Assembly: GCA_905233745.1 (NCBI GenBank)
Contig: CAJODA010000006.1
Coordinates: forward strand, 5-64,004
Direction: 5' to 3'
Length of the DNA stretch: 64,000 bases
Origin: an uncultured Bacteroidales bacterium
Lineage (GTDB): Bacteria; Bacteroidota; Bacteroidia; Bacteroidales; WCHB1-69
Both the position numbers and the translations under genes were made by a program. Shown here in pieces: positions 1 to 64,000 of the stretch. Each line of letters opens with the position of its first letter. The first letter of the stretch is position 1. The notes below the pieces were generated by a model. That model worked only from the letters and a program-made list of their open reading frames with translations, had not been told where the DNA came from and did not search any database.

Positions 1-361
1 CTTTCAACTTATTGTACTCCTTGCTATCACTGCCATATTTGTCCAGCAGGGTGGTTTTCAGGTTTTCATAAGTATAACTGGTGCTCCGGTTGAAATTCAC
101 CACCACAATATAAACCAAGTGGGTTTTGGCAGCGGCCCGGATCTCAATCTTCACACGCTCACCGGCGAACGTGCCCTTCATAAACACCGTGTTGGGATGG
201 TTGTCGTTAGGTTCCTGCGTAAAGCCCTTGCCTTTCAACTTGTTGACAAACGTGTTCATGGTACAGTTCATGCTGATACCCAAAAACTTCATGGGTTGCT
301 GCTGGGCCGACAAGCCACCGACCATCAGAAATATGGTTATGATAAGTATGATTCTTTTCAT
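1..361 (-). CDS. Secreted hypothetical protein; only the N-terminal ~120 aa are inside the window
   Basis: Absent from the ORF track because there is no stop in the window. The reverse complement from the ATG at 361-359 reads MKRIILIITIFLMVGGLSAQQQPMKFLGISMNCTMNTFVNKLKGKGF... and stays open to position 1. The N-terminus is a clear signal peptide. Confidence 0.55.
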   Translation of the reverse strand, partial: MKRIILIITIFLMVGGLSAQQQPMKFLGISMNCTMNTFVNKLKGKGFTQEPNDNHPNTVFMKGTFAGERVKIEIRAAAKTHLVYIVVVNFNRSTSYTYENLKTTLLDKYGSDSKEYNKLK

Positions 362-506
362 CGAAGACATCTTGTTTGTTTGACGGGGCAAAAATACAAA
401 TTAGTTCGTAAAGTTTGAAAGGGTGAAAGGAATACAAGAGGTGATCCGTTTGGACAAGAAATGTCTGCCCGTTTTTTATTATTTTTGCGCGTTAAAAATA
501 ACGCTT

Positions 507-1199
507 ATGAAAAAATCCGACTTCCTCGTCATCGTCATTGTCATTTTGGTGCTGCTGCCATTTTTTATCAGCAAACCCGTATATGATACATTCTGCTCTC
601 TGACTGCAAATTATCCCTTGTGGATGGCCTTTTTGAAATTCGGCATACTGGCCACCTTCGGCGAGATGCTGGGCCAGCGCATCAAGACCGGCCAATATTA
701 TCACAAAGGATTCGGATTGTTCCCGAAGTTCATCGTCTGGGGATTGCTCGGCATGTGGATTGCCTTGGCGATGAGCGTTTTCAAAGTCGGCATTCCTGCC
801 TTCATGGAGAAAGCCAGCTGCTTTGCCGGTGTAACGGACGCCATGAAAAGCGATTTCACTTGGCTGAAATTGGCAGGAGCCTTTTTCGTGAGCGTGATGA
901 TGAACACCTCGTTCGCACCCGTGTTCATGACTGTACACAAGATTTGCGACATGCACATTGCCGAGCATGACGGTCGGGCTGTGAGCCTCATAAGACCTGT
1001 GCAAGTGCGCCAGCACATCCAGAACCTCAATTGGGATGTGCAGTGGAATTTCGTTTTCAAGAAGACCATCCCGTTGTTCTGGATTCCCGCGCACACGCTC
1101 ACGTTCTGCCTGCCGGGCGAGTTCCAGGTGCTCTTCGCCGCCTTTTGCAGCATCATCCTCGGCCTGTTCCTCTCAATTGCCGCGATGAAGAAGCAGTAG
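507..1199 (+). CDS. Polytopic integral membrane protein, family uncertain (C-terminal region faintly Mpv17/PMP22-like)
   Basis: ORF 423..1199, trimmed to the internal ATG at 507 (MKKSDFLVIVIVILVLLPFF...). It has several hydrophobic helices. All overlapping ORFs look like shadow frames. Confidence 0.7.
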   Translation: MKKSDFLVIVIVILVLLPFFISKPVYDTFCSLTANYPLWMAFLKFGILATFGEMLGQRIKTGQYYHKGFGLFPKFIVWGLLGMWIALAMSVFKVGIPAFMEKASCFAGVTDAMKSDFTWLKLAGAFFVSVMMNTSFAPVFMTVHKICDMHIAEHDGRAVSLIRPVQVRQHIQNLNWDVQWNFVFKKTIPLFWIPAHTLTFCLPGEFQVLFAAFCSIILGLFLSIAAMKKQ

Positions 1200-1357
1200 C
1201 CCTTGCCTTCTTCCAGACAGGCTGAATTCTGGATATGCGTAGGTTTTCCCCGCGCCGTCCAGGTATTGGACGTTATAGGGTGTAAAATGCTGTAGGATCG
1301 CAAAATTATGTAGAGACGCAAAATTTTGCGTCTCTATGGTTATTATAAGAAAAAATG

Positions 1358-1365
1358 TATTTTTG
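1358..1365 (+). promoter_or_regulatory. Bacteroidetes sigma-A -7 box (TATTTTTG) upstream of mntA
   Basis: Exact match to TAnnTTTG, 22 nt upstream of the ATG at 1387. Confidence 0.45.
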
Positions 1366-1386
1366 CACAAACGATACCAATCTGTT

Positions 1387-1686
1387 ATGAGTACAGAAAT
1401 GATGATAGAAACCATTCGCGAGTATTTCAAAACCCAGCCCGTTTTGAAGGCATGGCTGTTCGGTTCCTTCGCCCGCGGCGAAGAGACTGAGGACAGCGAT
1501 ATCGATATACTTGTAGTATATGATGAAAAAGCAAGAGTATCATTGTTAACTATTTCACGCATGATGGGAGAATTGGAGAGAAGTACTGGTCGCCGTGTCG
1601 ATTTGATTGAGGATGGGTGCTTATTGCCGTTTGCTGTACAATCCGCCAACCGCGATAAACAATTAATTTATGAGAGAAGAAGTTAG
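1387..1686 (+). CDS. mntA: MntA-type nucleotidyltransferase (antitoxin of a HepT/MntA type VII toxin-antitoxin pair)
   Basis: Carries the minimal nucleotidyltransferase signature GSFARGEETEDSDIDILV (GSxxRG...DxD). The ORF is trimmed to MSTEMM at 1387. It overlaps the downstream DUF86 gene by 17 nt. Confidence 0.85.
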   Translation: MSTEMMIETIREYFKTQPVLKAWLFGSFARGEETEDSDIDILVVYDEKARVSLLTISRMMGELERSTGRRVDLIEDGCLLPFAVQSANRDKQLIYERRS

Positions 1687-2017
1687 AGATAAGGAACGGC
1701 TTCGGCACATCCTTGAAGCCATGAACGTGCTAGTTAATTATCAGTCTCACCACACAATGGAGGAAGCATTAGCCGATCCTGTAATGTATTTTGGTTTGGT
1801 GAAACATGTTGAAATAATTGGAGAAGCTGTTTATAAACTGACTTTTGAATACCGTACCAATCACACGAAAGTGAATTGGGACGATATAGAGCGTATGCGT
1901 CATGTGCTGGTACACGGATACTATAAAATACGACCTGAACAATTGTGGGAAACCATTGCTGTTGATATACCACAATTGAAACCCATTATTGAGCAATATC
2001 TCTCAGAAATGGAATAG
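1670..2017 (+). CDS. hepT: HepT (DUF86/HEPN) toxin
   Basis: A 115-aa protein with the HEPN Rx4HxY motif in RMRHVLVHGYY. It overlaps and is co-oriented with the nucleotidyltransferase gene. Confidence 0.85.
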   Translation: MREEVRDKERLRHILEAMNVLVNYQSHHTMEEALADPVMYFGLVKHVEIIGEAVYKLTFEYRTNHTKVNWDDIERMRHVLVHGYYKIRPEQLWETIAVDIPQLKPIIEQYLSEME

Positions 2018-2140
2018 AACTAATAATCAACCGCCATCTGTTTCTTGGTCAGTCTGGGTAATTGTCGACATTTTTTTGATAAAATCGGCTGTTGCGGGTG
2101 AAAGTCTGTGGCAGCCGTTGATATATTTGTTATATTTGCA

Positions 2141-2177
2141 CCGTTGTTCGGCCGAAAGGCGGGCAACGGATTTTTTA
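2141..2177 (+). terminator. Intrinsic terminator-like hairpin plus T-run downstream of hepT
   Basis: CCGTTGTTCGGCC-GAAA-GGCGGGCAACGG followed by ATTTTTTATT. Confidence 0.5.
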
Positions 2178-2410
2178 TTGAAAAGAAAGCGAGTTTTCGC
2201 TTATCCGTCTCGGTAAACCTGGACAGTTTAAATGTTAGTACGGATATCGGAAATCAAGCTTGCCTATGATGTGTTTATTTGCCGCATAGATGGGGCTTGT
2301 TCTTCAGTATCTTACTAACTGGGAGTCCAGCCCTACCGGGAGGATGCTGTCGGATAACGGCTCCACTTTCTTTTTGTCTTGTTTTGAAAATTATAAACCA
2401 AAATTTCATC

Positions 2411-5400
2411 ATGATGAAAAAGATTTTACTGTTTACTTTGGCTTTGGCAAGCATTGTGTCTGCATTCGCCCAAACAACCATCACGCTGACATTCAACGGG
2501 CAGGACCAAAACAACACCCGTGTACAACTCGACAATGTCGTCATCCAGAATGTGACCCGAGGATGGACTGAGGCCATCTTCTTTCCCGACACCATTTACA
2601 CGCTCACCGTCGGAACGGGTGTGGCGGACTATCTCCTTCACAGCGGGATGCAAGTGATGCCCAACCCTTTTGATGGGAGAACGCAGGTCAACATCCATGC
2701 CGTCAAGAGAGAATCCGTGACGATGACATTGATGGATATCAACGGCAAGCGATGCGCCGAATACAAGGGCTTATTGTCTGAGGGCAACAACTATTTCGAA
2801 ATAGAGCTCGTCACCCCGCAAACCTACATTCTATCAGTGCAAACCACTGAGGGCACACGCAGTCTGAAAATGGTGAATACCGGCGGTGCCGGGCGTAACC
2901 AAATCAAGGAATCTGGGGTGAGTGGCAACGCCGTGCAGCTGAAGAGCACCAAAGCGCACACCTTCGAACTGGGAGACGAGATGCGCTACACCGGCTACAG
3001 CCAACAGAGCAATGGACTGATACCCAGTACGCCGATTACGCAGAATCAATATGAGAGCGAGACAATCACCTTGCATTTCACACTTGAAAATGATGCCGAG
3101 CTTCCCATTGTGGCTACAGTTGCAGCCAGCAATATCGGCATAAACACTGCCACCACGGGCGGCAACGTCTTCTCGGACGGTGGAGCGCCCGTCACCGCCA
3201 GGGGTGTGTGCTATAGTGTGACACCCAACCCCACCCTGTCGGAGAGCCACACCACGGACGGCACAGGCACCGGCGTGTTTACGAGCAATCTCACCAACTT
3301 GGTGGAGAACACCACTTATTATGTGAGGGCGTATGCTACTAATAGTGCGGGTACGACATACGGCAACGAGATAAGCTTCACCACGGAGGCGGGGTCCTCT
3401 TCGGGGAATGCCTGTCCCGGCACCCCAACCGTCACCGACTACGATGGCAACATCTACAATACCGTGCAAATCGGCACCCAATGTTGGATGAAGGAGAATC
3501 TGAGGACCACGCACTATGCCAATGGCGACCCCATTGCCGAAGGCATCACATACAGCTCCGAGATTCCTTATAGATACGCACCCGACGGCAATGCGGCTAA
3601 CGTGACCGCATACGGTTACCTTTACAATTGGCCTGCGGTGATGCATGGCGACAGCAGCAGCAATGCCAACCCCAGCGGAATACAGGGTGCCTGTCCTGCG
3701 GGCTGGCATGTGCCCAGTGCTACCGAATGGGACCAACTGGCCACTTACGTAAACAGCCATAGCGAGTTCTTATGCGGCGGCTACAACAACTACATTGCCA
3801 AAGCCCTGGCATCCAATATAGGATGGAACTATCATAACGTGAGCGATGCCTGCGCAGTATGCAACAACCTCACGCAGAACAACGCCACTGGATTTTCCGC
3901 CATGCCGGCAGGACAAAGCTATGGAATCAACCACTATGGATTTGGCGACATGGCTGTCTTCTCAAGTTCCACGTTGGAAGATGATGATGAAGTTGAAATG
4001 CGAGGATTCTGTTATGATGACCCTAATTTGACTCAATGGCTCTGCGATGCTGACGGCAATCTGGAGGAAGGTTATTCGGTACGTTGCGTACGAGGCGAAG
4101 TGAATTCTGGAGATCAACTTCCCAAAGTAATTACTTTAGGTGTGACGAACATCGGCACCAGCTCCGCTACCTGCTTGGGCAATGTCATCAACAGCGGGAC
4201 AGCAACCGTTTCTGCCAGAGGTTTTTGCTTTAGCACGGCCCCTCACCCCACTATTGCAGACTATCATACCACTGACGGTAATGGTCCTGGTGCGTTCATC
4301 AGTAGTCCGACAGGGTTGGCAGAAGGCACGATGTACTATTTTCGCGCATACGCCACCAGTAGTTTTGGTACAACATACGGCAGTGAAGGGGCATTCATCA
4401 CAACTAATCCCAACGACGGACAATCATGCACGGGCATGCCGACGCTCACCGACTATGACGGCAACATTTACAACACCGTACAAATCGGCACACAGTGCTG
4501 GATGAAGGAGAATCTGCGTACTACACACTATGCCAACGGGGACGTTTGTAACACGCCTTCTGGTTCTTCATACGACGACCAAGCCCCTTGGCGTTTTATT
4601 CCTAACAACAACTCTAACAACGTGGCTGCGTACGGATATCTCTACAATCTGCCCGCCGTATTGCATGGCTCTGTCGGTAGCACTGCCATCCCCAGTGGGG
4701 TGCGTGGCATTTGTCCCGTGGGCTGGCACATGCCAAGCCTTGCAGAATTCCAGTTGCTTTCTGCCTACCTAGGCAGTCGTAGCATGTACCTGTGCAACAA
4801 TTCCAATCTGAACACGGCCAAATCCTTGGCTGACTCTATAGGATGGGAAAATTATGACTTTTACAGCGGATGCTCTGTAGGATACAATCCATCACAGAAC
4901 AACACATCTGGATTTTCCGCTCGTCCCGCTGGTGACCGTTCAGGTTACTTTGGGGAAAAGGCTTGTTTTTGGACTGTCTCGACGTTTCAGAATAATAATT
5001 ATTATGAAACCTTAAGCGCAAATTATTTAGGACTTTACTATTCCTCTTCGAGTATTACAACATCATCTTCAAACAATAACGCTTTCTCTATACGCTGTGT
5101 ACGTGACGAATTCAACAGTGCAGCAACGTTACCCAATGTTACAACAGATTCGGTGGTTGTCATTTCAGAAGAGGTAGCTTCGTTAGCCGGCAAAGTGATC
5201 TCTGCTAACGGTGCTACAGTAACAGAGTATGGTATGTGCTGGAACACCTCTTCCAATCCTACTCTCGCAGGTAGTCATCGCGCTTTTGGGGATGGACTTG
5301 GTTCCTTTTCTGCCGTGGTTGGGGAATTCATCCCTGGTACCACCTATTATTTGCGTGCATACGCCACCAACAGTGCAGGAACTGGTTATGGCAACGAGTT

Positions 5401-8400
5401 GACTTTCACGATGCCATCGGCTGATAATCATGGCCAGCCATGTGTAGGCATGCCTACCGTAACCGATCACGAAGGCAATGTTTATAACACAGTGCAAATC
5501 GGCAACCAATGCTGGATGAAAGAGAACATGCGTTGCACCACCTCTCCAAAGGGGATACTCGGCAATGGTAACACACTTTACTATAATGACACTACATCTA
5601 TCATTCCGTTGGAAAAACGCGGACTGCTATATTCCTGGGAAGGTGCAATGGACACCACATTGTCTAATGTAAATTCACAAATATCTGTCTCAAACATCAG
5701 GGGAATTTGTCCAGAAGGATGGCATATCCCGAGCATGGCTGAATGGACAACATTACAAAACTTCGTAAACAGTCAAAGCGAATATCAGTGCGACAACATC
5801 AATAACTATATTGCCAAAGCTATAGCCTATCCTTACTACTGGAAGAATTACGACAATAACTGCGCCGTGGGTAATTCTCCGGCAAACAACAATGCCACGG
5901 GTTTTTCCACAATTCCCGCAGGGATACATGACGGTTCTGCTATCAACAGTTCGGCGAATTACGCATATTTTTGGTCAAGAACAACAACTGTTCATGCCAC
6001 CGCTAATCCCAGTCTTCATATCAGTTTCTTCTACGCTCGATATTTCTCATTAACCTATTCCAATACTACAGTGAACGTCGATGGCGAAATCAGCATGTTT
6101 CGCGGTTGTTCTGTTCGATGTCTTCGTGACATTGAAGTGACAACTAACGAAGCTACCAATGTAACAGTAACCTCTGCCACACTCAGCAGCAGCGTTTCCA
6201 AGCCCAGTAATACAACAATTACCACTCGTGGCTTCCAATGGAAAAAAACTACTGATTCTGTTTATACATCAGTGTCAAACCTCATGTCAGTAACAACTTC
6301 CCCGACAAGTATAACAATGTCACGTACCCTATCAGGGCTTGAAGCAAATACTTCCTATACATATAGGGGATACGTCACATGCAATGGTATTACCTATTAT
6401 GGTAACGAAGTATCTTTCACGACATTATCAGCTACTGTTCCCTCCGCGAACACCACAGACGCCACAAACGTAACGGCAACAACTGTCACACTCCATGGAA
6501 GTGTTTCCAATCCCGACAATGTAACGATATCATCTCGGGGCTTTGAATGGAAAATCTCTACTGCAAATGTCTACACAGTGACAAACATAACCGCAACAGG
6601 TGCTACGATGTCTCACATTCTTACTGGTCTGACGGCTAACACGCAATACATTTATCGTGCGTTTGTAACCACCACGGACAGTACAATCTATGGTAATGAG
6701 ATTTCTTTCACGACATTGGAGACATCTTTAGAGCCCTCCGCCACTACCTTTTCCGCAACTAACCTTACCTCCACTTCCGCCACCCTAAACGGCACCGTCT
6801 CCAATCCTGACAACGTGACTGTTACCGCGCAAGGTTTTGAGTGGAAGCCTAGTGATGCTTCCTCATACACACAGGTAATCGCTACTGGATCTACGATGAT
6901 ATACAATCTCACCAACCTCACAGAAAGCACTCAATATACCTATCGCGCATATGCAACAACTACCAATGGAACGAGCTACGGTGATGAAATATCTTTCACT
7001 ACTCTATCATCCTTAACCATCTTAATTGAGGATTTCTCCCGTATTACCGACAGTACTCCTTACACCATTTCCAACAATTTGAACAACTATACCCAGGTGC
7101 CTGGATGGACAGGCGACTGGGTATATCCGAGCAACGGCAAGGTAAAAATCGGAAAATCGGCACAAGCGGGCTATATTCAGACCCCACCAATTAATCTGTC
7201 AGGCAACAACGGCCAATTTTTGGTAACATTTGACGCGAAAGCTTGGCCTGGTGACGCTACCAGTCTCATCGTTGCTGTAAACGGTGTTCCTTATACGGTA
7301 AATGGTCTCAGCACCACAGCTTTCAACACGTTTTCCGTGCCATTCAGCGGTGGTACTTCTTCCACCGTCGTCAAGTTCCAAGGTTCACAAGAAACCCGTG
7401 GACGTTTCTACTTGGACAATATAATCATTACTGAATACGAACCAGGCCCTGATACCATCGCCCCATTTGTGACAAACCTTACCCCAATCACAAGCGATAC
7501 CCTTAGTGTTACATTCAACGAGAATCTTGACCCTTCATCTGCACAAACCACTTCAAACTACGTGATTGACAACAATATCACTATAACTTCCGCCACGCTG
7601 AACAACAATGTGGTCACATTGGCAGTATCGCCGGCATTGTCTGACAACACATACACATTGATTATCAATAATGTTTCTGACGTGAATGGCAACGTGAATT
7701 TGTTTCCCGACACAATTTGGTTCTCCTACGGCGTCAGTCCAGAATTTCACGTGGCCAACATCTCTGCCCTGCGTACAAAATTAGATTACACCGACGTTTA
7801 CAACTCCACTATATCCAATTTTGAATACAAGTTAACTGGCGAAGTAGTGGTTACCGCCGTTGCAGCATATAACAACCAGAAGATACTTCAGGATGCTACT
7901 GGCGCAATCCTGGTGTACGATCCGGATAACAGCTTAGGCTCCCTTGAAGTCGGCGATAAGGTGAAAGACCTATACGGCACACTGATCAACTACTACGGAT
8001 TCCTTGAATTCAAACCTACAAGAGCTTATGGTTCTCTTATCAGCATAAACCAAGATGTCACACCCTTAACCATCACTCTATCGCAACTCAACAACCCAAG
8101 CTTCATGATCCAGCACCAAGCTGAATTAATCAAGCTGAACAACGTGACATTCACTTCCACGGGAACCTTTGCTACACTCAACACTTACGGGATCACCCAG
8201 AACGGTATCACCACCAATGCTGTTTACCCATATTTCCAAGATGCCAACTTTATCGGTGCCAACATACCCACTGGTCCCGTCAATATCACTGGCTTCAGCT
8301 TTGGCACCAGCAAGATTGCTAACAACTTTTTTGACTTCCGCTACTTTATCGTGCCTCGTAATACGAGCGATTTCAGTTCCAGTGGATCAGTCTCGCAATC

Positions 8401-8647
8401 TCTATCCGAAAATGAAATTATTGTATATCCAAATCAAGACGGCGATATCCTCACGGTTATCCTTCCCGCCAACGAATTCCAGGCAACAGACATGTTCGTA
8501 TTTGACAACAACGGCAACCTCATTCTTACGCAACAAATCACTGACAACCATATTTCATTGGATGTGCAAAATCTTCCTGCCGGCAACTATTTCCTGCGTT
8601 TGAGCGACAGCAGTCACAGCGCAACTACGAAGTTCGAGAAGAGATAG
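2411..8647 (+). CDS. Giant (2079 aa) modular T9SS-secreted surface protein with three Fibrobacter-succinogenes-major-paralogous (FISH) lectin-like domains
   Basis: ORF 2279..8647, trimmed to MMKKILLFTLALASIVSAFAQ (signal peptide) at 2411. The FISH signature occurs three times (C..PTVTDYDGN.YNTVQIG.QCWMKENL...YGYLYNW...GICP.GWH.PS..EW..L...GFSA.PAG...FW....RCVRD). It also carries Ig-like repeats. The C-terminal ~78 aa (VYPNQDGDILTV...LPAGNYFLRLSD...TKFEKR) match the T9SS type A sorting domain (Por_Secre_tail). Confidence 0.9.
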   Translation: MMKKILLFTLALASIVSAFAQTTITLTFNGQDQNNTRVQLDNVVIQNVTRGWTEAIFFPDTIYTLTVGTGVADYLLHSGMQVMPNPFDGRTQVNIHAVKRESVTMTLMDINGKRCAEYKGLLSEGNNYFEIELVTPQTYILSVQTTEGTRSLKMVNTGGAGRNQIKESGVSGNAVQLKSTKAHTFELGDEMRYTGYSQQSNGLIPSTPITQNQYESETITLHFTLENDAELPIVATVAASNIGINTATTGGNVFSDGGAPVTARGVCYSVTPNPTLSESHTTDGTGTGVFTSNLTNLVENTTYYVRAYATNSAGTTYGNEISFTTEAGSSSGNACPGTPTVTDYDGNIYNTVQIGTQCWMKENLRTTHYANGDPIAEGITYSSEIPYRYAPDGNAANVTAYGYLYNWPAVMHGDSSSNANPSGIQGACPAGWHVPSATEWDQLATYVNSHSEFLCGGYNNYIAKALASNIGWNYHNVSDACAVCNNLTQNNATGFSAMPAGQSYGINHYGFGDMAVFSSSTLEDDDEVEMRGFCYDDPNLTQWLCDADGNLEEGYSVRCVRGEVNSGDQLPKVITLGVTNIGTSSATCLGNVINSGTATVSARGFCFSTAPHPTIADYHTTDGNGPGAFISSPTGLAEGTMYYFRAYATSSFGTTYGSEGAFITTNPNDGQSCTGMPTLTDYDGNIYNTVQIGTQCWMKENLRTTHYANGDVCNTPSGSSYDDQAPWRFIPNNNSNNVAAYGYLYNLPAVLHGSVGSTAIPSGVRGICPVGWHMPSLAEFQLLSAYLGSRSMYLCNNSNLNTAKSLADSIGWENYDFYSGCSVGYNPSQNNTSGFSARPAGDRSGYFGEKACFWTVSTFQNNNYYETLSANYLGLYYSSSSITTSSSNNNAFSIRCVRDEFNSAATLPNVTTDSVVVISEEVASLAGKVISANGATVTEYGMCWNTSSNPTLAGSHRAFGDGLGSFSAVVGEFIPGTTYYLRAYATNSAGTGYGNELTFTMPSADNHGQPCVGMPTVTDHEGNVYNTVQIGNQCWMKENMRCTTSPKGILGNGNTLYYNDTTSIIPLEKRGLLYSWEGAMDTTLSNVNSQISVSNIRGICPEGWHIPSMAEWTTLQNFVNSQSEYQCDNINNYIAKAIAYPYYWKNYDNNCAVGNSPANNNATGFSTIPAGIHDGSAINSSANYAYFWSRTTTVHATANPSLHISFFYARYFSLTYSNTTVNVDGEISMFRGCSVRCLRDIEVTTNEATNVTVTSATLSSSVSKPSNTTITTRGFQWKKTTDSVYTSVSNLMSVTTSPTSITMSRTLSGLEANTSYTYRGYVTCNGITYYGNEVSFTTLSATVPSANTTDATNVTATTVTLHGSVSNPDNVTISSRGFEWKISTANVYTVTNITATGATMSHILTGLTANTQYIYRAFVTTTDSTIYGNEISFTTLETSLEPSATTFSATNLTSTSATLNGTVSNPDNVTVTAQGFEWKPSDASSYTQVIATGSTMIYNLTNLTESTQYTYRAYATTTNGTSYGDEISFTTLSSLTILIEDFSRITDSTPYTISNNLNNYTQVPGWTGDWVYPSNGKVKIGKSAQAGYIQTPPINLSGNNGQFLVTFDAKAWPGDATSLIVAVNGVPYTVNGLSTTAFNTFSVPFSGGTSSTVVKFQGSQETRGRFYLDNIIITEYEPGPDTIAPFVTNLTPITSDTLSVTFNENLDPSSAQTTSNYVIDNNITITSATLNNNVVTLAVSPALSDNTYTLIINNVSDVNGNVNLFPDTIWFSYGVSPEFHVANISALRTKLDYTDVYNSTISNFEYKLTGEVVVTAVAAYNNQKILQDATGAILVYDPDNSLGSLEVGDKVKDLYGTLINYYGFLEFKPTRAYGSLISINQDVTPLTITLSQLNNPSFMIQHQAELIKLNNVTFTSTGTFATLNTYGITQNGITTNAVYPYFQDANFIGANIPTGPVNITGFSFGTSKIANNFFDFRYFIVPRNTSDFSSSGSVSQSLSENEIIVYPNQDGDILTVILPANEFQATDMFVFDNNGNLILTQQITDNHISLDVQNLPAGNYFLRLSDSSHSATTKFEKR
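3104..6130 (+). repeat. Three tandem ~330-aa intragenic modules, each one Ig-like domain plus one FISH domain (3104-4096, 4118-5107, 5129-6130)
   Basis: Repeated peptide blocks such as TARGVCYS/SARGFCFS/TEYGMCWN ... TTYYVRAYATNSAGTTYGNEISFTT, then CPGTPTVTDYDGNIYNTVQIGTQCWMKENLRTTHYANGD. The DNA at 3440-3536 versus 4447-4543 is ~85-87% identical by eye. Confidence 0.85.
6134..7006 (+). repeat. Three tandem ~95-aa Ig/Fn3-like intragenic repeats
   Basis: The block pattern ATNVT.T.ATL.G.VSNPDNVT...RGFEWK....Y........M...L.GL.ANT.Y.YRA...T....YGNEISFTTL occurs three times. Confidence 0.85.
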
Positions 8648-8693
8648 ACGTATGATTTAAGATTAACGTAAACTCAAAATCAGTGAACAGTCG

Positions 8694-8733
8694 AGGGCGT
8701 GGCCGTGGGGCTGCGCCCTTTGGTTTTGTTTGT
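8694..8733 (+). terminator. Intrinsic terminator of the giant surface-protein gene
   Basis: An 11-bp stem (AGGGCGTGGCC / GGCTGCGCCCT, including 2 G-U pairs) with a 4-nt loop, followed by TTGGTTTTGTTTG. It lies 47 nt after the stop codon. Confidence 0.6.
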
Positions 8734-8786
8734 GGGGTAACGCTGGAGGTTACGCTGGAGGTTAGAGACGCGGTTTGTGTTGGGGG

Positions 8787-8809
8787 TTCCGCCAGCAGAG
8801 CTGGCGGAA
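8787..8809. repeat. Perfect 10-bp-stem hairpin TTCCGCCAGC-AGA-GCTGGCGGAA, one member of a local hairpin family
   Basis: It shares the flanks GGGGG...TGGTGGGG with the hairpins at 9641-9663, 10086-10109 and 10200-10222. It is preceded by a tandem ACGCTGGAGGTT duplication (8749-8772). Confidence 0.8.
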
Positions 8810-8901
8810 TGGTGGGGTTGGGATATTATTTTATCGTAAGTGGCTATAACGGAGAAAATTGATTTTTTTCATGATGACATCCGCCGTCTAAAAAATATTT
8901 G

Positions 8902-8909
8902 TACTTTTG
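8902..8909 (+). promoter_or_regulatory. -7 box TACTTTTG with no protein-coding gene downstream on this strand
   Basis: Exact TAnnTTTG match. The only plus-strand feature downstream is a hairpin plus T-run at 8984-9014. Confidence 0.35.
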
Positions 8910-8916
8910 CGGTGTC

Positions 8917-9014
8917 GTTTTACCATACAGAGCAGGTAACGAAGACTGTCAGCGTCGATGTTTTTGACAGTGACGAACAATATAAGACCGAGGTTTCACT
9001 TCGGTCTTTTTATT
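8917..9014 (+). ncRNA. Candidate ~95-nt small RNA, convergent with the 3' end of CDS 8996..9442
   Basis: Bounded by the -7 box at 8902-8909 and by a perfect 8-bp hairpin (AAGACCGA 8984-8991 / TCGGTCTT 9001-9008) followed by TTTATT. The T-run is on the plus strand only. There is no convincing ORF. This is a prediction only. Confidence 0.3.
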
Positions 9015-9442
9015 ATGTCAAAGGCCGAAAGCAACCACTTTTTCGTTTTCCCATCATCACTTTTTTCCACCGCCACGATAAATCGGAATGTCTTACTTTC
9101 AAACACTTTTTTTTGACCGTCTGACTTCTTCAAGTTGAAATTGCCGAATTGAACAACAATAGGGATGAAATCCTCCACATTAAATCCCAGTTTGTTAATA
9201 TCAATTTCGTGTTTGTCAATAATGTGGGCCAACCCATATCCCCTGTGCTTGATTGGGTCTGAGACCTCACCCCAAACAATGTCAATATCACCAATATCAC
9301 TACGATGCAGCGCCGCAATACATTCGCCATTCATTTTTTCACGAAGAAATCTAATGGCTTCCTTTGGCTTTCCTGCAAATTGCCTGTACAGAGGACCATA
9401 TTTCCCTGTTTCAACATTTGATTCTTCAATAGTTGTTTTCAT
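8996..9442 (-). CDS. Hypothetical 148-aa cytoplasmic protein; possibly a stand-alone domain of the kind found in phage/ICE polyvalent proteins (PBECR-like nuclease), very tentative
   Basis: A clean ORF with its own -7 box. The motifs IDIVWGEVSD...GYGLAHIIDKHE resemble polyvalent-protein nuclease modules from memory. It has no signal peptide. Confidence 0.55.
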   Translation of the reverse strand: MKTTIEESNVETGKYGPLYRQFAGKPKEAIRFLREKMNGECIAALHRSDIGDIDIVWGEVSDPIKHRGYGLAHIIDKHEIDINKLGFNVEDFIPIVVQFGNFNLKKSDGQKKVFESKTFRFIVAVEKSDDGKTKKWLLSAFDIIKRPK

Positions 9443-9495
9443 AATTGATTAAAATTTGTTTGGAATTATACCTATTGTTAATGATAATTTAACGG

Positions 9496-9503
9496 CAAAA
9501 ATA
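9496..9503 (-). promoter_or_regulatory. -7 box (TATTTTTG on the minus strand) for CDS 8996..9442
   Basis: Exact TAnnTTTG match, 54 nt upstream of the ATG at 9442. Confidence 0.45.
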
Positions 9504-9634
9504 CATCACAAAAAACTTTTGGCTAGAGTTTTGCGGAAATAATTATCAGTGTAATAATCAATGTATTAGCATTTTACTCTGTGTAAAATTAAGAATTGAT
9601 TGTTAACGGGTAGTGATTGATATGGGAAAAATGT
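9496..9634. repeat. Copy A of a ~140-bp direct repeat (partner at 11203-11342)
   Basis: The core 9553-9634 aligns with 11259-11342 at ~80% identity by eye (TAATAATCA.T.T.TTAG.A.TTTAC...GTGTAAAATTAAGA.TTGATTGTTAACG.GT.G...TGAT.TGGGAAAAAT). Weaker similarity continues through the -7 boxes. Confidence 0.75.
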
Positions 9635-9635
9635 T

Positions 9636-10114
9636 GGAGGTTCCGCCGCCGTTGGCGGCGGAATGGTGCTGGTTCAGCGGTGCGTTTGTGGTGTTTCGCG
9701 GCGGGTTGGTTCCATACCTCGGCGCATGTGTGTCGCGCGCCGCGACCCATCGCACAGGCCGTCCCGCACCCAGGGGTTGACACCCCTGGTTACAGATATG
9801 TAACGCCTACGGCGTTAGTGCTGACAGCGTTGACGTTGTCGGAGATTGAACCTGTCGATGGTGACTGTGCTTGTCGAAGTCACCGGCAATAATAAGCAGG
9901 TTAACCGGTATTCCTGCCACCAGTCCAACGCCGTAGGCGTTGCATATTATAGCCAGAGATGTCAATCTCTGGGATTGTGGTATATGATGACCCCGTGTGC
10001 GTAATCGCGGCGCGGGGTCGCGTGCACCGAAGCATAATGTTTGCCCGCCGCGAAACGTCCATCATTATCCACCAACCCACCACCATTCCGCGCGACATGT
10101 CGCGCGGAATCTCC
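9636..10114. repeat. ~480-bp imperfect palindrome: two inverted, diverged copies (9636-9817 and 9927-10114) of a hairpin-rich GC-rich element around a 110-bp core
   Basis: Arm matches are listed as left arm / right arm.
- 9636-9668 / 10081-10114.
- GTTTCGCGGCGGG 9693-9705 / CCCGCCGCGAAAC 10044-10056.
- Hairpin 9770-9789 / hairpin 9953-9972.
- AACGCCTACGGCGTT 9802-9816 / AACGCCGTAGGCGTT 9927-9941.
A central hairpin GGTGAC...GTCACC lies at 9860-9884. Confidence 0.8.
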
Positions 10115-10143
10115 ACCGATGAATAGTATTCAGAGAACACCCA

Positions 10144-10232
10144 AGGGCGCGGACGTGGGGCTGCGCTCTTTTGTTTTGTGTGGGGGTTCATGCTGGAGGT
10201 TCCGCCGCCGTTGGCGGCGGAATGGTGGGTGG
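10144..10232 (+). repeat. Second copy of the 'terminator-like hairpin + T-run + GGAGGTTCCGCC hairpin' module seen at 8694-8817
   Basis: AAGGGCGCGGACGTGGGGCTGCGCTCTTTTGTTTTGTGTGGGGG matches 8693-8738. The perfect hairpin TTCCGCCGCC-GTT-GGCGGCGGAA at 10200-10222 is identical to the one at 9641-9663. Confidence 0.75.
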
Positions 10233-10269
10233 CTTGATAAGGCGAAATAAGCTAAATAGTTAGTTTTTA

Positions 10270-11180
10270 TTATGGTCTAAGCTCCATGATTTCCTCGCTG
10301 CTCAGGCCGGAAACGCGTACTATAGTCTCTATTGCGATACCTTCCGCAATCATGTTTAGTGCTAATTGGCGCTTTTCTGCCATTTTCCCTTCGTTCAATC
10401 CTTCGATCCGCCCCTTTTCCATACCAATCTCAATACCCTCTTCTATGCCGTCTTCACGGGCGCAGATGATGGCCCCTTGCACGTCTTTGTACTCCAAAAC
10501 GCTCTTCTTGTATTCTTTTCGTTCCATGTTGGTTAGTTTGTTATCCTGCATTCCTCTATGAACTTTCGGAAAACGCCCTGTTCCTCTGCGCCGTAGTCCC
10601 GATTGGTGCTGCCGCCGATGGAGGTGAGCAGCTCGAGCCATCTGCGCGTGTGGGCATTATCCAAAATCTTGTCTTTAACGGCTGCAAATTTACACAATTC
10701 GACGAAAAAAAAGGTGGTTTTGTCGCTGAAAATTTTATTGGTCTCGTCCTTGAGCATAACCTTGTGGAAATAACGGTCATTGCCTCTGAACTCCGGTGCG
10801 TTGTAGTCCAGCAGGTTGAAGGAATAGACAGAAGGAATTGCATAGTCGCTTTCTCCTTTTTCCATTTCCCTGCTGATGACCCTGCTCACGTACGAGATGA
10901 TTCTGTCGGCGAAGAAGGGCTGTCGAGCCCGTTGCATCTCGATGATGAATCTGTCGCCGTTTTGGTTTTCGCAATAGATGTCGAAAATCACCCTCTTGTC
11001 TTCCGGCCTCTCGCCGAACATCTCTGTCTGCAGGAAGGTGATGTCGGTGATGATGCCGACTTCATCGGAAATGCTGGAATTGAGGAAGTCAATGAGGATG
11101 TCCTTGTTGTTTTCGGAGGCGGAGATCCGCTTGAAGCCGAAATCGGACAGCGGATCGAAAAATATCATGTCTTTCTTCAT
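10270..11180 (-). pseudogene. Rpn-family (YhgA-like, PD-(D/E)XK 'putative transposase') gene split over two frames
   Basis: ORF 10533..11180 (MKKDMIFFDPLSDFGFKRI...IIEMQ...) carries the N-terminal nuclease part. ORF 10270..10641 carries the family's typical C-terminal repeat (EDGIEEGIEIGMEKGRIEGLNEGK...GLSSEEIMEL) in another frame. The frame change lies near 10530-10560. Confidence 0.7.
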
Positions 11181-11202
11181 AGTAAAATGTTTTAGGTTGC
11201 CA

Positions 11203-11210
11203 CAAAGATA
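11203..11210 (-). promoter_or_regulatory. -7 box (TATCTTTG on the minus strand) for the Rpn-family gene
   Basis: Exact TAnnTTTG match, 23 nt upstream of the ATG at 11180. Confidence 0.45.
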
Positions 11211-11342
11211 CAACACGAAAACACTTTTGTCAAGAATTTTGTGAGAAATGTTTTTAATATAATAATCAGTATGTTAGAAATTTACGAGGTGTAAAATTAA
11301 GATTTGATTGTTAACGAGTGGAGGCTGATTTGGGAAAAATAT
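11203..11342. repeat. Copy B of the ~140-bp direct repeat (partner at 9496-9634); overlaps the last ~10 codons and the stop of mpg
   Basis: See copy A. The mpg stop codon (TAA, 11311-11313) lies inside the shared GATTGTTAACG block. Confidence 0.75.
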
Positions 11343-11922
11343 TGCCGGTTTTGATTAAAAACCGATACGGCAGCAGCGCATCCTCACCCGCGTAGCCCAC
11401 GCCGATGCGCGGGGTGACCGCAATCTGATCATCGGGAATCTGAAGCCCCCGGTCCTCTATCCAAATCATATCGCCCGTGAGCGGGCAGCCATTGTCCGCT
11501 ACCGTAAGGCCCAACAGCTTGCTCACCTTGCCGGGGCCGGAACCCATGTCGCGCGACATCCGACCCTTGCCCGTGCGCCGCAACATCAGCTCCTCACCAT
11601 GCGTGGGGATGATGCCGCGGATGAGCACAGCGTCAGGAATGTCCTCCTCGTTGGTCACGAAATTGAGGAGATGGTGCATCCCATAACAGAGATACACATA
11701 CGCCACCCCACCCTCGTGGTACATCATCTCGTTGCGGCGCGTGCGACGGCCTCCGTAGGCGTGCGAGGCCCTGTCCGCCGTGCCCTTGTACGCCTCCACC
11801 TCCGAGATAATGCCACCCGCCAGCTGACCTTCCTTCAGGGTGAAAACATATTTTCCCAAAAGATTACGGGTGAGAGCTAGCACATCATGTTGTAAAAAAT
11901 ACGACTTTTGCAAACGGCTCAT
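11311..11922 (-). CDS. mpg: DNA-3-methyladenine glycosylase (Mpg/AAG family)
   Basis: LLGKYV...GGIISEVEAYKG..DRASHAYGGRRTRRNEMMY.EGG.AYVYLCYGMHHLLN...IPDAVLIRG...GPGK..K.LG......G......IWIED...PRIGV is the classic AAG-family pattern. The start was chosen at MSRLQKSYF (11922). Confidence 0.85.
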   Translation of the reverse strand: MSRLQKSYFLQHDVLALTRNLLGKYVFTLKEGQLAGGIISEVEAYKGTADRASHAYGGRRTRRNEMMYHEGGVAYVYLCYGMHHLLNFVTNEEDIPDAVLIRGIIPTHGEELMLRRTGKGRMSRDMGSGPGKVSKLLGLTVADNGCPLTGDMIWIEDRGLQIPDDQIAVTPRIGVGYAGEDALLPYRFLIKTGNIFPKSASTR

Positions 11923-12014
11923 ACAGCAGGAATAATAGTGTCGCAAAGGAACAAAAAAAACGAATATCCTGCAACGGAAAGCGTGCTTAAATCGTTAATA
12001 GGTTGTTTAAAGCA

Positions 12015-12569
12015 ATGTCTGAAAAAGAAGCAAAACTGATAAAGGGTTGTGTGGCTGGCGACAAAGCCTGCCAAAAGCAGCTGTATCTGGATTACGGAGG
12101 CATGATCAAGAGCATCTGTACACGATACACTGCCAATCCCGATGAAGCTGAAGATCTTTTTCATGACACGTTCATATTCATACTCGTCAACTTCAAAAAA
12201 TACAACAACATCACCTCACTGGGAGCCTGGCTCCGGCGCATCACCATCAACAAGGCTATCGACCACTACCGCAAAACCTCCCATAACAGGATCGCATCGT
12301 TAGAGGAGATGGAATACGAGCCTGTTGTTGATGCCGAACCGCTCAACGAGGCCCTTACGATGAACAAGATTGTCGCATTCATCAACGAACTGCCCGACAA
12401 GTACCGCACGGCCTTTAACCTGTACGTGATTGACGATGTGGAGCAGGAGGAGATCGGGCGGATAATGAACGAAACCCCGACTAATGTCAGAACCCTGATT
12501 TTCAGGGCTCGCAATATTTTACAAAAGAAAATCAACCGATACCTGAATCACGAAGAGTTTAAGATATGA
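12015..12569 (+). CDS. ECF-type RNA polymerase sigma-70 family factor
   Basis: Region 2 (DEAEDLFHDTFIFILVNFKKY...LGAWLRRITINKAIDHYRK) and region 4 (LPDKYRTAFNLYVIDDVEQEEIGRIMNETPTNVRTLIFRARNILQKK) are both present. The start was trimmed to MSEKE. Confidence 0.85.
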   Translation: MSEKEAKLIKGCVAGDKACQKQLYLDYGGMIKSICTRYTANPDEAEDLFHDTFIFILVNFKKYNNITSLGAWLRRITINKAIDHYRKTSHNRIASLEEMEYEPVVDAEPLNEALTMNKIVAFINELPDKYRTAFNLYVIDDVEQEEIGRIMNETPTNVRTLIFRARNILQKKINRYLNHEEFKI

Positions 12570-13429
12570 AAACGTTGAGAGAACAGTTTGAACAATATCG
12601 TATTCCGGTGGATGAGCGCGGTTGGGAGAAAATCGCCAACGACCCGTCCGTCCGGAAATACAACCGTGCACGCGCCGCGCGGAGGGCTGTCTTGTACAGT
12701 ACAGCCGCGTTAGTGGCTGCGGCGGCCATAGTTACCGCCGTGCTGCTCACCCGCCCGCACAGCGAGCCTGCACCGGCCTGGACACCGGCAGACACACAAA
12801 CCGCCGCACCTGCCATTCCCGATTCGACGCCAACCAGCACACCAGCCCCGGCAGCCGACACGCCGGAGCCCGTTGCTCCTGCGAAGACTCCTGCACCGGC
12901 CACACAGCACGCCGCTTCACGTTCCATCCCTGCACCAGCCCCAAACACGCCCGTCACGACAACAGCGACCCAAGACAAGGACGCTCAGCTCCCTGCCATC
13001 GGCACGCTGCAACCGACTGTTCATCCCTCCACCCCCATCCTGCCCGACCTTACCCCAGCAACCGCTGATCCGAGAAACTCTGAAGATACGGCAAGCCTGC
13101 GCACTGAGTCCGACACCACCCATTCGCAACAACCGCAAATTGCCGACAAACTCTTCTTCGCACCCAACGCATTCTCTCCCAACAGCGATGGCGTCAATGA
13201 CATATTCTATGTCTTTGCCAATACGGAATACACCGATTTTGAACTTAACGTTTACACCCGGAACGGAGACCATGTTTTCCAATCCCGCCATATTGAAAAC
13301 GGCTGGAACGGACGACGGAACGGCATCGGCGACCTGCTGCCGCAGGGTGTCTATGTCTATACCATTAAATACCGGACCACTGACCACACATCCGGTGTGG
13401 AAAAAGGCCAAATACTTCTCATTCGATAA
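12566..13429 (+). CDS. Anti-sigma-like single-pass membrane protein with a Pro/Thr/Ala-rich linker and a T9SS type B (gliding-motility-associated) C-terminal domain
   Basis: Its start overlaps the sigma gene stop (ATGA). It has a ~41-aa charged N-terminus and a TM helix VLYSTAALVAAAAIVTAVLL (12689-12748). A low-complexity linker spans 12752-13136. The C-terminus is FFAPNAFSPNSDGVNDIFYVF...NGWNGR....LPQGVYVYTIKY......EKGQILLIR (13151-13426). Confidence 0.75.
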   Translation: MKTLREQFEQYRIPVDERGWEKIANDPSVRKYNRARAARRAVLYSTAALVAAAAIVTAVLLTRPHSEPAPAWTPADTQTAAPAIPDSTPTSTPAPAADTPEPVAPAKTPAPATQHAASRSIPAPAPNTPVTTTATQDKDAQLPAIGTLQPTVHPSTPILPDLTPATADPRNSEDTASLRTESDTTHSQQPQIADKLFFAPNAFSPNSDGVNDIFYVFANTEYTDFELNVYTRNGDHVFQSRHIENGWNGRRNGIGDLLPQGVYVYTIKYRTTDHTSGVEKGQILLIR

Positions 13430-13435
13430 ATCTGC

Positions 13436-14746
13436 ATGAACACTCTGGATCGCAAAACTCCCCCACCCGCACAGCCTATCACAAAACTGTCACTAACAGC
13501 CCCCGAACGCACTTCTTTGGAGAATGGCATACCCGTCTATACCCTATTCAACGGACAACTGGACCTCATCCACATCCTCCTTAATGTTCGCGCCGGCATA
13601 CTTCATGAAGAGCATAAGCACGTCTCTCACTTTGCCTATTCGCTACTTAAGGAGAGCTCAAGCAGGTACTCCGCCACGGAGACTGCCGACCTTCTGGACT
13701 TCTACGGGGCCCACGTCACCGTTTCGGGCAATCTGGACCGTACCACTATTGCCATCTCCATTCCAGCCAATAATGTAACCCAGATACTGCCCACCATCTT
13801 CGATTTTCTGGCACGACCGCAATATCGCCAAGACCGGTTGGAAATCTACCAGAGCCTTAAGATCAAGGATTTGGAATACAACATGCAGAAAACTGATGTC
13901 AGGAACACTCAACTGCTGCTGCACGCTGTGTTCGGCGACAGTCGCACAGCCGGTGTCTTCTCCACCCGCGAGAACCTGCAGGCGGTCACGCTGGAACAAA
14001 TGTACGAATTCCACCGGCAAACCTTCTGCGCCGAGAACCTGACGCTCTTTCTTACAGGGAATATTGACAAGGATATTTCGGCCTGCATCCGCGATTTGTT
14101 CTCGCAAGTGCCGCACGGCACAGCCTCAGCTCCGATACTCGATTTGGAACTACCGGCCGACCCTACCCGTATCATCGCCGAGCAGATGCCCGGAAGCGTG
14201 CAATCCTCCATCGCCCTAAGTCTGGTGAAAACAGGATATAATGCTGGTGACCGACGCGAATTTTCGTTCCTGTCCACCATAACCGGCGGGTATTTCGGTT
14301 CACGCCTCATGCAGAACCTTCGCGAACGCAACGGCTACACCTACGGCGTGTCCGCGGGTTCTGTTTATTTCGGCAACCAGGGATTGTTCATCATCAACAG
14401 CGATGTGAACGCCGACCATACACAGGCTGCCCTTGACGCCTGCTTTGAGGAGCTGAAACGGCTGCAGGATGAACCCGTCGGTGACGAAGAACTGGAAACA
14501 GTTCGCAACTACCTTTTGGGCGATCTGCTACGAGATGTGGACAACTCTGTCTCCTATCTGAAGAAATATGCCTACTGGAAATTCTTCGGCCATGATGAAC
14601 ACGAATTCCAATACATGGTGGAAGTCATACGGAATATGAAGGCTGACACACTGTCGACAATGGCAAAAAAATATTTTGATTACAATAATTTTATGCAAAT
14701 TATCGTTGGTGAAACTCGGAACTTAAGACGGACATTTACCAAATGA
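13436..14746 (+). CDS. Peptidase M16 (insulinase/pitrilysin) family homologue, probably non-catalytic
   Basis: The length and N-terminal layout are typical of M16. The position of the HxxEH zinc motif reads HFAYS (13628-13642). Confidence 0.65.
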   Translation: MNTLDRKTPPPAQPITKLSLTAPERTSLENGIPVYTLFNGQLDLIHILLNVRAGILHEEHKHVSHFAYSLLKESSSRYSATETADLLDFYGAHVTVSGNLDRTTIAISIPANNVTQILPTIFDFLARPQYRQDRLEIYQSLKIKDLEYNMQKTDVRNTQLLLHAVFGDSRTAGVFSTRENLQAVTLEQMYEFHRQTFCAENLTLFLTGNIDKDISACIRDLFSQVPHGTASAPILDLELPADPTRIIAEQMPGSVQSSIALSLVKTGYNAGDRREFSFLSTITGGYFGSRLMQNLRERNGYTYGVSAGSVYFGNQGLFIINSDVNADHTQAALDACFEELKRLQDEPVGDEELETVRNYLLGDLLRDVDNSVSYLKKYAYWKFFGHDEHEFQYMVEVIRNMKADTLSTMAKKYFDYNNFMQIIVGETRNLRRTFTK

Positions 14747-16833
14747 AAAAACTTTTCATATTCATATCATTCATTCTTCTCAGCTTCTATGGTTTTGCCA
14801 TAGAACCGCCGAAGCTCCAGTGTATCGAGCAGCTCATCAATCCCAGAGAGTTGCGCATCACCTGGTCTTGGAATGATATGAGCAACGTGTCCATAAATGA
14901 TGAATACACCTTCATCATCAACAATGTGGAGGTCAGCACCTCTGTGCACCCGCATCCAGACAACACCATATACCGGTCATCCACCACTATTATCTTAAAT
15001 GACAACCAATTGAGCAACCATTACACCTGCCAGATTCATGCAACGAATACTGTTACAGGCGAAGCATGCATGTCGAATGCCATGAGCACCATACTGCTTA
15101 CCGTGACACCATACGACCTGCAGGGCGACAGCACGGCAGCGTTTCTGCAATGGGATGCCGTAAGCTCCTCCATCGATGGCGGTTCCTGGGACAATGTCTA
15201 TCACATTTACAAAAAACGGAGTTTTGAGCCTGACTTTGGTGCCACCCCCATCGGCTCCGTGCCCACCACCGGTGATCTCACCTATATAGACCCTTCGGAT
15301 GTATGTCACAACTACATCTCCTATCAGGTGGGCATCACCAATCACATCAACACAGCCGGAGGCAGCTCCTGCGTCTTCAAGTCCAACATCCAAACGGTAT
15401 TCTTGAACGACAGCATTCTTCCCTCCGCACCTATCCTTGACAGCATTTCCGTTACAGAAGACAACCATGTTGTGATGGGATTCCATGCCCCAGACCCGTA
15501 TATGATGTGCTATCCGGTTTACTATCTGGATGGCAGCATCCGCCTGCCACTGCACACGGTGTATGATGCAACCTATTGGATGGATGCCAGTGTTAACCCC
15601 AACGAGGTAAGCCGCGAGTATTTCATTGCCGTGCTGGACTCGTGCAACAACAGTTCACACCAGACCGACAGCGGTCAGTGTAACATCCGCCTGAGCCATC
15701 CTACCACCGATGCCTGCCACAGAACCGCGCAACTCTCCTGGAACGCTTATAAGAACATGCACGGCGGGGTAGGTTCTTACACCATATTACTGAGCGAGGA
15801 CAACGGCATATCATACAACGCCGTGGGCAACACCACCGGTACTTCGTTCACGCTTTCAGATTTGCAACTTAACACCGCATACCGAGTGTTTGTCAGGGCG
15901 AACAACACAGACAACAGCATCACATCCAGCAGTAATCGGGTAAACTTCTCTATTGATGCGGAAGAGTCTGATGACATGACGTACATCCGTCATGTGTCGG
16001 TAATGGACAACCGTTATATCTCCATATTGGTGCACACCAGCGGTGATGAATATCCTTTCAACACCATCACTTTGCAACGGAGCGAGAATGGACAGGATTT
16101 CGAAGACCTGGCAACCCTCCCCTATCACAATGGCACGGAATATGAATTCATGGACAGCACCGCCCAATTCAACAAAAAAGTCTATTATTACCGTACGTAC
16201 GTCATCAGTTCCTGCAACATTCCCGCAGGATACTCCAACATTTCCCACAACATCCTATTGACCGGAACAACCTCCTCCGCCCACGACTGCAACCTGGAAT
16301 GGAACAATTATGGGACATGGAACGGTGACATCAACCATTACTCGGTTAGTCGAAAAACGGAGTACGACACTGTTTTTCTGGAATTGACCGGATCCATCGT
16401 ACCGCGCCTGCACAACACCTACGGTGACGATGTCTCCATGCTGTTCCAGCAAGGCTCATTGTTCACCTACTACGTCACTGCACACGAAACTTTGAACGAA
16501 TATGGATTTCAGGACGAAAGCATCTCCAACCATGTGACCCTGCAACAGGAATCCAGCATGATTATCCCCAATGCCTTTTCACCGAACCAGGACGGGCACA
16601 ATGACATATTCCTCCCATCCAACGCTTTTGTGTCCAGTTCCAATTATGAGCTTAGAATAATTTCCAGATGGGGGAAGACGGTATTTAGGACCTGTAATCC
16701 CACAGAGGGATGGGATGGTCGTGACATGAATGGTGAAAACGCCCCTGTCGGAGTTTACGTTTACATCATCAATTATATGAACACTCAGGACAAGGCCGTA
16801 CAGGTGCGCGGAAGCGTAACCCTGCTCCGATAA
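14743..16833 (+). CDS. T9SS type B cargo protein with several Fn3/Ig-like beta domains
   Basis: Signal peptide MKKLFIFISFILLSFYGFA. The C-terminus is IIPNAFSPNQDGHNDIF...EGWDGRDMNGENAPVGVYVYIINY...VRGSVTLLR, the gliding-motility-associated C-terminal domain. Its start overlaps the M16 stop (ATGA). Confidence 0.8.
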   Translation: MKKLFIFISFILLSFYGFAIEPPKLQCIEQLINPRELRITWSWNDMSNVSINDEYTFIINNVEVSTSVHPHPDNTIYRSSTTIILNDNQLSNHYTCQIHATNTVTGEACMSNAMSTILLTVTPYDLQGDSTAAFLQWDAVSSSIDGGSWDNVYHIYKKRSFEPDFGATPIGSVPTTGDLTYIDPSDVCHNYISYQVGITNHINTAGGSSCVFKSNIQTVFLNDSILPSAPILDSISVTEDNHVVMGFHAPDPYMMCYPVYYLDGSIRLPLHTVYDATYWMDASVNPNEVSREYFIAVLDSCNNSSHQTDSGQCNIRLSHPTTDACHRTAQLSWNAYKNMHGGVGSYTILLSEDNGISYNAVGNTTGTSFTLSDLQLNTAYRVFVRANNTDNSITSSSNRVNFSIDAEESDDMTYIRHVSVMDNRYISILVHTSGDEYPFNTITLQRSENGQDFEDLATLPYHNGTEYEFMDSTAQFNKKVYYYRTYVISSCNIPAGYSNISHNILLTGTTSSAHDCNLEWNNYGTWNGDINHYSVSRKTEYDTVFLELTGSIVPRLHNTYGDDVSMLFQQGSLFTYYVTAHETLNEYGFQDESISNHVTLQQESSMIIPNAFSPNQDGHNDIFLPSNAFVSSSNYELRIISRWGKTVFRTCNPTEGWDGRDMNGENAPVGVYVYIINYMNTQDKAVQVRGSVTLLR

Positions 16834-16842
16834 GGCAATTTG

Positions 16843-18265
16843 CTAATCGCGTAAACAACGGACAGCGTAACAATAGGACTTACTGCTGTTACTGGACGGA
16901 TACACTCCGCTGTTGTTATAATAGAGTCCCCAGGTTTTACCCTTGTCCGACGTCTGTCCAGAATGTCGAATCCATACCCAATGAGGAGAAAGCCCCGTTT
17001 CCAAAGAAGCCTTCAGGATAAGCGGTGAAACCGAGTGCATTATTGCTTTCCATATTGTTGCCCGCAGCGCAAAGGCTGCTATTGGAAGTCCAGCCCGTTG
17101 TAGATGCAAACGCCTTGGCAACATTCAGGGACGAGTAATTGCAAAAGTATTCCTCTTTGGTTTTGACATAATTCACCAATGCAGACCATTCCGCATTGGA
17201 GGGCACGTGCCATCCTTGAGGGCAGATGCCTCGCCTGCCATCCGGGAAAACAGCACTCACAGCCTGACTGCTTGCGGTTTCCACACTAGTTTCACCGGAC
17301 ACTGTGTTGAACGTATCCACGACCGCATTCCAATTGTATAGCACACCATAGTTCAGCGCTGCATAGGTGGTACTGTCATTATTATACCAACGTGCAATTT
17401 TTCCGCTAAATGAATATTGCGATGGGGTGACATTCAAGAGATATGTGCCCGTAGTGGGAGAGGTCAAAGCCCGCATACTCTGGGCTGTCCAACACTGTGG
17501 ACCGACTTGGATGGTGGGGTAAACATTCCCCTCGTGATCGGTAACCGTCGGCATATTGGAGCAGGGTATCCCGTCTTGGAAAAAGACCAAAGCAATAGTG
17601 TCATCCTCCATCTGCTCTTGGGTAACAATCTCACTTACGCGCATTTCACCCTCTATGGTAGCAAAGCCTGTGTATCTCATCTCATCACCCAGCACGAAAA
17701 GAGCTTCCGATTCAAACATCTGCTTTTTCATATAATCTTGGCCAGATTCCATATCCGGATGCCCCACCAAAGCTATTCTGTTAGCATCCCCATAGCCCAC
17801 GTTCACCAGCTTGCAACTTTTGGACCCACGCTCTGTCTGAATGCTGACAAAATAGATTTGAGGAGTCGTCAATGAGATGGCAAACGCGTTGGTTCCAGAC
17901 TGCACAACGCCTGAATATTCGGCACACAACCGGCCTTGTACATCCGTAACCTTCAGACGAGCCGGCCCTTCCTGCATATTTCCCACGCACAAAACAGCAT
18001 TGCCGACAAAAGGATTCGGGACAATCAAAACATCACGCCAAAAATCATTATCATCTACGCCAACAGAAACCAAAAGTATCATCTCAGTATCCGGATAGAT
18101 AATCGTCTCAGCCCATTCCCGGGTAAGATTTTCGACGCGCACACTATCCAACTGGAAATATGCATTGCCTTGGTCCTGCCCTTTGAACGTAAGAGACAGA
18201 GTGTTTTGGGCAAACAACCCGTAAACCATTATAAAAATTACACAAAAAAAGAAAAGTTTTTTCAT
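16843..18265 (-). pseudogene. Frameshifted paralogue of the giant surface protein (N-terminal domain plus one FISH domain)
   Basis: ORF 16937..18265 ends ...STFWTDVGQG*. The rest of the FISH domain (TSDKGKTWGLYYNNSGVYPSSNSSKSYCYAVRCLRD*) continues in the adjacent frame as ORF 16843..17124. The frame change is at about 16950-16965. Confidence 0.7.
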
Positions 18266-18271
18266 ATTCGA

Positions 18272-19336
18272 TTATCTTACTCTGATTTTCTGTCCCAAAG
18301 AGAGAATTGAAGTCTCCTTTATGTGATTCAATTTACACAATTTACTCACTGTGGTATGGTATTTCCGCGCAATTGCGTACAGCGTATCCCCTTTCTTTAC
18401 AGTATGGTATTTGGGAGTGGTCTGAGATGCCGGAGCAGACGCTTGTTCTTGGGAAGAAGAGGTGCCTGACACAGTGGAGGTAGTGTCCTGATTCATAGCT
18501 TGCGTGGTATCCTTAGCATGGAATTTATTAGGATCCACTATGACTATTTTATTGGCTGCGCGGTCAATATTCTGATAAGCGGCACTCATAGTGGATGCTG
18601 TGATAACCACCTCTTTATCCACCTGCCGCACAGAGTCCGTTCTGGAGTGGCGGAACAGCCACTCGTACGTCTCAGGTATATAGAACATCTTGGCCAACTG
18701 GCTGTGGTTGACGCCCGGGAATTTGTCAAAACGAAGCAGATCAGTATTCCCGCAGGCCTTCATAGCATTCACCACCTTTTGAGATTCAGCGACAGACACG
18801 GCCCGGTCTGCGGTCCCGTGGATAATCCACAGGGGAACAGTATTGAGACCACAATGTTCGCGAAGGTTGCTACCGCCACAGAAAGCCATAGCCGCGGCCA
18901 CCCGCTCCGGATAGGTGCCCACATACTGGAAGGTACCATAACCGCCCATGCTCATGCCGATGACATAGAGACGGTTGGTGTCAAATTCAAAATGCTCCTG
19001 CACCCAGTTCAGCACATTATTCAATTTCAGCGCATTCCAAGGGCCTCCCGGGTTCTGGGGGGCAACCACAATTGCATTGATATCCTTTCCCATGGATATG
19101 GCATCCAGACACCCGTACCGGCGAACACGGTTCAAATCGGATCCACACAAACTGTGTCCATGCAGAAAAAGAATCAAGGGCATCTTCTCGCGCTGATCCT
19201 TATAGGTGTCGGGAATGCTGAGCCAAAAGTTATAACCATCAGGCACCACCTTCCGGTACGCCGAAAACTCATATTCAGTCTGCGCATTAATCCATAATGG
19301 AATCAATATTGTTAAAATTAATAGGATTTTCTTCAT
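18272..19336 (-). CDS. Secreted alpha/beta-hydrolase (esterase) with a C-terminal LysM domain
   Basis: Signal peptide MKKILLILTILIPLWINAQ. The nucleophile elbow is GMSMGG and the oxyanion region is LFLHG. The C-terminus YHTVKKGDTLYAIARKYHTTVSKLCKLNHI...LSLGQKIRV is a LysM domain. Confidence 0.8.
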   Translation of the reverse strand: MKKILLILTILIPLWINAQTEYEFSAYRKVVPDGYNFWLSIPDTYKDQREKMPLILFLHGHSLCGSDLNRVRRYGCLDAISMGKDINAIVVAPQNPGGPWNALKLNNVLNWVQEHFEFDTNRLYVIGMSMGGYGTFQYVGTYPERVAAAMAFCGGSNLREHCGLNTVPLWIIHGTADRAVSVAESQKVVNAMKACGNTDLLRFDKFPGVNHSQLAKMFYIPETYEWLFRHSRTDSVRQVDKEVVITASTMSAAYQNIDRAANKIVIVDPNKFHAKDTTQAMNQDTTSTVSGTSSSQEQASAPASQTTPKYHTVKKGDTLYAIARKYHTTVSKLCKLNHIKETSILSLGQKIRVR

Positions 19337-19348
19337 CACACTCAAATT

Positions 19349-19933
19349 TCATCCAACATTCTCCCGGTTTCGCTGCTCAACAGCCTCACAAAGATCCTCA
19401 TACCACTCAAGTCCGAACTTGCGGACCAACGGTTCGCGCAGGAACCGATAGATAGGCTGGTGCAATTCCCCTCCATAACGGCAAGCACTGGCACAAATAT
19501 CCCAATGATGATAATTCAAGGCCGTATATTTTCCCACTTTGCTAGCTCTTACCGGATACAGGAAGCAAGACATGGGTTTCTGAAAAGGGATTTCCCCGTT
19601 CTGAAAAGCTTTCTCAATGGCGCATTTGCAAATTCCGTTTTCATAAAACGCAAATGCACATGCTTTAGTGCTTTCTACCAGTGGGGTGCCAAAATCCCCC
19701 GAACCGTCAAAAACGAATGTTTCGCCGTTTTGTTCCACCGTTTCAACACCTTCGGCGGTCATATACTTCTTGAAGAGCGGATAGTTTTCGTCCAGATCCC
19801 CCAACTCCTCAGGAGCCAGGGGTGCACCGGAATCCCCCTCCACACAACAGGCGCCATGACACTGTGACAAATCGCAGCAGAAGCACTTGTCTATCAGTTC
19901 ATCCGAAACTAAAACATCACCTACAATCAGCAT
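19349..19933 (-). CDS. DUF3109-family Cys-rich protein
   Basis: The N-terminus VLVSDELIDKCFCCDLSQCHGACCVEGDSGAPL matches this family as I remember it. Confidence 0.65.
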   Translation of the reverse strand: MLIVGDVLVSDELIDKCFCCDLSQCHGACCVEGDSGAPLAPEELGDLDENYPLFKKYMTAEGVETVEQNGETFVFDGSGDFGTPLVESTKACAFAFYENGICKCAIEKAFQNGEIPFQKPMSCFLYPVRASKVGKYTALNYHHWDICASACRYGGELHQPIYRFLREPLVRKFGLEWYEDLCEAVEQRNRENVG

Positions 19934-19945
19934 ATCAGCATTGTT

Positions 19946-19990
19946 CGTTATAAAAACAACAGGTCGGCGGGGTACCCCGCCGACCTGTTG
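19946..19990 (-). terminator. Intrinsic terminator of tnaA
   Basis: A perfect palindrome ACAACAGGTCGGCGGGGTACCCCGCCGACCTGTTGT, followed on the minus strand by TTTTTATAACG. Confidence 0.75.
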
Positions 19991-20005
19991 TCCCTTGGTT
20001 AATTA

Positions 20006-21382
20006 CTATTTCAGTCTCTTGAATTGGCAGGTGAAATGACGCATCAGTTCGGCCTCCCAAGTGATTTCCAGACCACGCTTAATCGTATCGCGACGGTCAT
20101 AGACATTCTTCAAGGCAGCAGCAATCACGTCCATGTGATTGTTGGTATATACACGGCGAGGGATACAGAGACGAACGAAGTCGTTGCCTCCAAAACGGTT
20201 CTCGCGTGTAACCGGGTCGCGGTCGGCCAGCACATAGCCGATCTCGCAAGCGCGGATACCAGCCTCAAGATAGAGCTCACATGTCAGCGTCTGAGCAGGG
20301 AACTCCTCCTTCGGAATGTTCGTGAGCACCTTGTCGGCATCCACGAAGATGGCATGACCACCGGCAGGACGCTGATAAGGAATGCCGTACTCATCCAATT
20401 TGTCTGCCAAATACTGCACTTGCTTAACACGGGTCTCTACCATGTCAAACTCAATATTCTCCTTCAAACCGACAGCCAACGCATCCATGTCACGACCATT
20501 CATACCGCCATAGGTCAGGAAGCCCTCAAAGGGAATACAGTAAAGTTTGGCACCTTCGTACCAATCCTCCTTGTTAGTGGCAATAAAACCACCCATGTTC
20601 ACAAGACCGTCTTTCTTGGCACTCATCGTCATGCTGTCGGCATAAGAGAACATCTCCTTGCAAATCTCACGCAAAGTCTTATCGGCATAGCCCTCCTCAC
20701 GGGTCTTGATGAAGTAGGCATTCTCAATGAAACGGGCACTGTCAATGTTTACAGGCACGCCATATTTGTGACAAAGCTCGCAGGTCTCGCGAATGTTCTT
20801 CATGCTGACCGGCTGCCCGCCCACCGTATTGTTCGTAACAGTAAGCACCATGAACGGGACATTGCCCTTATTCTCTTGGAGCACCTTTTCCAGTTTCTCC
20901 AAACTGACATTACCTTTGAAGGGAACCTCCAACTGGGTGTCGTAAGCCTCCGGAACGGTAACGTCGATGGCGAATGCCTTACGGCTTTCAATATGGCCTT
21001 TTGTAGTGTCGAAATGAGCGTTGCCAGGAATGATGTTGCCCGGTTTCACCAGATAGCTGAAAAGCACATTCTCAGCGGCACGGCCCTGGTGAGTAGGGAT
21101 GACAAACTTGAATCCCGTCAATTCTGTAACCGTATCCTTCATGTGATAGAAGGAACGGGCTCCGCCGTAACTCTCATCACCCATCATCATGGCACTCCAC
21201 TGACGGTCGCTCATAGCTCCCGTACCAGAGTCAGTCAACAGGTCAATGTAAACATAGTCGCTCTTCAACATGAAAATGTTCTGATGAGCAGCGTCAAGCC
21301 ACTTTTCTCTTTCTTCTCTAGTGGACTTCTTAATGGGTTCCACCATTTTTATTTTCCACGCTTCTGCAAAAGGTAATTCCAT
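20006..21382 (-). CDS. tnaA: Tryptophanase (beta-eliminating lyase, indole-producing)
   Basis: 458 aa. MELPFAEAWKIKMVEP...YIDLLTDSGTGAMSDRQW...SAKKDGLVNMGGF contains the PLP-lysine region. The whole-length pattern is typical of TnaA. Tyrosine phenol-lyase cannot be formally excluded. Confidence 0.85.
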   Translation of the reverse strand: MELPFAEAWKIKMVEPIKKSTREEREKWLDAAHQNIFMLKSDYVYIDLLTDSGTGAMSDRQWSAMMMGDESYGGARSFYHMKDTVTELTGFKFVIPTHQGRAAENVLFSYLVKPGNIIPGNAHFDTTKGHIESRKAFAIDVTVPEAYDTQLEVPFKGNVSLEKLEKVLQENKGNVPFMVLTVTNNTVGGQPVSMKNIRETCELCHKYGVPVNIDSARFIENAYFIKTREEGYADKTLREICKEMFSYADSMTMSAKKDGLVNMGGFIATNKEDWYEGAKLYCIPFEGFLTYGGMNGRDMDALAVGLKENIEFDMVETRVKQVQYLADKLDEYGIPYQRPAGGHAIFVDADKVLTNIPKEEFPAQTLTCELYLEAGIRACEIGYVLADRDPVTRENRFGGNDFVRLCIPRRVYTNNHMDVIAAALKNVYDRRDTIKRGLEITWEAELMRHFTCQFKRLK

Positions 21383-21484
21383 AAAATCTATTTATTTGAT
21401 TGTTAGTTATTATTATTTTTAAGTTCGTAAGGTTTGTAAAGTTATAAAGTTGCAAAGAATAAGGATTCTGTTTCTCTTTCCTTC

Positions 21485-22084
21485 TTATTTCTTCTCGTCA
21501 AAATTTTCCGTACGAATAAGATTCTCTTTATCATCGTAAAATCTCCACTCACCCACGCGCACGCCATTTTTGTAAAAGCCCGTGTAATATACACTTCCAT
21601 TTTCGTGATATACCGTGTAACGGCCATCCTCCTTGCCATTCCTATAATGGGCCATAGTCTGCACGTTACCATTCTTGTGATAGGCATACCACAAACCATC
21701 ACGCTGGTTTTCTGCGACATTGCCATCTATATATTTTATCTCTCCCTGATAGTAGTGAGTCTCGTGAACCCGAACATCAGTCGGTTGTCCCAGACTGTCC
21801 TTTTCGTAATAATAGACATCACGCGGTGACTCGTCTTCGTAGGAGACCACGGTTTTCTTATAGTAAAGGCTGTCAGCAAAATCAATGGGCGGGAAAACAT
21901 GCAATTCGGAAAGGTTCTCCTTCTTTGGGGAGCTTTCCTCCACATGTTTCTTTGAATGGGTGAAGTGGACCACTAAAAAAACGGCAACAACCATCAAAAT
22001 GAGTGCAGCTACAACTGAAGCTATAATGATATTACGCTTCTTGTTGGATGCCTCTGGAGTCGGGGTCATATTATTCTCTTCCAT
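21485..22084 (-). CDS. Membrane-anchored MORN-variant repeat protein (YwqK-like)
   Basis: N-terminal TM helix IIIASVVAALILMVVAVFLVV. Repeats of the form DGLWYAYHKNGNV...YRNGKEDGRYTVYHENGSV...YKNGVRVGEWRFY follow. Confidence 0.7.
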   Translation of the reverse strand: MEENNMTPTPEASNKKRNIIIASVVAALILMVVAVFLVVHFTHSKKHVEESSPKKENLSELHVFPPIDFADSLYYKKTVVSYEDESPRDVYYYEKDSLGQPTDVRVHETHYYQGEIKYIDGNVAENQRDGLWYAYHKNGNVQTMAHYRNGKEDGRYTVYHENGSVYYTGFYKNGVRVGEWRFYDDKENLIRTENFDEKK

Positions 22085-22087
22085 CTG

Positions 22088-22831
22088 TTATTTTTTCTTC
22101 TTGGTAAACGGCTTGTTCAGTTCATCGAGAACAGCATTTGTAATGTCACGTGTAGGATCAGCGCAAATCATGGGGCTGCCACTTCCGTATGTGAACACGT
22201 AGGAGGCGTTCACCCCTGCATTCACCCGTCTGGTCGCCGCCCGCAACGAATCTGCAATCTGCTCCAGCGCAGCCGTATAGCGGGCCTCCAGAGACTCCAC
22301 TGCCTGAGCATAGTCACTCTGCAACTGCTGACTCTCCTGTTGCAACGAAGCTTCCGCATATTGCGCCTGCTGAGGAGTCAACTGACCGCTCTGCATATTA
22401 CGCTGATAATTGGCCAGCTTGTTCTCCAAAGCCTTCTGGCGGTTTTGGAATTGCACCGTCTGACGCTGTTTCTCCATATCAATACTGTCTGTAAGCAAAC
22501 TCACCATCTCATACTTTTCATTGATGGTATCTATGTTCACATAAACTACAGAACCATCCCCAGCCTGCTCCATGGGTACAGGATTGGTCACTTTTGACTG
22601 CTTGTTACCCGTAAAATGCAGAATAAAAAGGGCAATAACCGCTACTAACAGCACCAAATCAAAGACCAAATGCGCGATATGGCACTTTTTCCTATCGCAC
22701 GCAGGCTTTTCCTCCTCTTTGCAACATACCTCCTGAGCAACCTCCTGAGTCACTTCCAGATTACTCTCTTGTTTCAACTCATCGGGAATCAGTTCTGTTG
22801 ATTCATTCATCATCTCATTATTATCTTCCAT
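22088..22831 (-). CDS. OmpH/Skp-like periplasmic chaperone family protein with an acidic N-terminus and a TM anchor
   Basis: A Q-rich coiled-coil core (QFQNRQKALENKLANYQRNMQSGQLTPQQAQYAEASLQQESQQLQ) and the end ITNAVLDELNKPF are typical of OmpH. Confidence 0.65.
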   Translation of the reverse strand: MEDNNEMMNESTELIPDELKQESNLEVTQEVAQEVCCKEEEKPACDRKKCHIAHLVFDLVLLVAVIALFILHFTGNKQSKVTNPVPMEQAGDGSVVYVNIDTINEKYEMVSLLTDSIDMEKQRQTVQFQNRQKALENKLANYQRNMQSGQLTPQQAQYAEASLQQESQQLQSDYAQAVESLEARYTAALEQIADSLRAATRRVNAGVNASYVFTYGSGSPMICADPTRDITNAVLDELNKPFTKKKK

Positions 22832-22865
22832 ATTGTTTTTTAATTATACGCAACATTTAAAAATA

Positions 22866-25076
22866 TTAATTACCTACATCTGACAAGTATTTGATTCTCA
22901 TGATGCGAATCTCCTCCACAGTATATTCGTCTTCGCCTAACTCCTTGAGTGCCAGATCGACGGAATCGGATTCTGCCGAGGCGAAATAATCCAGAATCTC
23001 CTCTTGATGATACTCTTCAATCTCCTCGTTGATGTAGTATGTAATGTCAATTTTCGTGCCAGAGGAGACAATCATTTCTATTTCAGTAAGCAGTTCGTCC
23101 ATATCCAAGCCTTTTGCCCTGGCTATGTCTTCAAAGCTCAATTTACGGTCGATACTCTGGATAATGAAGACCTTTATGGCGGATTTCTTCACCACAGAAC
23201 GGACCACAAAATCCTGAGGACGCTCTATTTCATTCTCTTCCACATAGTTCTTGATAAGCTCAATAAAGCGACGGCCATATTTCTGTGCTTTTCCGACACC
23301 TACACCAGAGATGTGCGTCATCTCTTCAATGGTGATGGGGTATTGGATACACATGTCTTCCAGCGAAGGATCCTGGAAAATGACAAACGGTGGAATATTC
23401 TCTTCTTTGGAGATATTCTTCCGCAAGTCTTTCAGCAAACTGAACAGTGTGGTGTCAAAAGCATCTTCCACACCGCCGACTGCACTGGCTTCAATCACAT
23501 CTTCGTCATCCTCATCCTTTTCCACAACCGGTTTTATCGTCTGGATGGAATAGGGATTTACCATATATTTCTCGCCTTTTGGCGTGATCTTAAGCAAACC
23601 GTAGTTCTCCACATCCTTGGCAATGAGGTTGTCAAAGATGGCGAGTCTGATGATATTTGACCAGAATTTGGCATCATACTCCGAGCCTTCCCCGAACTGC
23701 TTGAGTTTGTTGTGTTTGAACTTCACAATGGAAGTGGTCTTATTGCCGATAATAATATCGACAATCTGATCCTCCTTGAACTGCTGTTTCACAGCTTGGA
23801 TCACCTCCAGGGCCAGGAGAATCTGTTCGGAAGCATTCATCTTCGGCTTCGGATGGTTGCAATTGTCGCAGTTGTGGCAATTTTCCTCACCATAATCCTC
23901 CCCGAAATAATGGAGCAGATGCTTGCGGCGGCAGCTGGTCGACTCAGCGTATGAGGCGGTTTCGGCCAGCAGCTCCTTCACGATTTCCTGTTCGGCAACC
24001 GCTTTCTTGGTGGAGAATTTCTCCAGTTTGTGAAGATCCTTATAGTCATAGAACGCGATACACATGCCTTCGCCATCGTCGCGGCCGGCACGGCCGGTCT
24101 CCTGATAATAGCCCTCCAGACTCTTGGGCATGTCATAGTGGATGACATAGCGCACATCGGGCTTGTCAATACCCATACCGAAAGCGATAGTGGCCACAAT
24201 GACATCCGCTTTCTCCATCAGGAAGTCATCCTGGTTCTGCACTCTGGTTTTGGAGTCCAAGCCGGCATGATACGGGAGCGCACGGATCTTGTTAACCTGC
24301 AAAAAGGCCGCCAACTCTTCCACTTTTTTACGGCTCAGGCAGTAGATAATACCCGATTTGCCCGGATGATTCTTGATAAACTTCACGACCTCCTTGTCCA
24401 CATCTTTAGTCTTTTCTCTGATTTCATAATAGAGATTAGGACGATTGAACGAGGAGATAAACACTTCTGCTTTCTCCATGCTCAAGTTTTTCTGAATGTC
24501 ACTTTGGACTTTCGGAGTAGCCGTGGCGGTCAAAGCAATAACGGGCACCTTCTGGCCAATTTTCTCAATAATAGCACGGATGCGACGGTATTCCGGGCGG
24601 AAATCATGTCCCCATTCCGAAATACAGTGTGCCTCGTCAATGGCATAGAAGGAAATATTGATATCTTGGAAGAACTGCACATTCTCCTCTTTGGTCAGCG
24701 ATTCCGGAGCCACATAGAGCAATTTCGTTTTTCCCTCGAGAAGGTCTTGTCTCACCTCGTTGATCTCCATTTTGGTAAGCGAGGAGTTGAGAAAATGGGC
24801 GGTGCCATTCTCAGCGCCAAAGCCCCGGATTGCATCCACCTGGTTCTTCATCAGGGCAATCAGAGGGGAAATGATAATAGCCGTACCCTCTTTCATCAAT
24901 GCCGGCAGCTGATAGCACATGGACTTCCCGCCACCAGTAGGCATGATGACAAAACAATCCTTTCCCTTCAGCAGGGCCTTCACAATCTTCAACTGATCGC
25001 CTTTAAATTTATCAAAACCAAAGACGGTTTTGAGGGTTTTATGAATCTCCTTGTCAGTAAAATTTTTCATTAGCAA
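22866..25076 (-). CDS. recQ: ATP-dependent DNA helicase RecQ
   Basis: Helicase motifs MPTGGGKSMCYQLPA, DEAHCISEWGHDFRPEY, TATAT and the ending block of motifs, the Zn-finger CRRK..L.YFGE...C..CDNC, and a C-terminal HRDC-like region. Confidence 0.92.
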   Translation of the reverse strand: MLMKNFTDKEIHKTLKTVFGFDKFKGDQLKIVKALLKGKDCFVIMPTGGGKSMCYQLPALMKEGTAIIISPLIALMKNQVDAIRGFGAENGTAHFLNSSLTKMEINEVRQDLLEGKTKLLYVAPESLTKEENVQFFQDINISFYAIDEAHCISEWGHDFRPEYRRIRAIIEKIGQKVPVIALTATATPKVQSDIQKNLSMEKAEVFISSFNRPNLYYEIREKTKDVDKEVVKFIKNHPGKSGIIYCLSRKKVEELAAFLQVNKIRALPYHAGLDSKTRVQNQDDFLMEKADVIVATIAFGMGIDKPDVRYVIHYDMPKSLEGYYQETGRAGRDDGEGMCIAFYDYKDLHKLEKFSTKKAVAEQEIVKELLAETASYAESTSCRRKHLLHYFGEDYGEENCHNCDNCNHPKPKMNASEQILLALEVIQAVKQQFKEDQIVDIIIGNKTTSIVKFKHNKLKQFGEGSEYDAKFWSNIIRLAIFDNLIAKDVENYGLLKITPKGEKYMVNPYSIQTIKPVVEKDEDDEDVIEASAVGGVEDAFDTTLFSLLKDLRKNISKEENIPPFVIFQDPSLEDMCIQYPITIEEMTHISGVGVGKAQKYGRRFIELIKNYVEENEIERPQDFVVRSVVKKSAIKVFIIQSIDRKLSFEDIARAKGLDMDELLTEIEMIVSSGTKIDITYYINEEIEEYHQEEILDYFASAESDSVDLALKELGEDEYTVEEIRIMRIKYLSDVGN

Positions 25077-25206
25077 AAAGAATTATAACTCAAGGTATCA
25101 TTTAGTAACTATAGAAAACTTACCGTTTTTAAACGGAAAACAAAAATAGCAAATTTTCGTTGCAAAACTTCATTTTTTTTCAGAAAGCATATTTTTTTTA
25201 ATACCC

Positions 25207-26175
25207 TCAATAAAATTTATCCTTCATCAGATAGCGGCGCACATATGAGGCGATACCGTCCTCCAAAGAGTAAAAAGCTCTCTTATAGCCTGTTGAGCGC
25301 ATTTTACGCATGGTAGCCTCTGTAAAATACTGGTATTTGTCGCGAATATCGGCCGGCATGTCCACAAATTCAATATCAGGCTCAAGTCCCATTGCTTTGA
25401 ATGTGGATTCGGCAAGCGTAAGGAACGGACGGGCGCAACCGGTACCGAGATTGTATATTCCTGACTGGGGATAGTGGGTCATGAACCAATACAGCACACG
25501 CACAACATCTTTCACATACACAAAATCGCGCAACTGCATGCCATCGGCAAAATCAGGACGATGTGAACGGAAAAGTTTCACCTTGCCAGTCTCTTTGATT
25601 TGATTAAAGGAATGGAAAATCACAGAGGCCATACGACCTTTGTGATACTCATTAGGGCCATATACATTAAAGAATTTGAAGCCATACCAACAGGGAGGTG
25701 CCACTGCCTGCTTCAAAATCCATTTGTCAACCTCATTCTTCGAACGGCCATAGGGATTCAATGGAGTAAGTTTATACGCCAAAGCATCCTCATCATTATA
25801 ACCCAGCTCTCCTGCGCCATACGTGGCGGCAGAGGAGGCATAGAGCAAAGGAATACCGTGTCGCGCAGCAAAAGTCCACATCCGCTGCGTATAATACACG
25901 TTCAATGTCTCAAACACCGAATAATCGAACTCTGTAGTATCCGTTCGGGCGCCCAAGTGTATGATACAATCCACCTGACGGGCATTCTGCTCAGCCCAAT
26001 CAAAAAAGTCTTCCCGCTGGATTTTGTCGGCGTAACGTTTATCCTCCCAGTTCCGGCGCTTGGCCATCTTTGTAAAATCATCAACAAGAATGAGGTCCTC
26101 TCGCCCCATCTCGTTGAGTTTCGCAACCATACAACTACCTATAAATCCAGCAGCTCCAGTTATTACTATCATCAT
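25207..26175 (-). CDS. hldD: ADP-L-glycero-D-manno-heptose 6-epimerase
   Basis: ITGAAGFIGS, LYASSAATYG, FNVYGPNEYHKGRMASV, RDFVYVKDV and NLGTG line up with the E. coli HldD pattern. The start was trimmed to MMIVITG (26175) because a terminator and a -7 box occupy the longer ORF extension. Confidence 0.8.
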   Translation of the reverse strand: MMIVITGAAGFIGSCMVAKLNEMGREDLILVDDFTKMAKRRNWEDKRYADKIQREDFFDWAEQNARQVDCIIHLGARTDTTEFDYSVFETLNVYYTQRMWTFAARHGIPLLYASSAATYGAGELGYNDEDALAYKLTPLNPYGRSKNEVDKWILKQAVAPPCWYGFKFFNVYGPNEYHKGRMASVIFHSFNQIKETGKVKLFRSHRPDFADGMQLRDFVYVKDVVRVLYWFMTHYPQSGIYNLGTGCARPFLTLAESTFKAMGLEPDIEFVDMPADIRDKYQYFTEATMRKMRSTGYKRAFYSLEDGIASYVRRYLMKDKFY

Positions 26176-26189
26176 TTTGGAATTTGGTG

Positions 26190-26197
26190 CAAAGGTA
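26190..26197 (-). promoter_or_regulatory. -7 box (TACCTTTG on the minus strand) for hldD
   Basis: Exact TAnnTTTG match, 15 nt upstream of the ATG at 26175. Confidence 0.4.
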
Positions 26198-26226
26198 AAC
26201 AAAAACGGGCACCAAAGAGTGCCCGT
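26197..26226 (-). terminator. Intrinsic terminator of the por operon
   Basis: On the minus strand: ACGGGCAC-TCTTTGG-GTGCCCGT followed by TTTTGTTT. It lies 33 nt after the porN stop. Confidence 0.7.
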
Positions 26227-26258
26227 CACTGTATTTATTATGAAAAAGTTTGTTTTTT

Positions 26259-27203
26259 TTAAAACTCCCAGAGATCGCTCTCGAAAGTACGCAACCGCTC
26301 AGTGATCTTTTCAGATTCAATGCGTTGGTCGCGAGAATTGGCTATGTAGTCCTGAATATCACGGTCATACACATTGGCTTCCTTGTAGATATAACTGGCG
26401 AAATCGCGTTTCCAAGTAATAAGGTCATCGTAAGAAAGACGCTGAGCGTTATTCTTTACATTGTAAACCTCTTGCTTGGCGAGGAAGGGTCTGAGCTCAT
26501 TGTAATAAATGTAGCCTACTCTCTTCTTCGTCATAGTACCTCTCACCTCGTTTTCATCAGAGCCGCCTTCACCACCGTCATAATCAAATGATGAAGAGTT
26601 GGCACGCTCATGCTCGATGATAGGTTCAATCTCCAGAATCTGGACATAAAATCTGGAAGCTTGCTTGTCGAAGTACCAGATTTCCTTTACGTTGTAGGAG
26701 ATAACCTGTTTGGGTTCATACTCTACGACCATCTCTTTGGTACCAATCTCCTCACCCGTCTCCAGGTCAATTTCTGGAATCTGAGAGACCTCAGACAGGT
26801 TGCCTCTGATTTCATCACGAGAAAAGGGCAGAGTGCACATCTCATCGGAATATATTGTAAGCACACCTTCTGTCTTTTCGGGATTGGCCATATCAATGGC
26901 GTCGAATATAGTTTGTGACAGACTTCTCCATGTTCCCTTCGTTTCTGTCGGGAAATAGAGCGGATGGTTCACTTTTTCGCGCAGATCAATGGTTCTCCAA
27001 ATGGTATAGTAGTACATCACGTCAGCCTGACGGACAGGAGCATAGGGGATTGGGTCTGAAAACTCACCCACATCCACCTGTTCCCAGGCAAACTCAACGG
27101 GTTTGCGTATAGGCTGGCCCATGGTGCTACCTTCTTCGTCCTCTTGTGCAAACGCAAATGAGGCAGCAAACAATCCTAATAACAATAAACCAAACTTTTT
27201 CAT
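26259..27203 (-). CDS. porN: T9SS ring component PorN/GldN
   Basis: Last gene of the conserved gldK-L-M-N order. It has a signal peptide (MKKFGLLLLGLFAASFAFAQ) and a size of 314 aa. Confidence 0.85.
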   Translation of the reverse strand: MKKFGLLLLGLFAASFAFAQEDEEGSTMGQPIRKPVEFAWEQVDVGEFSDPIPYAPVRQADVMYYYTIWRTIDLREKVNHPLYFPTETKGTWRSLSQTIFDAIDMANPEKTEGVLTIYSDEMCTLPFSRDEIRGNLSEVSQIPEIDLETGEEIGTKEMVVEYEPKQVISYNVKEIWYFDKQASRFYVQILEIEPIIEHERANSSSFDYDGGEGGSDENEVRGTMTKKRVGYIYYNELRPFLAKQEVYNVKNNAQRLSYDDLITWKRDFASYIYKEANVYDRDIQDYIANSRDQRIESEKITERLRTFESDLWEF

Positions 27204-27224
27204 AATAAATTTATTTTTAATTGA

Positions 27225-28856
27225 TTATCTAATACGCACAGAGAATTCATCCAACGTACGGGAACCAGCTTCGGAGGTAGCTTTGATGTCCGTGAAGTAG
27301 ATGACTGTATTGGCGGGAGATTTCTGCAATTTAGCTTTCACAGCCTCAGAGAGGGCACCACCTTGGCAAGCCATGGCCGGATCTTCCATACCCTTGCTCA
27401 CGAAGATAACACGGAAGGAGGTCACAGTCCACTTTAAATCATAAACAAAGTCCTCTCCCATAGTAGCACGGATGACAGGGTTTGCCAGCAACTCAGCTTT
27501 GGCGCGTTTGCCTCCACGGATACCAGCACCCAACACGGCGCGAGGATCTGGAACTTTCTTTACACGGAACGTGGTAGCACCCATATTCTTGGTACTTTCG
27601 CCCACTTTTGCTGATACCGTGGCATTCACCGTCTTGCCAATCATGTTTACGGGAACCGTTACATTGTATTTGCCTGCACCCTGGCTGGAAATGTTACAGC
27701 CGGGGAAAGAGACGGTCAACTTACCCGGATCAACAGGACCGGAAATGGATACCGGGTTTGCGATTCCGGCATAAAGCACGTTCATCTTGTCAGCAGCAAT
27801 GGTAGCAGAAGGTTTCAACACGGTGTACTTATCTCTGAAACCGTAGTATTTGTCTTGACCGTTAGGACCTTTAACCTTGATCAAACCGGCAAACTTCTGA
27901 TCGCCAATACCAGCGGTACCAATTTTCAGCTTAACGACACCGTTCTCGCCTTCGAGTTTGGTGGCGCTGCCAAGACCCTCTACAGTCAACGTATCCGCAC
28001 CCATCTTATAGTAAACCTCGGGGGTGGACTTGGTGTCGTACGCGGCAACGATAATGTCAGCCTCGTAACTGTCACCGGAGAAGACCATTTGGGATTTCGG
28101 GATAGCGCGGCCCTCAACCTGGTCGAATTTGAAGTCATCGGCACTGATGGAGGCCTTAAGATAGCTCAGCATCAGAGATTCAGCATTGCGCACCTCGCCT
28201 ATTTCCTTGTTAAGCAGGGTTATGGCAGCGGCAGCAATGATATGGTCGAAGTTGTGCTCTTCCCAAGATTGCTCGAAACCATCTTTCTTGAACTTGGCAT
28301 CCACATCCAAACCGAATGCTTTAGAGAGGCCTTCACGGTCAGCGGGTTTCGCAAGTTTAAGGATATTGGCCTTATAAGCTTTAATTTTCTCCTTCAGTTC
28401 TTTGGCGTGACCCTTGTTAATCATATAGTCCGTGGGTTTGTCGAAATTCTCCTTGGCCTTCATGGTCGCCACCGTTGTCGGTGCCTTGACCTTCTTGCCA
28501 TCAGGGGTTTTCGTTTCAGCGATAGTATCACCATCCACGAACATAATCAGGTCTTTCTTAAGTGTCTCAATATACTTAACCATATCGTTAGTCTCCTTGC
28601 GGAGTTTCTTGGCATTGGTATAAGCATCGTGAATCTTGGCTTCGCCAAGGAGGAGTTTCTGCTGTTCAAACCAGTTATAGTCATTACCATTCTGGATGGT
28701 CGCATTGCGTGTGGAAGTCTGCAAGGTATCGTCCACCACGATGAAAGCATTCAAAATATCCGCAGATACATTCAACGCCAACATTGCGGTGTAAACCAGA
28801 TACATCATCTGAATCATCTTCTGTCTCGGGGTCTCCGGACAATTTGTTGCACCCAT
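27225..28856 (-). CDS. porM: T9SS motor/shaft protein PorM/GldM
   Basis: The N-terminus TPRQKMIQMMYLVYTAMLALNVS is the hallmark GldM start. The size is 543 aa. Confidence 0.92.
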   Translation of the reverse strand: MGATNCPETPRQKMIQMMYLVYTAMLALNVSADILNAFIVVDDTLQTSTRNATIQNGNDYNWFEQQKLLLGEAKIHDAYTNAKKLRKETNDMVKYIETLKKDLIMFVDGDTIAETKTPDGKKVKAPTTVATMKAKENFDKPTDYMINKGHAKELKEKIKAYKANILKLAKPADREGLSKAFGLDVDAKFKKDGFEQSWEEHNFDHIIAAAAITLLNKEIGEVRNAESLMLSYLKASISADDFKFDQVEGRAIPKSQMVFSGDSYEADIIVAAYDTKSTPEVYYKMGADTLTVEGLGSATKLEGENGVVKLKIGTAGIGDQKFAGLIKVKGPNGQDKYYGFRDKYTVLKPSATIAADKMNVLYAGIANPVSISGPVDPGKLTVSFPGCNISSQGAGKYNVTVPVNMIGKTVNATVSAKVGESTKNMGATTFRVKKVPDPRAVLGAGIRGGKRAKAELLANPVIRATMGEDFVYDLKWTVTSFRVIFVSKGMEDPAMACQGGALSEAVKAKLQKSPANTVIYFTDIKATSEAGSRTLDEFSVRIR

Positions 28857-28903
28857 TTTCTAAATTATTTTAGTTAAAATTAGTAAATGATGAAATGATT
28901 AGA

Positions 28904-29623
28904 TTATTTATTGGTATTTACACCCATTGCAGCCAACATATTGCCATAAACCTTGCTCAAAGCGGCGATGTTGTTCGTCAATTTATCCATCTCTGCTTTG
29001 TAAGTGGTGGTCTGCTCGTAAGCGGCGGTCAGTTGGTTGACGGCGTTTGTAGCCTTCTTCAGACTCTCGACGTAGGCAACAGAAGCGCTGCTGTCAGTAT
29101 CGAGGGAAGTGGCAATCTTGTCATATTTGAGAGTGAGGTTACGCACGGATTCGGAAGCCTTGGTCATGTTGCCGACGAAAGCATCAGTAGCTATTGCTGC
29201 ATCGGAGACACCGGCCAGCTTTCTGGCGTTGTCGCTAAGGTTACGCATGCCTGTGGCGAGGCTTTCAATGAGTTCGGGACCGATTTTAGCCTCTTCCAAC
29301 ATCTTATCAAGCTGTTGGGTCGGAGTGGCACCTTGAGCCATTTTTTTCTTTTCACGTTTGGTCGGTTCAGATGTTTCATCGGCGATTGCCAGTTCAGGGT
29401 AAACCAATGCCCAGTTGTATTCCACATGCAAAGGCTCGAAAGCGGAGAAGAAGAAAATGATAGTTTCGGTGAACATACCGATCATAAGCATGACGTTAGC
29501 ACCCGGCCAGTGTAAGATTTTGAACAAAGCGCCCAAGATAACAACAGCGGCACCCCAGCCATACAGCTTGGCCATGAAATTCTTGTAACCATTGGTTCTA
29601 ACAAATCTGTCAATTGCGTTCAT
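28904..29623 (-). CDS. porL: T9SS motor protein PorL/GldL
   Basis: KLYGWGAAVVILGALFKILHWPGA plus a second TM helix, then an alpha-helical cytoplasmic tail. The size is 239 aa. Confidence 0.9.
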   Translation of the reverse strand: MNAIDRFVRTNGYKNFMAKLYGWGAAVVILGALFKILHWPGANVMLMIGMFTETIIFFFSAFEPLHVEYNWALVYPELAIADETSEPTKREKKKMAQGATPTQQLDKMLEEAKIGPELIESLATGMRNLSDNARKLAGVSDAAIATDAFVGNMTKASESVRNLTLKYDKIATSLDTDSSASVAYVESLKKATNAVNQLTAAYEQTTTYKAEMDKLTNNIAALSKVYGNMLAAMGVNTNK

Positions 29624-29674
29624 TTTTTAATGATTTAATTTAGGTTAATGATTTTATTGATAAATAGTTAATTT

Positions 29675-31105
29675 CTAGTAAACGTGTGATGCGCTCTTTG
29701 ATCCGTTATCGCCTCTCTGACGTCCCATGAAAGATTGGACATTACGGAATCCCACGTATGACTTGCAAGTATCCTGATACTCGTATGATCTGGCGTAAAC
29801 TGTGGTGTAATAGCTGACATCCTTCCATGAACCTCCGCGAATGACTTTTCTCTTCTTTGCAGGAGAGTCGTCTTTTTTAGCGTAGTAGGTGTACTGCGGG
29901 TTCATGTCATGGGTGAAGTTGGTAGCTGACTTGTCGAATGCATCTTCGCACCACTCAGCCACGTTGCCACTCATGTCAAACAGGCCCCAATCATTAGGAT
30001 GGTAGTGGGCCACGATGCTGGGATAGAAGTTGTCGTCAGCGATATAGTTACCTCTTTGAGGTTTGAAGTTGCTCAGGTAGCAGCCGTTGCTGTTGGAGGT
30101 ATAGGGGCCGCCCCACGGATAGGTGGCCAGGGAGTTTCCTCCTCTTGCTGCCCACTCCCACTCGGCTTCGGAAGGAAGTCTGAATTCATGCTCGTTCGCA
30201 TACTCTTTTGAAGAGAGCCAGGACATACGCAGTTGGGTTCTCCAATGGGAGAAAGCCTTTGCCTGCTGCCAGCTCACACCCACGACCGGGTAATTGTCGT
30301 ACTGCGGGTTGGAGAAATAATTCAGCAACATCGGCTCATTATAGGAATAGACGAAGTCATGGGCCCAGCAAAGGGTGTCCGGGTAAATGTTAACTACCTC
30401 ATGCTTGATAAAGCGCTGATAACCGTTGCCCATACTGCTCGGACGGTTGGCGTACAAACCGCCGTAGTCGGAACCTTCCTTATCAAACTCTTTGGCGGAA
30501 GCTCCGAAATTGTCCGGATTCTTGGGGTCATGGTAATTGCGATAGTCATACCACCAGTACTCATAATTGAACATGGAGATATTGGTGGTGTTCGGACGGT
30601 AATGATAGAAACGCGTGTTCACCTTGTTGTACAACGGGCTCAACGCGGCCTGAACCTCCTCATTGTCGGAATCCCAGGGGATATCTTCCCTCCAGTTTAT
30701 CAACTTGGGTTCAATGATTTCACCTTCATTCTCGCCTTTGGTGTATTTCAAATAATGGCCGTATTTCTCAGCTTCGTCAATTTCCGCGTCACCGAGAAGG
30801 ACGTGTGCGAGGGAGTCGCGCACCCAATTTACGAACTGACGGTACTCATTGTTCGTAATCTCAGTCTCGTCCATCCAAAAAGCCCCGATGGTCACGTTTT
30901 TCGACTGCTGTGTCAAAGCGAACGGCACATCTTGATCACCACCGCCCATGAGATAGTGCCCTGTGGGGATATACACCATACCATAAGGCTCAAGGTCGGA
31001 AAATACAGGACGGTCTTTTACGCCGACCAACTGGCCGTCGCCACCGTTGTTGCAGGACGTGAGAACCACCAACGCCACTGCGAGCATAATAATTACCCTT
31101 TTCAT
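29675..31105 (-). CDS. porK: T9SS outer-membrane-ring lipoprotein PorK/GldK (FGE-sulfatase/SUMF1 fold)
   Basis: Lipobox LTSC. It carries the motifs PVVGVSWQQAKAFSHW, RLPSEAEWEWAARGG and RGGSWKD. Confidence 0.92.
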   Translation of the reverse strand: MKRVIIMLAVALVVLTSCNNGGDGQLVGVKDRPVFSDLEPYGMVYIPTGHYLMGGGDQDVPFALTQQSKNVTIGAFWMDETEITNNEYRQFVNWVRDSLAHVLLGDAEIDEAEKYGHYLKYTKGENEGEIIEPKLINWREDIPWDSDNEEVQAALSPLYNKVNTRFYHYRPNTTNISMFNYEYWWYDYRNYHDPKNPDNFGASAKEFDKEGSDYGGLYANRPSSMGNGYQRFIKHEVVNIYPDTLCWAHDFVYSYNEPMLLNYFSNPQYDNYPVVGVSWQQAKAFSHWRTQLRMSWLSSKEYANEHEFRLPSEAEWEWAARGGNSLATYPWGGPYTSNSNGCYLSNFKPQRGNYIADDNFYPSIVAHYHPNDWGLFDMSGNVAEWCEDAFDKSATNFTHDMNPQYTYYAKKDDSPAKKRKVIRGGSWKDVSYYTTVYARSYEYQDTCKSYVGFRNVQSFMGRQRGDNGSKSASHVY

Positions 31106-31154
31106 TTTATTGCAATTTATATTTTTTCTAACGGGATTAAGTCTATTTTATTTT

Positions 31155-32207
31155 TTAGTACTGATTTTTATAGATATTTCTTGAGGATCCATAGCCAGAG
31201 AAGATCTCCGGTCTGTAAATGTCGAAGCAATAACGTATCATGACCTCCACATCACCAAAGCTCCTGTTAGCGCGGTATCCAAGACTGTTGGCCGTAATAC
31301 CATAACTGATGGCAGCTTCAAGTCCCTTCAGGTAAACATTTGAGGAGTTGTAGAAGGGCCGTGTACCAAAGATGAGGGAGACGTTGTCGTTAAGACGGTA
31401 TCCCAAACCTCCCCAAAGCAGTCCGTTATACCGAACCAATCCCATAACGTCAATCTGATACGTCTTGAAGTCCGTCTTCACCATGGCGTGGGGTATGATT
31501 TCCCAGTTGGGATTGGAAGGCAATATCCAAGTGTAGCCGCCATGGAAATACAACTGAGGATTACGGGACACATAGTCCTGATTACCAGCAACACGCAAAA
31601 CGCGCTTCTTGTCAAAAGCGCTGGCCAGCTGCGTAACACCAACTCCGGCATACCATTGGTCACACTTGTATTGTACACCCAAACTGAAATCAATGTCCAA
31701 AGTGGACTCACCCAATTTGTCCAAAACCGGATCCCCGGTCTGGATAGGTCTCCATCCGTCTGACTTGATCTGCTGGTTGTACAAGCTCACCTGAGCACCT
31801 ATGCCCAAGTGACCGTTCCCGATACGTAACTTATATGAATAGCCCAATTTCACACCGATATTGTTATAATGGCCAATTATGTCTTCAACAAAGGTAACAC
31901 CAAGAGATCCATGCAGCTTCTTCAGGTAGCTTTCCATGCTGAAATAGAAGTCCTGCGGAGCTGTCTTCTCCTTCTTCAGTGAATCGCCCTGCATATACAC
32001 GTCATTCCATCCAAGATACTTGTTGTTGTAAATGGCCGTAAAGCATAAGGTATTGTTCTGTTCACCGATACCGCCAGCATTGTAATAGGAAGTGGCCCAC
32101 GGAAACAAAGTGAATTGAACATCATCCTGTGCAAAACATGCACCTCCCGTAACGAGGGTGAATAGTAGCACAATCGCAAATCGCCTTATCTGAGCTCCTT
32201 TATTCAT
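31155..32207 (-). CDS. porP: T9SS membrane protein PorP/SprF family
   Basis: Signal peptide followed by QDDVQFTLFPWATSYYNAGGIG (compare the family start QD..FSQY....NPA..G). It is a beta-barrel-like protein of 350 aa lying directly upstream of porK. Confidence 0.85.
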   Translation of the reverse strand: MNKGAQIRRFAIVLLFTLVTGGACFAQDDVQFTLFPWATSYYNAGGIGEQNNTLCFTAIYNNKYLGWNDVYMQGDSLKKEKTAPQDFYFSMESYLKKLHGSLGVTFVEDIIGHYNNIGVKLGYSYKLRIGNGHLGIGAQVSLYNQQIKSDGWRPIQTGDPVLDKLGESTLDIDFSLGVQYKCDQWYAGVGVTQLASAFDKKRVLRVAGNQDYVSRNPQLYFHGGYTWILPSNPNWEIIPHAMVKTDFKTYQIDVMGLVRYNGLLWGGLGYRLNDNVSLIFGTRPFYNSSNVYLKGLEAAISYGITANSLGYRANRSFGDVEVMIRYCFDIYRPEIFSGYGSSRNIYKNQY

Positions 32208-32463
32208 AATTGGTTATTGTAGTTTGACAACTCTTTGTCATCCAATATATTAACTCACTTCTCTGCTATCTTTACCATTTAACTAACCTCTCTTATACTC
32301 ACATTTCAGAAATAAGTTACATATTGCAATGAACATTATTTTTTTTCAAGCGCCAAAAATACTAATTATTTTTTAGGATTTGTCTTTTTCGGTTCCATTT
32401 TTTGATTTTTATCAGAAAATTTAACATAAGGTATTATAATTCAGAAAGATAAAAAGTAAAAAA

Positions 32464-35400
32464 TTAAAAATGGGCTTTAAGCGTCAGGTTACCGGTATGC
32501 ACGGCCTTGTTACCCGCCGATTTACGACCCTCATACTGCAAAGCCATCTGCAAATATTCGGTGATGGAAAGCTGGAAATCTGCCCCCCAAAGCACATTCT
32601 CACCAAAGGTCAGGCCGTTCAGCATCATGTAAGACAATGCACTTTCCGCAGGTGTGAACCCACGGATACCGACATACTGGAGCGTAGCGGAAAGCACTCC
32701 GCGCTTGAGCATTTTGTAACTGAACGACCCTTTAAGGTCATGGGTGCGCGCATATTCGCTGCCTTGCATGTTGCGCTTATAGGTAAAGGCATAGTTCAGT
32801 GTGGCAAAATAGGCATTGGAAAACTGCAGCTGCAAATTGCCTCCGGCCGTGTGTTGACGGAGCTCGTAGCAACGAGATGCCATCATTTCAGAACGGTTAA
32901 GATTGACCTGCCGCTGGTAGGTGGCTTGCAGGTATACCGTTCTGTGCGGCGTGCTCTTAAGCACCACCTGCTGCATCGAAGTCGTGCTGTATTCACTGCC
33001 GTAGTAGAGCAACTCCTTGTTACGCGCCTCCTGCACCACCACATCAAAAGCAAACTTGGAGGTACTGTTGTTGAATGAAAAGATGTTGTTCAGCGACATA
33101 CTGTGACTGACCAAGAGGGTGTCATCCATCCGTATCGGGAAGGGATTGAAGAGCGGAGCAGACTGCTTGGTCTGCGTGCGTAGCATCGTGATGTTGGAAA
33201 ATCTGGACAAAAAGCGCTTGAATCCGCCACTGTTCCGCCATACTGCCGCAGGGCGAAGCTGCACACTCTGCGACAATTGCGTGTTGTAGGTGTTGACATA
33301 GTCCGTACCGGTAAGCCACACCTTCACATAGTCGGCTTCATCTTGAAAGGCCGCCACCTCAAATTCGTCAAGTTCCTCCACCCCGTTGCGGTTATAATCC
33401 CGCCAGACATAGGTACCCTGGCCTGCCGCCACCTTGATGAACGTGTAGTTTTTCTTCAGTTCCATGCCATTGCCAATTTCATAATAGGTGCTCAGTGAGA
33501 TGGCATTTTTGCAAAAACGTCCCGAATATTCCGCATTACCGACAAACATATTCTCAGCCTTTCCCCATCGCAAGCTGTCCCGCATCTGCTGGTTCCGGTA
33601 GGTGGCTCGGGCGCTGAAATGTTGGTTCTTGATGCGGTCGAAAGAAAAAGAGGCATTGACCTCATGAATACGAGTGTTCATTTGAAGCCTGTCCTCATCA
33701 GGGAGATATTCCAACCTGTTCTTATAAGAGACTATATATTTATATAAGGACGTATCCCCATTCCTTATGTAAGCAAAAGCCTCATTGAAGGCATAGCTGT
33801 TCAACCGCATGGAGTCTGTAATGGCCTCCCGGAAGATATTGTGTTCCAACAAATCGGAAACACCAACCTCCAGTTTCTTAAACGAATAGGAGAGCTTGTT
33901 GTTGGAAGCGACAAAAGAGCTGGTCTGGACCGTATCGGAGGTGTGAAGCCAGGAGGTTTGCGTACGAGCCAGCAGGCCCCGCCACTCATTATGCGACACC
34001 AATTCGTTGCGTATAGCATTCAATGTTCCGAATCTGGTCAACCAATTGAGCGAGTAATGGGTTCTGCTGTATCTGGGATGCGCTATTCCAATCACGGCTT
34101 GCAGCATCTGCTCGGAAGCGGATTCCGAGTATTCACTGTCGAGATTATAGTTCCGGGCAAACTCCACCTCGCGAAAGCGTTCCACAGCATGGAAATTTTT
34201 CTGAACAAACTGCCACTGCAATGATGTGTTAAGACGCCATTGGCCAGTATCCGCATCCTGTTTTCCAAGCGGTTGTTCATGTCTGGCTGCCAGAAAATAA
34301 GCAAAGCCCACGTTGTCCTGGTCATCCGTCCGCGAGAAGGTGTTTCTATCGTAATTGGACAATGCCAATTCCGTCTGTAGCAAAGTATTCGTCGTGACAT
34401 TGTAATCCGCCGCGATGGTTGCCATCTGCACCAGTTTAGGGGTAGTGAGAAGCATTACAGGTTCATATTCACCTTGCGGGACCCCGTTACTCGGCGCCAC
34501 CCACCCGAACACTCTGCCATTGGCGGTACTGCTCAACAGACGGTATGACCCCCTCTGCGTCCCCATATAGGTAAAACCCACATCATACAACTGGACTGAA
34601 TCGTTTGTACAGAACTGATAAATCTCGTAGTGTACGCCATCCACTACCGTATCCATCTTAGCATATTGTATCCGATCTGAAGAATAGGCAGTTGAATCCG
34701 AGTTAGGAAAAAACGCCCTGTCTTCAGCATCTCCAAGAGCTGCAAGAAACAGCTTATGTCGATCCGTCAGCTCAGGTTGAACGGACTGGTTCTTCATATC
34801 TTGCTCTTGAAAAAAATTCACCCTCAAAAAAAGTGGACGTTTTTCACCAATTTTCATCTCATTATAGGTATAGAGGTTATACCTTGAATAATGCCTGTCC
34901 GTGCACTCAAACTCAACCACCAGACGCTTCTCCGAAGTAATCAGCGTGGCAGGCGTGAAGGTGATTTCCGCAGTATTATAATCAATCGTATAATCATTCT
35001 CCTGGCCGCGAGTGAGCAGCACGCCATCCATATATACACGCTCTGAGCCGGCCACTACCACGATATTGGTCTCATTGTTCTCCCCGTAAAGTCGATATGG
35101 GCCCTGCACTCCGTTCTGTGGCAGGATGGCTTGGCGGACATATTTTCCTTTGGTCACACCACCGCCCACGGCATTCGACAACGTATTGTTCTTCCAGGCA
35201 GTATTCAGCCTGAGCCCCATACCCAAGATATTTCTGTTTACATTCAAAAACAAATCCTTAGGAGGAGTTATAAGCACATCACCGGCATCGACTTTCAGAA
35301 TTTTTTTATAATTTAATGTTATAAATATGTTATTGATACTTGAAAGATATTCTGTGTTACCTTCGGGTTGAATCGGCACGTTCTTATCAGAAATAGATGC

Positions 35401-35910
35401 CACAATATCAACATCCTCGGAAAGTTTTCCCGAAAGTTGAAGATCCAACGCGGAATTCAACACCAAATCCTGGCGATTCCCGACTGAGACGCCACGTGAA
35501 ATGAAACCGCTCGTGGTGAGTTCGTCACCTTTCAAAGAGGACACAGGCGACAGGAACGGAACAAGTTGAATATTGGGCATCGGTGATTCGACAAGGGAAA
35601 GGCTTTTATGGCTAAAAGGTTGTGAGAAATCCAGTTCAAAAGCCAGGTATTGATAATGAAGTGGGGTTCCCAGCAGGGTTGAATCTGACAAATAGAGCAC
35701 AGCCGTGATGCAATCCAGACGATACCGCGAAGTGTCAACGTCAAGGATGGCAAAAGTACCCGGTACAATTGAAAGCGTATCCAGCTTAATCCGCATTGAC
35801 TCTGGCACACAAACCCCCATGCGTTTTCGTTCACTGTTTTGAGCGAACACGCTGTAAACTAACAATATAAACAATACTGTCAGCCCTACAATACGGCGCA
35901 GATAATTCAT
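32464..35910 (-). CDS. Large (1149 aa) putative outer-membrane beta-barrel protein of unknown family, directly upstream of porP
   Basis: Trimmed to MNYLRRIVGLTVLFILLVYSVFAQ (signal peptide) at 35910. The sequence is rich in alternating aromatic/polar beta-strand patterns and ends ...LTLKAHF (terminal aromatic residue). The 5' extension to 36267 overlaps the transketolase gene and is rejected. Confidence 0.7.
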   Translation of the reverse strand: MNYLRRIVGLTVLFILLVYSVFAQNSERKRMGVCVPESMRIKLDTLSIVPGTFAILDVDTSRYRLDCITAVLYLSDSTLLGTPLHYQYLAFELDFSQPFSHKSLSLVESPMPNIQLVPFLSPVSSLKGDELTTSGFISRGVSVGNRQDLVLNSALDLQLSGKLSEDVDIVASISDKNVPIQPEGNTEYLSSINNIFITLNYKKILKVDAGDVLITPPKDLFLNVNRNILGMGLRLNTAWKNNTLSNAVGGGVTKGKYVRQAILPQNGVQGPYRLYGENNETNIVVVAGSERVYMDGVLLTRGQENDYTIDYNTAEITFTPATLITSEKRLVVEFECTDRHYSRYNLYTYNEMKIGEKRPLFLRVNFFQEQDMKNQSVQPELTDRHKLFLAALGDAEDRAFFPNSDSTAYSSDRIQYAKMDTVVDGVHYEIYQFCTNDSVQLYDVGFTYMGTQRGSYRLLSSTANGRVFGWVAPSNGVPQGEYEPVMLLTTPKLVQMATIAADYNVTTNTLLQTELALSNYDRNTFSRTDDQDNVGFAYFLAARHEQPLGKQDADTGQWRLNTSLQWQFVQKNFHAVERFREVEFARNYNLDSEYSESASEQMLQAVIGIAHPRYSRTHYSLNWLTRFGTLNAIRNELVSHNEWRGLLARTQTSWLHTSDTVQTSSFVASNNKLSYSFKKLEVGVSDLLEHNIFREAITDSMRLNSYAFNEAFAYIRNGDTSLYKYIVSYKNRLEYLPDEDRLQMNTRIHEVNASFSFDRIKNQHFSARATYRNQQMRDSLRWGKAENMFVGNAEYSGRFCKNAISLSTYYEIGNGMELKKNYTFIKVAAGQGTYVWRDYNRNGVEELDEFEVAAFQDEADYVKVWLTGTDYVNTYNTQLSQSVQLRPAAVWRNSGGFKRFLSRFSNITMLRTQTKQSAPLFNPFPIRMDDTLLVSHSMSLNNIFSFNNSTSKFAFDVVVQEARNKELLYYGSEYSTTSMQQVVLKSTPHRTVYLQATYQRQVNLNRSEMMASRCYELRQHTAGGNLQLQFSNAYFATLNYAFTYKRNMQGSEYARTHDLKGSFSYKMLKRGVLSATLQYVGIRGFTPAESALSYMMLNGLTFGENVLWGADFQLSITEYLQMALQYEGRKSAGNKAVHTGNLTLKAHF

Positions 35911-35957
35911 TGGGTAAAGAAAAAGATTTTTTATTAACTGACAATAATCAAATTTCG

Positions 35958-35965
35958 TATTTTTG
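35958..35965 (+). promoter_or_regulatory. -7 box TATTTTTG upstream of the transketolase subunit gene
   Basis: Exact TAnnTTTG match, 21 nt upstream of the ATG at 35986. Confidence 0.45.
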
Positions 35966-35985
35966 CACGGCAAATTTTTTACGAA

Positions 35986-36939
35986 ATGGAAAAAATATTC
36001 AGTGAAGAAATGAAAGACACCCGTTCCGGGTTCGGAGCGGGCTTGGTAGAAGCAGGCAAACTCAACCCCAACATTTTTGCACTCACCGCCGACGTGACGG
36101 GCAGTGTGAAAATGGGGGATTTCAAGGCTGCATTCCCTGACCGGTTCATTCAAGTCGGCATTGCAGAGGCCAACATGATCGGCATCTCGGCAGGTCTGGC
36201 GCTTAGCGGCAAAATTCCGTTTGCCAGTGCATTTGCCGGTTTCATCAGCGGACGTGTTTATGACCAAATCCGCATGACGGTGGCCTACTCAAACCTGAAC
36301 GTGAAAATTTGTGCTTCACACTCCGGCCTTACAGTGGGTGAAGACGGTGCCACTCATGAGATGATGGAGGATCTGGGACTCATGAGAATGTTGCCCAACA
36401 TGGTGGTGCTGAATCCTTGTGACTACAACCAGACCAAGATGGCCACCATCGCCGCAGCAGCGTATGAGGGGCCTGTTTATATCCGCTTCGGCCGTCCTGC
36501 GGTTCCCAATTTCACTCCTGCCGACCAACCTTTCGTTATCGGCAAAGCCATCACCATGAACGAAGGACACGATGTCACCATCTTCGCTACCGGCCACCTG
36601 GTTTATCCCGCCCTTCAAGCATCATACATACTGGAAGAGCAGGGATTTTCAGTGGAAGTCATTGACATCACCACAATCAAGCCTTTGGACGAAGCCGCTG
36701 TAATCGCCAGCCTGACGAAAAACAAATGTGCTGTCACCGCTGAAGAGCATCTTCGCAACGGCGGTTTGAGCGATGCCATTTGCCAGTTGGCTGCCCGCAA
36801 GATCCCCGTGCCGATTGAGATGGTTGCCGTAGATGACAAGTTCGGGGAGAGCGGAAAACCCGAAGAGCTGATGACCTTGTACGGATTGGACACTGAGCAC
36901 ATCGTGGACGCTTGCAAGCAAGCAATCGCCCGCAAATAG
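35986..36939 (+). CDS. Transketolase, C-terminal subunit (pyrimidine-binding plus C-terminal domains of a split transketolase)
   Basis: TRSGFGAGLVEAGKLNPNIFALTADVTGSVKM..F...FPDRFIQVGIAEANMIGISAGLAL.GKIPF...FA.F...R.YDQIR is the typical pattern. Confidence 0.88.
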   Translation: MEKIFSEEMKDTRSGFGAGLVEAGKLNPNIFALTADVTGSVKMGDFKAAFPDRFIQVGIAEANMIGISAGLALSGKIPFASAFAGFISGRVYDQIRMTVAYSNLNVKICASHSGLTVGEDGATHEMMEDLGLMRMLPNMVVLNPCDYNQTKMATIAAAAYEGPVYIRFGRPAVPNFTPADQPFVIGKAITMNEGHDVTIFATGHLVYPALQASYILEEQGFSVEVIDITTIKPLDEAAVIASLTKNKCAVTAEEHLRNGGLSDAICQLAARKIPVPIEMVAVDDKFGESGKPEELMTLYGLDTEHIVDACKQAIARK

Positions 36940-36948
36940 CATCTCCCC

Positions 36949-37506
36949 ATGCCAGAAGCCAGCGACGAATTTATCCTGTCTCTGTTCGAAAAGCCCAAAA
37001 CCAAAGAACAGGCTTTTGAATTGTTGGTAAAAAAATACCAGCGGGTGGTCTATTATAACGCCCGTCGAATCGTGTCGCTGCATGAGGACGCCAACGACGT
37101 AGCCCAAAATGTCTTCATCAAGATTTGGAAAAATCTGGATCGTTTTCGCGGCGACTCCAGCCTGAAAACCTGGATTACCAAAATCAGCATTAATGAATCG
37201 CTCACTTTCATCGAGAAAAAGAAAAAACTCCTGAACCTGACCGACGACAATTACGCCAACTTCCTGGTCGTGAGCCAGCCGGAGACCAACTTCATCTCCT
37301 CCAACGAAATCCAACAACTATTGCAAGAGGAAATCTTGAAGCTCCCGCCCAAACAGCGAGCCGTATTCACCATGCGCTATTATGATGAAACCCCATACGC
37401 AGAGATGTCCAAAATATTCGACACCTCCGAGAGTGCCCTGAAAGCCTCCTACCATTTCGCCGCAGAAAAAATCAAAAAAAATATTTCTGAACGTTTAACC
37501 TTTTAG
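36949..37506 (+). CDS. ECF-type sigma-70 family factor
   Basis: DANDVAQNVFIKIWKNLDRFRGDSSLKTWITKISINESL (region 2) and LPPKQRAVFTMRYYDETPYAEMSKIFDTSESALKASYHFAAEKIKK (region 4). Confidence 0.85.
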   Translation: MPEASDEFILSLFEKPKTKEQAFELLVKKYQRVVYYNARRIVSLHEDANDVAQNVFIKIWKNLDRFRGDSSLKTWITKISINESLTFIEKKKKLLNLTDDNYANFLVVSQPETNFISSNEIQQLLQEEILKLPPKQRAVFTMRYYDETPYAEMSKIFDTSESALKASYHFAAEKIKKNISERLTF

Positions 37507-37552
37507 ACTTCCCATAGTCCGTCTTTATGCTTTTGTTTTTCACGATTAAGTT

Positions 37553-37864
37553 ATGATTGAGTTAGAAACACTGAAAAAAGAGGAGAATTTCAAAGTCCCT
37601 GACGGTTACTTTGACCAGTTTCCAAAACAGGTCATGGACACCATCCACAAGGAAAAGAGCAGAAAACGCATTGTCTGGCTCTCATCCATAGCAGCTGCAA
37701 TGGCTCTGGTGATTTGCAGCATCTCCATTGTCAGGTACATTCAAAGCAATGAAACCTCTTCCACCCAGATCACCCAGACTGAACAACAAGACAACCAGAT
37801 CGAGGAGCAGATGATTGATTATTACGGTGATGAGCTGGCTCAGATGGATTATTACAATTACTAA
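37553..37864 (+). CDS. Small single-pass membrane protein, probable cognate anti-sigma factor
   Basis: It lies immediately downstream of the ECF sigma gene and has one TM helix (IVWLSSIAAAMALVICSISIV). Confidence 0.5.
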   Translation: MIELETLKKEENFKVPDGYFDQFPKQVMDTIHKEKSRKRIVWLSSIAAAMALVICSISIVRYIQSNETSSTQITQTEQQDNQIEEQMIDYYGDELAQMDYYNY

Positions 37865-37877
37865 AACATAAAAGGTT

Positions 37878-38399
37878 ATGAAACGTTTATTTTTCACAAT
37901 CTGCATAATTGCAGCAGGGTTGCTTTACACACAGGCACAAGTCAAAGCCGAACCCGAAAAGATATTGAAAGATCGCATGGAGAACATGCGATCCAATTTG
38001 AAACTCTCCGCAGCGGAGGGAAAACAATTCTGGCCGGCATACGAACAATTTCTTCGGGATGAGATCAAATGTCATGAGACCTACAAGAAAAACCTTGAAA
38101 AACAGGGAATCAGACTGAACGAACCCGGTAAAAACAAGGAGATTATCGAGAAACTGTCAGACAAACAACTCACCTACCTGCAAGACCAGAGATTTGAGCT
38201 GAGAAAGAATCTGCTCAACTTGGAGAACAACTTCTACAAGAAGATGAAAACAATGCTGACACCAAGACATATTCAGGATTTCTACAATATCGACAAAAAA
38301 TATAAACGTGCCATGATAGCCAAGAAAACGACAAAAGAGGAGCCTAAGGCCACTACAGCAGACCCCTCTCCCGTCAATCCTGGCAAAAAAAGGCGCTAG
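37878..38399 (+). CDS. Secreted Lys/Glu-rich helical protein (periplasmic, Spy/LTxxQ-like?), paralogous to 54302..54937
   Basis: It has a signal peptide and shares the layout L.....E...FW..Y.......K............GI.......KL.D.Q... with the 211-aa ORF at 54302. Confidence 0.6.
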   Translation: MKRLFFTICIIAAGLLYTQAQVKAEPEKILKDRMENMRSNLKLSAAEGKQFWPAYEQFLRDEIKCHETYKKNLEKQGIRLNEPGKNKEIIEKLSDKQLTYLQDQRFELRKNLLNLENNFYKKMKTMLTPRHIQDFYNIDKKYKRAMIAKKTTKEEPKATTADPSPVNPGKKRR

Positions 38400-38435
38400 A
38401 CAACCTTAACCTCTAGCTATCCACTTTTACAACCA

Positions 38436-40874
38436 ATGATGCCACCTATTCGAAAAATCACTTTAATTCTATTACTTCTAACAAGTTCATGGGCGCTTAC
38501 CGGACAAAACATCACGGTAAGCGGCCATGTTTATGAGAAGGGCAGTTTGGAAACCCTGCCGGGCAGTTTGATTTACGATCCCGTATCGCAATCAGCCGTA
38601 ACCACCAATTCGTACGGATTCTACACGCTGACAGTCCCATACCACGAGGGGCTGTTTCTTGTTTATCGGTGTTTTGGGTACTCGTACGACACGCTTTGGG
38701 TCTCGACGGCACAAAATATGGAATATGACGCACATCTGACTAAAGTGACCGTTCTGGAAACGGTGAACATCCAGGCCGAGAAAAGGAACACGGAGCAGGT
38801 GAAGATGAGTTCCATCACCCTGTCGCCAAAAGAGATTAAAAGCATTCCCATGCTTTTCGGAGAGAAGGATGTATTCAAAACGCTATTGCTGATGCCCGGT
38901 GTGCAGTCTGCCTCCGAAGGGACTTCCGGCATATACGTGCGTGGAGGCGGCCCCGACCAAAACCTCATCATCATTGACGAGGCCACCATCTACAATGCCA
39001 GCCATCTGCTCGGATTTTTCTCCATCTTCAACGGCGATGCCATCAAATCCGTGGAGCTCCTCAAGGGCGGATTCCCGGCGCGCTACGGAGGAAGACTCTC
39101 TTCTGTTATCGACATCAGCATGAAAGACGGCAACAAAGAGGATTACCATTGCGAAGGTGGCTTGGGCATCATTTCCTCTAATTTAATGGTAGAGGGACCC
39201 ATTACCAAGAACAAGTCCTCTTTCATGATTTCAGGACGAGCCACCTACCTTGACCTTTTCATGATGCCCATCATGAGCATCGTCACAAAAGGTTCCACCG
39301 CAGGCTATTATTTCTTCGACCTGAATGCAAAACTCAATTTCGATCTCGGCAAGAAAGACAAACTCTACCTTAGCTCCTACTTCGGTCGCGACAACTTCCA
39401 TTTTGCTGTAACCGAGAAAGGCGACAATGACGATTATGATAAATTCAAGGTTGGACTCTTCTGGCAAAACGCCACCGCCACAGCCCGATGGAACCACCTG
39501 TTTTCCAACAAGATTTTCTCGAACATGTCCTTCGTGTTCAGCGACTACACCATGGAGACTTATGCCGGATACAAGTTTTATTCCGGCCCGAATGATCCGA
39601 ACAACGAGTCCCTCAGCTCCAATTTCAACTCCGGCATTCGTGACTATACATTGAAATACGACATTGCCTTCCATCCCAACACCACACATCATATCCTCGC
39701 AGGTGCCTCAGTCACCTATCATGAGGCGAGACCGAATGCCATGTCCATGAAGATGGACACGCTCACCATGCGAAAAGCCAACAAGGAACCTGGTTTGGAG
39801 TACGCCATATATGTAGAGGACGAAATCAACATCCGCAACCGATTCCGAATCAATCCCGGTGTCCGGTTAGTGGCATTCTCTGTTCCACAAAAGACGTGGT
39901 TCTCTCCTGAACCGCGCTTGTCAATGAGCTACAACATCCTCCCCAACCTCGCACTAAAAGCCTCATACGCCATGATGAGCCAGGGGTTGATATTACTGAG
40001 CACCAGCACTATCGGACTCCCCACCGACCTGTGGGTTCCGGTCACCAAGGACATCAAGCCCCAACGTTCGCAACAAGTGGCCCTCGGCATCCATTATGAC
40101 CTGAAGAAACCCCAGCTTTCATTCTCTATTGAGGGTTATTACAAAAAGATGGACCACATTCTGGCATATCGCGAAGGTTCTTCCTACTTCATCAATATGA
40201 TGGAAGAACTGCTGGACAACCAGGAGGCCAGCATATTCAAAAACCAATGGTCCAGAAATGTCACCTCCGGACAAGGCTGGTCCTACGGAGTAGAATTTCT
40301 CATACGCAAAGAGGTCGGAAAGTTCACGGGCTGGATCGGATACACACTCTCATGGACCAAGCAGCAGTTTGACGAACTCAACTTCGGAGAGCCGTTCTTC
40401 GCCCGCTACGACCGTCGCCACGACGTCTCCATAGTATTGATGTACAGTCCCATTCCCCGTATTAACCTGTCCGTCTCCTGGGTATTCGCCACAGGCAACG
40501 CTGTCACACTGCCTACCTCTGTCTATCCGGCTGAGAACCTGAACGAAGTCCTCGGCATGTCGGTTCCGACGGACAGCTACACTTATTTCAACTACTTCGC
40601 CTATGTAGAGGACTACGGTACAAAAAACGACTTCCGCATGAAACCGTTCCACCATCTGGACATCGGTGTTCAATTTATCAAACCGCACAAGAAAAAGGGA
40701 CAAAGCATTTTCGAAATCAGTATTTATAATGTTTATAACCACCACAATCCCTTCTTCTATTACACCGAACAAGAATACGACTCTGTTGACGGGAACCTTA
40801 ATCCCCAATACAAAATCAAGCAAGTCAGCATATTCCCCATCATTCCCACATTCACGTATCATTTCAAGTTCTAG
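38436..40874 (+). CDS. TonB-dependent receptor with an N-terminal carboxypeptidase-regulatory-like domain
   Basis: ITVSGHVYEKGSLETLPGSLIY...NSYGFYTL (CarbopepD_reg), a plug region (SPKEIKSIPMLFGEKDVFKTLLLMPGV...GIYVRGGGPDQNLIIIDEATIYN) and a terminal ...TFTYHFKF. Confidence 0.88.
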   Translation: MMPPIRKITLILLLLTSSWALTGQNITVSGHVYEKGSLETLPGSLIYDPVSQSAVTTNSYGFYTLTVPYHEGLFLVYRCFGYSYDTLWVSTAQNMEYDAHLTKVTVLETVNIQAEKRNTEQVKMSSITLSPKEIKSIPMLFGEKDVFKTLLLMPGVQSASEGTSGIYVRGGGPDQNLIIIDEATIYNASHLLGFFSIFNGDAIKSVELLKGGFPARYGGRLSSVIDISMKDGNKEDYHCEGGLGIISSNLMVEGPITKNKSSFMISGRATYLDLFMMPIMSIVTKGSTAGYYFFDLNAKLNFDLGKKDKLYLSSYFGRDNFHFAVTEKGDNDDYDKFKVGLFWQNATATARWNHLFSNKIFSNMSFVFSDYTMETYAGYKFYSGPNDPNNESLSSNFNSGIRDYTLKYDIAFHPNTTHHILAGASVTYHEARPNAMSMKMDTLTMRKANKEPGLEYAIYVEDEINIRNRFRINPGVRLVAFSVPQKTWFSPEPRLSMSYNILPNLALKASYAMMSQGLILLSTSTIGLPTDLWVPVTKDIKPQRSQQVALGIHYDLKKPQLSFSIEGYYKKMDHILAYREGSSYFINMMEELLDNQEASIFKNQWSRNVTSGQGWSYGVEFLIRKEVGKFTGWIGYTLSWTKQQFDELNFGEPFFARYDRRHDVSIVLMYSPIPRINLSVSWVFATGNAVTLPTSVYPAENLNEVLGMSVPTDSYTYFNYFAYVEDYGTKNDFRMKPFHHLDIGVQFIKPHKKKGQSIFEISIYNVYNHHNPFFYYTEQEYDSVDGNLNPQYKIKQVSIFPIIPTFTYHFKF

Positions 40875-41020
40875 TTGTGATTAGTGAACAGAGACAAGTC
40901 ATGAAAAAGACACAATATACAATAGATTATTCATTGGTCTGCCCTGTTACGGGCGAGAGACCAACTGTCTTTGGCAAGGTTCAGCAGAAACCCAAAGACA
41001 ACAGAAAAGCGTTCCATAAC

Positions 41021-41935
41021 ATGAAAAAGATCAGTTTCATCAGCATATTTGTATTTCTGTCGGCCGTTGCCTTTTATGGCTGTGTGGATGATGTGAACAT
41101 TGAGAACCAGTTCAATGAAACCCGCAAGCTCGTATTATTCTGCAGGTTATGTCCGAGCATGGATTCCACATACATCTTATTGTCGAACTCGCAACTGATG
41201 TACAGTGGTCATAACGAAACGTCGCGCATAATTTCTGACGGAACAGTGGAGCTTTCCGCCGACGGCATCAATTGGGTGAGCGCCACATACGACACCATAC
41301 GTATGCGCTATCTCATCACGCGCAACGAGTTTCCTGTGGTGGAAGGCGGCACCTACTATATCCGTGCGTCATACCCGGGCTTTGAAGAGGTGTCAGCCTC
41401 TTGCACCGTGCCGATCACACATGATGCCAAATGTCGCATCGACACCGTGTCAACGGAGCATGACACCCATTGGGGCACCATATACAACTGGCCCCACAAG
41501 GATGTGTATGTCGAATGGCACGACGCACCCGGCGTGGAGAACAACTACGCAATGGCATATCGCAGTCTGACTTCCTACCAGGAAGACTTCTATGACGAGG
41601 GAGAGTTGGTGGTTACGTACAACTGGCGGTTCTACATCCAAACGCTCTATGATGACGAATCGGAATATGAATACATCTCTGACGAAGGTAGAGATGGTTC
41701 TTCGATGCGTTTCCTACTGGAAGCGGACCTTTACGAGAACGATGATGAGTATTTCAGCACCCTTGTCTCGCAATACTACCTTGTATTTCTGGACCGGAAC
41801 AGTTATCTGTACGAGAAAACGGTGACAACTGGTGGCGGATTCGATTTCCTGCTGTTGGAACCGACCCATACATATAGCAACATCGAAAACGGATTCGGAG
41901 TTTTCGGTGCATTCTGTCTGGTCCCAGTAATGTAA
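41021..41935 (+). CDS. DUF4249-like lipoprotein, the usual partner of this receptor class
   Basis: Trimmed to MKKISFISIFVFLSAVAFYGC (lipobox) at 41021. The gene order after a CarbopepD_reg TonB receptor and the C-terminus NIENGFGVFGAF are typical of the family. Confidence 0.65.
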   Translation: MKKISFISIFVFLSAVAFYGCVDDVNIENQFNETRKLVLFCRLCPSMDSTYILLSNSQLMYSGHNETSRIISDGTVELSADGINWVSATYDTIRMRYLITRNEFPVVEGGTYYIRASYPGFEEVSASCTVPITHDAKCRIDTVSTEHDTHWGTIYNWPHKDVYVEWHDAPGVENNYAMAYRSLTSYQEDFYDEGELVVTYNWRFYIQTLYDDESEYEYISDEGRDGSSMRFLLEADLYENDDEYFSTLVSQYYLVFLDRNSYLYEKTVTTGGGFDFLLLEPTHTYSNIENGFGVFGAFCLVPVM

Positions 41936-41991
41936 GCTCTGATATTCAAACAAAATAATTTAAGAGCAAACGAATGGTAATGAAAAAAGTG

Positions 41992-41999
41992 TATTTTTG
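41992..41999 (+). promoter_or_regulatory. -7 box TATTTTTG upstream of rpsL
   Basis: Exact TAnnTTTG match, 61 nt upstream of the ATG at 42060. Confidence 0.45.
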
Positions 42000-42059
42000 C
42001 AGCCCCCAAAAATTAGGGGCTTTAACATTATAAATTAAAAGTTTAACAAATCAAATTGT

Positions 42060-42443
42060 ATGCCTACAATTCAACAATTAGTAAGAAAAGGAAGAAAGAA
42101 ACTGACTTCACAGAGCAAGTCAAGGGCATTGGATGCCTGTCCGCAAAGACGCGGCGTTTGTTTGAGGGTTTACACCACGACCCCGAAGAAACCGAATTCA
42201 GCCATGCGTAAGGTGGCGAGAGTTAGAATGACCAACGGAAAAGAGGTGAACGCCTACATTCCGGGCGAAGGCCACAACCTTCAGGAGCACAGCATCGTGC
42301 TGGTTCGCGGAGGCCGTGTGAAAGACCTTCCCGGTGTGCGTTATCACATCGTCCGTGGCGCTTTGGACTCTGCCGGTGTGGACGGCCGTCTGCAAGGACG
42401 TTCCAAATACGGTGCCAAGAGACCGAAAAAGGCTGCGAAGTAA
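42060..42443 (+). CDS. rpsL: 30S ribosomal protein S12
   Basis: [12 protein letters not shown]...[17 protein letters not shown]...[31 protein letters not shown]. Confidence 0.97.
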
Positions 42444-42527
42444 ATAAAATTCATCCTTAAAAAAAGTAAATTGAACGCCGCGATTGGCGATTCAAGAGTA
42501 AATAACATTTATTGAAGATACAAGAAA

Positions 42528-42995
42528 ATGAGAAATTCACACGCAAAAAAAAGGATCATTCTTCCTGATCCGAAGTTCAATGACGAAAAAGTAACGAAAT
42601 TCGTCAATAACATCATGTTGAAAGGCAAGAAAAACCTTGCTTTCGAAATTTTCTACAAAGCCATCGACATCGTATCCGAGAAGACCGGCGAGAACGGTCT
42701 GGAGGTTTGGAAAAAGGCTTTGGAGAACGTAACGCCCAGCGTTGAGGTCAAGAGCAAACGCGTCGGTGGTACGACCCTTCCGGTTCCAGAGGAAATCAAG
42801 CCGGGCAGAAAGCAATCCGTAGGTATGAAAAACCTGATCTCTTTCGCACGCAAGCGTCACGAGCAAACCATGGCTGACAAGCTGGCCCAGGAAATCATGG
42901 CCGCTTACAAGTCTGAGGGTGCCGCCTTCAAGAAGAAAGAGGAAATCCACAGAATGGCCGAAGCCAACAAGGCATTCGCCCACATGCGCATGTAA
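42528..42995 (+). CDS. rpsG: 30S ribosomal protein S7
   Basis: [37 protein letters not shown]...[15 protein letters not shown]. Confidence 0.97.
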
Positions 42996-43037
42996 TAAAC
43001 TTTTTATATTCATAATATTTTCGGAGACAGAGAGACA

Positions 43038-45131
43038 ATGGCTGAAGACTTGCTGCACATACGGAATATCGGCATCATGGCCCATATTGACGCCGGCAAG
43101 ACGACAACCACCGAAAGAATCCTCTACTACACCGGAAAGAATTACAAGATCGGCGAGGTGGACGAGGGAACTGCAACCATGGACTGGATGGTGCAGGAGC
43201 AGGAGCGAGGCATTACAATCACCAGCGCCGCAACCACAGTAATGTGGAAACACCAGTCGGACGACTACAAGATCAACATCATCGACACACCGGGACATGT
43301 TGATTTCACCGTAGAAGTCGAACGTTCTTTGAGAATACTGGATGGAGCCGTAGCGATATTCTGCGCCGTTGGCGGCGTGGAAGCGCAATCGGAGACCGTC
43401 TGGCGCCAGGCCAACAAGTACAACGTCGCACGTATATGCTACGTCAACAAGATGGACCGCTCGGGAGCCAACTTTTATGCCGTCGTGGACCAGATTCGCG
43501 AGAAGCTGAAAGCCAAGCCCCTCCCCCTCCAGCTTCCCATCGGGGCTGAGGACTCCTTCATCGGGGTGGTGGACCTGCTGGAGATGAAAGCCTATCAGTG
43601 GGACGAAGAAGACCAAGGTGCCAGCTATCGGGAAATCGAAATCCCCCAGGACATGACAGACGACGTGCAAACCTACCGCACGCAGCTGTTGGAGACCCTC
43701 GCCGAAATGGACGAGGCCCTGATGGAGAAGTATTTCGAAGATTCCGACAGCATCACCATGGATGAACTGGTTTCCGCAATCCGAAAAGCCACCCTGGAGC
43801 ACAAGATTGAACCCGTGCTATGCGGGTCATCGTTCAAGAACAAAGGAGTGCAACGGCTGCTGGACGCCATTGTGATGTATCTCCCCTCCCCTTCGGACAT
43901 GCCGGCCATCACCGGCACCAACCCGAAGACTGAAGCAGAGGAGACACGGAACGCTGACGAGAAAGCGCCCTTCGCCGCACTGGCCTTCAAAATCGCCACC
44001 GACCCGTTTGTCGGCAAGCTGACATTCATCAAAGTCTATTCCGGAACCCTGAAAACCGGAGAGACCGTTTACAATGTAAGCAGCGGCAAGCGCGAGCGAG
44101 TCTCCAAGATCCTGCAGATGCACTCCAACAAGCAACAGCCGATGGAGAGCGTGTCTGCCGGAAACATCGTGGCCCTCGTGGGCATGAAGGAGATTCACAC
44201 AGGCGACAGCTTGACCGATGAAAAACACCCGATCGTATTGGAGAACATCGTCTTTCCCGAGCCGGTGATTCAAATCGCCATAGAGCCTAAAACGAAAGAC
44301 GATGAGGAGAAGATGATGCTCGCACTGGCCAAGCTCGCCGACGAGGATCCCACTTTCGTGGTTTCCGAAAACGAAGAGTCCGGCCAAATCCTCATCAGCG
44401 GCATGGGTGAGCTTCATTTGGACATCCTGCTGGATCGCCTCAAAAGGGAGTTCAGTGTGGACTGCAACCACGGCAAGCCCCGCGTGGCTTACAAGGAGGC
44501 GCTTTCCACCTCTCTTCGCTACCATTCGGCCTACAAGCGCCAGAACGGAGGAAGGGGCTCGTTCGCAGTCATGGACTTCGAACTGCAGCCGCTGCCGTTT
44601 GACGCCAAGGGCCTGCAATTCAAGAGTGAGGTTAAGGGTGGAGCAATCCCCAAAGAGTATCTCGCCGGTGCGGAGAAAGGTTTCAAGATGGCCATGATGA
44701 ACGGCAAGTACGGCTTCCCCGTGGAAGCCATGTCGGTCGTTGTGACAGATGGAGAAACCCACCCGGCCGACTCCGACGCGATGGCTTTCGAGATCTGCGC
44801 CAAAATCGGTTTCCGCGATGCACTGCAACAGACGGATACCGTTATCCTGGAGCCTATCATGAAAGTGGAAATCACTACGCCCGATGAGTATATCGGCAAC
44901 GTGACAGGAGACCTGAACCGCAGACGCTCCGTACTGGAACGGATTGATGCCAAGGTCGGTTTTCAAGTCATCATCGCCCAGGTACCGCTGGCCGAAATGT
45001 TCGGCTACGTGACAACGCTACGATCCATCAGCCAAGGACGTGCCACCTTCAGCATGGAATTCCAGAAGTACGCCGAGGTTCCGCCCGAAGTCAAAGATTA
45101 TATTATGAATGTAGGAAGATTTATCTTATAG
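43038..45131 (+). CDS. fusA: Translation elongation factor G
   Basis: [56 protein letters not shown] and NKMDR. The protein is 697 aa. Confidence 0.95.
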
Positions 45132-45182
45132 CGAAACAGTTATATAACATATTACGTAATATTTAATTAAAAAACAAAGAAA

Positions 45183-45497
45183 GTGAGTCACAGAATTAGA
45201 ATCAAATTGAAATCATTCGACCACACCCTGGTTGACAGATCTGCTGAAAAGATTGTCAAGACCGTTAACGGTGTGAAGGACGACAAGGTTGTTTTGGTTG
45301 GACCCATTCCATTGCCAACACACACCAAGATTTTCACTGTAAACCGCTCCACTTTTGTAAACAAGAAATCCAGAGAGCAATTCCAACTCTCCACTTACAA
45401 AAGACTTCTGGACATTTACGGTACAACCACCAAGACCATCGACGCGCTGATGCAGCTTGAATTGCCGAGCGGCGTTGACGTTGAAATCAAAGTGTGA
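45183..45497 (+). CDS. rpsJ: 30S ribosomal protein S10 (apparent GTG start)
   Basis: [23 protein letters not shown]......V.GPIPLPT....FTV.RS.FV.KKSREQF...TYKRL.DI. The first codon at 45183 is GTG. Confidence 0.93.
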
Positions 45498-45556
45498 TGA
45501 AAATCCGTCGTCACCTAATGCGTACGGCCGTGCGCATCAGGTGAAAAGAACTGAGA

Positions 45557-45592
45557 GCACTGTCCGTATCGATGCGGACAGTGCTTTTTTTT
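45557..45592 (+). terminator. Intrinsic terminator after rpsJ
   Basis: GCACTGTCCG-TATCGATG-CGGACAGTGC followed by TTTTTTTT. A second imperfect hairpin precedes it at about 45512-45544. Confidence 0.8.
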
Positions 45593-45607
45593 GCTCAATC
45601 ACTTGGA

Positions 45608-46822
45608 TTACACCTTGTCTTCTGAGCCCACCTTTCTAATCATATAGTAAGCCAGAAGAACCGCAGAAGAGACAAAATAGGATATGGAATTGACGACACA
45701 AGCTCCCGTAATCTGGAACTTTGGGATCAGCCACAGGGAGAGTCCCAGCGTGAAAAGAAGCCCAGCCGCCGACTTTACAATAAGGATGTTCAGATTTCGA
45801 ATTGCAGAGAAGTAATTGCCAAGCACATTGGAAAATGCTATGGCTAATATACCAGGAGACATCCAAAGCACTACGGTCTTGACACCTCCGAATTCCGGAC
45901 CGAATATAAATGAGAACAAAGAGGAGGGTAACAGAAGCAAACCACCCACACACAATGCCGAAACACCCAAACTGGCCAACGCCAGGGTCATAGTCTCTTT
46001 TCTTGACTGCCCGGTATCCCCTTGCTTAAGCACATTGGAAAACTGCACCATCGACATGCTACGACTCACTATCCATATTGCCTCGGCAGCTGTAACACCT
46101 ATGGAGAAGACGCCCACGGAGCCACGTCCGATAAAGAAATCAAGCATATAGTAGGTCAGCCTGTAGTTGAAAAATTGTAACAGACTGCTGAGTTCGGTCT
46201 TCCAGCCGAAAGAAAACATTTGCCTATTGCAATCCTTATCGAAATCCCAACTCAATTTCACGTCCATTTTACGACGCAGCCGGCGGCACACCAGCAACAT
46301 AAGCAACAGCGAGACTGTTTGACCAAAGAAATAGGCATAGTAGCCAGTCTGTGGCCAAATCAGATGTATAGCCAGCATACAGAGCAGCAATAATGCCGGC
46401 TGAAGCACGGTAACCAGGTTATAGTGCCCGATTTTCTGCCCCCCCACGAACAGCGAGTTATGGAAGGCAATCAGGCCCATCAATGCAGAAGCGGCGAAGA
46501 GGAACGGTGCAATGAGCGTCTGACTGGAAACCAGCACTACCAGGGCGCCGACCGCCGCAGCCAGAAAAGACCACAAATATGCGGCAGTCGCCAACTTGGA
46601 AGTTCCCAATCTTGAGAAGAAATAAGAGACGCTGCTTCCGGTAAAGACATTTGCGAATATGGAAATGAGGCCCAAGTCAGCTACAAAGATTGCGACAGCG
46701 CCACGCCCGTCAGCCCCCCACAGTTGAGTGGTCAACACAATCACAGCAAAATTGAGGAGCAGAATCAGCGATTTGCTCAAAATGGTTTCTATTATATTGG
46801 TTTTCAGATTAATGGAACTCAT
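45608..46822 (-). CDS. Polysaccharide flippase (Wzx/MOP-superfamily-like) membrane protein
   Basis: It has ~12 predicted TM helices. The start was trimmed to MSSINLKTNIIETILSKSLILLLNF at 46822, which overlaps the upstream glycosyltransferase stop by 14 nt. Confidence 0.65.
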   Translation of the reverse strand: MSSINLKTNIIETILSKSLILLLNFAVIVLTTQLWGADGRGAVAIFVADLGLISIFANVFTGSSVSYFFSRLGTSKLATAAYLWSFLAAAVGALVVLVSSQTLIAPFLFAASALMGLIAFHNSLFVGGQKIGHYNLVTVLQPALLLLCMLAIHLIWPQTGYYAYFFGQTVSLLLMLLVCRRLRRKMDVKLSWDFDKDCNRQMFSFGWKTELSSLLQFFNYRLTYYMLDFFIGRGSVGVFSIGVTAAEAIWIVSRSMSMVQFSNVLKQGDTGQSRKETMTLALASLGVSALCVGGLLLLPSSLFSFIFGPEFGGVKTVVLWMSPGILAIAFSNVLGNYFSAIRNLNILIVKSAAGLLFTLGLSLWLIPKFQITGACVVNSISYFVSSAVLLAYYMIRKVGSEDKV

Positions 46823-47915
46823 TTTGCAAAATAAAACGGACAAAGTCGGCTTCGATAGCCTCCCAATTATATTTTTGTACGGCAAAGGTGCGCGCCTGCT
46901 TGCAATGCTGCAGATACAATGCAGAATCATGCAGATACTCAGAAATTTTCCCCACTATGGAATCAATATCATCCGGATCGGTCAGAAAACCGAATTGCCC
47001 AATCTCAGGACACCCTGTTCTGATCGCTTGCAAATCAGAATAGATTACAGGACGTCCCATAGCCATATAATAGAACAGCTTAATAGGCAGACAACGTGTA
47101 TTCTCATCGTCATCGTCTCTCAAATCCAAAAACATATCACTCTGCGATGCAGTCTCACAAAACTGTTCAAAGGGCATATACGGGGATATGTTTAAGGTCA
47201 AATTATCTGGATGCGGGCATTCAAAACTATCCGGAGAGAGAACATTCAGCACGATACGCATGTCTGGATTTTGTTTGGCAAGGCGTATCGTCGTCTCTAT
47301 TACTCGTAAAAAACCCTTTTCAGCGGTAAGATTGCCACTGAAAAACAGTCGGATTTCCTGTTTAATTATTCGGGGTTCTTTAGGCCTGATATACTGCAGG
47401 TCAGGATAATATGTAGTGAAAACAAACGGCTTTTCGGGGAAATGCTTCCTAAAGGGCAGCGATTTGTCATACTCGCCAAAGATGAAACCGTTCGTGCTAC
47501 GGCTGGTCCAATAACAAAAAGCTTTCATTGCCAGCATTTTCAACAATTTTCGGCATCCGGTCAAGTTTCGCGTATTCTTCTTGGAGGGATACCATTCCGT
47601 CACATCATATAAAACCCGGCATCCAGGGTTGTGGTGTTTACGGTAGATTTGTGCAGCGCGCACTGCCATGGGTGTGTCACCGATCACCACATCGGGATGC
47701 AAATTCACCAAACGATCAGCCAGGTGGCGAATCAGTTGGGTGCGGGAAAAATTTTCGGAATCATAAAGATGGATGTCCGGATCGGAAACGTGTGTGGCGC
47801 GGGGAGCGACCACCATTACATGGCAGTCCTGTTTGCGCAGGCTCCTCGCCTGATGGTACCATACGCGTTCATCATCCGCGGCATGGGCAGTCAGCAAAAA
47901 CACAACGTTCATCAT
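46809..47915 (-). CDS. GT-B fold glycosyltransferase (GT4-like)
   Basis: Trimmed to MMNVVFLLTAHAADDERVWYHQA at 47915. The C-terminal half has the pattern ...LPIKLFYYMAMGRPVIYSD... Confidence 0.7.
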   Translation of the reverse strand: MMNVVFLLTAHAADDERVWYHQARSLRKQDCHVMVVAPRATHVSDPDIHLYDSENFSRTQLIRHLADRLVNLHPDVVIGDTPMAVRAAQIYRKHHNPGCRVLYDVTEWYPSKKNTRNLTGCRKLLKMLAMKAFCYWTSRSTNGFIFGEYDKSLPFRKHFPEKPFVFTTYYPDLQYIRPKEPRIIKQEIRLFFSGNLTAEKGFLRVIETTIRLAKQNPDMRIVLNVLSPDSFECPHPDNLTLNISPYMPFEQFCETASQSDMFLDLRDDDDENTRCLPIKLFYYMAMGRPVIYSDLQAIRTGCPEIGQFGFLTDPDDIDSIVGKISEYLHDSALYLQHCKQARTFAVQKYNWEAIEADFVRFILQNEFH

Positions 47916-47966
47916 TTTAGCACAATTCAGGTGCAAAAATACGAAAAAAGAGAATCCCTTTTTTTG

Positions 47967-47974
47967 TATTTTTG
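47967..47974 (+). promoter_or_regulatory. -7 box TATTTTTG driving the riboswitch leader
   Basis: Exact TAnnTTTG match, ~10-15 nt before the start of the aptamer-like sequence. Confidence 0.5.
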
Positions 47975-47984
47975 CAGCGAATTT

Positions 47985-48155
47985 CAGTGAACGGCTCCTT
48001 TTGGAACCGTGAGAGGGAAACAGGTGCGATTCCTGTGCAGTACCCGCTGCTGTGAGTTTCGACACTCCGCCACCCACCAAGTCAAAGCCACTGTTACCGA
48101 GTAACGGGAAGGCCGGTGCCCCGGAGGAAACAAGCCAGAAAACCTGCTGGACTTC
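47985..48155 (+). promoter_or_regulatory. Cobalamin (B12) riboswitch aptamer
   Basis: Conserved blocks appear in the right order:
- AGGGAA (48014-19).
- CAGGTGCGATTCCTG (48021-35).
- CCCGCTGCTGTGA (48043-55).
- GCCACTG (48087-93).
- GGGAAGGC (48106-13).
- B12-box-like AGCCAGAAAACCTGC (48133-47).
The aptamer lies in a 350-nt leader before the ATG at 48266. Confidence 0.8.
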
Positions 48156-48265
48156 AAATAACGTGAACAGCTTCGGGACATAGGCTTACACAGAATGGAG
48201 ACAATCTTCATTTTAAAGTTTCCCAAAGCAATGGCACATTTTTGTATAACTTAAAATTTCCAAAA

Positions 48266-49681
48266 ATGAAAAAGATTTTGTGTTTATTGCTGGTATCATT
48301 ATCCATGAATCTCTATGCTCAGTTCGATCAGTTGCCGGACGACGCCACTCTGGATGCCGACAACATCATCTATTGGGTGGGCAATGGCAACGGCCAGGCA
48401 GTGCTGGCCGTAAACTGGGCGTCGCCAGACACCTGCCTGGCCTGGGGTGTGCGCTTTGACGGCGACAGCGCCCTGGTGGCTGACCTGCTGCACACCTTGT
48501 CCATCTACGACGACCGCTTCAACTACACCTCCTCTGGAAACATGATCGACAGTATCAACTTCCTCGGATTTCATCGCACTGGTAATTGGTGGATGTACAA
48601 CATCAACGGTAGCGGCGCACCGCTGGGTTTCAACTCCCAATATGTCGGCAACGGCGACTTCATAAAATTCGGGGACGAGAGTTGCGGGGTATCCGACACC
48701 AACTTCAACTATGCCTGGACAAAAACGGTGACACCTGCGGATCTTCCCGACCAGACTGCCATGCTATTCTGCGACTCTGTAGGAACTCCTGGCTGCCAAG
48801 CCATTCGATTCGACAACCCTGCCATTATTGCATGGGCATCGAATTGCACCATCAACCGGGGATTGAAGAACATTTCCAACAGCTCGCTCGGTTATGCCAA
48901 CTACGGTGATGACAGTGACTGCATCGGTCCCAGTAGCGAGTCCACCACCGATGGCGTAGCCAGTCTCGGCGACGCGGGAACAGCTGTGCTGACCTTCGAC
49001 CAGCCCATCAGCAATGGCGAAGGATACGACTTTGCTGTATTTGAAAACTCCTTGAACTCCACTTTCCTGGAACAGGCTTTTGTGGAGGTGAGCTCCGATG
49101 GCGAACACTACTACCGTTTCCCTTCCATATCAAACACACAGGCCACCACACAAATCACCAATGGTGGCGCTGTTGACCCGCGCAAGATACATAACCTGGC
49201 CGGCAAATACATCGTCGGTTGGGGCACTCCATTTGACCTTGAGGAACTCGCCGGATACAGCAACCTGGACATCAACAACATTACGCATGTGCGCCTTGTA
49301 GATGTGGTGGGCTGCATCAACCCACTTTACGGCTCCATTGACAAAAACGGACATATCATCAACGACCCCTACCCTACCCCATGGGGCAGCAGCGGATTTG
49401 ACCTCTCCGGCGTGGCTGTCATGAATGGATGGCTCCCCAACAGTATCACAGAACAATCAATGGCATCTAACCTGATTGCCTACCCCAATCCTTGCAACAG
49501 TATTTTGTATATCGACGATCTGCAACCTGAATCTTCGGTTGAACTCTTTAACATCTTTGGCCAACTAATTTGGCAAGGTAACGCTTACGACAGCCGCATT
49601 CAGATCAACATGGAGCCCTATCCCAATGGTGTATATGTTGTCAAATCCGGCTGTCAAACTGTTAAGATTGTTAAAAGATAA
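48266..49681 (+). CDS. T9SS-secreted protein with an N-terminal DUF4430/transcobalamin-beta-like domain, an unassigned middle domain and a type A CTD
   Basis: Signal peptide MKKILCLLLVSLSMNLYAQ. Residues encoded at ~48359-48679 (ALVADLLHTL...GNMIDSINFLGF....WWMYNINGSGAPLGFNSQYVGNGDFIKFGD) fit the DUF4430 pattern. The last ~70 aa (IAYPNPCNSILYIDDL...VELFNIFGQLI...PNGVYVVKSG.QTVKIVKR) form a Por_Secre_tail domain. Confidence 0.8.
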   Translation: MKKILCLLLVSLSMNLYAQFDQLPDDATLDADNIIYWVGNGNGQAVLAVNWASPDTCLAWGVRFDGDSALVADLLHTLSIYDDRFNYTSSGNMIDSINFLGFHRTGNWWMYNINGSGAPLGFNSQYVGNGDFIKFGDESCGVSDTNFNYAWTKTVTPADLPDQTAMLFCDSVGTPGCQAIRFDNPAIIAWASNCTINRGLKNISNSSLGYANYGDDSDCIGPSSESTTDGVASLGDAGTAVLTFDQPISNGEGYDFAVFENSLNSTFLEQAFVEVSSDGEHYYRFPSISNTQATTQITNGGAVDPRKIHNLAGKYIVGWGTPFDLEELAGYSNLDINNITHVRLVDVVGCINPLYGSIDKNGHIINDPYPTPWGSSGFDLSGVAVMNGWLPNSITEQSMASNLIAYPNPCNSILYIDDLQPESSVELFNIFGQLIWQGNAYDSRIQINMEPYPNGVYVVKSGCQTVKIVKR

Positions 49682-49743
49682 ATGATGCTGCTTGTTGGGT
49701 ATCTGCATGGGCTATTTCGGATATATCTTCTACCATTAGCAAT

Positions 49744-50196
49744 ATGACAGAAAAAGAGAAAAAATACGATTTACTGCTCCGGCAGATCCAATCATTGGCC
49801 GAAGGCGAGACGGACGACATCGCGCTGATGGCCAATATGGCAGCCGCCATCCATGACACTTTCCATTTCTGGTGGACCGGCTTTTACCGTGTTATCGGTA
49901 ATGAGTTGGTGTTAGGGCCGTTCCAGGGACCGCTTGCGTGCACGCGCATCGCCTACGGACGCGGCGTGTGCGGCACTGCTTGGCAGGAGCAACGCACACT
50001 CGTGGTGCCCGACGTTCACCAGTTCAAAGGACACATCGCCTGCAGCAGCGCATCAAAAAGCGAAATCGTAGTCCCCATCTTCCGCAACGAAAAAGTGTTC
50101 GCCGTACTCGATATTGACAGCGAACACTTGAACACTTTCGATGAAACCGACCGGATTTGGCTGGAGCGAATAGTATTGATTGTCGATAAACGATGA
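49744..50196 (+). CDS. msrC: GAF-domain free methionine-(R)-sulfoxide reductase (YebR/MsrC family)
   Basis: WTGFYRV.GNELVLGPFQGPLACTRIAYGRGVCGTAW...TLVVPDVHQFKGHIACSSASKSEIVVPI......VLDIDS. Confidence 0.75.
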   Translation: MTEKEKKYDLLLRQIQSLAEGETDDIALMANMAAAIHDTFHFWWTGFYRVIGNELVLGPFQGPLACTRIAYGRGVCGTAWQEQRTLVVPDVHQFKGHIACSSASKSEIVVPIFRNEKVFAVLDIDSEHLNTFDETDRIWLERIVLIVDKR

Positions 50197-50213
50197 GTGA
50201 TTAGCGAAATCCT

Positions 50214-50882
50214 CTACGCATTCATTTCCATGCGCTGCTCATTAAGCTCCGCTTCCTCCTGCGCTTTCAGTTCCTCATAAAACTTTGACACCGTGACATT
50301 CACGTATGGAATCAGCCAGAAGAATCCGACACCCAGGGACAAGCAGCTGAGCAGAAACCATCCGATGAAGCTCAAAAGGAGACAGAAAAGGTCCCACTTG
50401 TGACCTTTCATCATATCATTGCTGCGCTCGATGCACTCATTGGCACTCAACTCGGGGTGATCCCTGGAAATATAGATCGTCATGGAATAGGCGAAAATCT
50501 TGATAATGCCGGGGATGATGAACAACAGCATCCATAACAGTTCAAAGAGGGCGGTCAGCAACTGTACCCCCAGGGCGCGTCCGTAGGTCCTGAATCCGTC
50601 GAACATCCGTTCCACCGTATCCTCCTTGCTTCCGCGCAAAAACTGCAGGAAGCAAAGCCCGAAGCCGTATCCCAGCGGCACCAGCACGAAGATGGACAGA
50701 ATAAAACCCGCCCCGGAGAACACAGCCCCCATAGAAGTGTTTCGGAAGGCTGTCTGAAGCACATTGGGCACGCTGCAGATGGATGTAATCAAGAAATATA
50801 CCAGCGTAGCCAACACTGGCATGGTCCAATAACCGGAAAGTTCTTTTCGAGCAGATGCTCTAATTTCTTTATTTGTAAGCAT
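50214..50882 (-). CDS. DUF975-family integral membrane protein
   Basis: MLTNKEIRASARKELSGYW start, 5-6 TM helices and 222 aa. Confidence 0.65.
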   Translation of the reverse strand: MLTNKEIRASARKELSGYWTMPVLATLVYFLITSICSVPNVLQTAFRNTSMGAVFSGAGFILSIFVLVPLGYGFGLCFLQFLRGSKEDTVERMFDGFRTYGRALGVQLLTALFELLWMLLFIIPGIIKIFAYSMTIYISRDHPELSANECIERSNDMMKGHKWDLFCLLLSFIGWFLLSCLSLGVGFFWLIPYVNVTVSKFYEELKAQEEAELNEQRMEMNA

Positions 50883-50964
50883 AATGGTTTTGATTTTTGA
50901 TGATTAATACTGAGCGCAAATATAAAAAAAAGTTCTAATTAAAAAAAATGACAGCACAATAATG

Positions 50965-51750
50965 TCATGACACCATTTCACGAGCAACAATCCGGGAGAG
51001 TATCGGGGTTTTGATGCCGTTCGGAATTATAGAAGAGAGGAAATGACTTATGGGATTGATGATAATCATCCGTTTGCGACGCAATGTCTGGCGCACGCAT
51101 TTCTGCGCAACGGTCCGAGTGGACTTAAGGGTAAGCTTGCCAAAAAATCCCTGACGGGCAATACGTTCAGTAACCTCAGGATTGGTGGCCATAGCACCTG
51201 GTGAAGCAACACTCACCGAAACACGGCTGTTCTTCAGCTCTTCGCGCAAGCCCAAAGAGAACGAGAGCACAAAACTTTTGCTGGCAGGGTATACGGTTTT
51301 AAAGCCAGTCGGGGTGTGGGCGGCCATACTGCCCACATTCAGGATATAACTTTTGGGCTGGCGTCTTAAATTTGGCAGCAAAGCATGCGTAAGGAGTGTG
51401 GTGCAGCGCACATTCAGGTCAATGATATTCTCCAAATAGGCCATATCCGCGTCTTCAAAACTTCTGGTGCCGCCCACACCGGCATTGTTCACCAGCATGA
51501 AAATCTCAAATTGGCAATTTACATCCTGTGCCATCGACAAAACATTCTCTCGCTTAGTCAGGTCTGTGACGTAACTTTCAGAGGGAACATGATAGGTGGT
51601 TACAATCTCATCACAGACCTCCCGGACTCTCGGATTTGTACCCACCAATACAGTTGGGATTCCACGACGGGCCAACTCCATTGCAATCTCCTTGCCCAAT
51701 CCTCGGCTAGCACCTGTAACCAGGGCATAACGTTTCATCTCATCATTCAT
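50965..51750 (-). CDS. Short-chain dehydrogenase/reductase (SDR)
   Basis: ALVTGASRGLGKEIA (TGxxxGxG), NNAG and the catalytic pair in YPASKSF (YxxxK). The start is ambiguous between 51750 and 51738. Confidence 0.8.
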   Translation of the reverse strand: MNDEMKRYALVTGASRGLGKEIAMELARRGIPTVLVGTNPRVREVCDEIVTTYHVPSESYVTDLTKRENVLSMAQDVNCQFEIFMLVNNAGVGGTRSFEDADMAYLENIIDLNVRCTTLLTHALLPNLRRQPKSYILNVGSMAAHTPTGFKTVYPASKSFVLSFSLGLREELKNSRVSVSVASPGAMATNPEVTERIARQGFFGKLTLKSTRTVAQKCVRQTLRRKRMIIINPISHFLSSIIPNGIKTPILSRIVAREMVS

Positions 51751-52867
51751 GGTTAATAACCTTCTTGTAACATCTTCTTCTTGCAATCAGCTCCGCACCA
51801 TAACGCGGCCAAATGAATGAAGCTGGATTGTGTTCCAACTGTTGGGAAGTAAAAGCAAAAGTATAGCCTTTTGCCAGAAAAGCCTCATGCAACTGCTGGT
51901 GGTATATAGCATGAATGCCACTGTTATGGTATTCCGGAACAACACCTGTAAGAAACATATCCACATATTTATTGTCACGCAATGCTTTCAAAATATGATA
52001 CCAGCCAAATGGGAAAAGAGAACCATTTGCTTTTCGATATGCCGCACTCAGCGAAGGCAGGCAGAATGCAAATCCCACCAGCCTTCCGGTTTCATCTTCC
52101 AGCATGGAAGAGAGTTGGATGTTGGCAACTTGGAAGTTCTCATCCACTGCCCAGCAAATCTCCTCCTTTGTCAATGGAATGAAGTTGTAAATATTCGCAT
52201 AGCTCAAGTTCAACGCCTCGAAAAACTCCAAACCAGATTTTTTCAAGGCCCTTTTGTTATCAAAATGACGCAAATGAACATGATACTTTTTCGTCACCAT
52301 GTCGGCTAACTTGATTATCCGTTCCGGCACCTCGCCTACAGGCACTTTATACTGCACATAGTCCACCTCTTTTGCAAAGCCCAAAGCTTCGACAAATTCA
52401 GGGTAATAGGCGTAATTGTAATCAGCAACGATGGATGACATGTATTCAAAACCATCCACAAGCATAGCCTGTTTTTCCATATTTGAAAAACGGGAGGGAC
52501 CTGAAATTTCAGTCATACCCTGCTCCCTGCCCCACTGTTCCACGGTGTTTAAAAGCGCGCGTGCCACTTCAAGGTCATCAATCACATCAAACCAGCCGAA
52601 TCGCACCCGTTTCTGGTCTTTAAGTTCATTGCACTTTCGGTTAACGACACCACCTATGCGTCCCACAATCTCTCCATCTCGATAGGCCAGCCAATATTTG
52701 GCGTCACAGAATGACAACGCAGGGTGCTTCGTCATGATTTTTATCTCGTTCCTTTCCAGTGACGGCACAAAGTACGGGCATTCCTTATACAACTTTCTGG
52801 GGAATCTGACGAAATTCCACATCTCATGCTTGGATGTTACCTCTTTAATATTCATTCTTAAATTCAT
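51743..52867 (-). CDS. GNAT-fold acyltransferase-like protein (374 aa), specific function unknown
   Basis: N-terminal pattern W.FV.FP..LYK.CPYFVP.L......I......P......A.YWLAYRDGEIVGRIGG..N...N......VRFGWFDV.DD..VA.ALL..VE.WG...G as in a conserved Bacteroidetes family. It overlaps the SDR gene start. Confidence 0.55.
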   Translation of the reverse strand: MNLRMNIKEVTSKHEMWNFVRFPRKLYKECPYFVPSLERNEIKIMTKHPALSFCDAKYWLAYRDGEIVGRIGGVVNRKCNELKDQKRVRFGWFDVIDDLEVARALLNTVEQWGREQGMTEISGPSRFSNMEKQAMLVDGFEYMSSIVADYNYAYYPEFVEALGFAKEVDYVQYKVPVGEVPERIIKLADMVTKKYHVHLRHFDNKRALKKSGLEFFEALNLSYANIYNFIPLTKEEICWAVDENFQVANIQLSSMLEDETGRLVGFAFCLPSLSAAYRKANGSLFPFGWYHILKALRDNKYVDMFLTGVVPEYHNSGIHAIYHQQLHEAFLAKGYTFAFTSQQLEHNPASFIWPRYGAELIARRRCYKKVINHE

Positions 52868-52959
52868 TTTGGAAATGCAAATGTATGATTTTTTTTGTGT
52901 AAAATGTACACAACCGAAATAAACAGCAAGCCCAAAGCAAAGAGACTATGAGTTGAAGG

Positions 52960-54162
52960 CTATCTTAACTTATTACGTTCAAAGCTCTTGCGCACGTATC
53001 CAAAAAATCCTGCGACGCCAAGTACGTTAACCAGCCAAGAGGCCCAAAAGGCACTATGATAGCCAAGATGTTCTGAAATCACACCACCTACCAGGATACC
53101 CAGTCCCATACCCACATCCCAGCTGATGAGAATGGTGGAGTTAGCAGTTCCTCTCTGTGAGTGTGGAGCCAGGTTAATGAACATAGTTTGATATGCGGGC
53201 CACATGTGACCGTTTCCCAGGCCGATTATGAGTGCCGCACCATAATATCCAACCGGGTTGTGCATCATAGCGAACAAAAGATATCCAAATACAGATATTG
53301 AAACACCCACTGCGGCATTGTGGGTAATCCGTCCCTTACTCAAGGACCGACTACCGACCAGACGAGAGAGAATCAGGCCTATCGAAAGCAACATGAAAAA
53401 CAGAGCAGAGCCGCCACTTATTCCAAGTTCTTCTTTCCCATATATTGCCACATACGTGGCCAGCACCCCATAAGAAAAGGCAAAACAAATCATAGTAAGT
53501 GCCTCGCTCCAACCCTTCAAAAGGAAAAAGCGGTCAAGCGAAATCTTCGGCTTGTCCTTGATAAGTTCCCGCTTGTTCAGCTGCAGCGTGGCGTTAATTA
53601 CAAATCCTATTGCGGAGGTAAGGAAGGCCAGCCAAAACAGCAGATCGTAGTTTTGGGTCAGTTGCAAGATATAGATGGCCAATGCCGGAGCGATGGCCGA
53701 AGCAATATTATTGCTTAGTCCATAATAACCTATGCCTTCAGCTCTACGAGAGGGGTGCAGGACATCAATGGCCACGGTACTGTTGGAGACGGTAGCTGCG
53801 CCAAATGGAGCACCGTGGAGTGTTCGCACAATGGCAAACAGCAGCAGCGAACCAGCGAGCAGGTACCCTCCAAAAAGGACACTGAACAAACCGTAACAAA
53901 CCAGCAGGACCATCTTGCGCGGAAAGCTGTCCACAAGAAAGCCACTGAATGGACGAACCAGTAAAGCCAATAAGGTGTAACCCGACAGCACTATGCCTAT
54001 CATCTGCTTGTCAGCCGAGAAAGTATCCTTCAAATACAAAGGCAACAGGGGTGTCAGAAGCATGAAAGAAAAGAAAATCATGAAGTTGGCAATCCAAACC
54101 TTCAAATAATTGGCATTCCAGAGAGGTTCCAATCGCTCCGTTATTTCCTTTTCTGATTCCAT
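52960..54162 (-). CDS. MFS transporter
   Basis: 12 hydrophobic segments, plus the loop motif in LVRPFSGFLVDSFPRK. The start is ambiguous between 54162 and 54189. Confidence 0.8.
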   Translation of the reverse strand: MESEKEITERLEPLWNANYLKVWIANFMIFFSFMLLTPLLPLYLKDTFSADKQMIGIVLSGYTLLALLVRPFSGFLVDSFPRKMVLLVCYGLFSVLFGGYLLAGSLLLFAIVRTLHGAPFGAATVSNSTVAIDVLHPSRRAEGIGYYGLSNNIASAIAPALAIYILQLTQNYDLLFWLAFLTSAIGFVINATLQLNKRELIKDKPKISLDRFFLLKGWSEALTMICFAFSYGVLATYVAIYGKEELGISGGSALFFMLLSIGLILSRLVGSRSLSKGRITHNAAVGVSISVFGYLLFAMMHNPVGYYGAALIIGLGNGHMWPAYQTMFINLAPHSQRGTANSTILISWDVGMGLGILVGGVISEHLGYHSAFWASWLVNVLGVAGFFGYVRKSFERNKLR

Positions 54163-54301
54163 TGACAACTTCTTTTTTGCAGTCCGCAAAAATACAAAAT
54201 GCGATTATTTTTTTCAATCATTTTAAACCCTGAAATAAAAATGGTATCTTTGGAGCCATTGATTTTTTTTCAAATACAACAATAATTAATAATCCAAGAC
54301 A

Positions 54302-54937
54302 ATGAAAAAATTATTTTCCATCCTCAGTTTAGCCGCATTCATATTTGCCGGCATTTCAGCAAACGCGCAAGTCGTAACTGCGCAAAAGTCAAATCCAAAT
54401 CATCCAGAGTGTTCGAGGGAGCACAGCCATAACAGTGGATCCCCCATCCTGACACCCAAGGCCATCAATATGCTCAAGGAAGAGTATTTAAAAAGCAACC
54501 TGAGCTTTCCGGAAAAGGAGCTGAATGCTTTCTGGAAATACTACAAGAGACTTGAGGACAACAAGCTGAAGGCCTGTGAGAACGCAAAAGCCGCCATGGA
54601 AAAAGCCGGTATTCCTACCGACCAATGCTGCAAGGAGGGCAAGCCTGCAAAGCTGACCGACGAGCAGAAAGTGAGTGCACACCAGATAATGTTGCAGAAG
54701 CATCAGGATATACTTTCAGCTGAGCAACAGTTCTTCAAAGAATTGTTGAAGAATTTCACCACAGAACAGGTTGCCCAATATCTGCAATTGGAAAAAGATT
54801 TTGAAAAAGAGCTCTCCGTCATCCAAGAAAAAGAAGAAAGAATGAGGTCTGGTGAAAATCGTAAAGAGGAGCCAAGCCCTGCCAAACGCGGAGAAAGTTT
54901 CCAAAAGAGAGAACCCCAGCCTATTAAGGTTCAATAA
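54302..54937 (+). CDS. Secreted Lys/Glu-rich helical protein, paralogue of 37878..38399
   Basis: Signal peptide MKKLFSILSLAAFIFAGISANAQ, with the layout shared with the 173-aa ORF at 37878. Confidence 0.6.
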   Translation: MKKLFSILSLAAFIFAGISANAQVVTAQKSNPNHPECSREHSHNSGSPILTPKAINMLKEEYLKSNLSFPEKELNAFWKYYKRLEDNKLKACENAKAAMEKAGIPTDQCCKEGKPAKLTDEQKVSAHQIMLQKHQDILSAEQQFFKELLKNFTTEQVAQYLQLEKDFEKELSVIQEKEERMRSGENRKEEPSPAKRGESFQKREPQPIKVQ

Positions 54938-54998
54938 GCGCCACAGTTCTGTAAAGGTATCCGGCAAGCCTCTGCAAATGCTTGTGGGTAAGAATGAT

Positions 54999-55037
54999 GA
55001 AAGGGTTCCGGCGCATGCCGGAACCCTTTCATTTTTG
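54999..55037 (+). terminator. Intrinsic terminator (14-bp perfect stem)
   Basis: GAAAGGGTTCCGGC-GCAT-GCCGGAACCCTTTC followed by ATTTTTG. It sits between the 54302 gene and the convergent tRNA. Confidence 0.8.
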
Positions 55038-55046
55038 CTTTTCGAG

Positions 55047-55130
55047 TGCCCAGGACAAGAGTCGAACTTGCACGGGAGTCCTCCCACTACCCCCTCAAAG
55101 TAGCGTGTCTACCAATTCCACCACCTGGGC
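55047..55130 (-). tRNA. tRNA-Leu (anticodon GAG)
   Basis: The minus-strand sequence GCCCAGGTGGTGGAATTGGTAGACACGCTACTTTGAGGGGGTAGTGGGAGGACTCCCGTGCAAGTTCGACTCTTGTCCTGGGCA folds as follows:
- A 7-bp acceptor stem GCCCAGG/CCTGGGC.
- An anticodon loop UUGAGGG.
- A long variable arm.
- A T-loop TTCGACT. Confidence 0.9.
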
Positions 55131-55144
55131 TCGTTTTGCGGCGG

Positions 55145-55152
55145 CAAAAATA
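55145..55152 (-). promoter_or_regulatory. -7 box (TATTTTTG on the minus strand) for tRNA-Leu
   Basis: Exact TAnnTTTG match, 14 nt upstream of the tRNA 5' end. Confidence 0.5.
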
Positions 55153-55215
55153 CACTTTTTTTTATTCGCCAAACTTTTTATGAAAAAAAAATAATGTTTT
55201 TTTCAAAAAAAATTG

Positions 55216-55223
55216 TACCTTTG
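55216..55223 (+). promoter_or_regulatory. -7 box TACCTTTG upstream of the glycogen-synthase-like gene
   Basis: Exact TAnnTTTG match, 23 nt upstream of the ATG at 55246. Confidence 0.45.
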
Positions 55224-55245
55224 CACGTGAAAAAATTTTGATAAA

Positions 55246-56067
55246 ATGGCGCAAAAGAAAGTACTATTCATCACCCCTGAGATATTTCCTTATTTCCCGG
55301 AAGGATACATTTCAAACATCTGCCGGTACCTGCCCCAAGGCATACAGGAGCGTGAGAATGAAATCCGCACGTTCATGCCCAAGTTCGGCTGTGTGAATGA
55401 ACACCGGCACATGCTTCACGAGGTGATTCGCCTTTCAGGCCAGAACATCATCATTGAAGACACGGACCATCCGTTGATTATCAAGGTGGCATCTCTGCAG
55501 AATGTTCGCATGCAAATTTACTTTATCGACAGCGAGGACTTTTTCAAAAGGAAAGGCCCCTACTACGACGAGGAGGGCAATTTCTACCCGGACAACGATT
55601 CGCGCGCCATCTTCTATGCCAAAGGTGTTGTGGAAACCGTTCGCAAACTGGGCTGGGAACCCGACATCATCCACTGCAGCGGCTGGATCTCCGCCCTGGT
55701 GCCTCTCTTCATCAAAACCCTCTACAAGGACAACCCGCTGTTCCAAGGCACCAAGATTGTTTACACCATCATGCCCGACCAGTTCAAGGAGAAATTCTCC
55801 ACCAACTTCGCCAAGAAGCTGCGCCTGACTGGCATTCCGAGCAAATGTCTCACCCATTTCCGCGCCCCCGGCTACGATCAAATCATCCAGCTCGCTGTAG
55901 ATTACTCCGATGCGGTCGCCCTCACCATTGACACCAAAAAGAAACTCCTCACTTACGTGGAACAATCCGGGAAACCAGTGCTGCAACATCCTGACGATGA
56001 TAACTACGTGGACATGTACGATGAATTTTACGATCAACTGCTCGCTGAATCTTCCGAAAACGAATAA
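55246..56067 (+). CDS. Short glycogen/starch-synthase-like protein (Glyco_transf_5 catalytic domain only)
   Basis: KVLFITPEIFPY...G.......LP....E...EIR.FMPKFG.....R..LHEVIRLSG and HCSGWISALVPLFIKTLYKDNPLF. The 273-aa form is typical of Bacteroidetes. Confidence 0.7.
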   Translation: MAQKKVLFITPEIFPYFPEGYISNICRYLPQGIQERENEIRTFMPKFGCVNEHRHMLHEVIRLSGQNIIIEDTDHPLIIKVASLQNVRMQIYFIDSEDFFKRKGPYYDEEGNFYPDNDSRAIFYAKGVVETVRKLGWEPDIIHCSGWISALVPLFIKTLYKDNPLFQGTKIVYTIMPDQFKEKFSTNFAKKLRLTGIPSKCLTHFRAPGYDQIIQLAVDYSDAVALTIDTKKKLLTYVEQSGKPVLQHPDDDNYVDMYDEFYDQLLAESSENE

Positions 56068-56071
56068 CCAT

Positions 56072-57388
56072 ATGAACAAACATTTCATTCCCCTTATTCT
56101 AGCCACTCTGCTAGGCTTTTTCGCATCATGCCAGCATGGAATATCCTCTATCGGATTGGGATTGGTTGACGAAGTGGGCACTGATTTCTCTGATACGACC
56201 ACCCTTGTGGCATATTCCGTTATGGAAGACACTATCGTTACCACCAATTTGTCAGCCAATATTCTCGGAAACATCCACGACCCCATTTTTGGAGACAGCC
56301 GCGCCACCATTTACTCCCAATTCGCGCTGAGCGGCTCATCTGTCAACTTTGGCGAGAATCCTGTAGTGGACTCCGTTGTCCTGACCCTGCAAATCTCCTC
56401 CTACTACGGCGACACCAACTCCAGCGTGGGCATCCGCGTTTACCGCATCAACGAAGATCTCTCCTCTGAAAACAAATACTACCAAAACAGTACGGTAAAC
56501 TACGACCCCACTCCCCTGAACTACAGCCTTACCAGCTACACTATCCGTCCCCAAACGCCCGTCATCGTGGACACCAACTCTTTCAACCCTCACGTACGAG
56601 TACGACTGTCGCAGGCATTCGGCCAGTATCTGCTAGACCATCAGTCCAGCATGAGCAGTAACAGCACGTTCCAACAGTTTTTCAAAGGGCTCTGCATTGA
56701 CGCCATATCCCATACCGGCAATACAGGCTACATGTTCATGACCAACATGACCAGCTCACTGACCGCCATTTCCTTATATTACCACAACGCTTCCGGCACA
56801 CACTCCAAATATGATTTCTCGTGCAACACCGAATGCGTCAGATTCACCGGTATTGTCCATGACTACAGCAGATCCAGCAATTCCGATTTCATCCAAGAAG
56901 TGGTTTCCGGCCAGCAGGAAGTAGGCAAGAACACCCTCTTCGTCCAAGCTACCGGCGGCGTGAAAACGCACATCACCTTCCCATATCTGCAAGACGCATT
57001 CAAAAGTCTCAACAACCGCGTGGTCATCAACAAAGCCGAACTGGTCATCACCAACGTCTCCCCGAACGAAGAGTTTCTTGTCCACCCCTCTTCCCTGAGC
57101 ATTCAAGGCATCAAAGCCGACGATGGGAGCATCATGTATCTTCCGGATGATGAATACTATACCAGTTCCTCCTACTTTGGAGGCACTTACGATATAAACA
57201 AGCATGAGTACCGCTTCCGTATCACCGAATACGTACAACAACTCATACTTCGCAACACTGATCTTTCAAATTCCATAAATCTGGTTGTGAAAGGCTCGGG
57301 CGTTCGGGCCAGCCGCCTTATGTTCGGCGGTCCGGATCTTACCGACAACAAGCGCCTCCGACTCGAGCTTTCCTATACGAGCTATTAG
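56072..57388 (+). CDS. DUF4270-like lipoprotein
   Basis: Trimmed to MNKHFIPLILATLLGFFASC (lipobox) at 56072. It keeps the conserved position after the short glycogen-synthase-like gene. Confidence 0.6.
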   Translation: MNKHFIPLILATLLGFFASCQHGISSIGLGLVDEVGTDFSDTTTLVAYSVMEDTIVTTNLSANILGNIHDPIFGDSRATIYSQFALSGSSVNFGENPVVDSVVLTLQISSYYGDTNSSVGIRVYRINEDLSSENKYYQNSTVNYDPTPLNYSLTSYTIRPQTPVIVDTNSFNPHVRVRLSQAFGQYLLDHQSSMSSNSTFQQFFKGLCIDAISHTGNTGYMFMTNMTSSLTAISLYYHNASGTHSKYDFSCNTECVRFTGIVHDYSRSSNSDFIQEVVSGQQEVGKNTLFVQATGGVKTHITFPYLQDAFKSLNNRVVINKAELVITNVSPNEEFLVHPSSLSIQGIKADDGSIMYLPDDEYYTSSSYFGGTYDINKHEYRFRITEYVQQLILRNTDLSNSINLVVKGSGVRASRLMFGGPDLTDNKRLRLELSYTSY

Positions 57389-57424
57389 GGTGAACGGTGA
57401 ACGGTAAACGGTGAAGACAAGGTC

Positions 57425-58066
57425 ATGGCAGACAATTTCTTAGAAAGTAGATTTGATGATTTTCGCAAAGCGAAAAAGCAGACTGTCATCCGCCAGACGG
57501 GGCACTCTTTGAACACTTTGCTGATCAAAAACCGCAGCTATCGTGGCTACGATCCAACCAGAGTGGTTAGTATAGAGACTCTAAGGATGATTGTGGGGGT
57601 GAACAACAAAATACCTTCCGCACGCAACCAGCAGGTTTTGCGCTTCAAGCTGGTCACCCGTGACAGCGGCTCCTCTGAAGTGCTTCAACATATCAAGTTA
57701 GGAGGCGCACTTCCGGAGTTGCATTTGCCTTTCCCGGGCACAGAGCCCGAAGCCTTCATCATTGTTTGCACCACTGTCCCCGAAAACCGAATGGTGGATA
57801 TTGACGCCGGCATATCCGTTCAAAGCATGCTGCTAAAGGCTGTAGAAATGGGGCTCAACGGCATCATCATCGGGGCATTCAACAAAGAGGCAATCATCAA
57901 GGCATTTGAACTCCCTTACGAGCCCCTGCTCATTATTGCCATCGGCCAAGGGAACGAATGCATCCGGCTGGCTGAAATAGGCGAAAACGACGACCATAAA
58001 TACTATCGACGCGAGGGCACGCACTACGTCCCAAAAGTAAAAACAGATGATTTGATTATACCCTGA
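57425..58066 (+). CDS. Nitroreductase family protein
   Basis: LIKNRSYRGYD......ETLR.IV......PSARNQQVLRF and the C-terminal pattern GISVQSMLLKAVEMGLNG.IIGAF. Confidence 0.75.
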   Translation: MADNFLESRFDDFRKAKKQTVIRQTGHSLNTLLIKNRSYRGYDPTRVVSIETLRMIVGVNNKIPSARNQQVLRFKLVTRDSGSSEVLQHIKLGGALPELHLPFPGTEPEAFIIVCTTVPENRMVDIDAGISVQSMLLKAVEMGLNGIIIGAFNKEAIIKAFELPYEPLLIIAIGQGNECIRLAEIGENDDHKYYRREGTHYVPKVKTDDLIIP

Positions 58067-58081
58067 CAAGGGGTGAAAGAC

Positions 58082-59854
58082 CTAATCTTTCATGATGCAA
58101 GGGCGGATATCCTTTACATTCAATTGGATATTCACCACATTATTCCACACATTTTCCTCCACATGATACAGGACATCAAAAGGCTTGTTGTTCTGAATCA
58201 TCTCCAGCTTGTCTTTCTGGTTGAAAGCAATCACATCTATAGGATGAACAGGGCGGTCAGGATATTGCACCCTGGCCTTCAAATGCTTGTCACCAACAAT
58301 GCGGGCCGCACCTTCGTCCACCACACAGTCCGACTGGAAAATAGGTTCCATATTCCCGGGTCCAAAGGGGGCGAAACGCTTCAGATTGTTCAGGAAACTG
58401 TGCGTGATTTCCGATAAGTCAAGCGACATATCGACGGAAATCTCCGGCACGAAGGAAGATTCCTCCAAATTATCGCTGACGTACTGCTCGAACTTTTCAA
58501 TAAACTCTTCAAGATTCTCCTCCTTCATGGAGAGGCCTGCGGCAAATTTATGGCCGCCAAAGTGCTCCAGCAAATCGGAACAATAATCAATACCATCGTA
58601 GATATTGAACTCTTTCACAGAGCGGGCGGAACCCGTAATCAGGCCGTCGGAGGACTTTGTCAAAACAATAGTCGGCTTATAGAAGACCTCAACCAGTCGG
58701 GAGGCCACAATTCCGATAATTCCCTTGAACCAGTTGGGATTATAAATCACAATACTCTTCCGGTTAACATACTCGTGCGACGTACGGATAGTGTGAATAG
58801 CCTCCTCGGTTGCGTTCCTGTCCTGCTCTTTCCGCTCCTCGTTGAGGTTATTGATACGTTTGCCAATATCTTCCGACTTGTTCTCATCCTCGCTGATGAA
58901 AAGGCGCACGGACTCACGCCCGCTCTTCATCCGGCCGGCGGCATTGATACGCGGGCCAACGTAGAAAACAAGGTCCGAAATGGAAATAACGCGGGAGAAG
59001 ATGGTCTCTTCCTTGAAAGGATAATGCAGCTTGATGCCGGCCTGGTCAAGAATGGATTTGATTCCGACACGAGGAAACTTGTTGATAATCTCAAGTCCGA
59101 AGTGGGCCAAGATTCTATTCTCACCGGTAATAGCCACGATGTCTGAAGCGATGCTGATGGCCACAAGGTCCATGCGAGATAGCCATAGCTGGTCGGGGAG
59201 CTTATATTTCTGGCAATAGCCCTGTATCAGTTTAAAGCCCACACCGCATCCGGAGAGTTCCTTGTATGGATAGGGGCAATCTTTGCGCTTGGGATCAAGA
59301 ATAGCCACTGCCGTGGGCAGTTCGTCACCCTCCAGATGGTGGTCACAGACAATCACATCGATGCCATACTTGTTAGCCAGTTCCACCTTGTCATTGGCCT
59401 TTATACCGCAGTCGAGGGAAATAAGCAGGTTTATGTTGTTATCACGGCAATACTCAACACCTTGGTCGGAAATGCCATAGCCTTCCGAATAGCGGTCAGG
59501 GATGTAGTATTCAACAAGATTTTTGGAGTCAGACCCGATGATTTCGCAGAGGAAGGAGTAAAGGAGGGCAACGGCCGAGGTGCCATCTACATCATAGTCA
59601 CCATAAACCAGGATTTTCTGATTGTCAATAATGGCATCGGACAGGCGTTTCACAGCCTTATCCATATCTTTCATCAAGAAGGGGTTATGCAACTTGCTAA
59701 TGTCGGGGTTGAAGAAATCAGCTGCGGCATCAGGGGTGGTAATGCCTCTCTGAATCAACAGAGCTGCCAAAGGTTTTTCGATAGAGAGTTGGGCTGCTAA
59801 TCTCTCCACTGCCGCCCTATCGGGAAGTTCGTTGCATATCCACCGTTTAGTCAT
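58082..59854 (-). CDS. recJ: Single-stranded-DNA-specific exonuclease RecJ
   Basis: DHH motifs (ILVYGDYDVDGTSAVALL, LISLDCG, VIVCDHH) and the DHHA1 block GGHKFAAG. The start was trimmed to MTKRW at 59854. Confidence 0.9.
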   Translation of the reverse strand: MTKRWICNELPDRAAVERLAAQLSIEKPLAALLIQRGITTPDAAADFFNPDISKLHNPFLMKDMDKAVKRLSDAIIDNQKILVYGDYDVDGTSAVALLYSFLCEIIGSDSKNLVEYYIPDRYSEGYGISDQGVEYCRDNNINLLISLDCGIKANDKVELANKYGIDVIVCDHHLEGDELPTAVAILDPKRKDCPYPYKELSGCGVGFKLIQGYCQKYKLPDQLWLSRMDLVAISIASDIVAITGENRILAHFGLEIINKFPRVGIKSILDQAGIKLHYPFKEETIFSRVISISDLVFYVGPRINAAGRMKSGRESVRLFISEDENKSEDIGKRINNLNEERKEQDRNATEEAIHTIRTSHEYVNRKSIVIYNPNWFKGIIGIVASRLVEVFYKPTIVLTKSSDGLITGSARSVKEFNIYDGIDYCSDLLEHFGGHKFAAGLSMKEENLEEFIEKFEQYVSDNLEESSFVPEISVDMSLDLSEITHSFLNNLKRFAPFGPGNMEPIFQSDCVVDEGAARIVGDKHLKARVQYPDRPVHPIDVIAFNQKDKLEMIQNNKPFDVLYHVEENVWNNVVNIQLNVKDIRPCIMKD

Positions 59855-59929
59855 AATTGTAAAAATTTTTGCCAGCGGCAAAGATAAACAATAAAATCCA
59901 GATATGCAAGTATAAAATTAAACAAAAAA

Positions 59930-61378
59930 TTACAATTTCATTTTCATATCAATATCATCGACATAAATCTTCATTTTCTTGTCGGTTTCATAGAGATTAT
60001 TGACCGTACGGCAGGCGTGCAGGACCGTGGCATGGTCCTTGTTGCCGCAGTAGGCGCCGATGACAGACAAGGGGAGCTTGGTGTATTTCCGTGCGAAGTA
60101 CATGCTGAGCTGGCGGGCCTGCACGATTTCGCGCTTGCGGGTTTTGGCATTGATGGCGTCGGTGGAAATCTTGAAATAATCGCAGATGATTTTCTGGATA
60201 TACTCAATGGATATCTCCTTGGCGTTGGTTTTCACATATTTGTCCACCATCTCCTTGGCCAGATCCACCGTGATGGCTTTATGGTTCAGGGAGGCTTGTG
60301 CCAGGATGGCAATCATAGCGCCCTCCAGCTCGCGGGTGTTGGAGGTGATGCACAAGGCAAGATAGTCAACCACCTCCTTAGGGAAGGTGATACCGTTGTT
60401 CTCCAGCTTCTTGTTGATGATGGCGATACGGGTTTCCAAATCAGGCACCTGAAGATCTGCCGTCAGACCCCACTTGAAACGGTTCAACAGGCGCGGCTCA
60501 AAGCCGGAGATCTCAACCGGAGACTTGTCGGAGGTGATGATAATCTGTTTCCCCTTCTGATGCAACGAGTTGAAAATGTGGAAAAAGGCCTCCTGCGTCT
60601 TGGCTTTGCCACCGGAAATAAACTGGATATCATCAATAATCAACATATCCACCGACTGGTAAAACCAAATGAAGTCGGGCACATTCTTGTTCTTGATAGC
60701 CTCAATATACTGCTGGTAAAAGGTGTCGGAACTGACATAGACGACCGTCTTATCCGGATAGTTAATCTTAGTCTGGATGCCGATGGCATTCACCAGGTGT
60801 GTTTTCCCCAATCCCACTTCAGAATAGATAAACAGGGGGTTGAATGAGGTTTGGCCGGGAGCCTGGGCGATAGCCCAGCCCGCAGAACGGGCCAGACGGT
60901 TACAGTCTCCCTCAACATAATTGTCGAACGTCAGGGTGTCAATCAGGTTTGAGGGGATCTTATGCTTCTGGATACCGGGAAGGACAAAGGGGTCAGGAAT
61001 CTCCTTATTGGAAGTGTTGTACACATCTATGGGAGCCAGTGTGGGAGGATTACTCACAGCCGGACGGTGGTGGGATGGCAACGTGATCGTTTTCGCCTTC
61101 TGCGGATCCTCCTGCTTCTCCATGAGAATGCGGTACTTGAGCTTACCCGACTGCCCAAGCTCCTTACGAATGACACTCTTCAAGACTTTCACATAGTGCT
61201 CTTCCAGAAACTCGTAGTAAAGATGACTCGGCAACTGCAGAATCAACGTATTATCCTCCAACGAAACCGGCACAATAGGTGCGAACCACGTTTCGTAGGC
61301 CTCCTTTCCAACAATATCAGCAATGATTTGCAGACAATTCTGCCAAATCTGGGTATAATCTCGGGTAATCTTATCCAT
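59930..61378 (-). CDS. dnaA: Chromosomal replication initiator DnaA
   Basis: Walker A GLGKTHL, box VII/sensor regions, and the C-terminal DNA-binding helix-turn-helix (REIVQARQLSMYFARKYTKLPLSVIGAYCGNKDHATVLHACRTV). Confidence 0.95.
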   Translation of the reverse strand: MDKITRDYTQIWQNCLQIIADIVGKEAYETWFAPIVPVSLEDNTLILQLPSHLYYEFLEEHYVKVLKSVIRKELGQSGKLKYRILMEKQEDPQKAKTITLPSHHRPAVSNPPTLAPIDVYNTSNKEIPDPFVLPGIQKHKIPSNLIDTLTFDNYVEGDCNRLARSAGWAIAQAPGQTSFNPLFIYSEVGLGKTHLVNAIGIQTKINYPDKTVVYVSSDTFYQQYIEAIKNKNVPDFIWFYQSVDMLIIDDIQFISGGKAKTQEAFFHIFNSLHQKGKQIIITSDKSPVEISGFEPRLLNRFKWGLTADLQVPDLETRIAIINKKLENNGITFPKEVVDYLALCITSNTRELEGAMIAILAQASLNHKAITVDLAKEMVDKYVKTNAKEISIEYIQKIICDYFKISTDAINAKTRKREIVQARQLSMYFARKYTKLPLSVIGAYCGNKDHATVLHACRTVNNLYETDKKMKIYVDDIDMKMKL

Positions 61379-61566
61379 AAGCAGGCAATAAAAAAATATA
61401 TTTGACTATCTGAGAGGATATTAACAATTTCCTCTCACACGTTTTTTCCGACTGCAAAAATGAACAAAAAAAAGTGAAAAAAACAGGGTTCACACCCTTG
61501 ATTTTTAAAAAAAATAGTGTATAGATTTGACTTCTATCGAAATAGATTATGCTATAGCAAAACGGT

Positions 61567-62280
61567 CTAATTCAATACATTAGAGTAATCCGAGTACTTT
61601 CCGACATCGCACCAATCGTCTTGTTGATGCCAGAAACCTTTAATGTTCATTTTTCCGACTTGTCCGACATAGAACGGGACCAGCGAGAACTTCTCCACAG
61701 AGGGTATTTTGTTAATAACTTTCCTGTCAATTAAGTGTATTCCACTGAACGCTAGCGGCATCGGGGTTTCGATGTTTCCGGGGAGAATCAGCTGGCCTGT
61801 CTGGACATTTTTCCACCCACACAAGGAGAGGTCCGAGGGGTCAAAAAGGAGGTACCGGGATGTTTTGCGATCCCTGACCGCAAGGGTGACCTCCGCCCCA
61901 GTATTCCTGTGGTATTCCATCATGGACGGAATGTCAATAGTGGACAGAATATCCACATTATAGAGCAAAACGCTGTCACTATCGCCCAGCAACGGCTCCG
62001 CGAACCTGAGTCCGCCTGCCGTGTCACGCAGATAGGCACGTTCATCCGACACCCGCACCTCCGCCTCCTTGGGATGACTTTTCAGAAAGTTGATTATCTG
62101 GTCCGGAAAATGGTGCACGTTGACCACAATATAGTGAATTCCAGCTGCGATGATCTTGTCAAGGACGTGCTCCAGCAGGGTCTTGCCCTCATAACAAACC
62201 AGCGCCTTGGGACGCGAATCCGTCAAGGGACGCAATCGGGTTCCTAAACCTGCAGCAAATATTAAGGCTGAAGTGGACAT
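61567..62280 (-). CDS. Sugar-phosphate nucleotidyltransferase family protein (MurU/GlmU-N-like)
   Basis: ALIFAAGLGTRLRPLTDSRPKALV is the canonical NTP-transferase G-loop. Confidence 0.75.
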   Translation of the reverse strand: MSTSALIFAAGLGTRLRPLTDSRPKALVCYEGKTLLEHVLDKIIAAGIHYIVVNVHHFPDQIINFLKSHPKEAEVRVSDERAYLRDTAGGLRFAEPLLGDSDSVLLYNVDILSTIDIPSMMEYHRNTGAEVTLAVRDRKTSRYLLFDPSDLSLCGWKNVQTGQLILPGNIETPMPLAFSGIHLIDRKVINKIPSVEKFSLVPFYVGQVGKMNIKGFWHQQDDWCDVGKYSDYSNVLN

Positions 62281-62381
62281 ATTACAAGTTCAAAGTTTAA
62301 AGTTCAAAAAAACACTCATTCTATATTATCTCATGTATCCCATGCACCCATTTCACCTCATGTACCTCATGAGCCTCCTCT

Positions 62382-63032
62382 TCACCGTATGCTTACGCGT
62401 TCTTTGAGCATAGGGACGAAAAGAAAATCCCCGAAGGTCTCCTCCTCATAATGTTCATCATCGATTTTCCGGATTCTTTTCATCGTGTGGGACTCGTCGC
62501 CGACGGGAATCACCATGATGCCGCCGGGGAACAGTTGCTTCAGCAGTGCGTCGGGCACCGAGGGTGCGCCGCAGGTTACGATGATCTTGGAATAGGGCGC
62601 AAATCTGGGATAGCCCTGAAAGCCATCTCCGTAATATAAGACGATACGGTCATCCAGTTGTTCTAACAGACGCTTAGCGCTCAGGTGGAGCTGCTGCTGG
62701 CGCTCGACGGAGAACACGCGCGCGCCCATGGCACTTAGGATAGCCGCCTGGAAACCCGAGCCGGTACCCACTTCCAATATTTTCTCTCCTTCCCGGACAT
62801 CAAGCAATTGGGTTTGGAAAGCGACCGTATAGGGATGGGAGATAGTCTGACCATTCATCAGTTTCAGCGCCTTATTCTCGTATGCCTTGTCCCAAAGAAA
62901 AGACTCCACAAAACGATGTCTCTCCACCTTATCAAAAGCCTTCAGGACGTTCTCGTCCGTGATACCCTTCTGGCGAAGTTCCTCAATAAGTTTCTTTTTA
63001 GCTCCTAACAAGAGATAGTTGTCGGTCATCAT
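62382..63032 (-). CDS. pcm: Protein-L-isoaspartate O-methyltransferase
   Basis: GQTISHPYTVAFQTQLL, the SAM motif ILEVGTGSGFQAAILS, and PQALLKQL-type ending PDALLKQLFPGGIMVIPVG. Confidence 0.9.
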   Translation of the reverse strand: MMTDNYLLLGAKKKLIEELRQKGITDENVLKAFDKVERHRFVESFLWDKAYENKALKLMNGQTISHPYTVAFQTQLLDVREGEKILEVGTGSGFQAAILSAMGARVFSVERQQQLHLSAKRLLEQLDDRIVLYYGDGFQGYPRFAPYSKIIVTCGAPSVPDALLKQLFPGGIMVIPVGDESHTMKRIRKIDDEHYEEETFGDFLFVPMLKERVSIR

Positions 63033-63096
63033 GAATCACGTTTTGGAGTGACAAAAATAAATAAAAAAGCAAATTACCAGTAATACTTTTAGTCCG

Positions 63097-63104
63097 CAAA
63101 GATA
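63097..63104 (-). promoter_or_regulatory. -7 box (TATCTTTG on the minus strand) for pcm
   Basis: Exact TAnnTTTG match, 65 nt upstream of the ATG at 63032. Confidence 0.4.
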
Positions 63105-63138
63105 AAAAAAATGGCGACAGCACTTTGCGTCTGTCGCC
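63104..63138 (-). terminator. Intrinsic terminator of clpB
   Basis: On the minus strand: GGCGACAG-ACGCAAAGTG-CTGTCGCC followed by ATTTTTTT. Confidence 0.7.
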
Positions 63139-63158
63139 AATAATATTCACATTCTCTC

Positions 63159-64000
63159 TTACTTCTTATAGAAGACGAACTTGCCGTCCTCCACCGAATC
63201 CACCATGATGGTGCAGTCGCGTTCGATGTCCTCCGCAAGAATGATCTTGGAGAGCTCGTTCAGAATCCGTTTCTGGATGACCCGCTTGAGCGGACGCGCC
63301 CCATAGACGGGGTCGTAGCCCAATTGCAGCAGCAAATCCAAAGCGTACCGACTGAACTCCAACTTGATGTTACGAGGCTCCAGCAAATCACCGAGCTGCG
63401 ATATCTGCAAATCGATAATCGATCTGATTTCACGTTTTGAAAGCGGCTGGAACATCACAATCTCGTCAATACGGTTCAGGAACTCCGGTTTCAACGTCTT
63501 CTTGAGCAGATCGCCAACCTCTGCTTTCGTACGCTCAAACACCTCTATGTCGGAGAAGTTAGCCCTGTCGGCATAGTTGTCCTGGATAATATTGGAGCCC
63601 AGGTTGGAGGTCATGATGATGATGGTGTTCTTGAAGTCGGCCACCCTACCTTTGTTGTCGGTGAGTCGACCATCGTCAAGCACTTGCAACAGGACATTGA
63701 ACACATCGGGATGCGCTTTCTCAATCTCATCAAACAGGATGACAGAATAGGGTTTGCGGCGCACCTTTTCGGTAAGCTGGCCACCCTCATCATACCCCAC
63801 ATAGCCCGGGGGTGAGCCGATGAGTCGGGAAACAGAATAGGATTCCTGGAATTCGCTCATATCGAAGCGAATCATGGCATCTTCCGTATTGAACAGATAC
63901 TCGGCAAGCGCCTTGGCCAACTCCGTTTTACCCACACCTGTGGTGCCCATGAAGATGAACGAGCCGATGGGGCGTCTGGCGTCCTGCAGGCCGGCACGGC
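63159..64000 (-). CDS. clpB: ClpB disaggregase, C-terminal part (the 5' end lies outside the window)
   Basis: The second AAA+ module is present: [19 protein letters not shown]-type Walker A ([19 protein letters not shown]), [28 protein letters not shown], and sensor 2 [11 protein letters not shown]. The ORF stays open to position 64000. Confidence 0.92.

Follow-up and report, generated by a model that had tools for sequence, protein, structure and literature searches.

Two long-diverged copies of a family of hairpin repeats, lying tail to tail, form a palindrome of about 480 bp amid small nuclease genes in a rumen Bacteroidales bacterium

The REP/BIME elements of enterobacteria and the REPINs of Pseudomonas are palindromes that are kept as hairpins, occur as alternating subtypes joined by set linkers and act as hot spots of recombination and insertion; classical REPs are present in hundreds of copies. 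In Neisseria, NIMEs are built of RS units flanked by dRS3 repeats (ATTCCC-N8-GGGAAT). The Acido-Lenti-1 motif (Rfam RF01687) was originally defined in Acidobacteria and Lentisphaerae and was graded as a probable RNA by Weinberg et al. in 2010 (PMC2864571). Its seed of 87 sequence rows (89 representatives in the table of that paper) comes mostly from one Lentisphaera genome, and the copies form tandem runs with periods of 69-200 nt (PMC2864571 and its supplement). Two subtypes alternate in orientation within the seed, as in ABCK01000016 at 15957-15912 (-), 16051-16096 (+), 16196-16151 (-) and 16291-16336 (+) (PMC2864571). Annotated copies in Tannerella have been reported by a 2026 preprint, and our literature search found no paper on the repeats described here in Bacteroidales.

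The original prediction described two inverted, diverged arms around a central hairpin, with hairpin stems that differ between the arms and remain paired. Reverse-complement alignment of the arms (9636-9817 and 9927-10114 of the window, by which we mean the whole 64,000-nt stretch that was analysed) confirmed this layout with a mean column identity of 77%, and the central hairpin GGTGAC 9860-65 / GTCACC 9879-84 is seen in the sequence. The blocks GTTTCGCGGCGGG (9693-9705 / 10044-10056) and CGCGCCGCGA (9736-9745 / 10005-10014) are identical in both arms, and a 21-nt inter-arm block (9796-9816 / 9927-9947) showed 95% identity. Both pairs of compensated hairpins were found exactly as predicted: CCAGGGGT-TGAC-ACCCCTGG stands against CCAGAGAT-TGAC-ATCTCTGG, and TTCCGCCGCC-GTT-GGCGGCGGAA against TTCCGCGCGA-CATG-TCGCGCGGAA, with both members of each pair base-paired. 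The higher GC content that had been claimed for the element also held (G+C of 0.51-0.60 in 200-nt windows, compared with 0.25-0.40 immediately to the left and a window average of about 0.47). The pattern TTCCGC..GCGGAA, which marks the outer hairpin of the arms (hp1), was observed four times where 0.07 occurrences were expected. Each arm folded better than shuffled sequences (z = -3.2 and -3.15), and folding of the whole region gave z = -8.5 as DNA and z = -11.8 as a 607-nt RNA. The four open reading frames across the region had been dismissed as artefacts. The longest two, 9617-9892 (+) and 9901-10191 (-), gave no match in a Pfam scan, and no reading frame is preserved among homologues because hp1 is 22, 23 or 24 nt long depending on the copy; a protein-coding region was therefore rejected.

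The same structure was detected in a water-buffalo MAG (L001, 94% identical) and, with identical sequence, in two ENA assemblies (L083 and L084), and single Logan contigs from four runs span it. Its presence in independent assemblies and in single spanning contigs shows that the palindrome is not an assembly artefact. A plasmid or phage origin was rejected after blastn searches against PLSDB and INPHARED gave no match, and viral contigs searched with an hp1 pattern and an Acido-Lenti-1 pattern matched neither. Beyond what had been noticed before, we detected two further hp1 copies (8787-8809 and 10200-10222) and a duplicated terminator-like unit (8693-8730 and 10143-10180), so that the repeat region spans approximately 8680 to 10235. 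The features are collected in Table 1.

Table 1. Repeat modules and associated features of the region (window coordinates)
Feature	Position	Strand	Description
Terminator-like unit T1	8693..8730	+	GC hairpin then T-run, directly past the adhesin stop codon; homologous to T2
T1/T2 homology	8680-8755 vs 10130-10205		82% alike
'Half-hp1' linker module	8741..8786	+	Repeated GCTGGAGGTT decamers and GGTTAGAGACGCGGTTTGTG
hp1 copy a	8777..8821	+	Stem 8787-8809, TTCCGCCAGC-aga-GCTGGCGGAA; 65.5 bits (hp1 model); conserved flanks GGGGG and TGGTGG
AT-rich conserved region, upstream of PBECR1 cassette	9496..9635	-	Abuts hp1; recurs upstream of the Rpn cassette (11203-11350) and of the L001 and L043 cassettes
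hp1 copy b, left-arm outer hairpin	9634..9668	+	Stem 9641-9663, TTCCGCCGCC-gtt-GGCGGCGGAA; 66 bits
hp2, left arm	9693..9745	+	GTTTCGCGGCGGG and CGCGCCGCGA; possible 8-bp stem, variable loop of ~30 nt
Left Acido-Lenti-1 motif	9770..9816	+	8-bp hairpin with UGAC loop, linker, 5-bp hairpin (6 bp in this arm, AACGCC/GGCGTT)
L-unit 3' extension	9817..9885	+	Ends in central hairpin 9860-9884; solo L units stop here
R-unit 3' extension	9885..9926	-	Predicted from sequence: hairpin GCAGG..CCTGC (9896-9917), then UUAUUAUU on the minus strand
Right Acido-Lenti-1 motif	9927..9972	-	RF01687, 38.4 bits
hp2, right arm	10005..10056	-	Inverted-repeat pairs with left-arm hp2
hp1 copy c, right-arm outer hairpin	10074..10119	-	Stem 10086-10109, TTCCGCGCGA-catg-TCGCGCGGAA
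Terminator-like unit T2	10143..10180	+	Terminator-like; homologous to T1
hp1 copy d	10190..10234	+	Stem 10200-10222; 97% direct repeat of 9631-9668

The region had been expected to lie outside standard feature sets, and this was true only in part: a default Rfam scan over the whole window missed RF01687, but the right arm (9927-9972, minus strand) reaches that family with 38.4 bits (E = 1e-6; gathering score 37). The left arm, whose linker is 1 nt longer, was absent from the Rfam scan output. When we used a model built from nine Acido-Lenti-1 copies of non-Bacteroidales phyla only (Acidobacteriota, Verrucomicrobia and others), the left arm scored 47.2 bits (E = 3e-12) and the right arm 44.8 bits. 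The motif was taken to comprise an 8-bp 5' hairpin with a 4-nt UNAC loop, a 12-13 nt linker GGCUA...UAUG, a 5-bp 3' hairpin with a 3-nt loop and a trailing U. Both arms share these elements with the published family, with the linker in the form GGYUA..UAUG: the loop is UGAC, the linkers are GGUUACAGAUAUG and GGCUAUAAUAUG, and the hairpin ACGCC-UAC-GGCGU is followed by the trailing U. Judged by its sequence and predicted pairing, the inner 46-47 nt of each arm is an Acido-Lenti-1 motif. No other Rfam family matched the interval 8600-10400 or the alternative L043 centre. Like the published copies, the motifs of the window are multi-copy, clustered and sometimes arranged as inverted pairs, and clustering was also observed in other loci (three copies in 5 kb in L003, two in L005). 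They differ from the published copies in their host, a rumen Bacteroidales, and in forming part of a larger conserved unit, 190-250 nt long, to which hp1, hp2 and a terminal hairpin also belong.

Covariation, which the original prediction had drawn from the two hairpin pairs, was borne out in the context of the family. In an alignment of 17 Acido-Lenti-1 copies, those of the window included, which was fitted to the covariance model, 97% of the cells were paired and both-sided change occurred in 9 of the 13 pairs. Cells with both-sided change numbered 34, compared with 7.8 ± 2.4 after shuffling, and the observed value was reached in none of 500 shuffles. Five versions of the inner stem occur among the 17 hp1 copies of the rumen loci examined; pairing is intact in 140 of 141 cells, and the pairs are perfect Watson-Crick pairs without wobble. 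The hp2 stem is invariant and hence gives no evidence of covariation. Several rumen loci were retrieved by a pattern with a fixed hp2 stem and the classical copies by a pattern with fixed loop and linker, and the conservation of these parts is thus partly by construction. The independent copies are few. Hairpins are preserved in this region through compensated change, and the compensated changes preserve the hairpins within each arm while reducing pairing between the arms. Near-identical strains differ within the element mostly by 2-7 adjacent bases at hairpin tips and loops, for example 9651-53 GTT>AAA, 9713-17 CATAC>AGGGA and the replaced tip at 10094-10100.

Comparison across loci distinguished the two arms from one another. 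L-type arms are 78-93% alike and R-type arms 86-99%, whereas L and R are 53-61% alike; as each is conserved across loci at this distance from the other, the palindrome is not a recent fold-back but a pair of long-separated subtypes, and the simple fold-back of one element that had been proposed is not borne out. Solo L units were detected in L018 and in Logan contigs that diverge from the window sequence at 9885, the hp2 block was found in other contexts as well, and L043 and L037 have the outer arms of the window around a different centre of about 190 nt. The 'half-hp1' linker module stands before hp1 at several cassette boundaries and forms a 37-nt insertion in L001 at window position 9633. 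Modules are thus repeated and reshuffled. The 64-kb window holds one locus only, and the source metagenome contains approximately five further hp1 copies and two further hp2 contexts. Logan contigs break exactly at hp1 copies. A metagenome scan with the hp2 pattern yielded 72 loci, of which 66 were chance matches in GC-rich sequence that lacked the Acido-Lenti-1 motif, and the only relatives obtained were L018, L037, L040, L043 and L057, with L028 and L055 weakly so. Every locus returned by a look-up of the PBECR1 protein had the sequence of the window throughout the element, and an exact-protein look-up of mpg returned no record.

Downstream of a type IX secreted adhesin, the cluster occupies the boundaries between small, exchangeable cassettes of nuclease genes (PBECR1, Rpn, GIY-YIG and ORF6N). 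All of these cassettes share an AT-rich 5' region of about 150 nt that abuts hp1. Cassette content at the hp1 junctions varies between related genomes, and in L001 an extra GIY-YIG cassette lies between direct repeats, each about 55 nt long and composed of the hp1 linker module. Cassette gain and loss and the swapping of centres occur at the repeats. With respect to transcription, the R arm has the same orientation as Rpn and lies behind it; the R arms of L043 and L037 lie behind a kinase gene, the units of L018 and L057 behind their upstream genes, and five classical Acido-Lenti-1 copies 60-140 nt past a co-oriented gene. Solo L units end in the terminal hairpin followed by T-rich DNA, and in L028 an intrinsic terminator stands within about 40 nt behind the unit. 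On the minus strand of the window, hp1 is followed by CAACAUUUUU at a position equivalent to the mpg terminator of the next cassette boundary.

Among the three candidates of the original prediction (a fold-back/MITE-like element, a REP-type cluster and a structured non-coding RNA) the second fits best, although the GTAG tag is absent and the copy number seen is low, and we consider the chances slightly better than even that the region is a REP/BIME-like cluster of structured intergenic repeats, and neither a gene nor a single fold-back transposon. Like REP/BIME elements, the repeats of the window are extragenic imperfect palindromes able to form hairpins, occur as two subtypes in inverted orientation (subtypes alternate in the Acido-Lenti-1 seed too), are intergenic and often lie past the 3' end of a gene, and are sites of recombination and insertion. 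They differ in that the units are much longer and compound, in that only one locus in the 64 kb and a handful of extra copies in the source metagenome were seen, and, with regard to REPINs, in that the arms are far more diverged from one another. REPs have a conserved GTAG or CGTC at one end of the palindrome; beside the 8-bp hairpin, on the complementary strand, the tag position reads GTAA on the left and ATAG on the right, and of the sequences compared the L043/L037 variant alone has GTAG. A RAYT, the Y1 HUH transposase that accompanies REPs and is flanked by them, was not detected, nor was any other enzyme, within the 64-kb window or in the loci of at most 14.8 kb, nor was a RAYT-type family among the most frequent Pfam matches around classical Acido-Lenti-1 copies. 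Tyrosine transposases with repeat families have been described in K. versatilis and R. baltica (PMC3733652). Both of these organisms also host Acido-Lenti-1, which we record as a lead only.

In this reading the cluster consists of two units of approximately 190-250 nt arranged tail to tail, the L unit on the plus and the R unit on the minus strand. Each comprises, in this order, hp1 with its outer stem TTCCGC/GCGGAA and a free inner stem, hp2, the Acido-Lenti-1 part with its two hairpins, conserved UGAC loop and GGYUA..UAUG linker, and a weak terminal hairpin. L and R are old subtypes of one family, resembling the alternating Y and Z REPs of the E. coli BIME. Once single-stranded, the modules are predicted to form stable hairpins. 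The likeliest setting is the 3' UTR of the gene before them (Rpn in this case), where any effect at the RNA level is purely our inference; single-stranded DNA during replication is a second possibility. Such hairpins may act as a barrier or terminator that would block read-through and exonuclease attack between adjoining cassettes, and the sequence identity among the repeats would provide homology for recombination. An unlinked HUH/RAYT-type enzyme is a candidate for their spread.

Two other described systems share features with the locus. As in NIMEs, where dRS3 flanks the units, hp1 (TTCCGC-N11/12-GCGGAA) is an invariant outer palindrome with a free centre, and both bracket repeat units of 50-450 nt beside surface-protein and variable genes; the window, however, belongs to a different phylum and the sequences are unrelated. 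hp1 is not known to be a target of any filamentous prophage or IS110-type enzyme. A NIME/dRS3 element of the Neisseria type was rejected, as the DNA uptake sequence is absent from the window in any dialect, and the type IX secretion tails, Fib_succ_major and promoter-like words of the window point to Bacteroidota and against Neisseriaceae. T1 and T2 resemble intrinsic terminators, each having a GC hairpin and then a T-run; no T-run, by contrast, accompanies hp2 or the Acido-Lenti-1 hairpins, and that of hp1 begins 8 nt past the stem.

The alternative that survives best, although we regard it as improbable, is that each arm is a functional structured RNA, either a 3'-UTR element, a small RNA derived from a 3' UTR or an independent small RNA gene. 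The window would then hold two such genes in convergent orientation, possibly controlling the neighbouring toxic nuclease genes Rpn and PBECR1. The covariation found in the 17 Acido-Lenti-1 copies and in hp1 supports a structure of this kind, as does the published grading of the motif as a probable RNA (PMC2864571). The unpaired UGAC loop and the GGYUA..UAUG linker are conserved across phyla, and conservation of unpaired nucleotides over such a range suggests specific recognition. Units usually stand behind a co-oriented gene, and the hairpin and T-rich end of the solo L units and the intrinsic terminator within about 40 nt of the unit in L028 also speak for this reading. Tandem and alternating multi-copy clusters, however, are unusual for a trans-acting RNA gene, and a Bacteroidetes-type promoter (TAnnTTTG) was not found upstream of the left arm on the plus strand. 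None of the RNA sequencing runs searched contained the region. Association with any particular gene family is lacking too: the neighbours of classical Acido-Lenti-1 copies are unrelated housekeeping genes, and none recurs among 63 flanking ORFs. Nor does the seed favour the annotated strand as the folded RNA. Its non-Watson-Crick pairs comprise 38 A.C/C.A against 8 G.U/U.G, an excess that would place wobble pairs on the opposite strand, whereas gene orientation and the U-rich tails behind solo units favour the annotated one, so that the evidence on the strand conflicts.

It is still less probable that the whole palindrome is a non-autonomous fold-back or MITE element with terminal inverted repeats of about 180 nt and a transposase encoded elsewhere. 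Terminal inverted repeats are present, both ends begin with TGGAGRTTCCGC, the same outer arms enclose a different centre in L043 and L037, and the right flank varies between loci (Rpn or a kinase gene). Movement as one unit was nevertheless not supported. No target-site duplication accompanies the window flanks (..AAAAATGT/TGGAGG and CTCCA/CCGATGAAT), and the ends in L043 and L037 have no direct repeat either. All loci have one and the same cassette promoter region on their left, so that no independent insertion was seen, and variation is confined to the centre, the tips and the adjacent cassettes. The two ends of a transposon normally stay similar, whereas the arm bodies are 53-61% alike and each type has been conserved separately. 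Half-units and individual modules are also found by themselves. Eight metagenome runs contained no empty site, and no strain was found that cleanly lacks the element.

We consider it unlikely, more so than the movement of a single element, that hp1 and the AT-rich region next to it form a site for site-specific recombination in an integron-like nuclease-cassette array, with the long arms as accessories. The AT-rich 5' region that every cassette shares and that abuts hp1, the differing cassette content at hp1 junctions among related genomes and the invariant outer part of hp1 around a free centre, as in a protein-binding palindrome, agree with such a site. Its free centre of 3-4 unpaired nt is, however, too short for the crossover region of a tyrosine recombinase, the cassettes have their own promoters, and ordinary homologous recombination between the 55-nt direct repeats would account equally well for the extra cassette of L001. 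No recombinase gene lies in the immediate neighbourhood, and no integrase was found among the neighbouring genes scanned. An integron attC was rejected, as the junctions TTGTTAAC and GTTAACG miss the core-site consensus (RYYYAAC / GTTRRRY). That a mutational process, template switching or hairpin-templated repair in quasi-palindromes, made the 'compensatory' changes instead of selection is very improbable: the runs of 2-7 adjacent bases that distinguish strains at tips and loops and the perfect, wobble-free hp1 stems are in keeping with it, but it accounts for the origin of perfect stems and not for the persistence of hairpins, whose stems are conserved while loops vary freely and whose Acido-Lenti-1 fold, loop and linker are preserved over at least six phyla with many different stems.

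The reading as a REP/BIME-like cluster bears on a family that has been in Rfam since 2010 without a function and with a narrow stated range. Acido-Lenti-1 is present in rumen Bacteroidales, where it forms the core of a larger modular hairpin unit. In these bacteria, as in the original seed, its behaviour is that of a clustered repeat of the BIME type and not of a solitary RNA gene, and the strand on which the family is annotated may merit re-examination. For genome annotation, the region is typical of those that give rise to false ORFs and broken contigs. There is also a small chance that the L and R units of about 210 nt are an undescribed, Bacteroidales-specific structured element built around Acido-Lenti-1 which, with hp1 and the AT-rich 5' region, would define and insulate mobile nuclease/toxin cassettes; if so, the cassettes would form a system that brings its own boundary elements and may have an enzyme of its own or keep its toxic nucleases in check through RNA. 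Beside the surface adhesin, small nuclease genes form a variable array with the repeats at its joints, a plausible hot spot of strain variation in gut Bacteroidales.

The original prediction that the two arms of the ~480-bp palindrome (left or L arm, 9636-9817, + strand; right or R arm, 9927-10114, - strand) are inverted copies of each other was borne out, and its description of the central hairpin, of the local ones and of both compensated stems was exact. The region is also GC-rich as described, with a G+C content of 0.51-0.60 in 200-nt windows against 0.25-0.40 immediately to the left. Each arm folded better than shuffled sequences (z = -3.2), and the folding z was -8.5 for the 483-nt DNA strand of the palindrome and -11.8 for a 607-nt RNA over it. 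Independent assemblies contained the structure, as did single contigs that span it, so it is no assembly artefact. The ORFs called across it had been taken for artefacts; the two longest (9617-9892 and 9901-10191) had no family match and the reading frame was not conserved. The palindrome is real and the structural inference drawn from it is sound. Contigs of several sequencing runs in Logan ended exactly at two identical copies of the outer hairpin of the arms, hp1 (9639-9664 and 10198-10223), so these repeats fragment short-read assemblies of the locus.

The source of the window is an uncultured Bacteroidales of the ruminant gut. Goat, bovine and other gut metagenomes carry the region, and among genome records the water-buffalo MAG RGIG7800 (locus L001) is the nearest. 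The palindrome is flanked by the 3' end of Rpn on one side and by the PBECR1 promoter region on the other.

Features of the palindrome locus and of related loci (L001, L043)
Feature	Sequence	Position	Strand	Next gene
Adhesin, 2122 aa, Fib_succ_major domains and type IX secretion tail	window	2279-8647	+	
Terminator-like unit (T1/T2), duplicated	window	8693-8730 and 10143-10180		
hp1, four copies	window	8787, 9641, 10086 (inverted), 10200		
PBECR1 nuclease	window	8996-9442	-	
Rpn/PDDEXK_2 nuclease, split into two ORFs	window	10270-11216	-	
mpg	window	11311-11946	-	
AT-rich region	window	9496-9642, 11203-11350		
AT-rich region	L001	2369-2521, 4999-5139		
AT-rich region	L043	3085-3250		
Cassettes after adhesin: PBECR1, Rpn	window			mpg
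Cassettes after adhesin: GIY-YIG, PBECR1, Rpn	L001			
Cassettes after adhesin: ORF6N	L043			kinase

The two-hairpin motif of the arms is Acido-Lenti-1 (RF01687). A permissive Rfam scan placed the family at 9927-9972 (-) with 38.4 bits (gathering score 37, E = 1e-6), the right arm matching it in the UGAC loop, the GGCUA..UAUGC linker and GCCUACGGC; the default Rfam scan of the whole window did not report RF01687. An independent model of nine copies from Acidobacteriota, Verrucomicrobia, Gemmatimonadaceae, a delta-proteobacterial MAG and an unclassified bacterial MAG gave the left arm 47.2 bits and the right arm 44.8 bits, with no match in the window beyond the two arms. The structure was strongly supported on 17 Acido-Lenti-1 copies. 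Upstream of the classical copies, those from other phyla, a second hairpin (TGTCGC-hairpin-CU) precedes the 8-bp hairpin by ~23 nt, and TGTGTCGCGCGCCGCGACCC occupies its position in the left arm, so that in other phyla, as here, a longer unit has the 46-nt motif as its core.

Weinberg et al. (PMC2864571) described the motif in Acidobacteria and Lentisphaerae, sometimes near group II introns, and nothing further. A 2026 preprint mentions annotated copies in Tannerella, downstream of protease genes and beside long unannotated stretches. The published seed alignment (PMC2864571) holds dozens of copies from one Lentisphaera genome, as tandem series with one copy every 69-200 nt and in two subtypes of alternating orientation, and the flanking sequences confirm inverted neighbours. 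The genes around nine classical loci were unrelated, housekeeping genes. In this respect Acido-Lenti-1 behaves as REP/BIME-type repeats do and not as a single-copy RNA gene would. The non-Watson-Crick pairs of the seed comprised 38 A.C/C.A and 8 G.U/U.G (70 distinct rows, PMC2864571 supplementary file 183), a count dominated by two recurrent Lentisphaera variants from one genome. If the fold is one of RNA, the wobble pairs would sit on the strand opposite to the Rfam annotation.

In both arms the modules come in a set order: hp1, hp2 (the next hairpin inward), the two-hairpin motif and a 3' extension closed by a weak hairpin, which in the L unit is the central hairpin (9860-9884). Together, the window and the rumen loci gave 17 copies of hp1 (TTGGRGG-TTCCGC..GCGGAA-TGGTGG), with the outer six pairs invariant, five versions of the inner stem (GCCAGC, GCCGCC, GCGCGACA, GCGC and AACGATGC) and 140 of 141 cells paired. 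Just one further TTCCG..CGGAA palindrome occurs in the 64 kb (55006-55023); it has none of the flanks conserved in hp1 and resembles a terminator of the ordinary kind. Because the stem of hp2 (GTTTCGCGGCGGG ... CGCGCCGCGA) never varies, it provides no covariation evidence, an invariance that in the metagenome loci was partly forced by the search pattern used. Compensated change conserves the hairpins, in each case within an arm, and the modules recur and have been reshuffled. Template switching could offer a route to perfect stems that needs no selection, but it cannot explain the persistence of fold, loop and linker across phyla.

Arm bodies were 78-93% alike among L-type arms (five loci) and 86-99% among R-type arms, against 53-61% between L and R, so the palindrome is two family members juxtaposed and not a recent inverted duplication. 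L043 and L037 had the same outer arms around a different ~190-nt centre, with other inner hairpins in unchanged order. Solo L units, found in L018 and in Logan contigs of two runs, begin near 9677 and stop directly after the central hairpin (9885), where T-rich DNA follows. Elsewhere in the source metagenome the hp2 block and hp1 stand in different surroundings, and in L028 and L057 a variant two-hairpin motif comes after hp2. The L028 stretch at ~1560-1700, which lies downstream of both the repeat unit and the terminator of that unit, has by eye the look of a riboswitch leader, possibly cobalamin-like. The window itself has a Cobalamin riboswitch (RF00174, 91.4 bits) at 47968-48165 (+), upstream of an ORF at 48242-49681.

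A common AT-rich region of ~150 nt, including the invariant stretch GTGTAAAATTAAGAATTGATTGTTAACG, abuts hp1 before every minus-strand small gene of the array and precedes four unrelated ones (PBECR1, Rpn, GIY-YIG and ORF6N). Its possible roles are those of a promoter or regulator site common to these genes, or of a cassette end. Cassette content varies among relatives. Compared with window 8680-8790, L001 1620-2530 has an extra GIY-YIG cassette, flanked by ~55-nt direct repeats of the hp1 linker module, and additional hp1 copies, one with a 13-bp stem (TTCCGAACGATGC); a 37-nt copy of the module is inserted in L001 at window 9633. Inside the palindrome, window and L001 differed mostly by clustered 2-7 nt replacements in loops and hairpin tips, the remaining changes being scattered single bases. 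Cassette and centre differences fall at the repeats. The Rpn/PDDEXK_2 gene forms two overlapping ORFs in the window, L083 and L084 and is intact (310 aa) in L001 (4069-5001); an extra T after 10536 was present in contigs of several runs. Through the split the C-terminal part becomes an ORF of its own, marked HTH_Rpn_C in the L083 annotation, which recalls the intragenic antitoxins of rpn genes (PMC10400941). At 8984-9008 (+), a hairpin with a T-run after it reaches into the 3' end of PBECR1 (- strand); it may be a two-way terminator.

As a rule, a repeat unit comes immediately after a gene of the same orientation: in the window the R arm is found behind Rpn, and in L043 and L037 behind a kinase gene; L018 and L057 have their units after the respective upstream genes, and five classical copies are placed likewise. 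Each exit of the palindrome has a terminator-like feature: T2 on the + strand, and on the - strand hp1 then CAACAUUUUU, placed as the mpg terminator is at the following boundary. Because of this placement and these exits, we lean towards the reading that the units would act in the single-stranded state: as part of 3' untranslated RNA they would form a barrier of hairpins, insulate adjacent cassettes and double as homology for recombination. Such a role as recombination homology is accepted for the REP/BIME repeats of E. coli. The palindrome resembles a BIME in arrangement; copy number in the material examined was low, and the repeat units had no GTAG tag of the REP kind.

With the palindrome, a catalogued but unexplained repeat/RNA motif gains a new, compound variant in Bacteroidales. 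The most useful outcomes are its link to Acido-Lenti-1, the evidence for clustered repeats in that family and the cassette-boundary context.

Follow-up and report, generated by a model that had tools for sequence, protein, structure and literature searches.

A four-gene ECF sigma operon of uncultured Bacteroidales in which a putative anti-sigma factor ends in a T9SS type B sorting domain

In a 64,000-nucleotide stretch of DNA from an uncultured Bacteroidales bacterium (hereafter, the window), the gene next to an ECF sigma factor encodes a protein with the position and topology of an anti-sigma factor and the C-terminal sorting domain (CTD) of a T9SS type B cargo. Why would a protein apparently anchored in the inner membrane carry a secretion signal of this kind? 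The reading that we favor, at slightly less than even confidence, is that the four genes of this locus form an autoregulated ECF sigma operon and that gene 2 is the cognate tethered anti-sigma factor, which engages the T9SS. Such an arrangement suggests a switch linking gene expression to the secretion machine.

The four-gene operon of this rumen-type organism covers 12015-16833 (+ strand), with ORFs at 12015-12569, 12566-13429, 13436-14746, and 14743-16833. Genes 1 and 2 share an ATGA overlap at 12566, genes 2 and 3 are separated by a 6-nt gap (ATCTGC), and genes 3 and 4 share an ATGA overlap at 14743; the co-orientation and tight coupling of the four genes were found exactly as the original prediction had described them, overlaps, gap, and coordinates included. 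The 4-nt overlap between the sigma gene and gene 2 is conserved, being present in most family loci. An ECF-type promoter, TGCAAC (-35) followed by 17 nt and CGTTA (-10), lies at 11970..11997 (+ strand), 18 nt 5' of the sigma ATG, and is presumably the autoregulated promoter of the operon. The same position 5' of the sigma gene is occupied by TGCAAC-N16/17-CGT(T/C) in all inspected loci of the gene 2 family, with the exact pattern in L001-L006 and L011-L015, while the pattern GCAACN{16,17}CGTYW has one match in the 64-kb window, namely the operon promoter. No second copy of the promoter precedes gene 4 and no + strand terminator was found within the four-gene block. As read from the DNA, genes 1-4 are translationally coupled behind this single ECF-type promoter, and gene 2 stands to gene 1 as expected of a sigma/anti-sigma pair: it is the adjacent downstream gene, laid out for apparent co-transcription from a putative ECF-type promoter.

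Gene 1 (12015..12569, + strand; 184 aa) matched Sigma70_r2 (PF04542, 54.7 bits) and r4_2 (PF08281, 46.4 bits) above the Pfam cut-offs as well as TIGR02937 (83.3 bits; cut-off, 42.9), which confirms it as an ECF sigma factor. As is characteristic of these proteins, it contains sigma-70 regions 2 and 4 only, within about 180-200 aa. It was not placed in a named ECF group, as the best specific NCBIfam model (NF058625, the GFO_1088/PG0214 family) reached 83 bits where its cut-off is 130, and all remaining specific NCBIfam models likewise fell short. The closest solved structure is that of B. subtilis SigW. The window also holds another sigma gene followed by a gene for a small protein with a short N-terminus, a K/R cluster, and a TM segment, a layout like that of gene 2.

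Gene 2 (12566-13429, + strand; 287 aa) consists of an N-terminal module, a TM helix, a linker, and a type B CTD. Residues 1-41 (12566..12688, + strand) form a basic, probably cytoplasmic module with 11 K/R versus 6 D/E, which is the putative sigma-binding segment. W20 is invariant across the family, P14, I23, N33, R39, and Y44 are nearly invariant, and AF2 predicts helices at residues 4-9 and 17-24. A profile of the module recovered about 60 representatives (clusters) among 1.84 billion proteins; CHU_C was present in 45 of the 57 matches that were scanned, and the others resemble fragments or low-complexity hits. By this search of 1.84 billion proteins, the module is restricted to the gene 2 architecture. 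Of the profile searches that the original prediction proposed for gene 2, against type B CTD and anti-sigma N-terminal models, only the former gave matches: residues 1-62 gave zero matches to the Pfam/NCBIfam anti-sigma models (class I/II/III domains). Residues 42-62 (12689..12751, + strand) are predicted to be a single transmembrane helix serving as an N-in signal anchor. Hydropathy has one peak only (Kyte-Doolittle 2.2, residues 42-60), AF2 models an unbroken helix across residues 27-61, and 90% of 78 family members have their TM start within residues 40-50. A single-pass, N-in topology is favored by hydropathy and the AF2 helix as well as by the positive-inside rule. A conserved A-x-A site is absent after the hydrophobic segment, and the n-region is 41 aa long, in contrast to 3 aa in the signal peptide of gene 4. 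With a 41-aa n-region, a ~21-aa hydrophobic helix, and no conserved cleavage site, the N-terminus of gene 2 is, by its sequence features, no signal peptide. The upstream sigma gene, the conserved 41-aa N-terminus, and the single predicted TM helix uphold the anti-sigma-like position and topology first proposed for gene 2.

Residues 63-195 of gene 2 (12752..13150, + strand) form a P/T/A-rich periplasmic tether that is predicted to be disordered, with an AF2 pLDDT of about 30 over residues 61-191. Residues 64-195 (132 aa) include 26 P, 24 A, and 23 T, in agreement with the ~130-aa Pro/Thr/Ala linker noted originally. Within the family, linker length is conserved (median 147 aa, 5th-95th percentile 138-157, 78 members), whereas linker sequence is not. 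The remainder of the protein, residues 196-287 plus the stop codon (13151..13429, + strand), is the T9SS type B sorting domain, which scored 71.8 bits against CHU_C/PF13585 (cut-off 27) and 48.2 bits against the type B model TIGR04131 (cut-off 35) in a match spanning residues 199-286 of 287. Ordinary cargo CTDs score in the same range, the gene 4 CTD scores lower, the conserved sequence blocks of type B CTD alignments are retained, and in every family member the CTD ends the protein, with 0-3 residues past the HMM end. AF2 predicts a beta-sandwich with pLDDT >90, for which Foldseek returned mainly unrelated Ig-like domains. These matches make the gene 2 CTD a complete, canonical type B domain that closes the protein, in line with the original assignment. 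Most family members have no sensor domain besides the CTD, and the CTDs of genes 2 and 4 exhibit no locus-specific co-variation pointing to a common partner.

Gene 3 (13436..14746, + strand; 436 aa) appears to encode a cytoplasmic, non-catalytic M16B-type subunit. It matched Peptidase_M16_C with 111 bits, while its N-terminal M16 domain was sub-threshold, and the zinc site HxxEH is replaced by HFAYS, such that the M16 homologue with a degenerate active site recognized earlier is borne out; an M16 fold that has lost HxxEH is what would be expected of a non-catalytic M16B protein. The motif is missing from all eight orthologues checked, gene 3 has no signal peptide, and its best PDB match is 3amj_B, a 'zinc peptidase inactive subunit'. 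L092 has a catalytic M16 gene (HLFEH or HFVEH) directly upstream, and in L001 one lies 4 kb upstream; none is present within this window. Gene 4 (14743..16833, + strand; 696 aa) encodes a secreted protein, a rod of fn3/Ig domains in tandem, with a typical signal peptide (MKKLFIFISFILLSFYGFA) and a type B CTD at residues 607-696 (TIGR04131, 45.2 bits; CHU_C, 67.3 bits), in agreement with the multi-Ig protein noted originally. AF2 models it as an all-beta rod in which Ig/fn3 domains follow one another (mean pLDDT 85), and for this model Foldseek found tandem fn3/Ig ectodomains only. Gene 4 is presumably a T9SS cargo under the regulation of the operon.

We then asked how far this arrangement extends. 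Every member of the gene 2 family comes from an uncultured MAG. A sigma gene is present upstream of gene 2 family members in 17 of the 17 loci examined, whereas none of about 100 ordinary ORFs with a type B CTD from that data set has one. At least 10 distinct loci, differing in their flanks, carry the cassette, a recurrence beyond what chance would give, and across these contexts it persists, gene 4 included, at identities as low as about 30%. Gene 4, as a second cargo with a type B CTD, is always part of the cassette, even in loci missing gene 3 (L009 and L010). The arrangement is therefore conserved in relatives, and the lack of conservation that had been named as counting against the proposal was not observed.

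The window also encodes core T9SS genes, outside the operon and on the opposite strand (26259..32207, - strand): porP/sprF at 31155-32207 (PorP_SprF, 116 bits), gldK/porK at 29675-31105 (FGE-sulfatase of the GldK type, 156 bits), gldM at 27225-28856 (GldM domains 1-4), and gldN at 26259-27203 (GldN, 193 bits), all by Pfam and all on the - strand, together with a 239-aa ORF at 28904-29623 (- strand) that by position occupies the expected place of gldL. Judging from porP, gldK, gldM, and gldN, the organism has a T9SS, and this is presumably the machinery that recognizes the type B CTDs of the cassette. Type B CTDs are apparently uncleaved and bind PorP-like OM barrels (PMC9143113); they require cognate shuttles, and type B cargo genes often adjoin their shuttle gene (PMC12618676). 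The cassette itself contains no PorP/SprF-like gene, and its linkage to T9SS core genes is not conserved in other loci.

In the mechanism that we propose, the ~41-aa cytoplasmic N-terminus of gene 2 would hold the sigma factor, the single helix would anchor the protein in the inner membrane, and the disordered linker (about 147 aa, conserved in length) would span the periplasm with the sorting domain at its distal end. The T9SS would recognize this CTD via a PorP/SprF-type shuttle at the SprA/Sov translocon, which would make the anti-sigma factor a pseudo-substrate on a tether. By docking or by an attempt at export, the tether may be strained or exposed, upon which regulated proteolysis would remove the anti-sigma factor and free the sigma factor to transcribe its own operon, including the type B CTD cargo gene 4. 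Thus, cargo would be made when the secretion route is available, a logic like that of FlgM. Gene 3, together with a catalytic partner encoded elsewhere, may dispose of the sigma-bound remnant of roughly 50 aa. We infer sigma binding, engagement by the T9SS or PorP, proteolysis, the sign of the regulation, and the role of gene 3. A difficulty of the tether is that the polypeptide would have to stay threaded through the outer membrane after the CTD exits the translocon, and regulation could have the opposite sign to the one proposed.

Other readings of gene 2 have to be weighed against this one. It may be a Dma-like, envelope-spanning anti-sigma factor that the T9SS only delivers or anchors, with the CTD docked on a PorP-like OM barrel or at the surface and some other signal, such as surface/OM perturbation or contact, releasing the sigma factor; or docking may protect, with the sigma factor freed in the absence of PorP or the T9SS or upon their saturation with cargo, i.e. 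with the opposite sign. We consider this unlikely, but not so unlikely as to be set aside. The layout of gene 2 is that of Dma1, in which a short N-terminus that binds the sigma factor leads through a TM helix and a long disordered region to a C-terminal module in the OM (PMC10927553), a static tether would fit the conserved linker length, anchoring to PorP-like barrels without apparent cleavage is the published behavior of type B CTDs (PMC9143113), and protection of the anti-sigma factor by its OM partner is reported for TonB-dependent transducers (PMC11637429). However, a type B CTD cargo is always co-encoded, which points to a secretion link rather than to a generic envelope signal, and in most members the CTD is the only candidate sensor.

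It is improbable, in our estimation, that a CHU_C-type domain was simply co-opted as the periplasmic Ig-like sensor of a conventional anti-sigma factor without T9SS involvement. Although the CTD fold is a generic beta-sandwich with mostly unrelated Ig-like Foldseek matches and the extracytoplasmic domains of anti-sigma factors are highly diverse (PMC7826278), a co-opted binding domain could drift and sit anywhere in the protein, whereas this CTD keeps the type B blocks and a cargo-like score above that of gene 4 and is always terminal; nor would a periplasmic sensor need a length-conserved, ~147-aa disordered spacer. Slightly more doubtful is that gene 2 is a small, sigma-regulated T9SS substrate, e.g. 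a cap or accessory for PorP or the gene 4 rod, with an unusual cleaved signal sequence and a sigma factor controlled otherwise. In its favor, gene 2 matches no curated anti-sigma model, PG1035, which carries a type B CTD, has been proposed as a PorP cap (PMC9143113), and anti-sigma factors are missing from some ECF groups (PMC7826278). A mere substrate does not account well for a 41-aa n-region that is conserved over about 60 clusters (W20 invariant) and bound to the gene 2 architecture, for a ~21-aa hydrophobic segment without a conserved A-x-A site, or for near-universal translational coupling to the sigma gene, and the second pair of sigma factor and small protein in the window shares the short N-terminus, K/R cluster, and TM segment.

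The original prediction also stated that, to its knowledge, no such switch had been described, which was too strong, as PorA-PorY-SigP, Dma1, BtrA, and FlgM are all precedents. FlgM, the anti-sigma factor of sigma-28, is secreted by the flagellar T3SS. The logic proposed for gene 2 is shared with both FlgM and BtrA, in that the anti-sigma factor would itself be a substrate of the secretion machine and transcription would thus follow secretion competence. FlgM and BtrA, however, are soluble in the cytoplasm and are exported intact through a T3SS, whereas gene 2 is apparently fixed in the inner membrane, where an outer-membrane translocon could engage it from the periplasmic side only. In the BtrA/BtrS system of Bordetella, the secreted T3SS anti-sigma factor couples secretion to transcription (PMC10732220), and BtrS, like gene 1, is an ECF sigma factor. 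Along with these secreted proteins, the Bacteroides Dma anti-sigma factors and PorA-PorY-SigP signaling can be regarded as close analogues. In Dma1, 40 N-terminal residues suffice for binding its ECF sigma factor, and the chain continues through a TM helix and a long, disordered periplasmic stretch to a C-terminal domain located in the OM (PMC10927553). Dma1 and gene 2 are both found in Bacteroidota next to an ECF sigma gene and, taking Dma by its published description, are alike in the ~40-aa cytoplasmic N-terminus, the IM helix, the long disordered periplasmic region, and a C-terminal module presumably bound for the outer membrane. They differ in the distal module, which is a type B sorting domain in gene 2 and an 8-stranded OMP_b-brl_2 barrel in Dma1, in operon content, with a T9SS cargo and an M16-like gene here and vesiculation-related targets in Dma systems, and in distribution, gene 2 being confined to uncultured Bacteroidales and Dma1 occurring in nearly all Bacteroidota. 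The N-terminal-profile matches among 1.84 billion proteins included no OMP beta-barrel proteins, and by this search no Dma-type similarity was detectable.

A T9SS CTD that doubles as a signal controlling an ECF sigma factor is also found in the PorA-PorY-PorX-SigP system of Porphyromonas gingivalis (PMC7712824, PMC12152298). The PorA CTD binds PorY and drives SigP, and it activates PorY-PorX-SigP even when PorA is retained at the inner membrane (PMC12152298). As a free cargo with a type A CTD, PorA is the ligand of a histidine kinase, whereas the CTD of gene 2 is of type B and is covalently part of a putative anti-sigma factor, in a cassette that lacks a two-component system. The outputs differ as well, being T9SS component genes in the PorA system and, according to the promoter search, a cargo gene here. 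In FecR-type signaling (PMC9249621, PMC11637429), a single-pass anti-sigma factor touches an OM protein with its periplasmic C-terminus, and the sigma factor learns of the state of that protein by way of regulated proteolysis, both of which are proposed for gene 2. Unlike FecR-type systems, gene 2 has no FecR domain (Pfam/NCBIfam), its cassette has no TonB-dependent transducer, and its OM partner is presumably the shuttle or translocon of a T9SS. Ordinary type B cargo, such as SprB with SprF or PG1035 with PorP (PMC9143113, PMC12618676), shares its CTD family with gene 2 at equal scores, and gene 4 resembles such cargo. However, such cargo combines a cleavable Sec signal peptide with a passenger domain that is functional, whereas gene 2 has a conserved 41-aa segment, predicted to be cytoplasmic, and a putative signal anchor, and its sole 'passenger' is the disordered linker.

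The original prediction placed four co-oriented, coupled genes on the plus strand at 12015-16833, and direct reading of the junctions confirmed this arrangement: gene 1 (12015-12569) overlaps gene 2 (12566-13429) and gene 3 (13436-14746) overlaps gene 4 (14743-16833) by ATGA stop/start overlaps at 12566 and 14743, with a 6-nt gap (ATCTGC) between genes 2 and 3. Gene 1 contains sigma-70 regions 2 and 4_2 and scored 83 bits against the ECF superfamily model TIGR02937, which bears out its designation as an ECF sigma factor. It was not assigned to the PG0214/SigCH family, because its score against the best specific family model, NF058625 (GFO_1088/PG0214), was 83 bits, below the 130-bit cut-off. 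Each of the family loci inspected has a TGCAAC-N16/17-CGT(T/C) motif 25-45 nt before the start codon of its sigma gene. In the window, this ECF-type promoter motif is at 11970-11997 on the plus strand and is the sole match on either strand of the 64 kb. Since ~1 chance match is expected anywhere per window, the expectation for the 60 nt ahead of the sigma gene is ~1e-3 per locus; nevertheless, the motif recurs at this site in locus after locus. No such motif was found ahead of gene 4 or the T9SS genes in the window and the loci searched, nor is there a plus-strand terminator-like site within the block of genes 1-4. Judged from the DNA, the four genes present the picture expected of an autoregulated ECF operon.

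The 287-aa product of gene 2 matched PF13585/CHU_C at 71.8 bits (cut-off 27) and the type B model TIGR04131 at 48.2 bits (cut-off 35; residues 199-286), in agreement with the type B CTD that had been read at its C-terminus. Residues 1-41 include 11 K/R vs. 6 D/E, residues 42-60 form the sole strongly hydrophobic stretch (Kyte-Doolittle 2.2), and P, A, and T make up 55% of residues 64-195. The anti-sigma-like, single-TM topology was also supported. The N-terminus is unlike a signal peptide, having a conserved n-region of 41 aa (vs. 3 aa in the signal peptide of gene 4) ahead of a hydrophobic stretch of ~21 aa, and no conserved A-x-A site was found in the gene 2 family. The N-terminal signature reads Phi-x-x-(P)-(V/P)-x-(E/D)-x-x-W-x-x-I, followed by a K/R cluster and then the helix; the AF2 model has short helices at 4-9 and 17-24 leading into one long helix at 27-61. 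An exhaustive search of 1.84 billion representative proteins with a 66-column profile of the N-terminus and helix yielded 62 matches, nearly all of 283-315 aa. CHU_C was present in 45 of the 57 matches scanned, and the remainder resemble fragments or low-complexity noise. Because the matches are almost confined to the CHU_C architecture, the N-terminal module is not a promiscuous anti-sigma domain, and from these profile matches it appears to occur essentially only in the gene 2 architecture. A broad 44-column N-terminal profile (A4) was uninformative against a word-indexed set of 5.8 billion proteins (55 candidates, one fragment). One 555-aa protein from the N-terminal profile search, P0091, is without the family architecture and carries three tandem copies of the signature (…LPVSELDWTAIQ…, …LPVTEEDWNAIQ…), a hint that this motif could bind as a small unit on its own. 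The window also has a second ECF sigma gene (36949-37506, plus strand, 185 aa), followed by a 103-aa protein built the same way, with a short N-terminus and then a K/R cluster and a TM segment; thus, short N-terminal anti-sigma segments seem usual in this organism. After this anti-sigma-like protein, the same locus (36949-38399, plus strand) encodes a 173-aa secreted helical protein, and next comes an 812-aa protein (38436-40874) that by eye resembles an OM protein of the TonB-dependent-receptor type.

The arrangement is kept in relatives. The order of sigma factor, TM-CTD protein, M16-like protein, and ~700-aa fn3/CTD protein recurs amid unrelated flanking genes in the compared Bacteroidota loci L003, L004, L005/6, L007/8, L091, and L092, including a gene 2 member so divergent that its N-terminal profile match reaches only E ~1e-4 (L007/8) and a cassette located via a gene 4 homologue at only 30% identity (L092). 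L009 and L010 are missing the M16 gene and keep the remaining three, so the core consists of the sigma factor, the TM-CTD protein, and the CTD cargo. A gene-4-like protein of 26% identity is solitary in L093, outside any cassette. We recovered ~33 full-length gene 2 homologues (285-308 aa, identity down to 31%), all with CHU_C; in their alignment, conservation covers the first 45 residues, the hydrophobic helix, and the CTD and skips the linker. Among GTDB species representatives, full-length relatives are confined to uncultured Bacteroidales MAGs, several of which come from ruminant fore-stomachs (ruminal, buffalo reticulum, and goat omasum samples). In L075, a tandem-repeat-rich insertion of ~470 nt (5530-6000) lies between the sigma gene and the homologue of gene 2; this locus has neither the M16 gene nor the co-oriented fn3 gene, and further downstream it encodes two convergent type B CTD proteins of 673 and 815 aa.

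The low-complexity linker is predicted to be disordered (pLDDT ~30 for residues 61-191 in the AF2 model), yet its length is closely maintained, with a median of 147 aa, a 5th-95th percentile range of 138-157, and two outliers among 78 members; L092, among the longer relatives, has an extra Ig-like insert. By our own estimate, its contour length of ~50 nm would span the ~20 nm periplasm and, with the linker pulled taut, also the outer membrane. The CTD is the extreme C-terminus of every member examined, is modeled confidently as a beta-sandwich by AF2, and retains the conserved type B sequence blocks. Going by identity, which is 52% within the gene 2 or gene 4 lineage and 38% between them, the CTDs of the two genes are separate orthologous lineages. 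Co-variation of the two CTDs, as would suit a shared shuttle, was not found: pairs from one locus are no more alike than pairs from separate loci, at 38% identity in both cases.

Gene 3 has a strong M16_C match and a sub-threshold match to the M16 N-domain. Its active site is degenerate as predicted: HxxEH is absent in 8/8 orthologues, and HFAYS stands where a catalytic paralogue has HFVEH. No signal peptide was found in the eight orthologues, and with neither a signal peptide nor a zinc site, gene 3 was ruled out as an envelope site-1 protease. Its nearest solved structure is 3amj_B, the 'inactive subunit' of a heterodimeric M16B peptidase. A catalytic M16 gene is located directly upstream of the cassette in L092 and 4 kb upstream in L001, and is not in the window. 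The L092 segment at 1029-2847 holds an extra ECF sigma gene (184 aa) and then the catalytic M16 gene (HLFEH), which suggests that the inactive gene 3 subunit may have a catalytic partner of its own, likewise linked to a sigma gene. Gene 4 does encode a multi-Ig type B CTD protein, with a classical signal peptide, fn3 domains, and the CTD, and belongs to a large, well conserved family. AF2 models its product (pLDDT 85) as a string of ~six Ig/fn3 domains together with the CTD; Foldseek returned only tandem-fn3 ectodomains, which argues for a non-enzymatic surface rod.

The organism has T9SS machinery, since core genes were identified in the window by Pfam matches, all on the minus strand: gldN (26259-27203), gldM (27225-28856), gldK/porK (29675-31105), and porP/sprF (31155-32207). 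A 239-aa ORF (28904-29623, minus strand) lies between gldK and gldM, in the place expected of gldL. This cluster (26259-32207) sits ~9.4 kb downstream of the cassette, a proximity not kept in other loci, and type A CTD cargo is encoded in the window as well. Directly upstream of porP, a 1267-aa ORF (32464-36267, minus strand) has no Pfam match at E<=1e-3 and may be an uncharacterised T9SS-associated protein.

The first 40 residues of Dma1, an envelope-spanning anti-sigma factor of Bacteroides, bind its cognate ECF sigma and a disordered region spans the envelope (PMC10927553). Type B CTDs attach to PorP-like OM barrels, apparently without being cleaved, and depend on cognate shuttles (PMC9143113, PMC12618676). 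On this published biology we base the following mechanism. Gene 2 is probably the cognate anti-sigma factor of gene 1, acting through sigma binding, and engagement of its CTD by the T9SS or a PorP-type shuttle is, on balance, somewhat favored. Once engaged, the anti-sigma factor would be removed and the operon expressed, type B cargo included. Beyond the observed anatomy, conservation, promoter, and T9SS presence, we infer that removal would be by proteolysis, as well as the sign of the regulation; the chain as a whole has, in our view, slightly less than an even chance of being correct. It is unlikely, though worth stating, that the system goes further and forms a FlgM-like T9SS checkpoint with a decoy substrate, a mechanical trigger, and M16B stub clearance. 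The anti-sigma factor would then be a tethered decoy: the PorP shuttle and the proton-motive-force-driven translocon would seize its type B CTD, the mechanical pull on its fixed-length tether would provoke intramembrane proteolysis, and the ~50-aa sigma-bound stub would be cleared by a cytoplasmic M16B peptidasome dedicated to it, of which gene 3 would be the non-catalytic half. With these steps, the fn3-rod cargo would be made only when the secretion channel is free. The clearing role of gene 3, which we suggest for the main mechanism too, is speculative, and is proposed because M16 chamber peptidases act on peptides up to ~65 residues.

Gene 2 could instead be a Dma-like static tether that responds to another signal or has the opposite sign, a reading we consider doubtful. 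It resembles the Dma family in architecture but is without the OM barrel that defines it and is thus not a member; no Dma-like gene was found in ~1 Mb of compared Bacteroidota DNA. It seems improbable that its CTD has been co-opted as an Ig-like sensor and plays no part in the T9SS. Foldseek with the gene 2 model returned generic Ig-like matches and a type A CTD in the translocon (8glk_D), with no solved type B CTD among the targets. We scored CTDs against an HMM built solely from those of other large type B proteins: the median was 100 bits for gene 2, 104 for held-out cargo (range 82-124), and 90 for gene 4, the comparison CTDs having been retrieved with gene-2-derived patterns. Nor is gene 2 an ordinary type B cargo, because, by its sequence features, it has no cleavable signal peptide. 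Finally, it is very improbable that gene 2 is not an anti-sigma factor. Among Pfam/NCBIfam-type domain models, C-terminal models alone match it and none matches its N-terminal part. In a data set of 90 loci, an ECF sigma gene was found upstream of 17/17 family members, with a 4-nt overlap in 11 of the 16 contiguous pairs, as against 0 of ~100 other type B CTD ORFs. A GTDB genome scan with the full-length family alignment did not enlarge the gene 2 family; 74 of the 80 loci it gave held generic type B CTD proteins, and these supplied the negative control.

We know of no described feedback by which Bacteroidota match cargo output to T9SS capacity besides PorA-PorXY-SigP, in one species. The claim that a T9SS-sensing anti-sigma factor is without precedent proved too strong: full-text literature searches found no description of an anti-sigma factor bearing a T9SS CTD, but each element has a known analogue. 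Besides Dma, these are PorA signaling, where a CTD likewise helps to regulate an ECF sigma, and FlgM/BtrA, where a secretion substrate acts as anti-sigma factor; by analogy, the gene 2 system would work like a hybrid of the three. The cassette is a compact, self-contained candidate in which a secretion signal is physically joined to transcription factor control, and a clean, conserved, and testable one for T9SS secretion-coupled transcription, known from the sequences of uncultured taxa only. If T9SS engagement does remove gene 2, the envelope-spanning Dma design would gain a second route to the outer membrane, and the cassette would offer a natural probe of type B CTD recognition from the periplasm and a portable secretion-responsive genetic switch; under the checkpoint, gene 2 would be the first case in which an outer-membrane secretion machine directly reads out an anti-sigma factor. 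Should the coupling be wrong, there would still be a new, sharply delimited anti-sigma-like protein family and a conserved regulon with an fn3-rod surface protein in abundant uncultured rumen/gut Bacteroidales.

Several neighboring features merit mention. A large T9SS cargo of 2122 aa (2279-8647, plus strand) has three Fib_succ_major domains, fn3 domains, and a type A CTD. A 442-aa protein (16937-18265, minus strand) combines a C-terminal Fib_succ_major domain with a type A CTD segment of the Por_Secre_tail kind that spans residues 82-153, near the N-terminus rather than at the C-terminus, an unusual place for a T9SS sorting domain; the start of this ORF may be mis-set, as its homologues are 475-477 aa. 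Lastly, the region at ~8996-11216, upstream of a divergent 3-methyladenine glycosylase gene, varies among strains with an identical gene 2 protein and looks like a strain-variable island adjoining the cassette: the window resembles L005/L006 in having PBECR1-like and PD-(D/E)XK Rpn-type genes, and the corresponding region of L001 has RecR, catalytic M16, and radical SAM genes instead.
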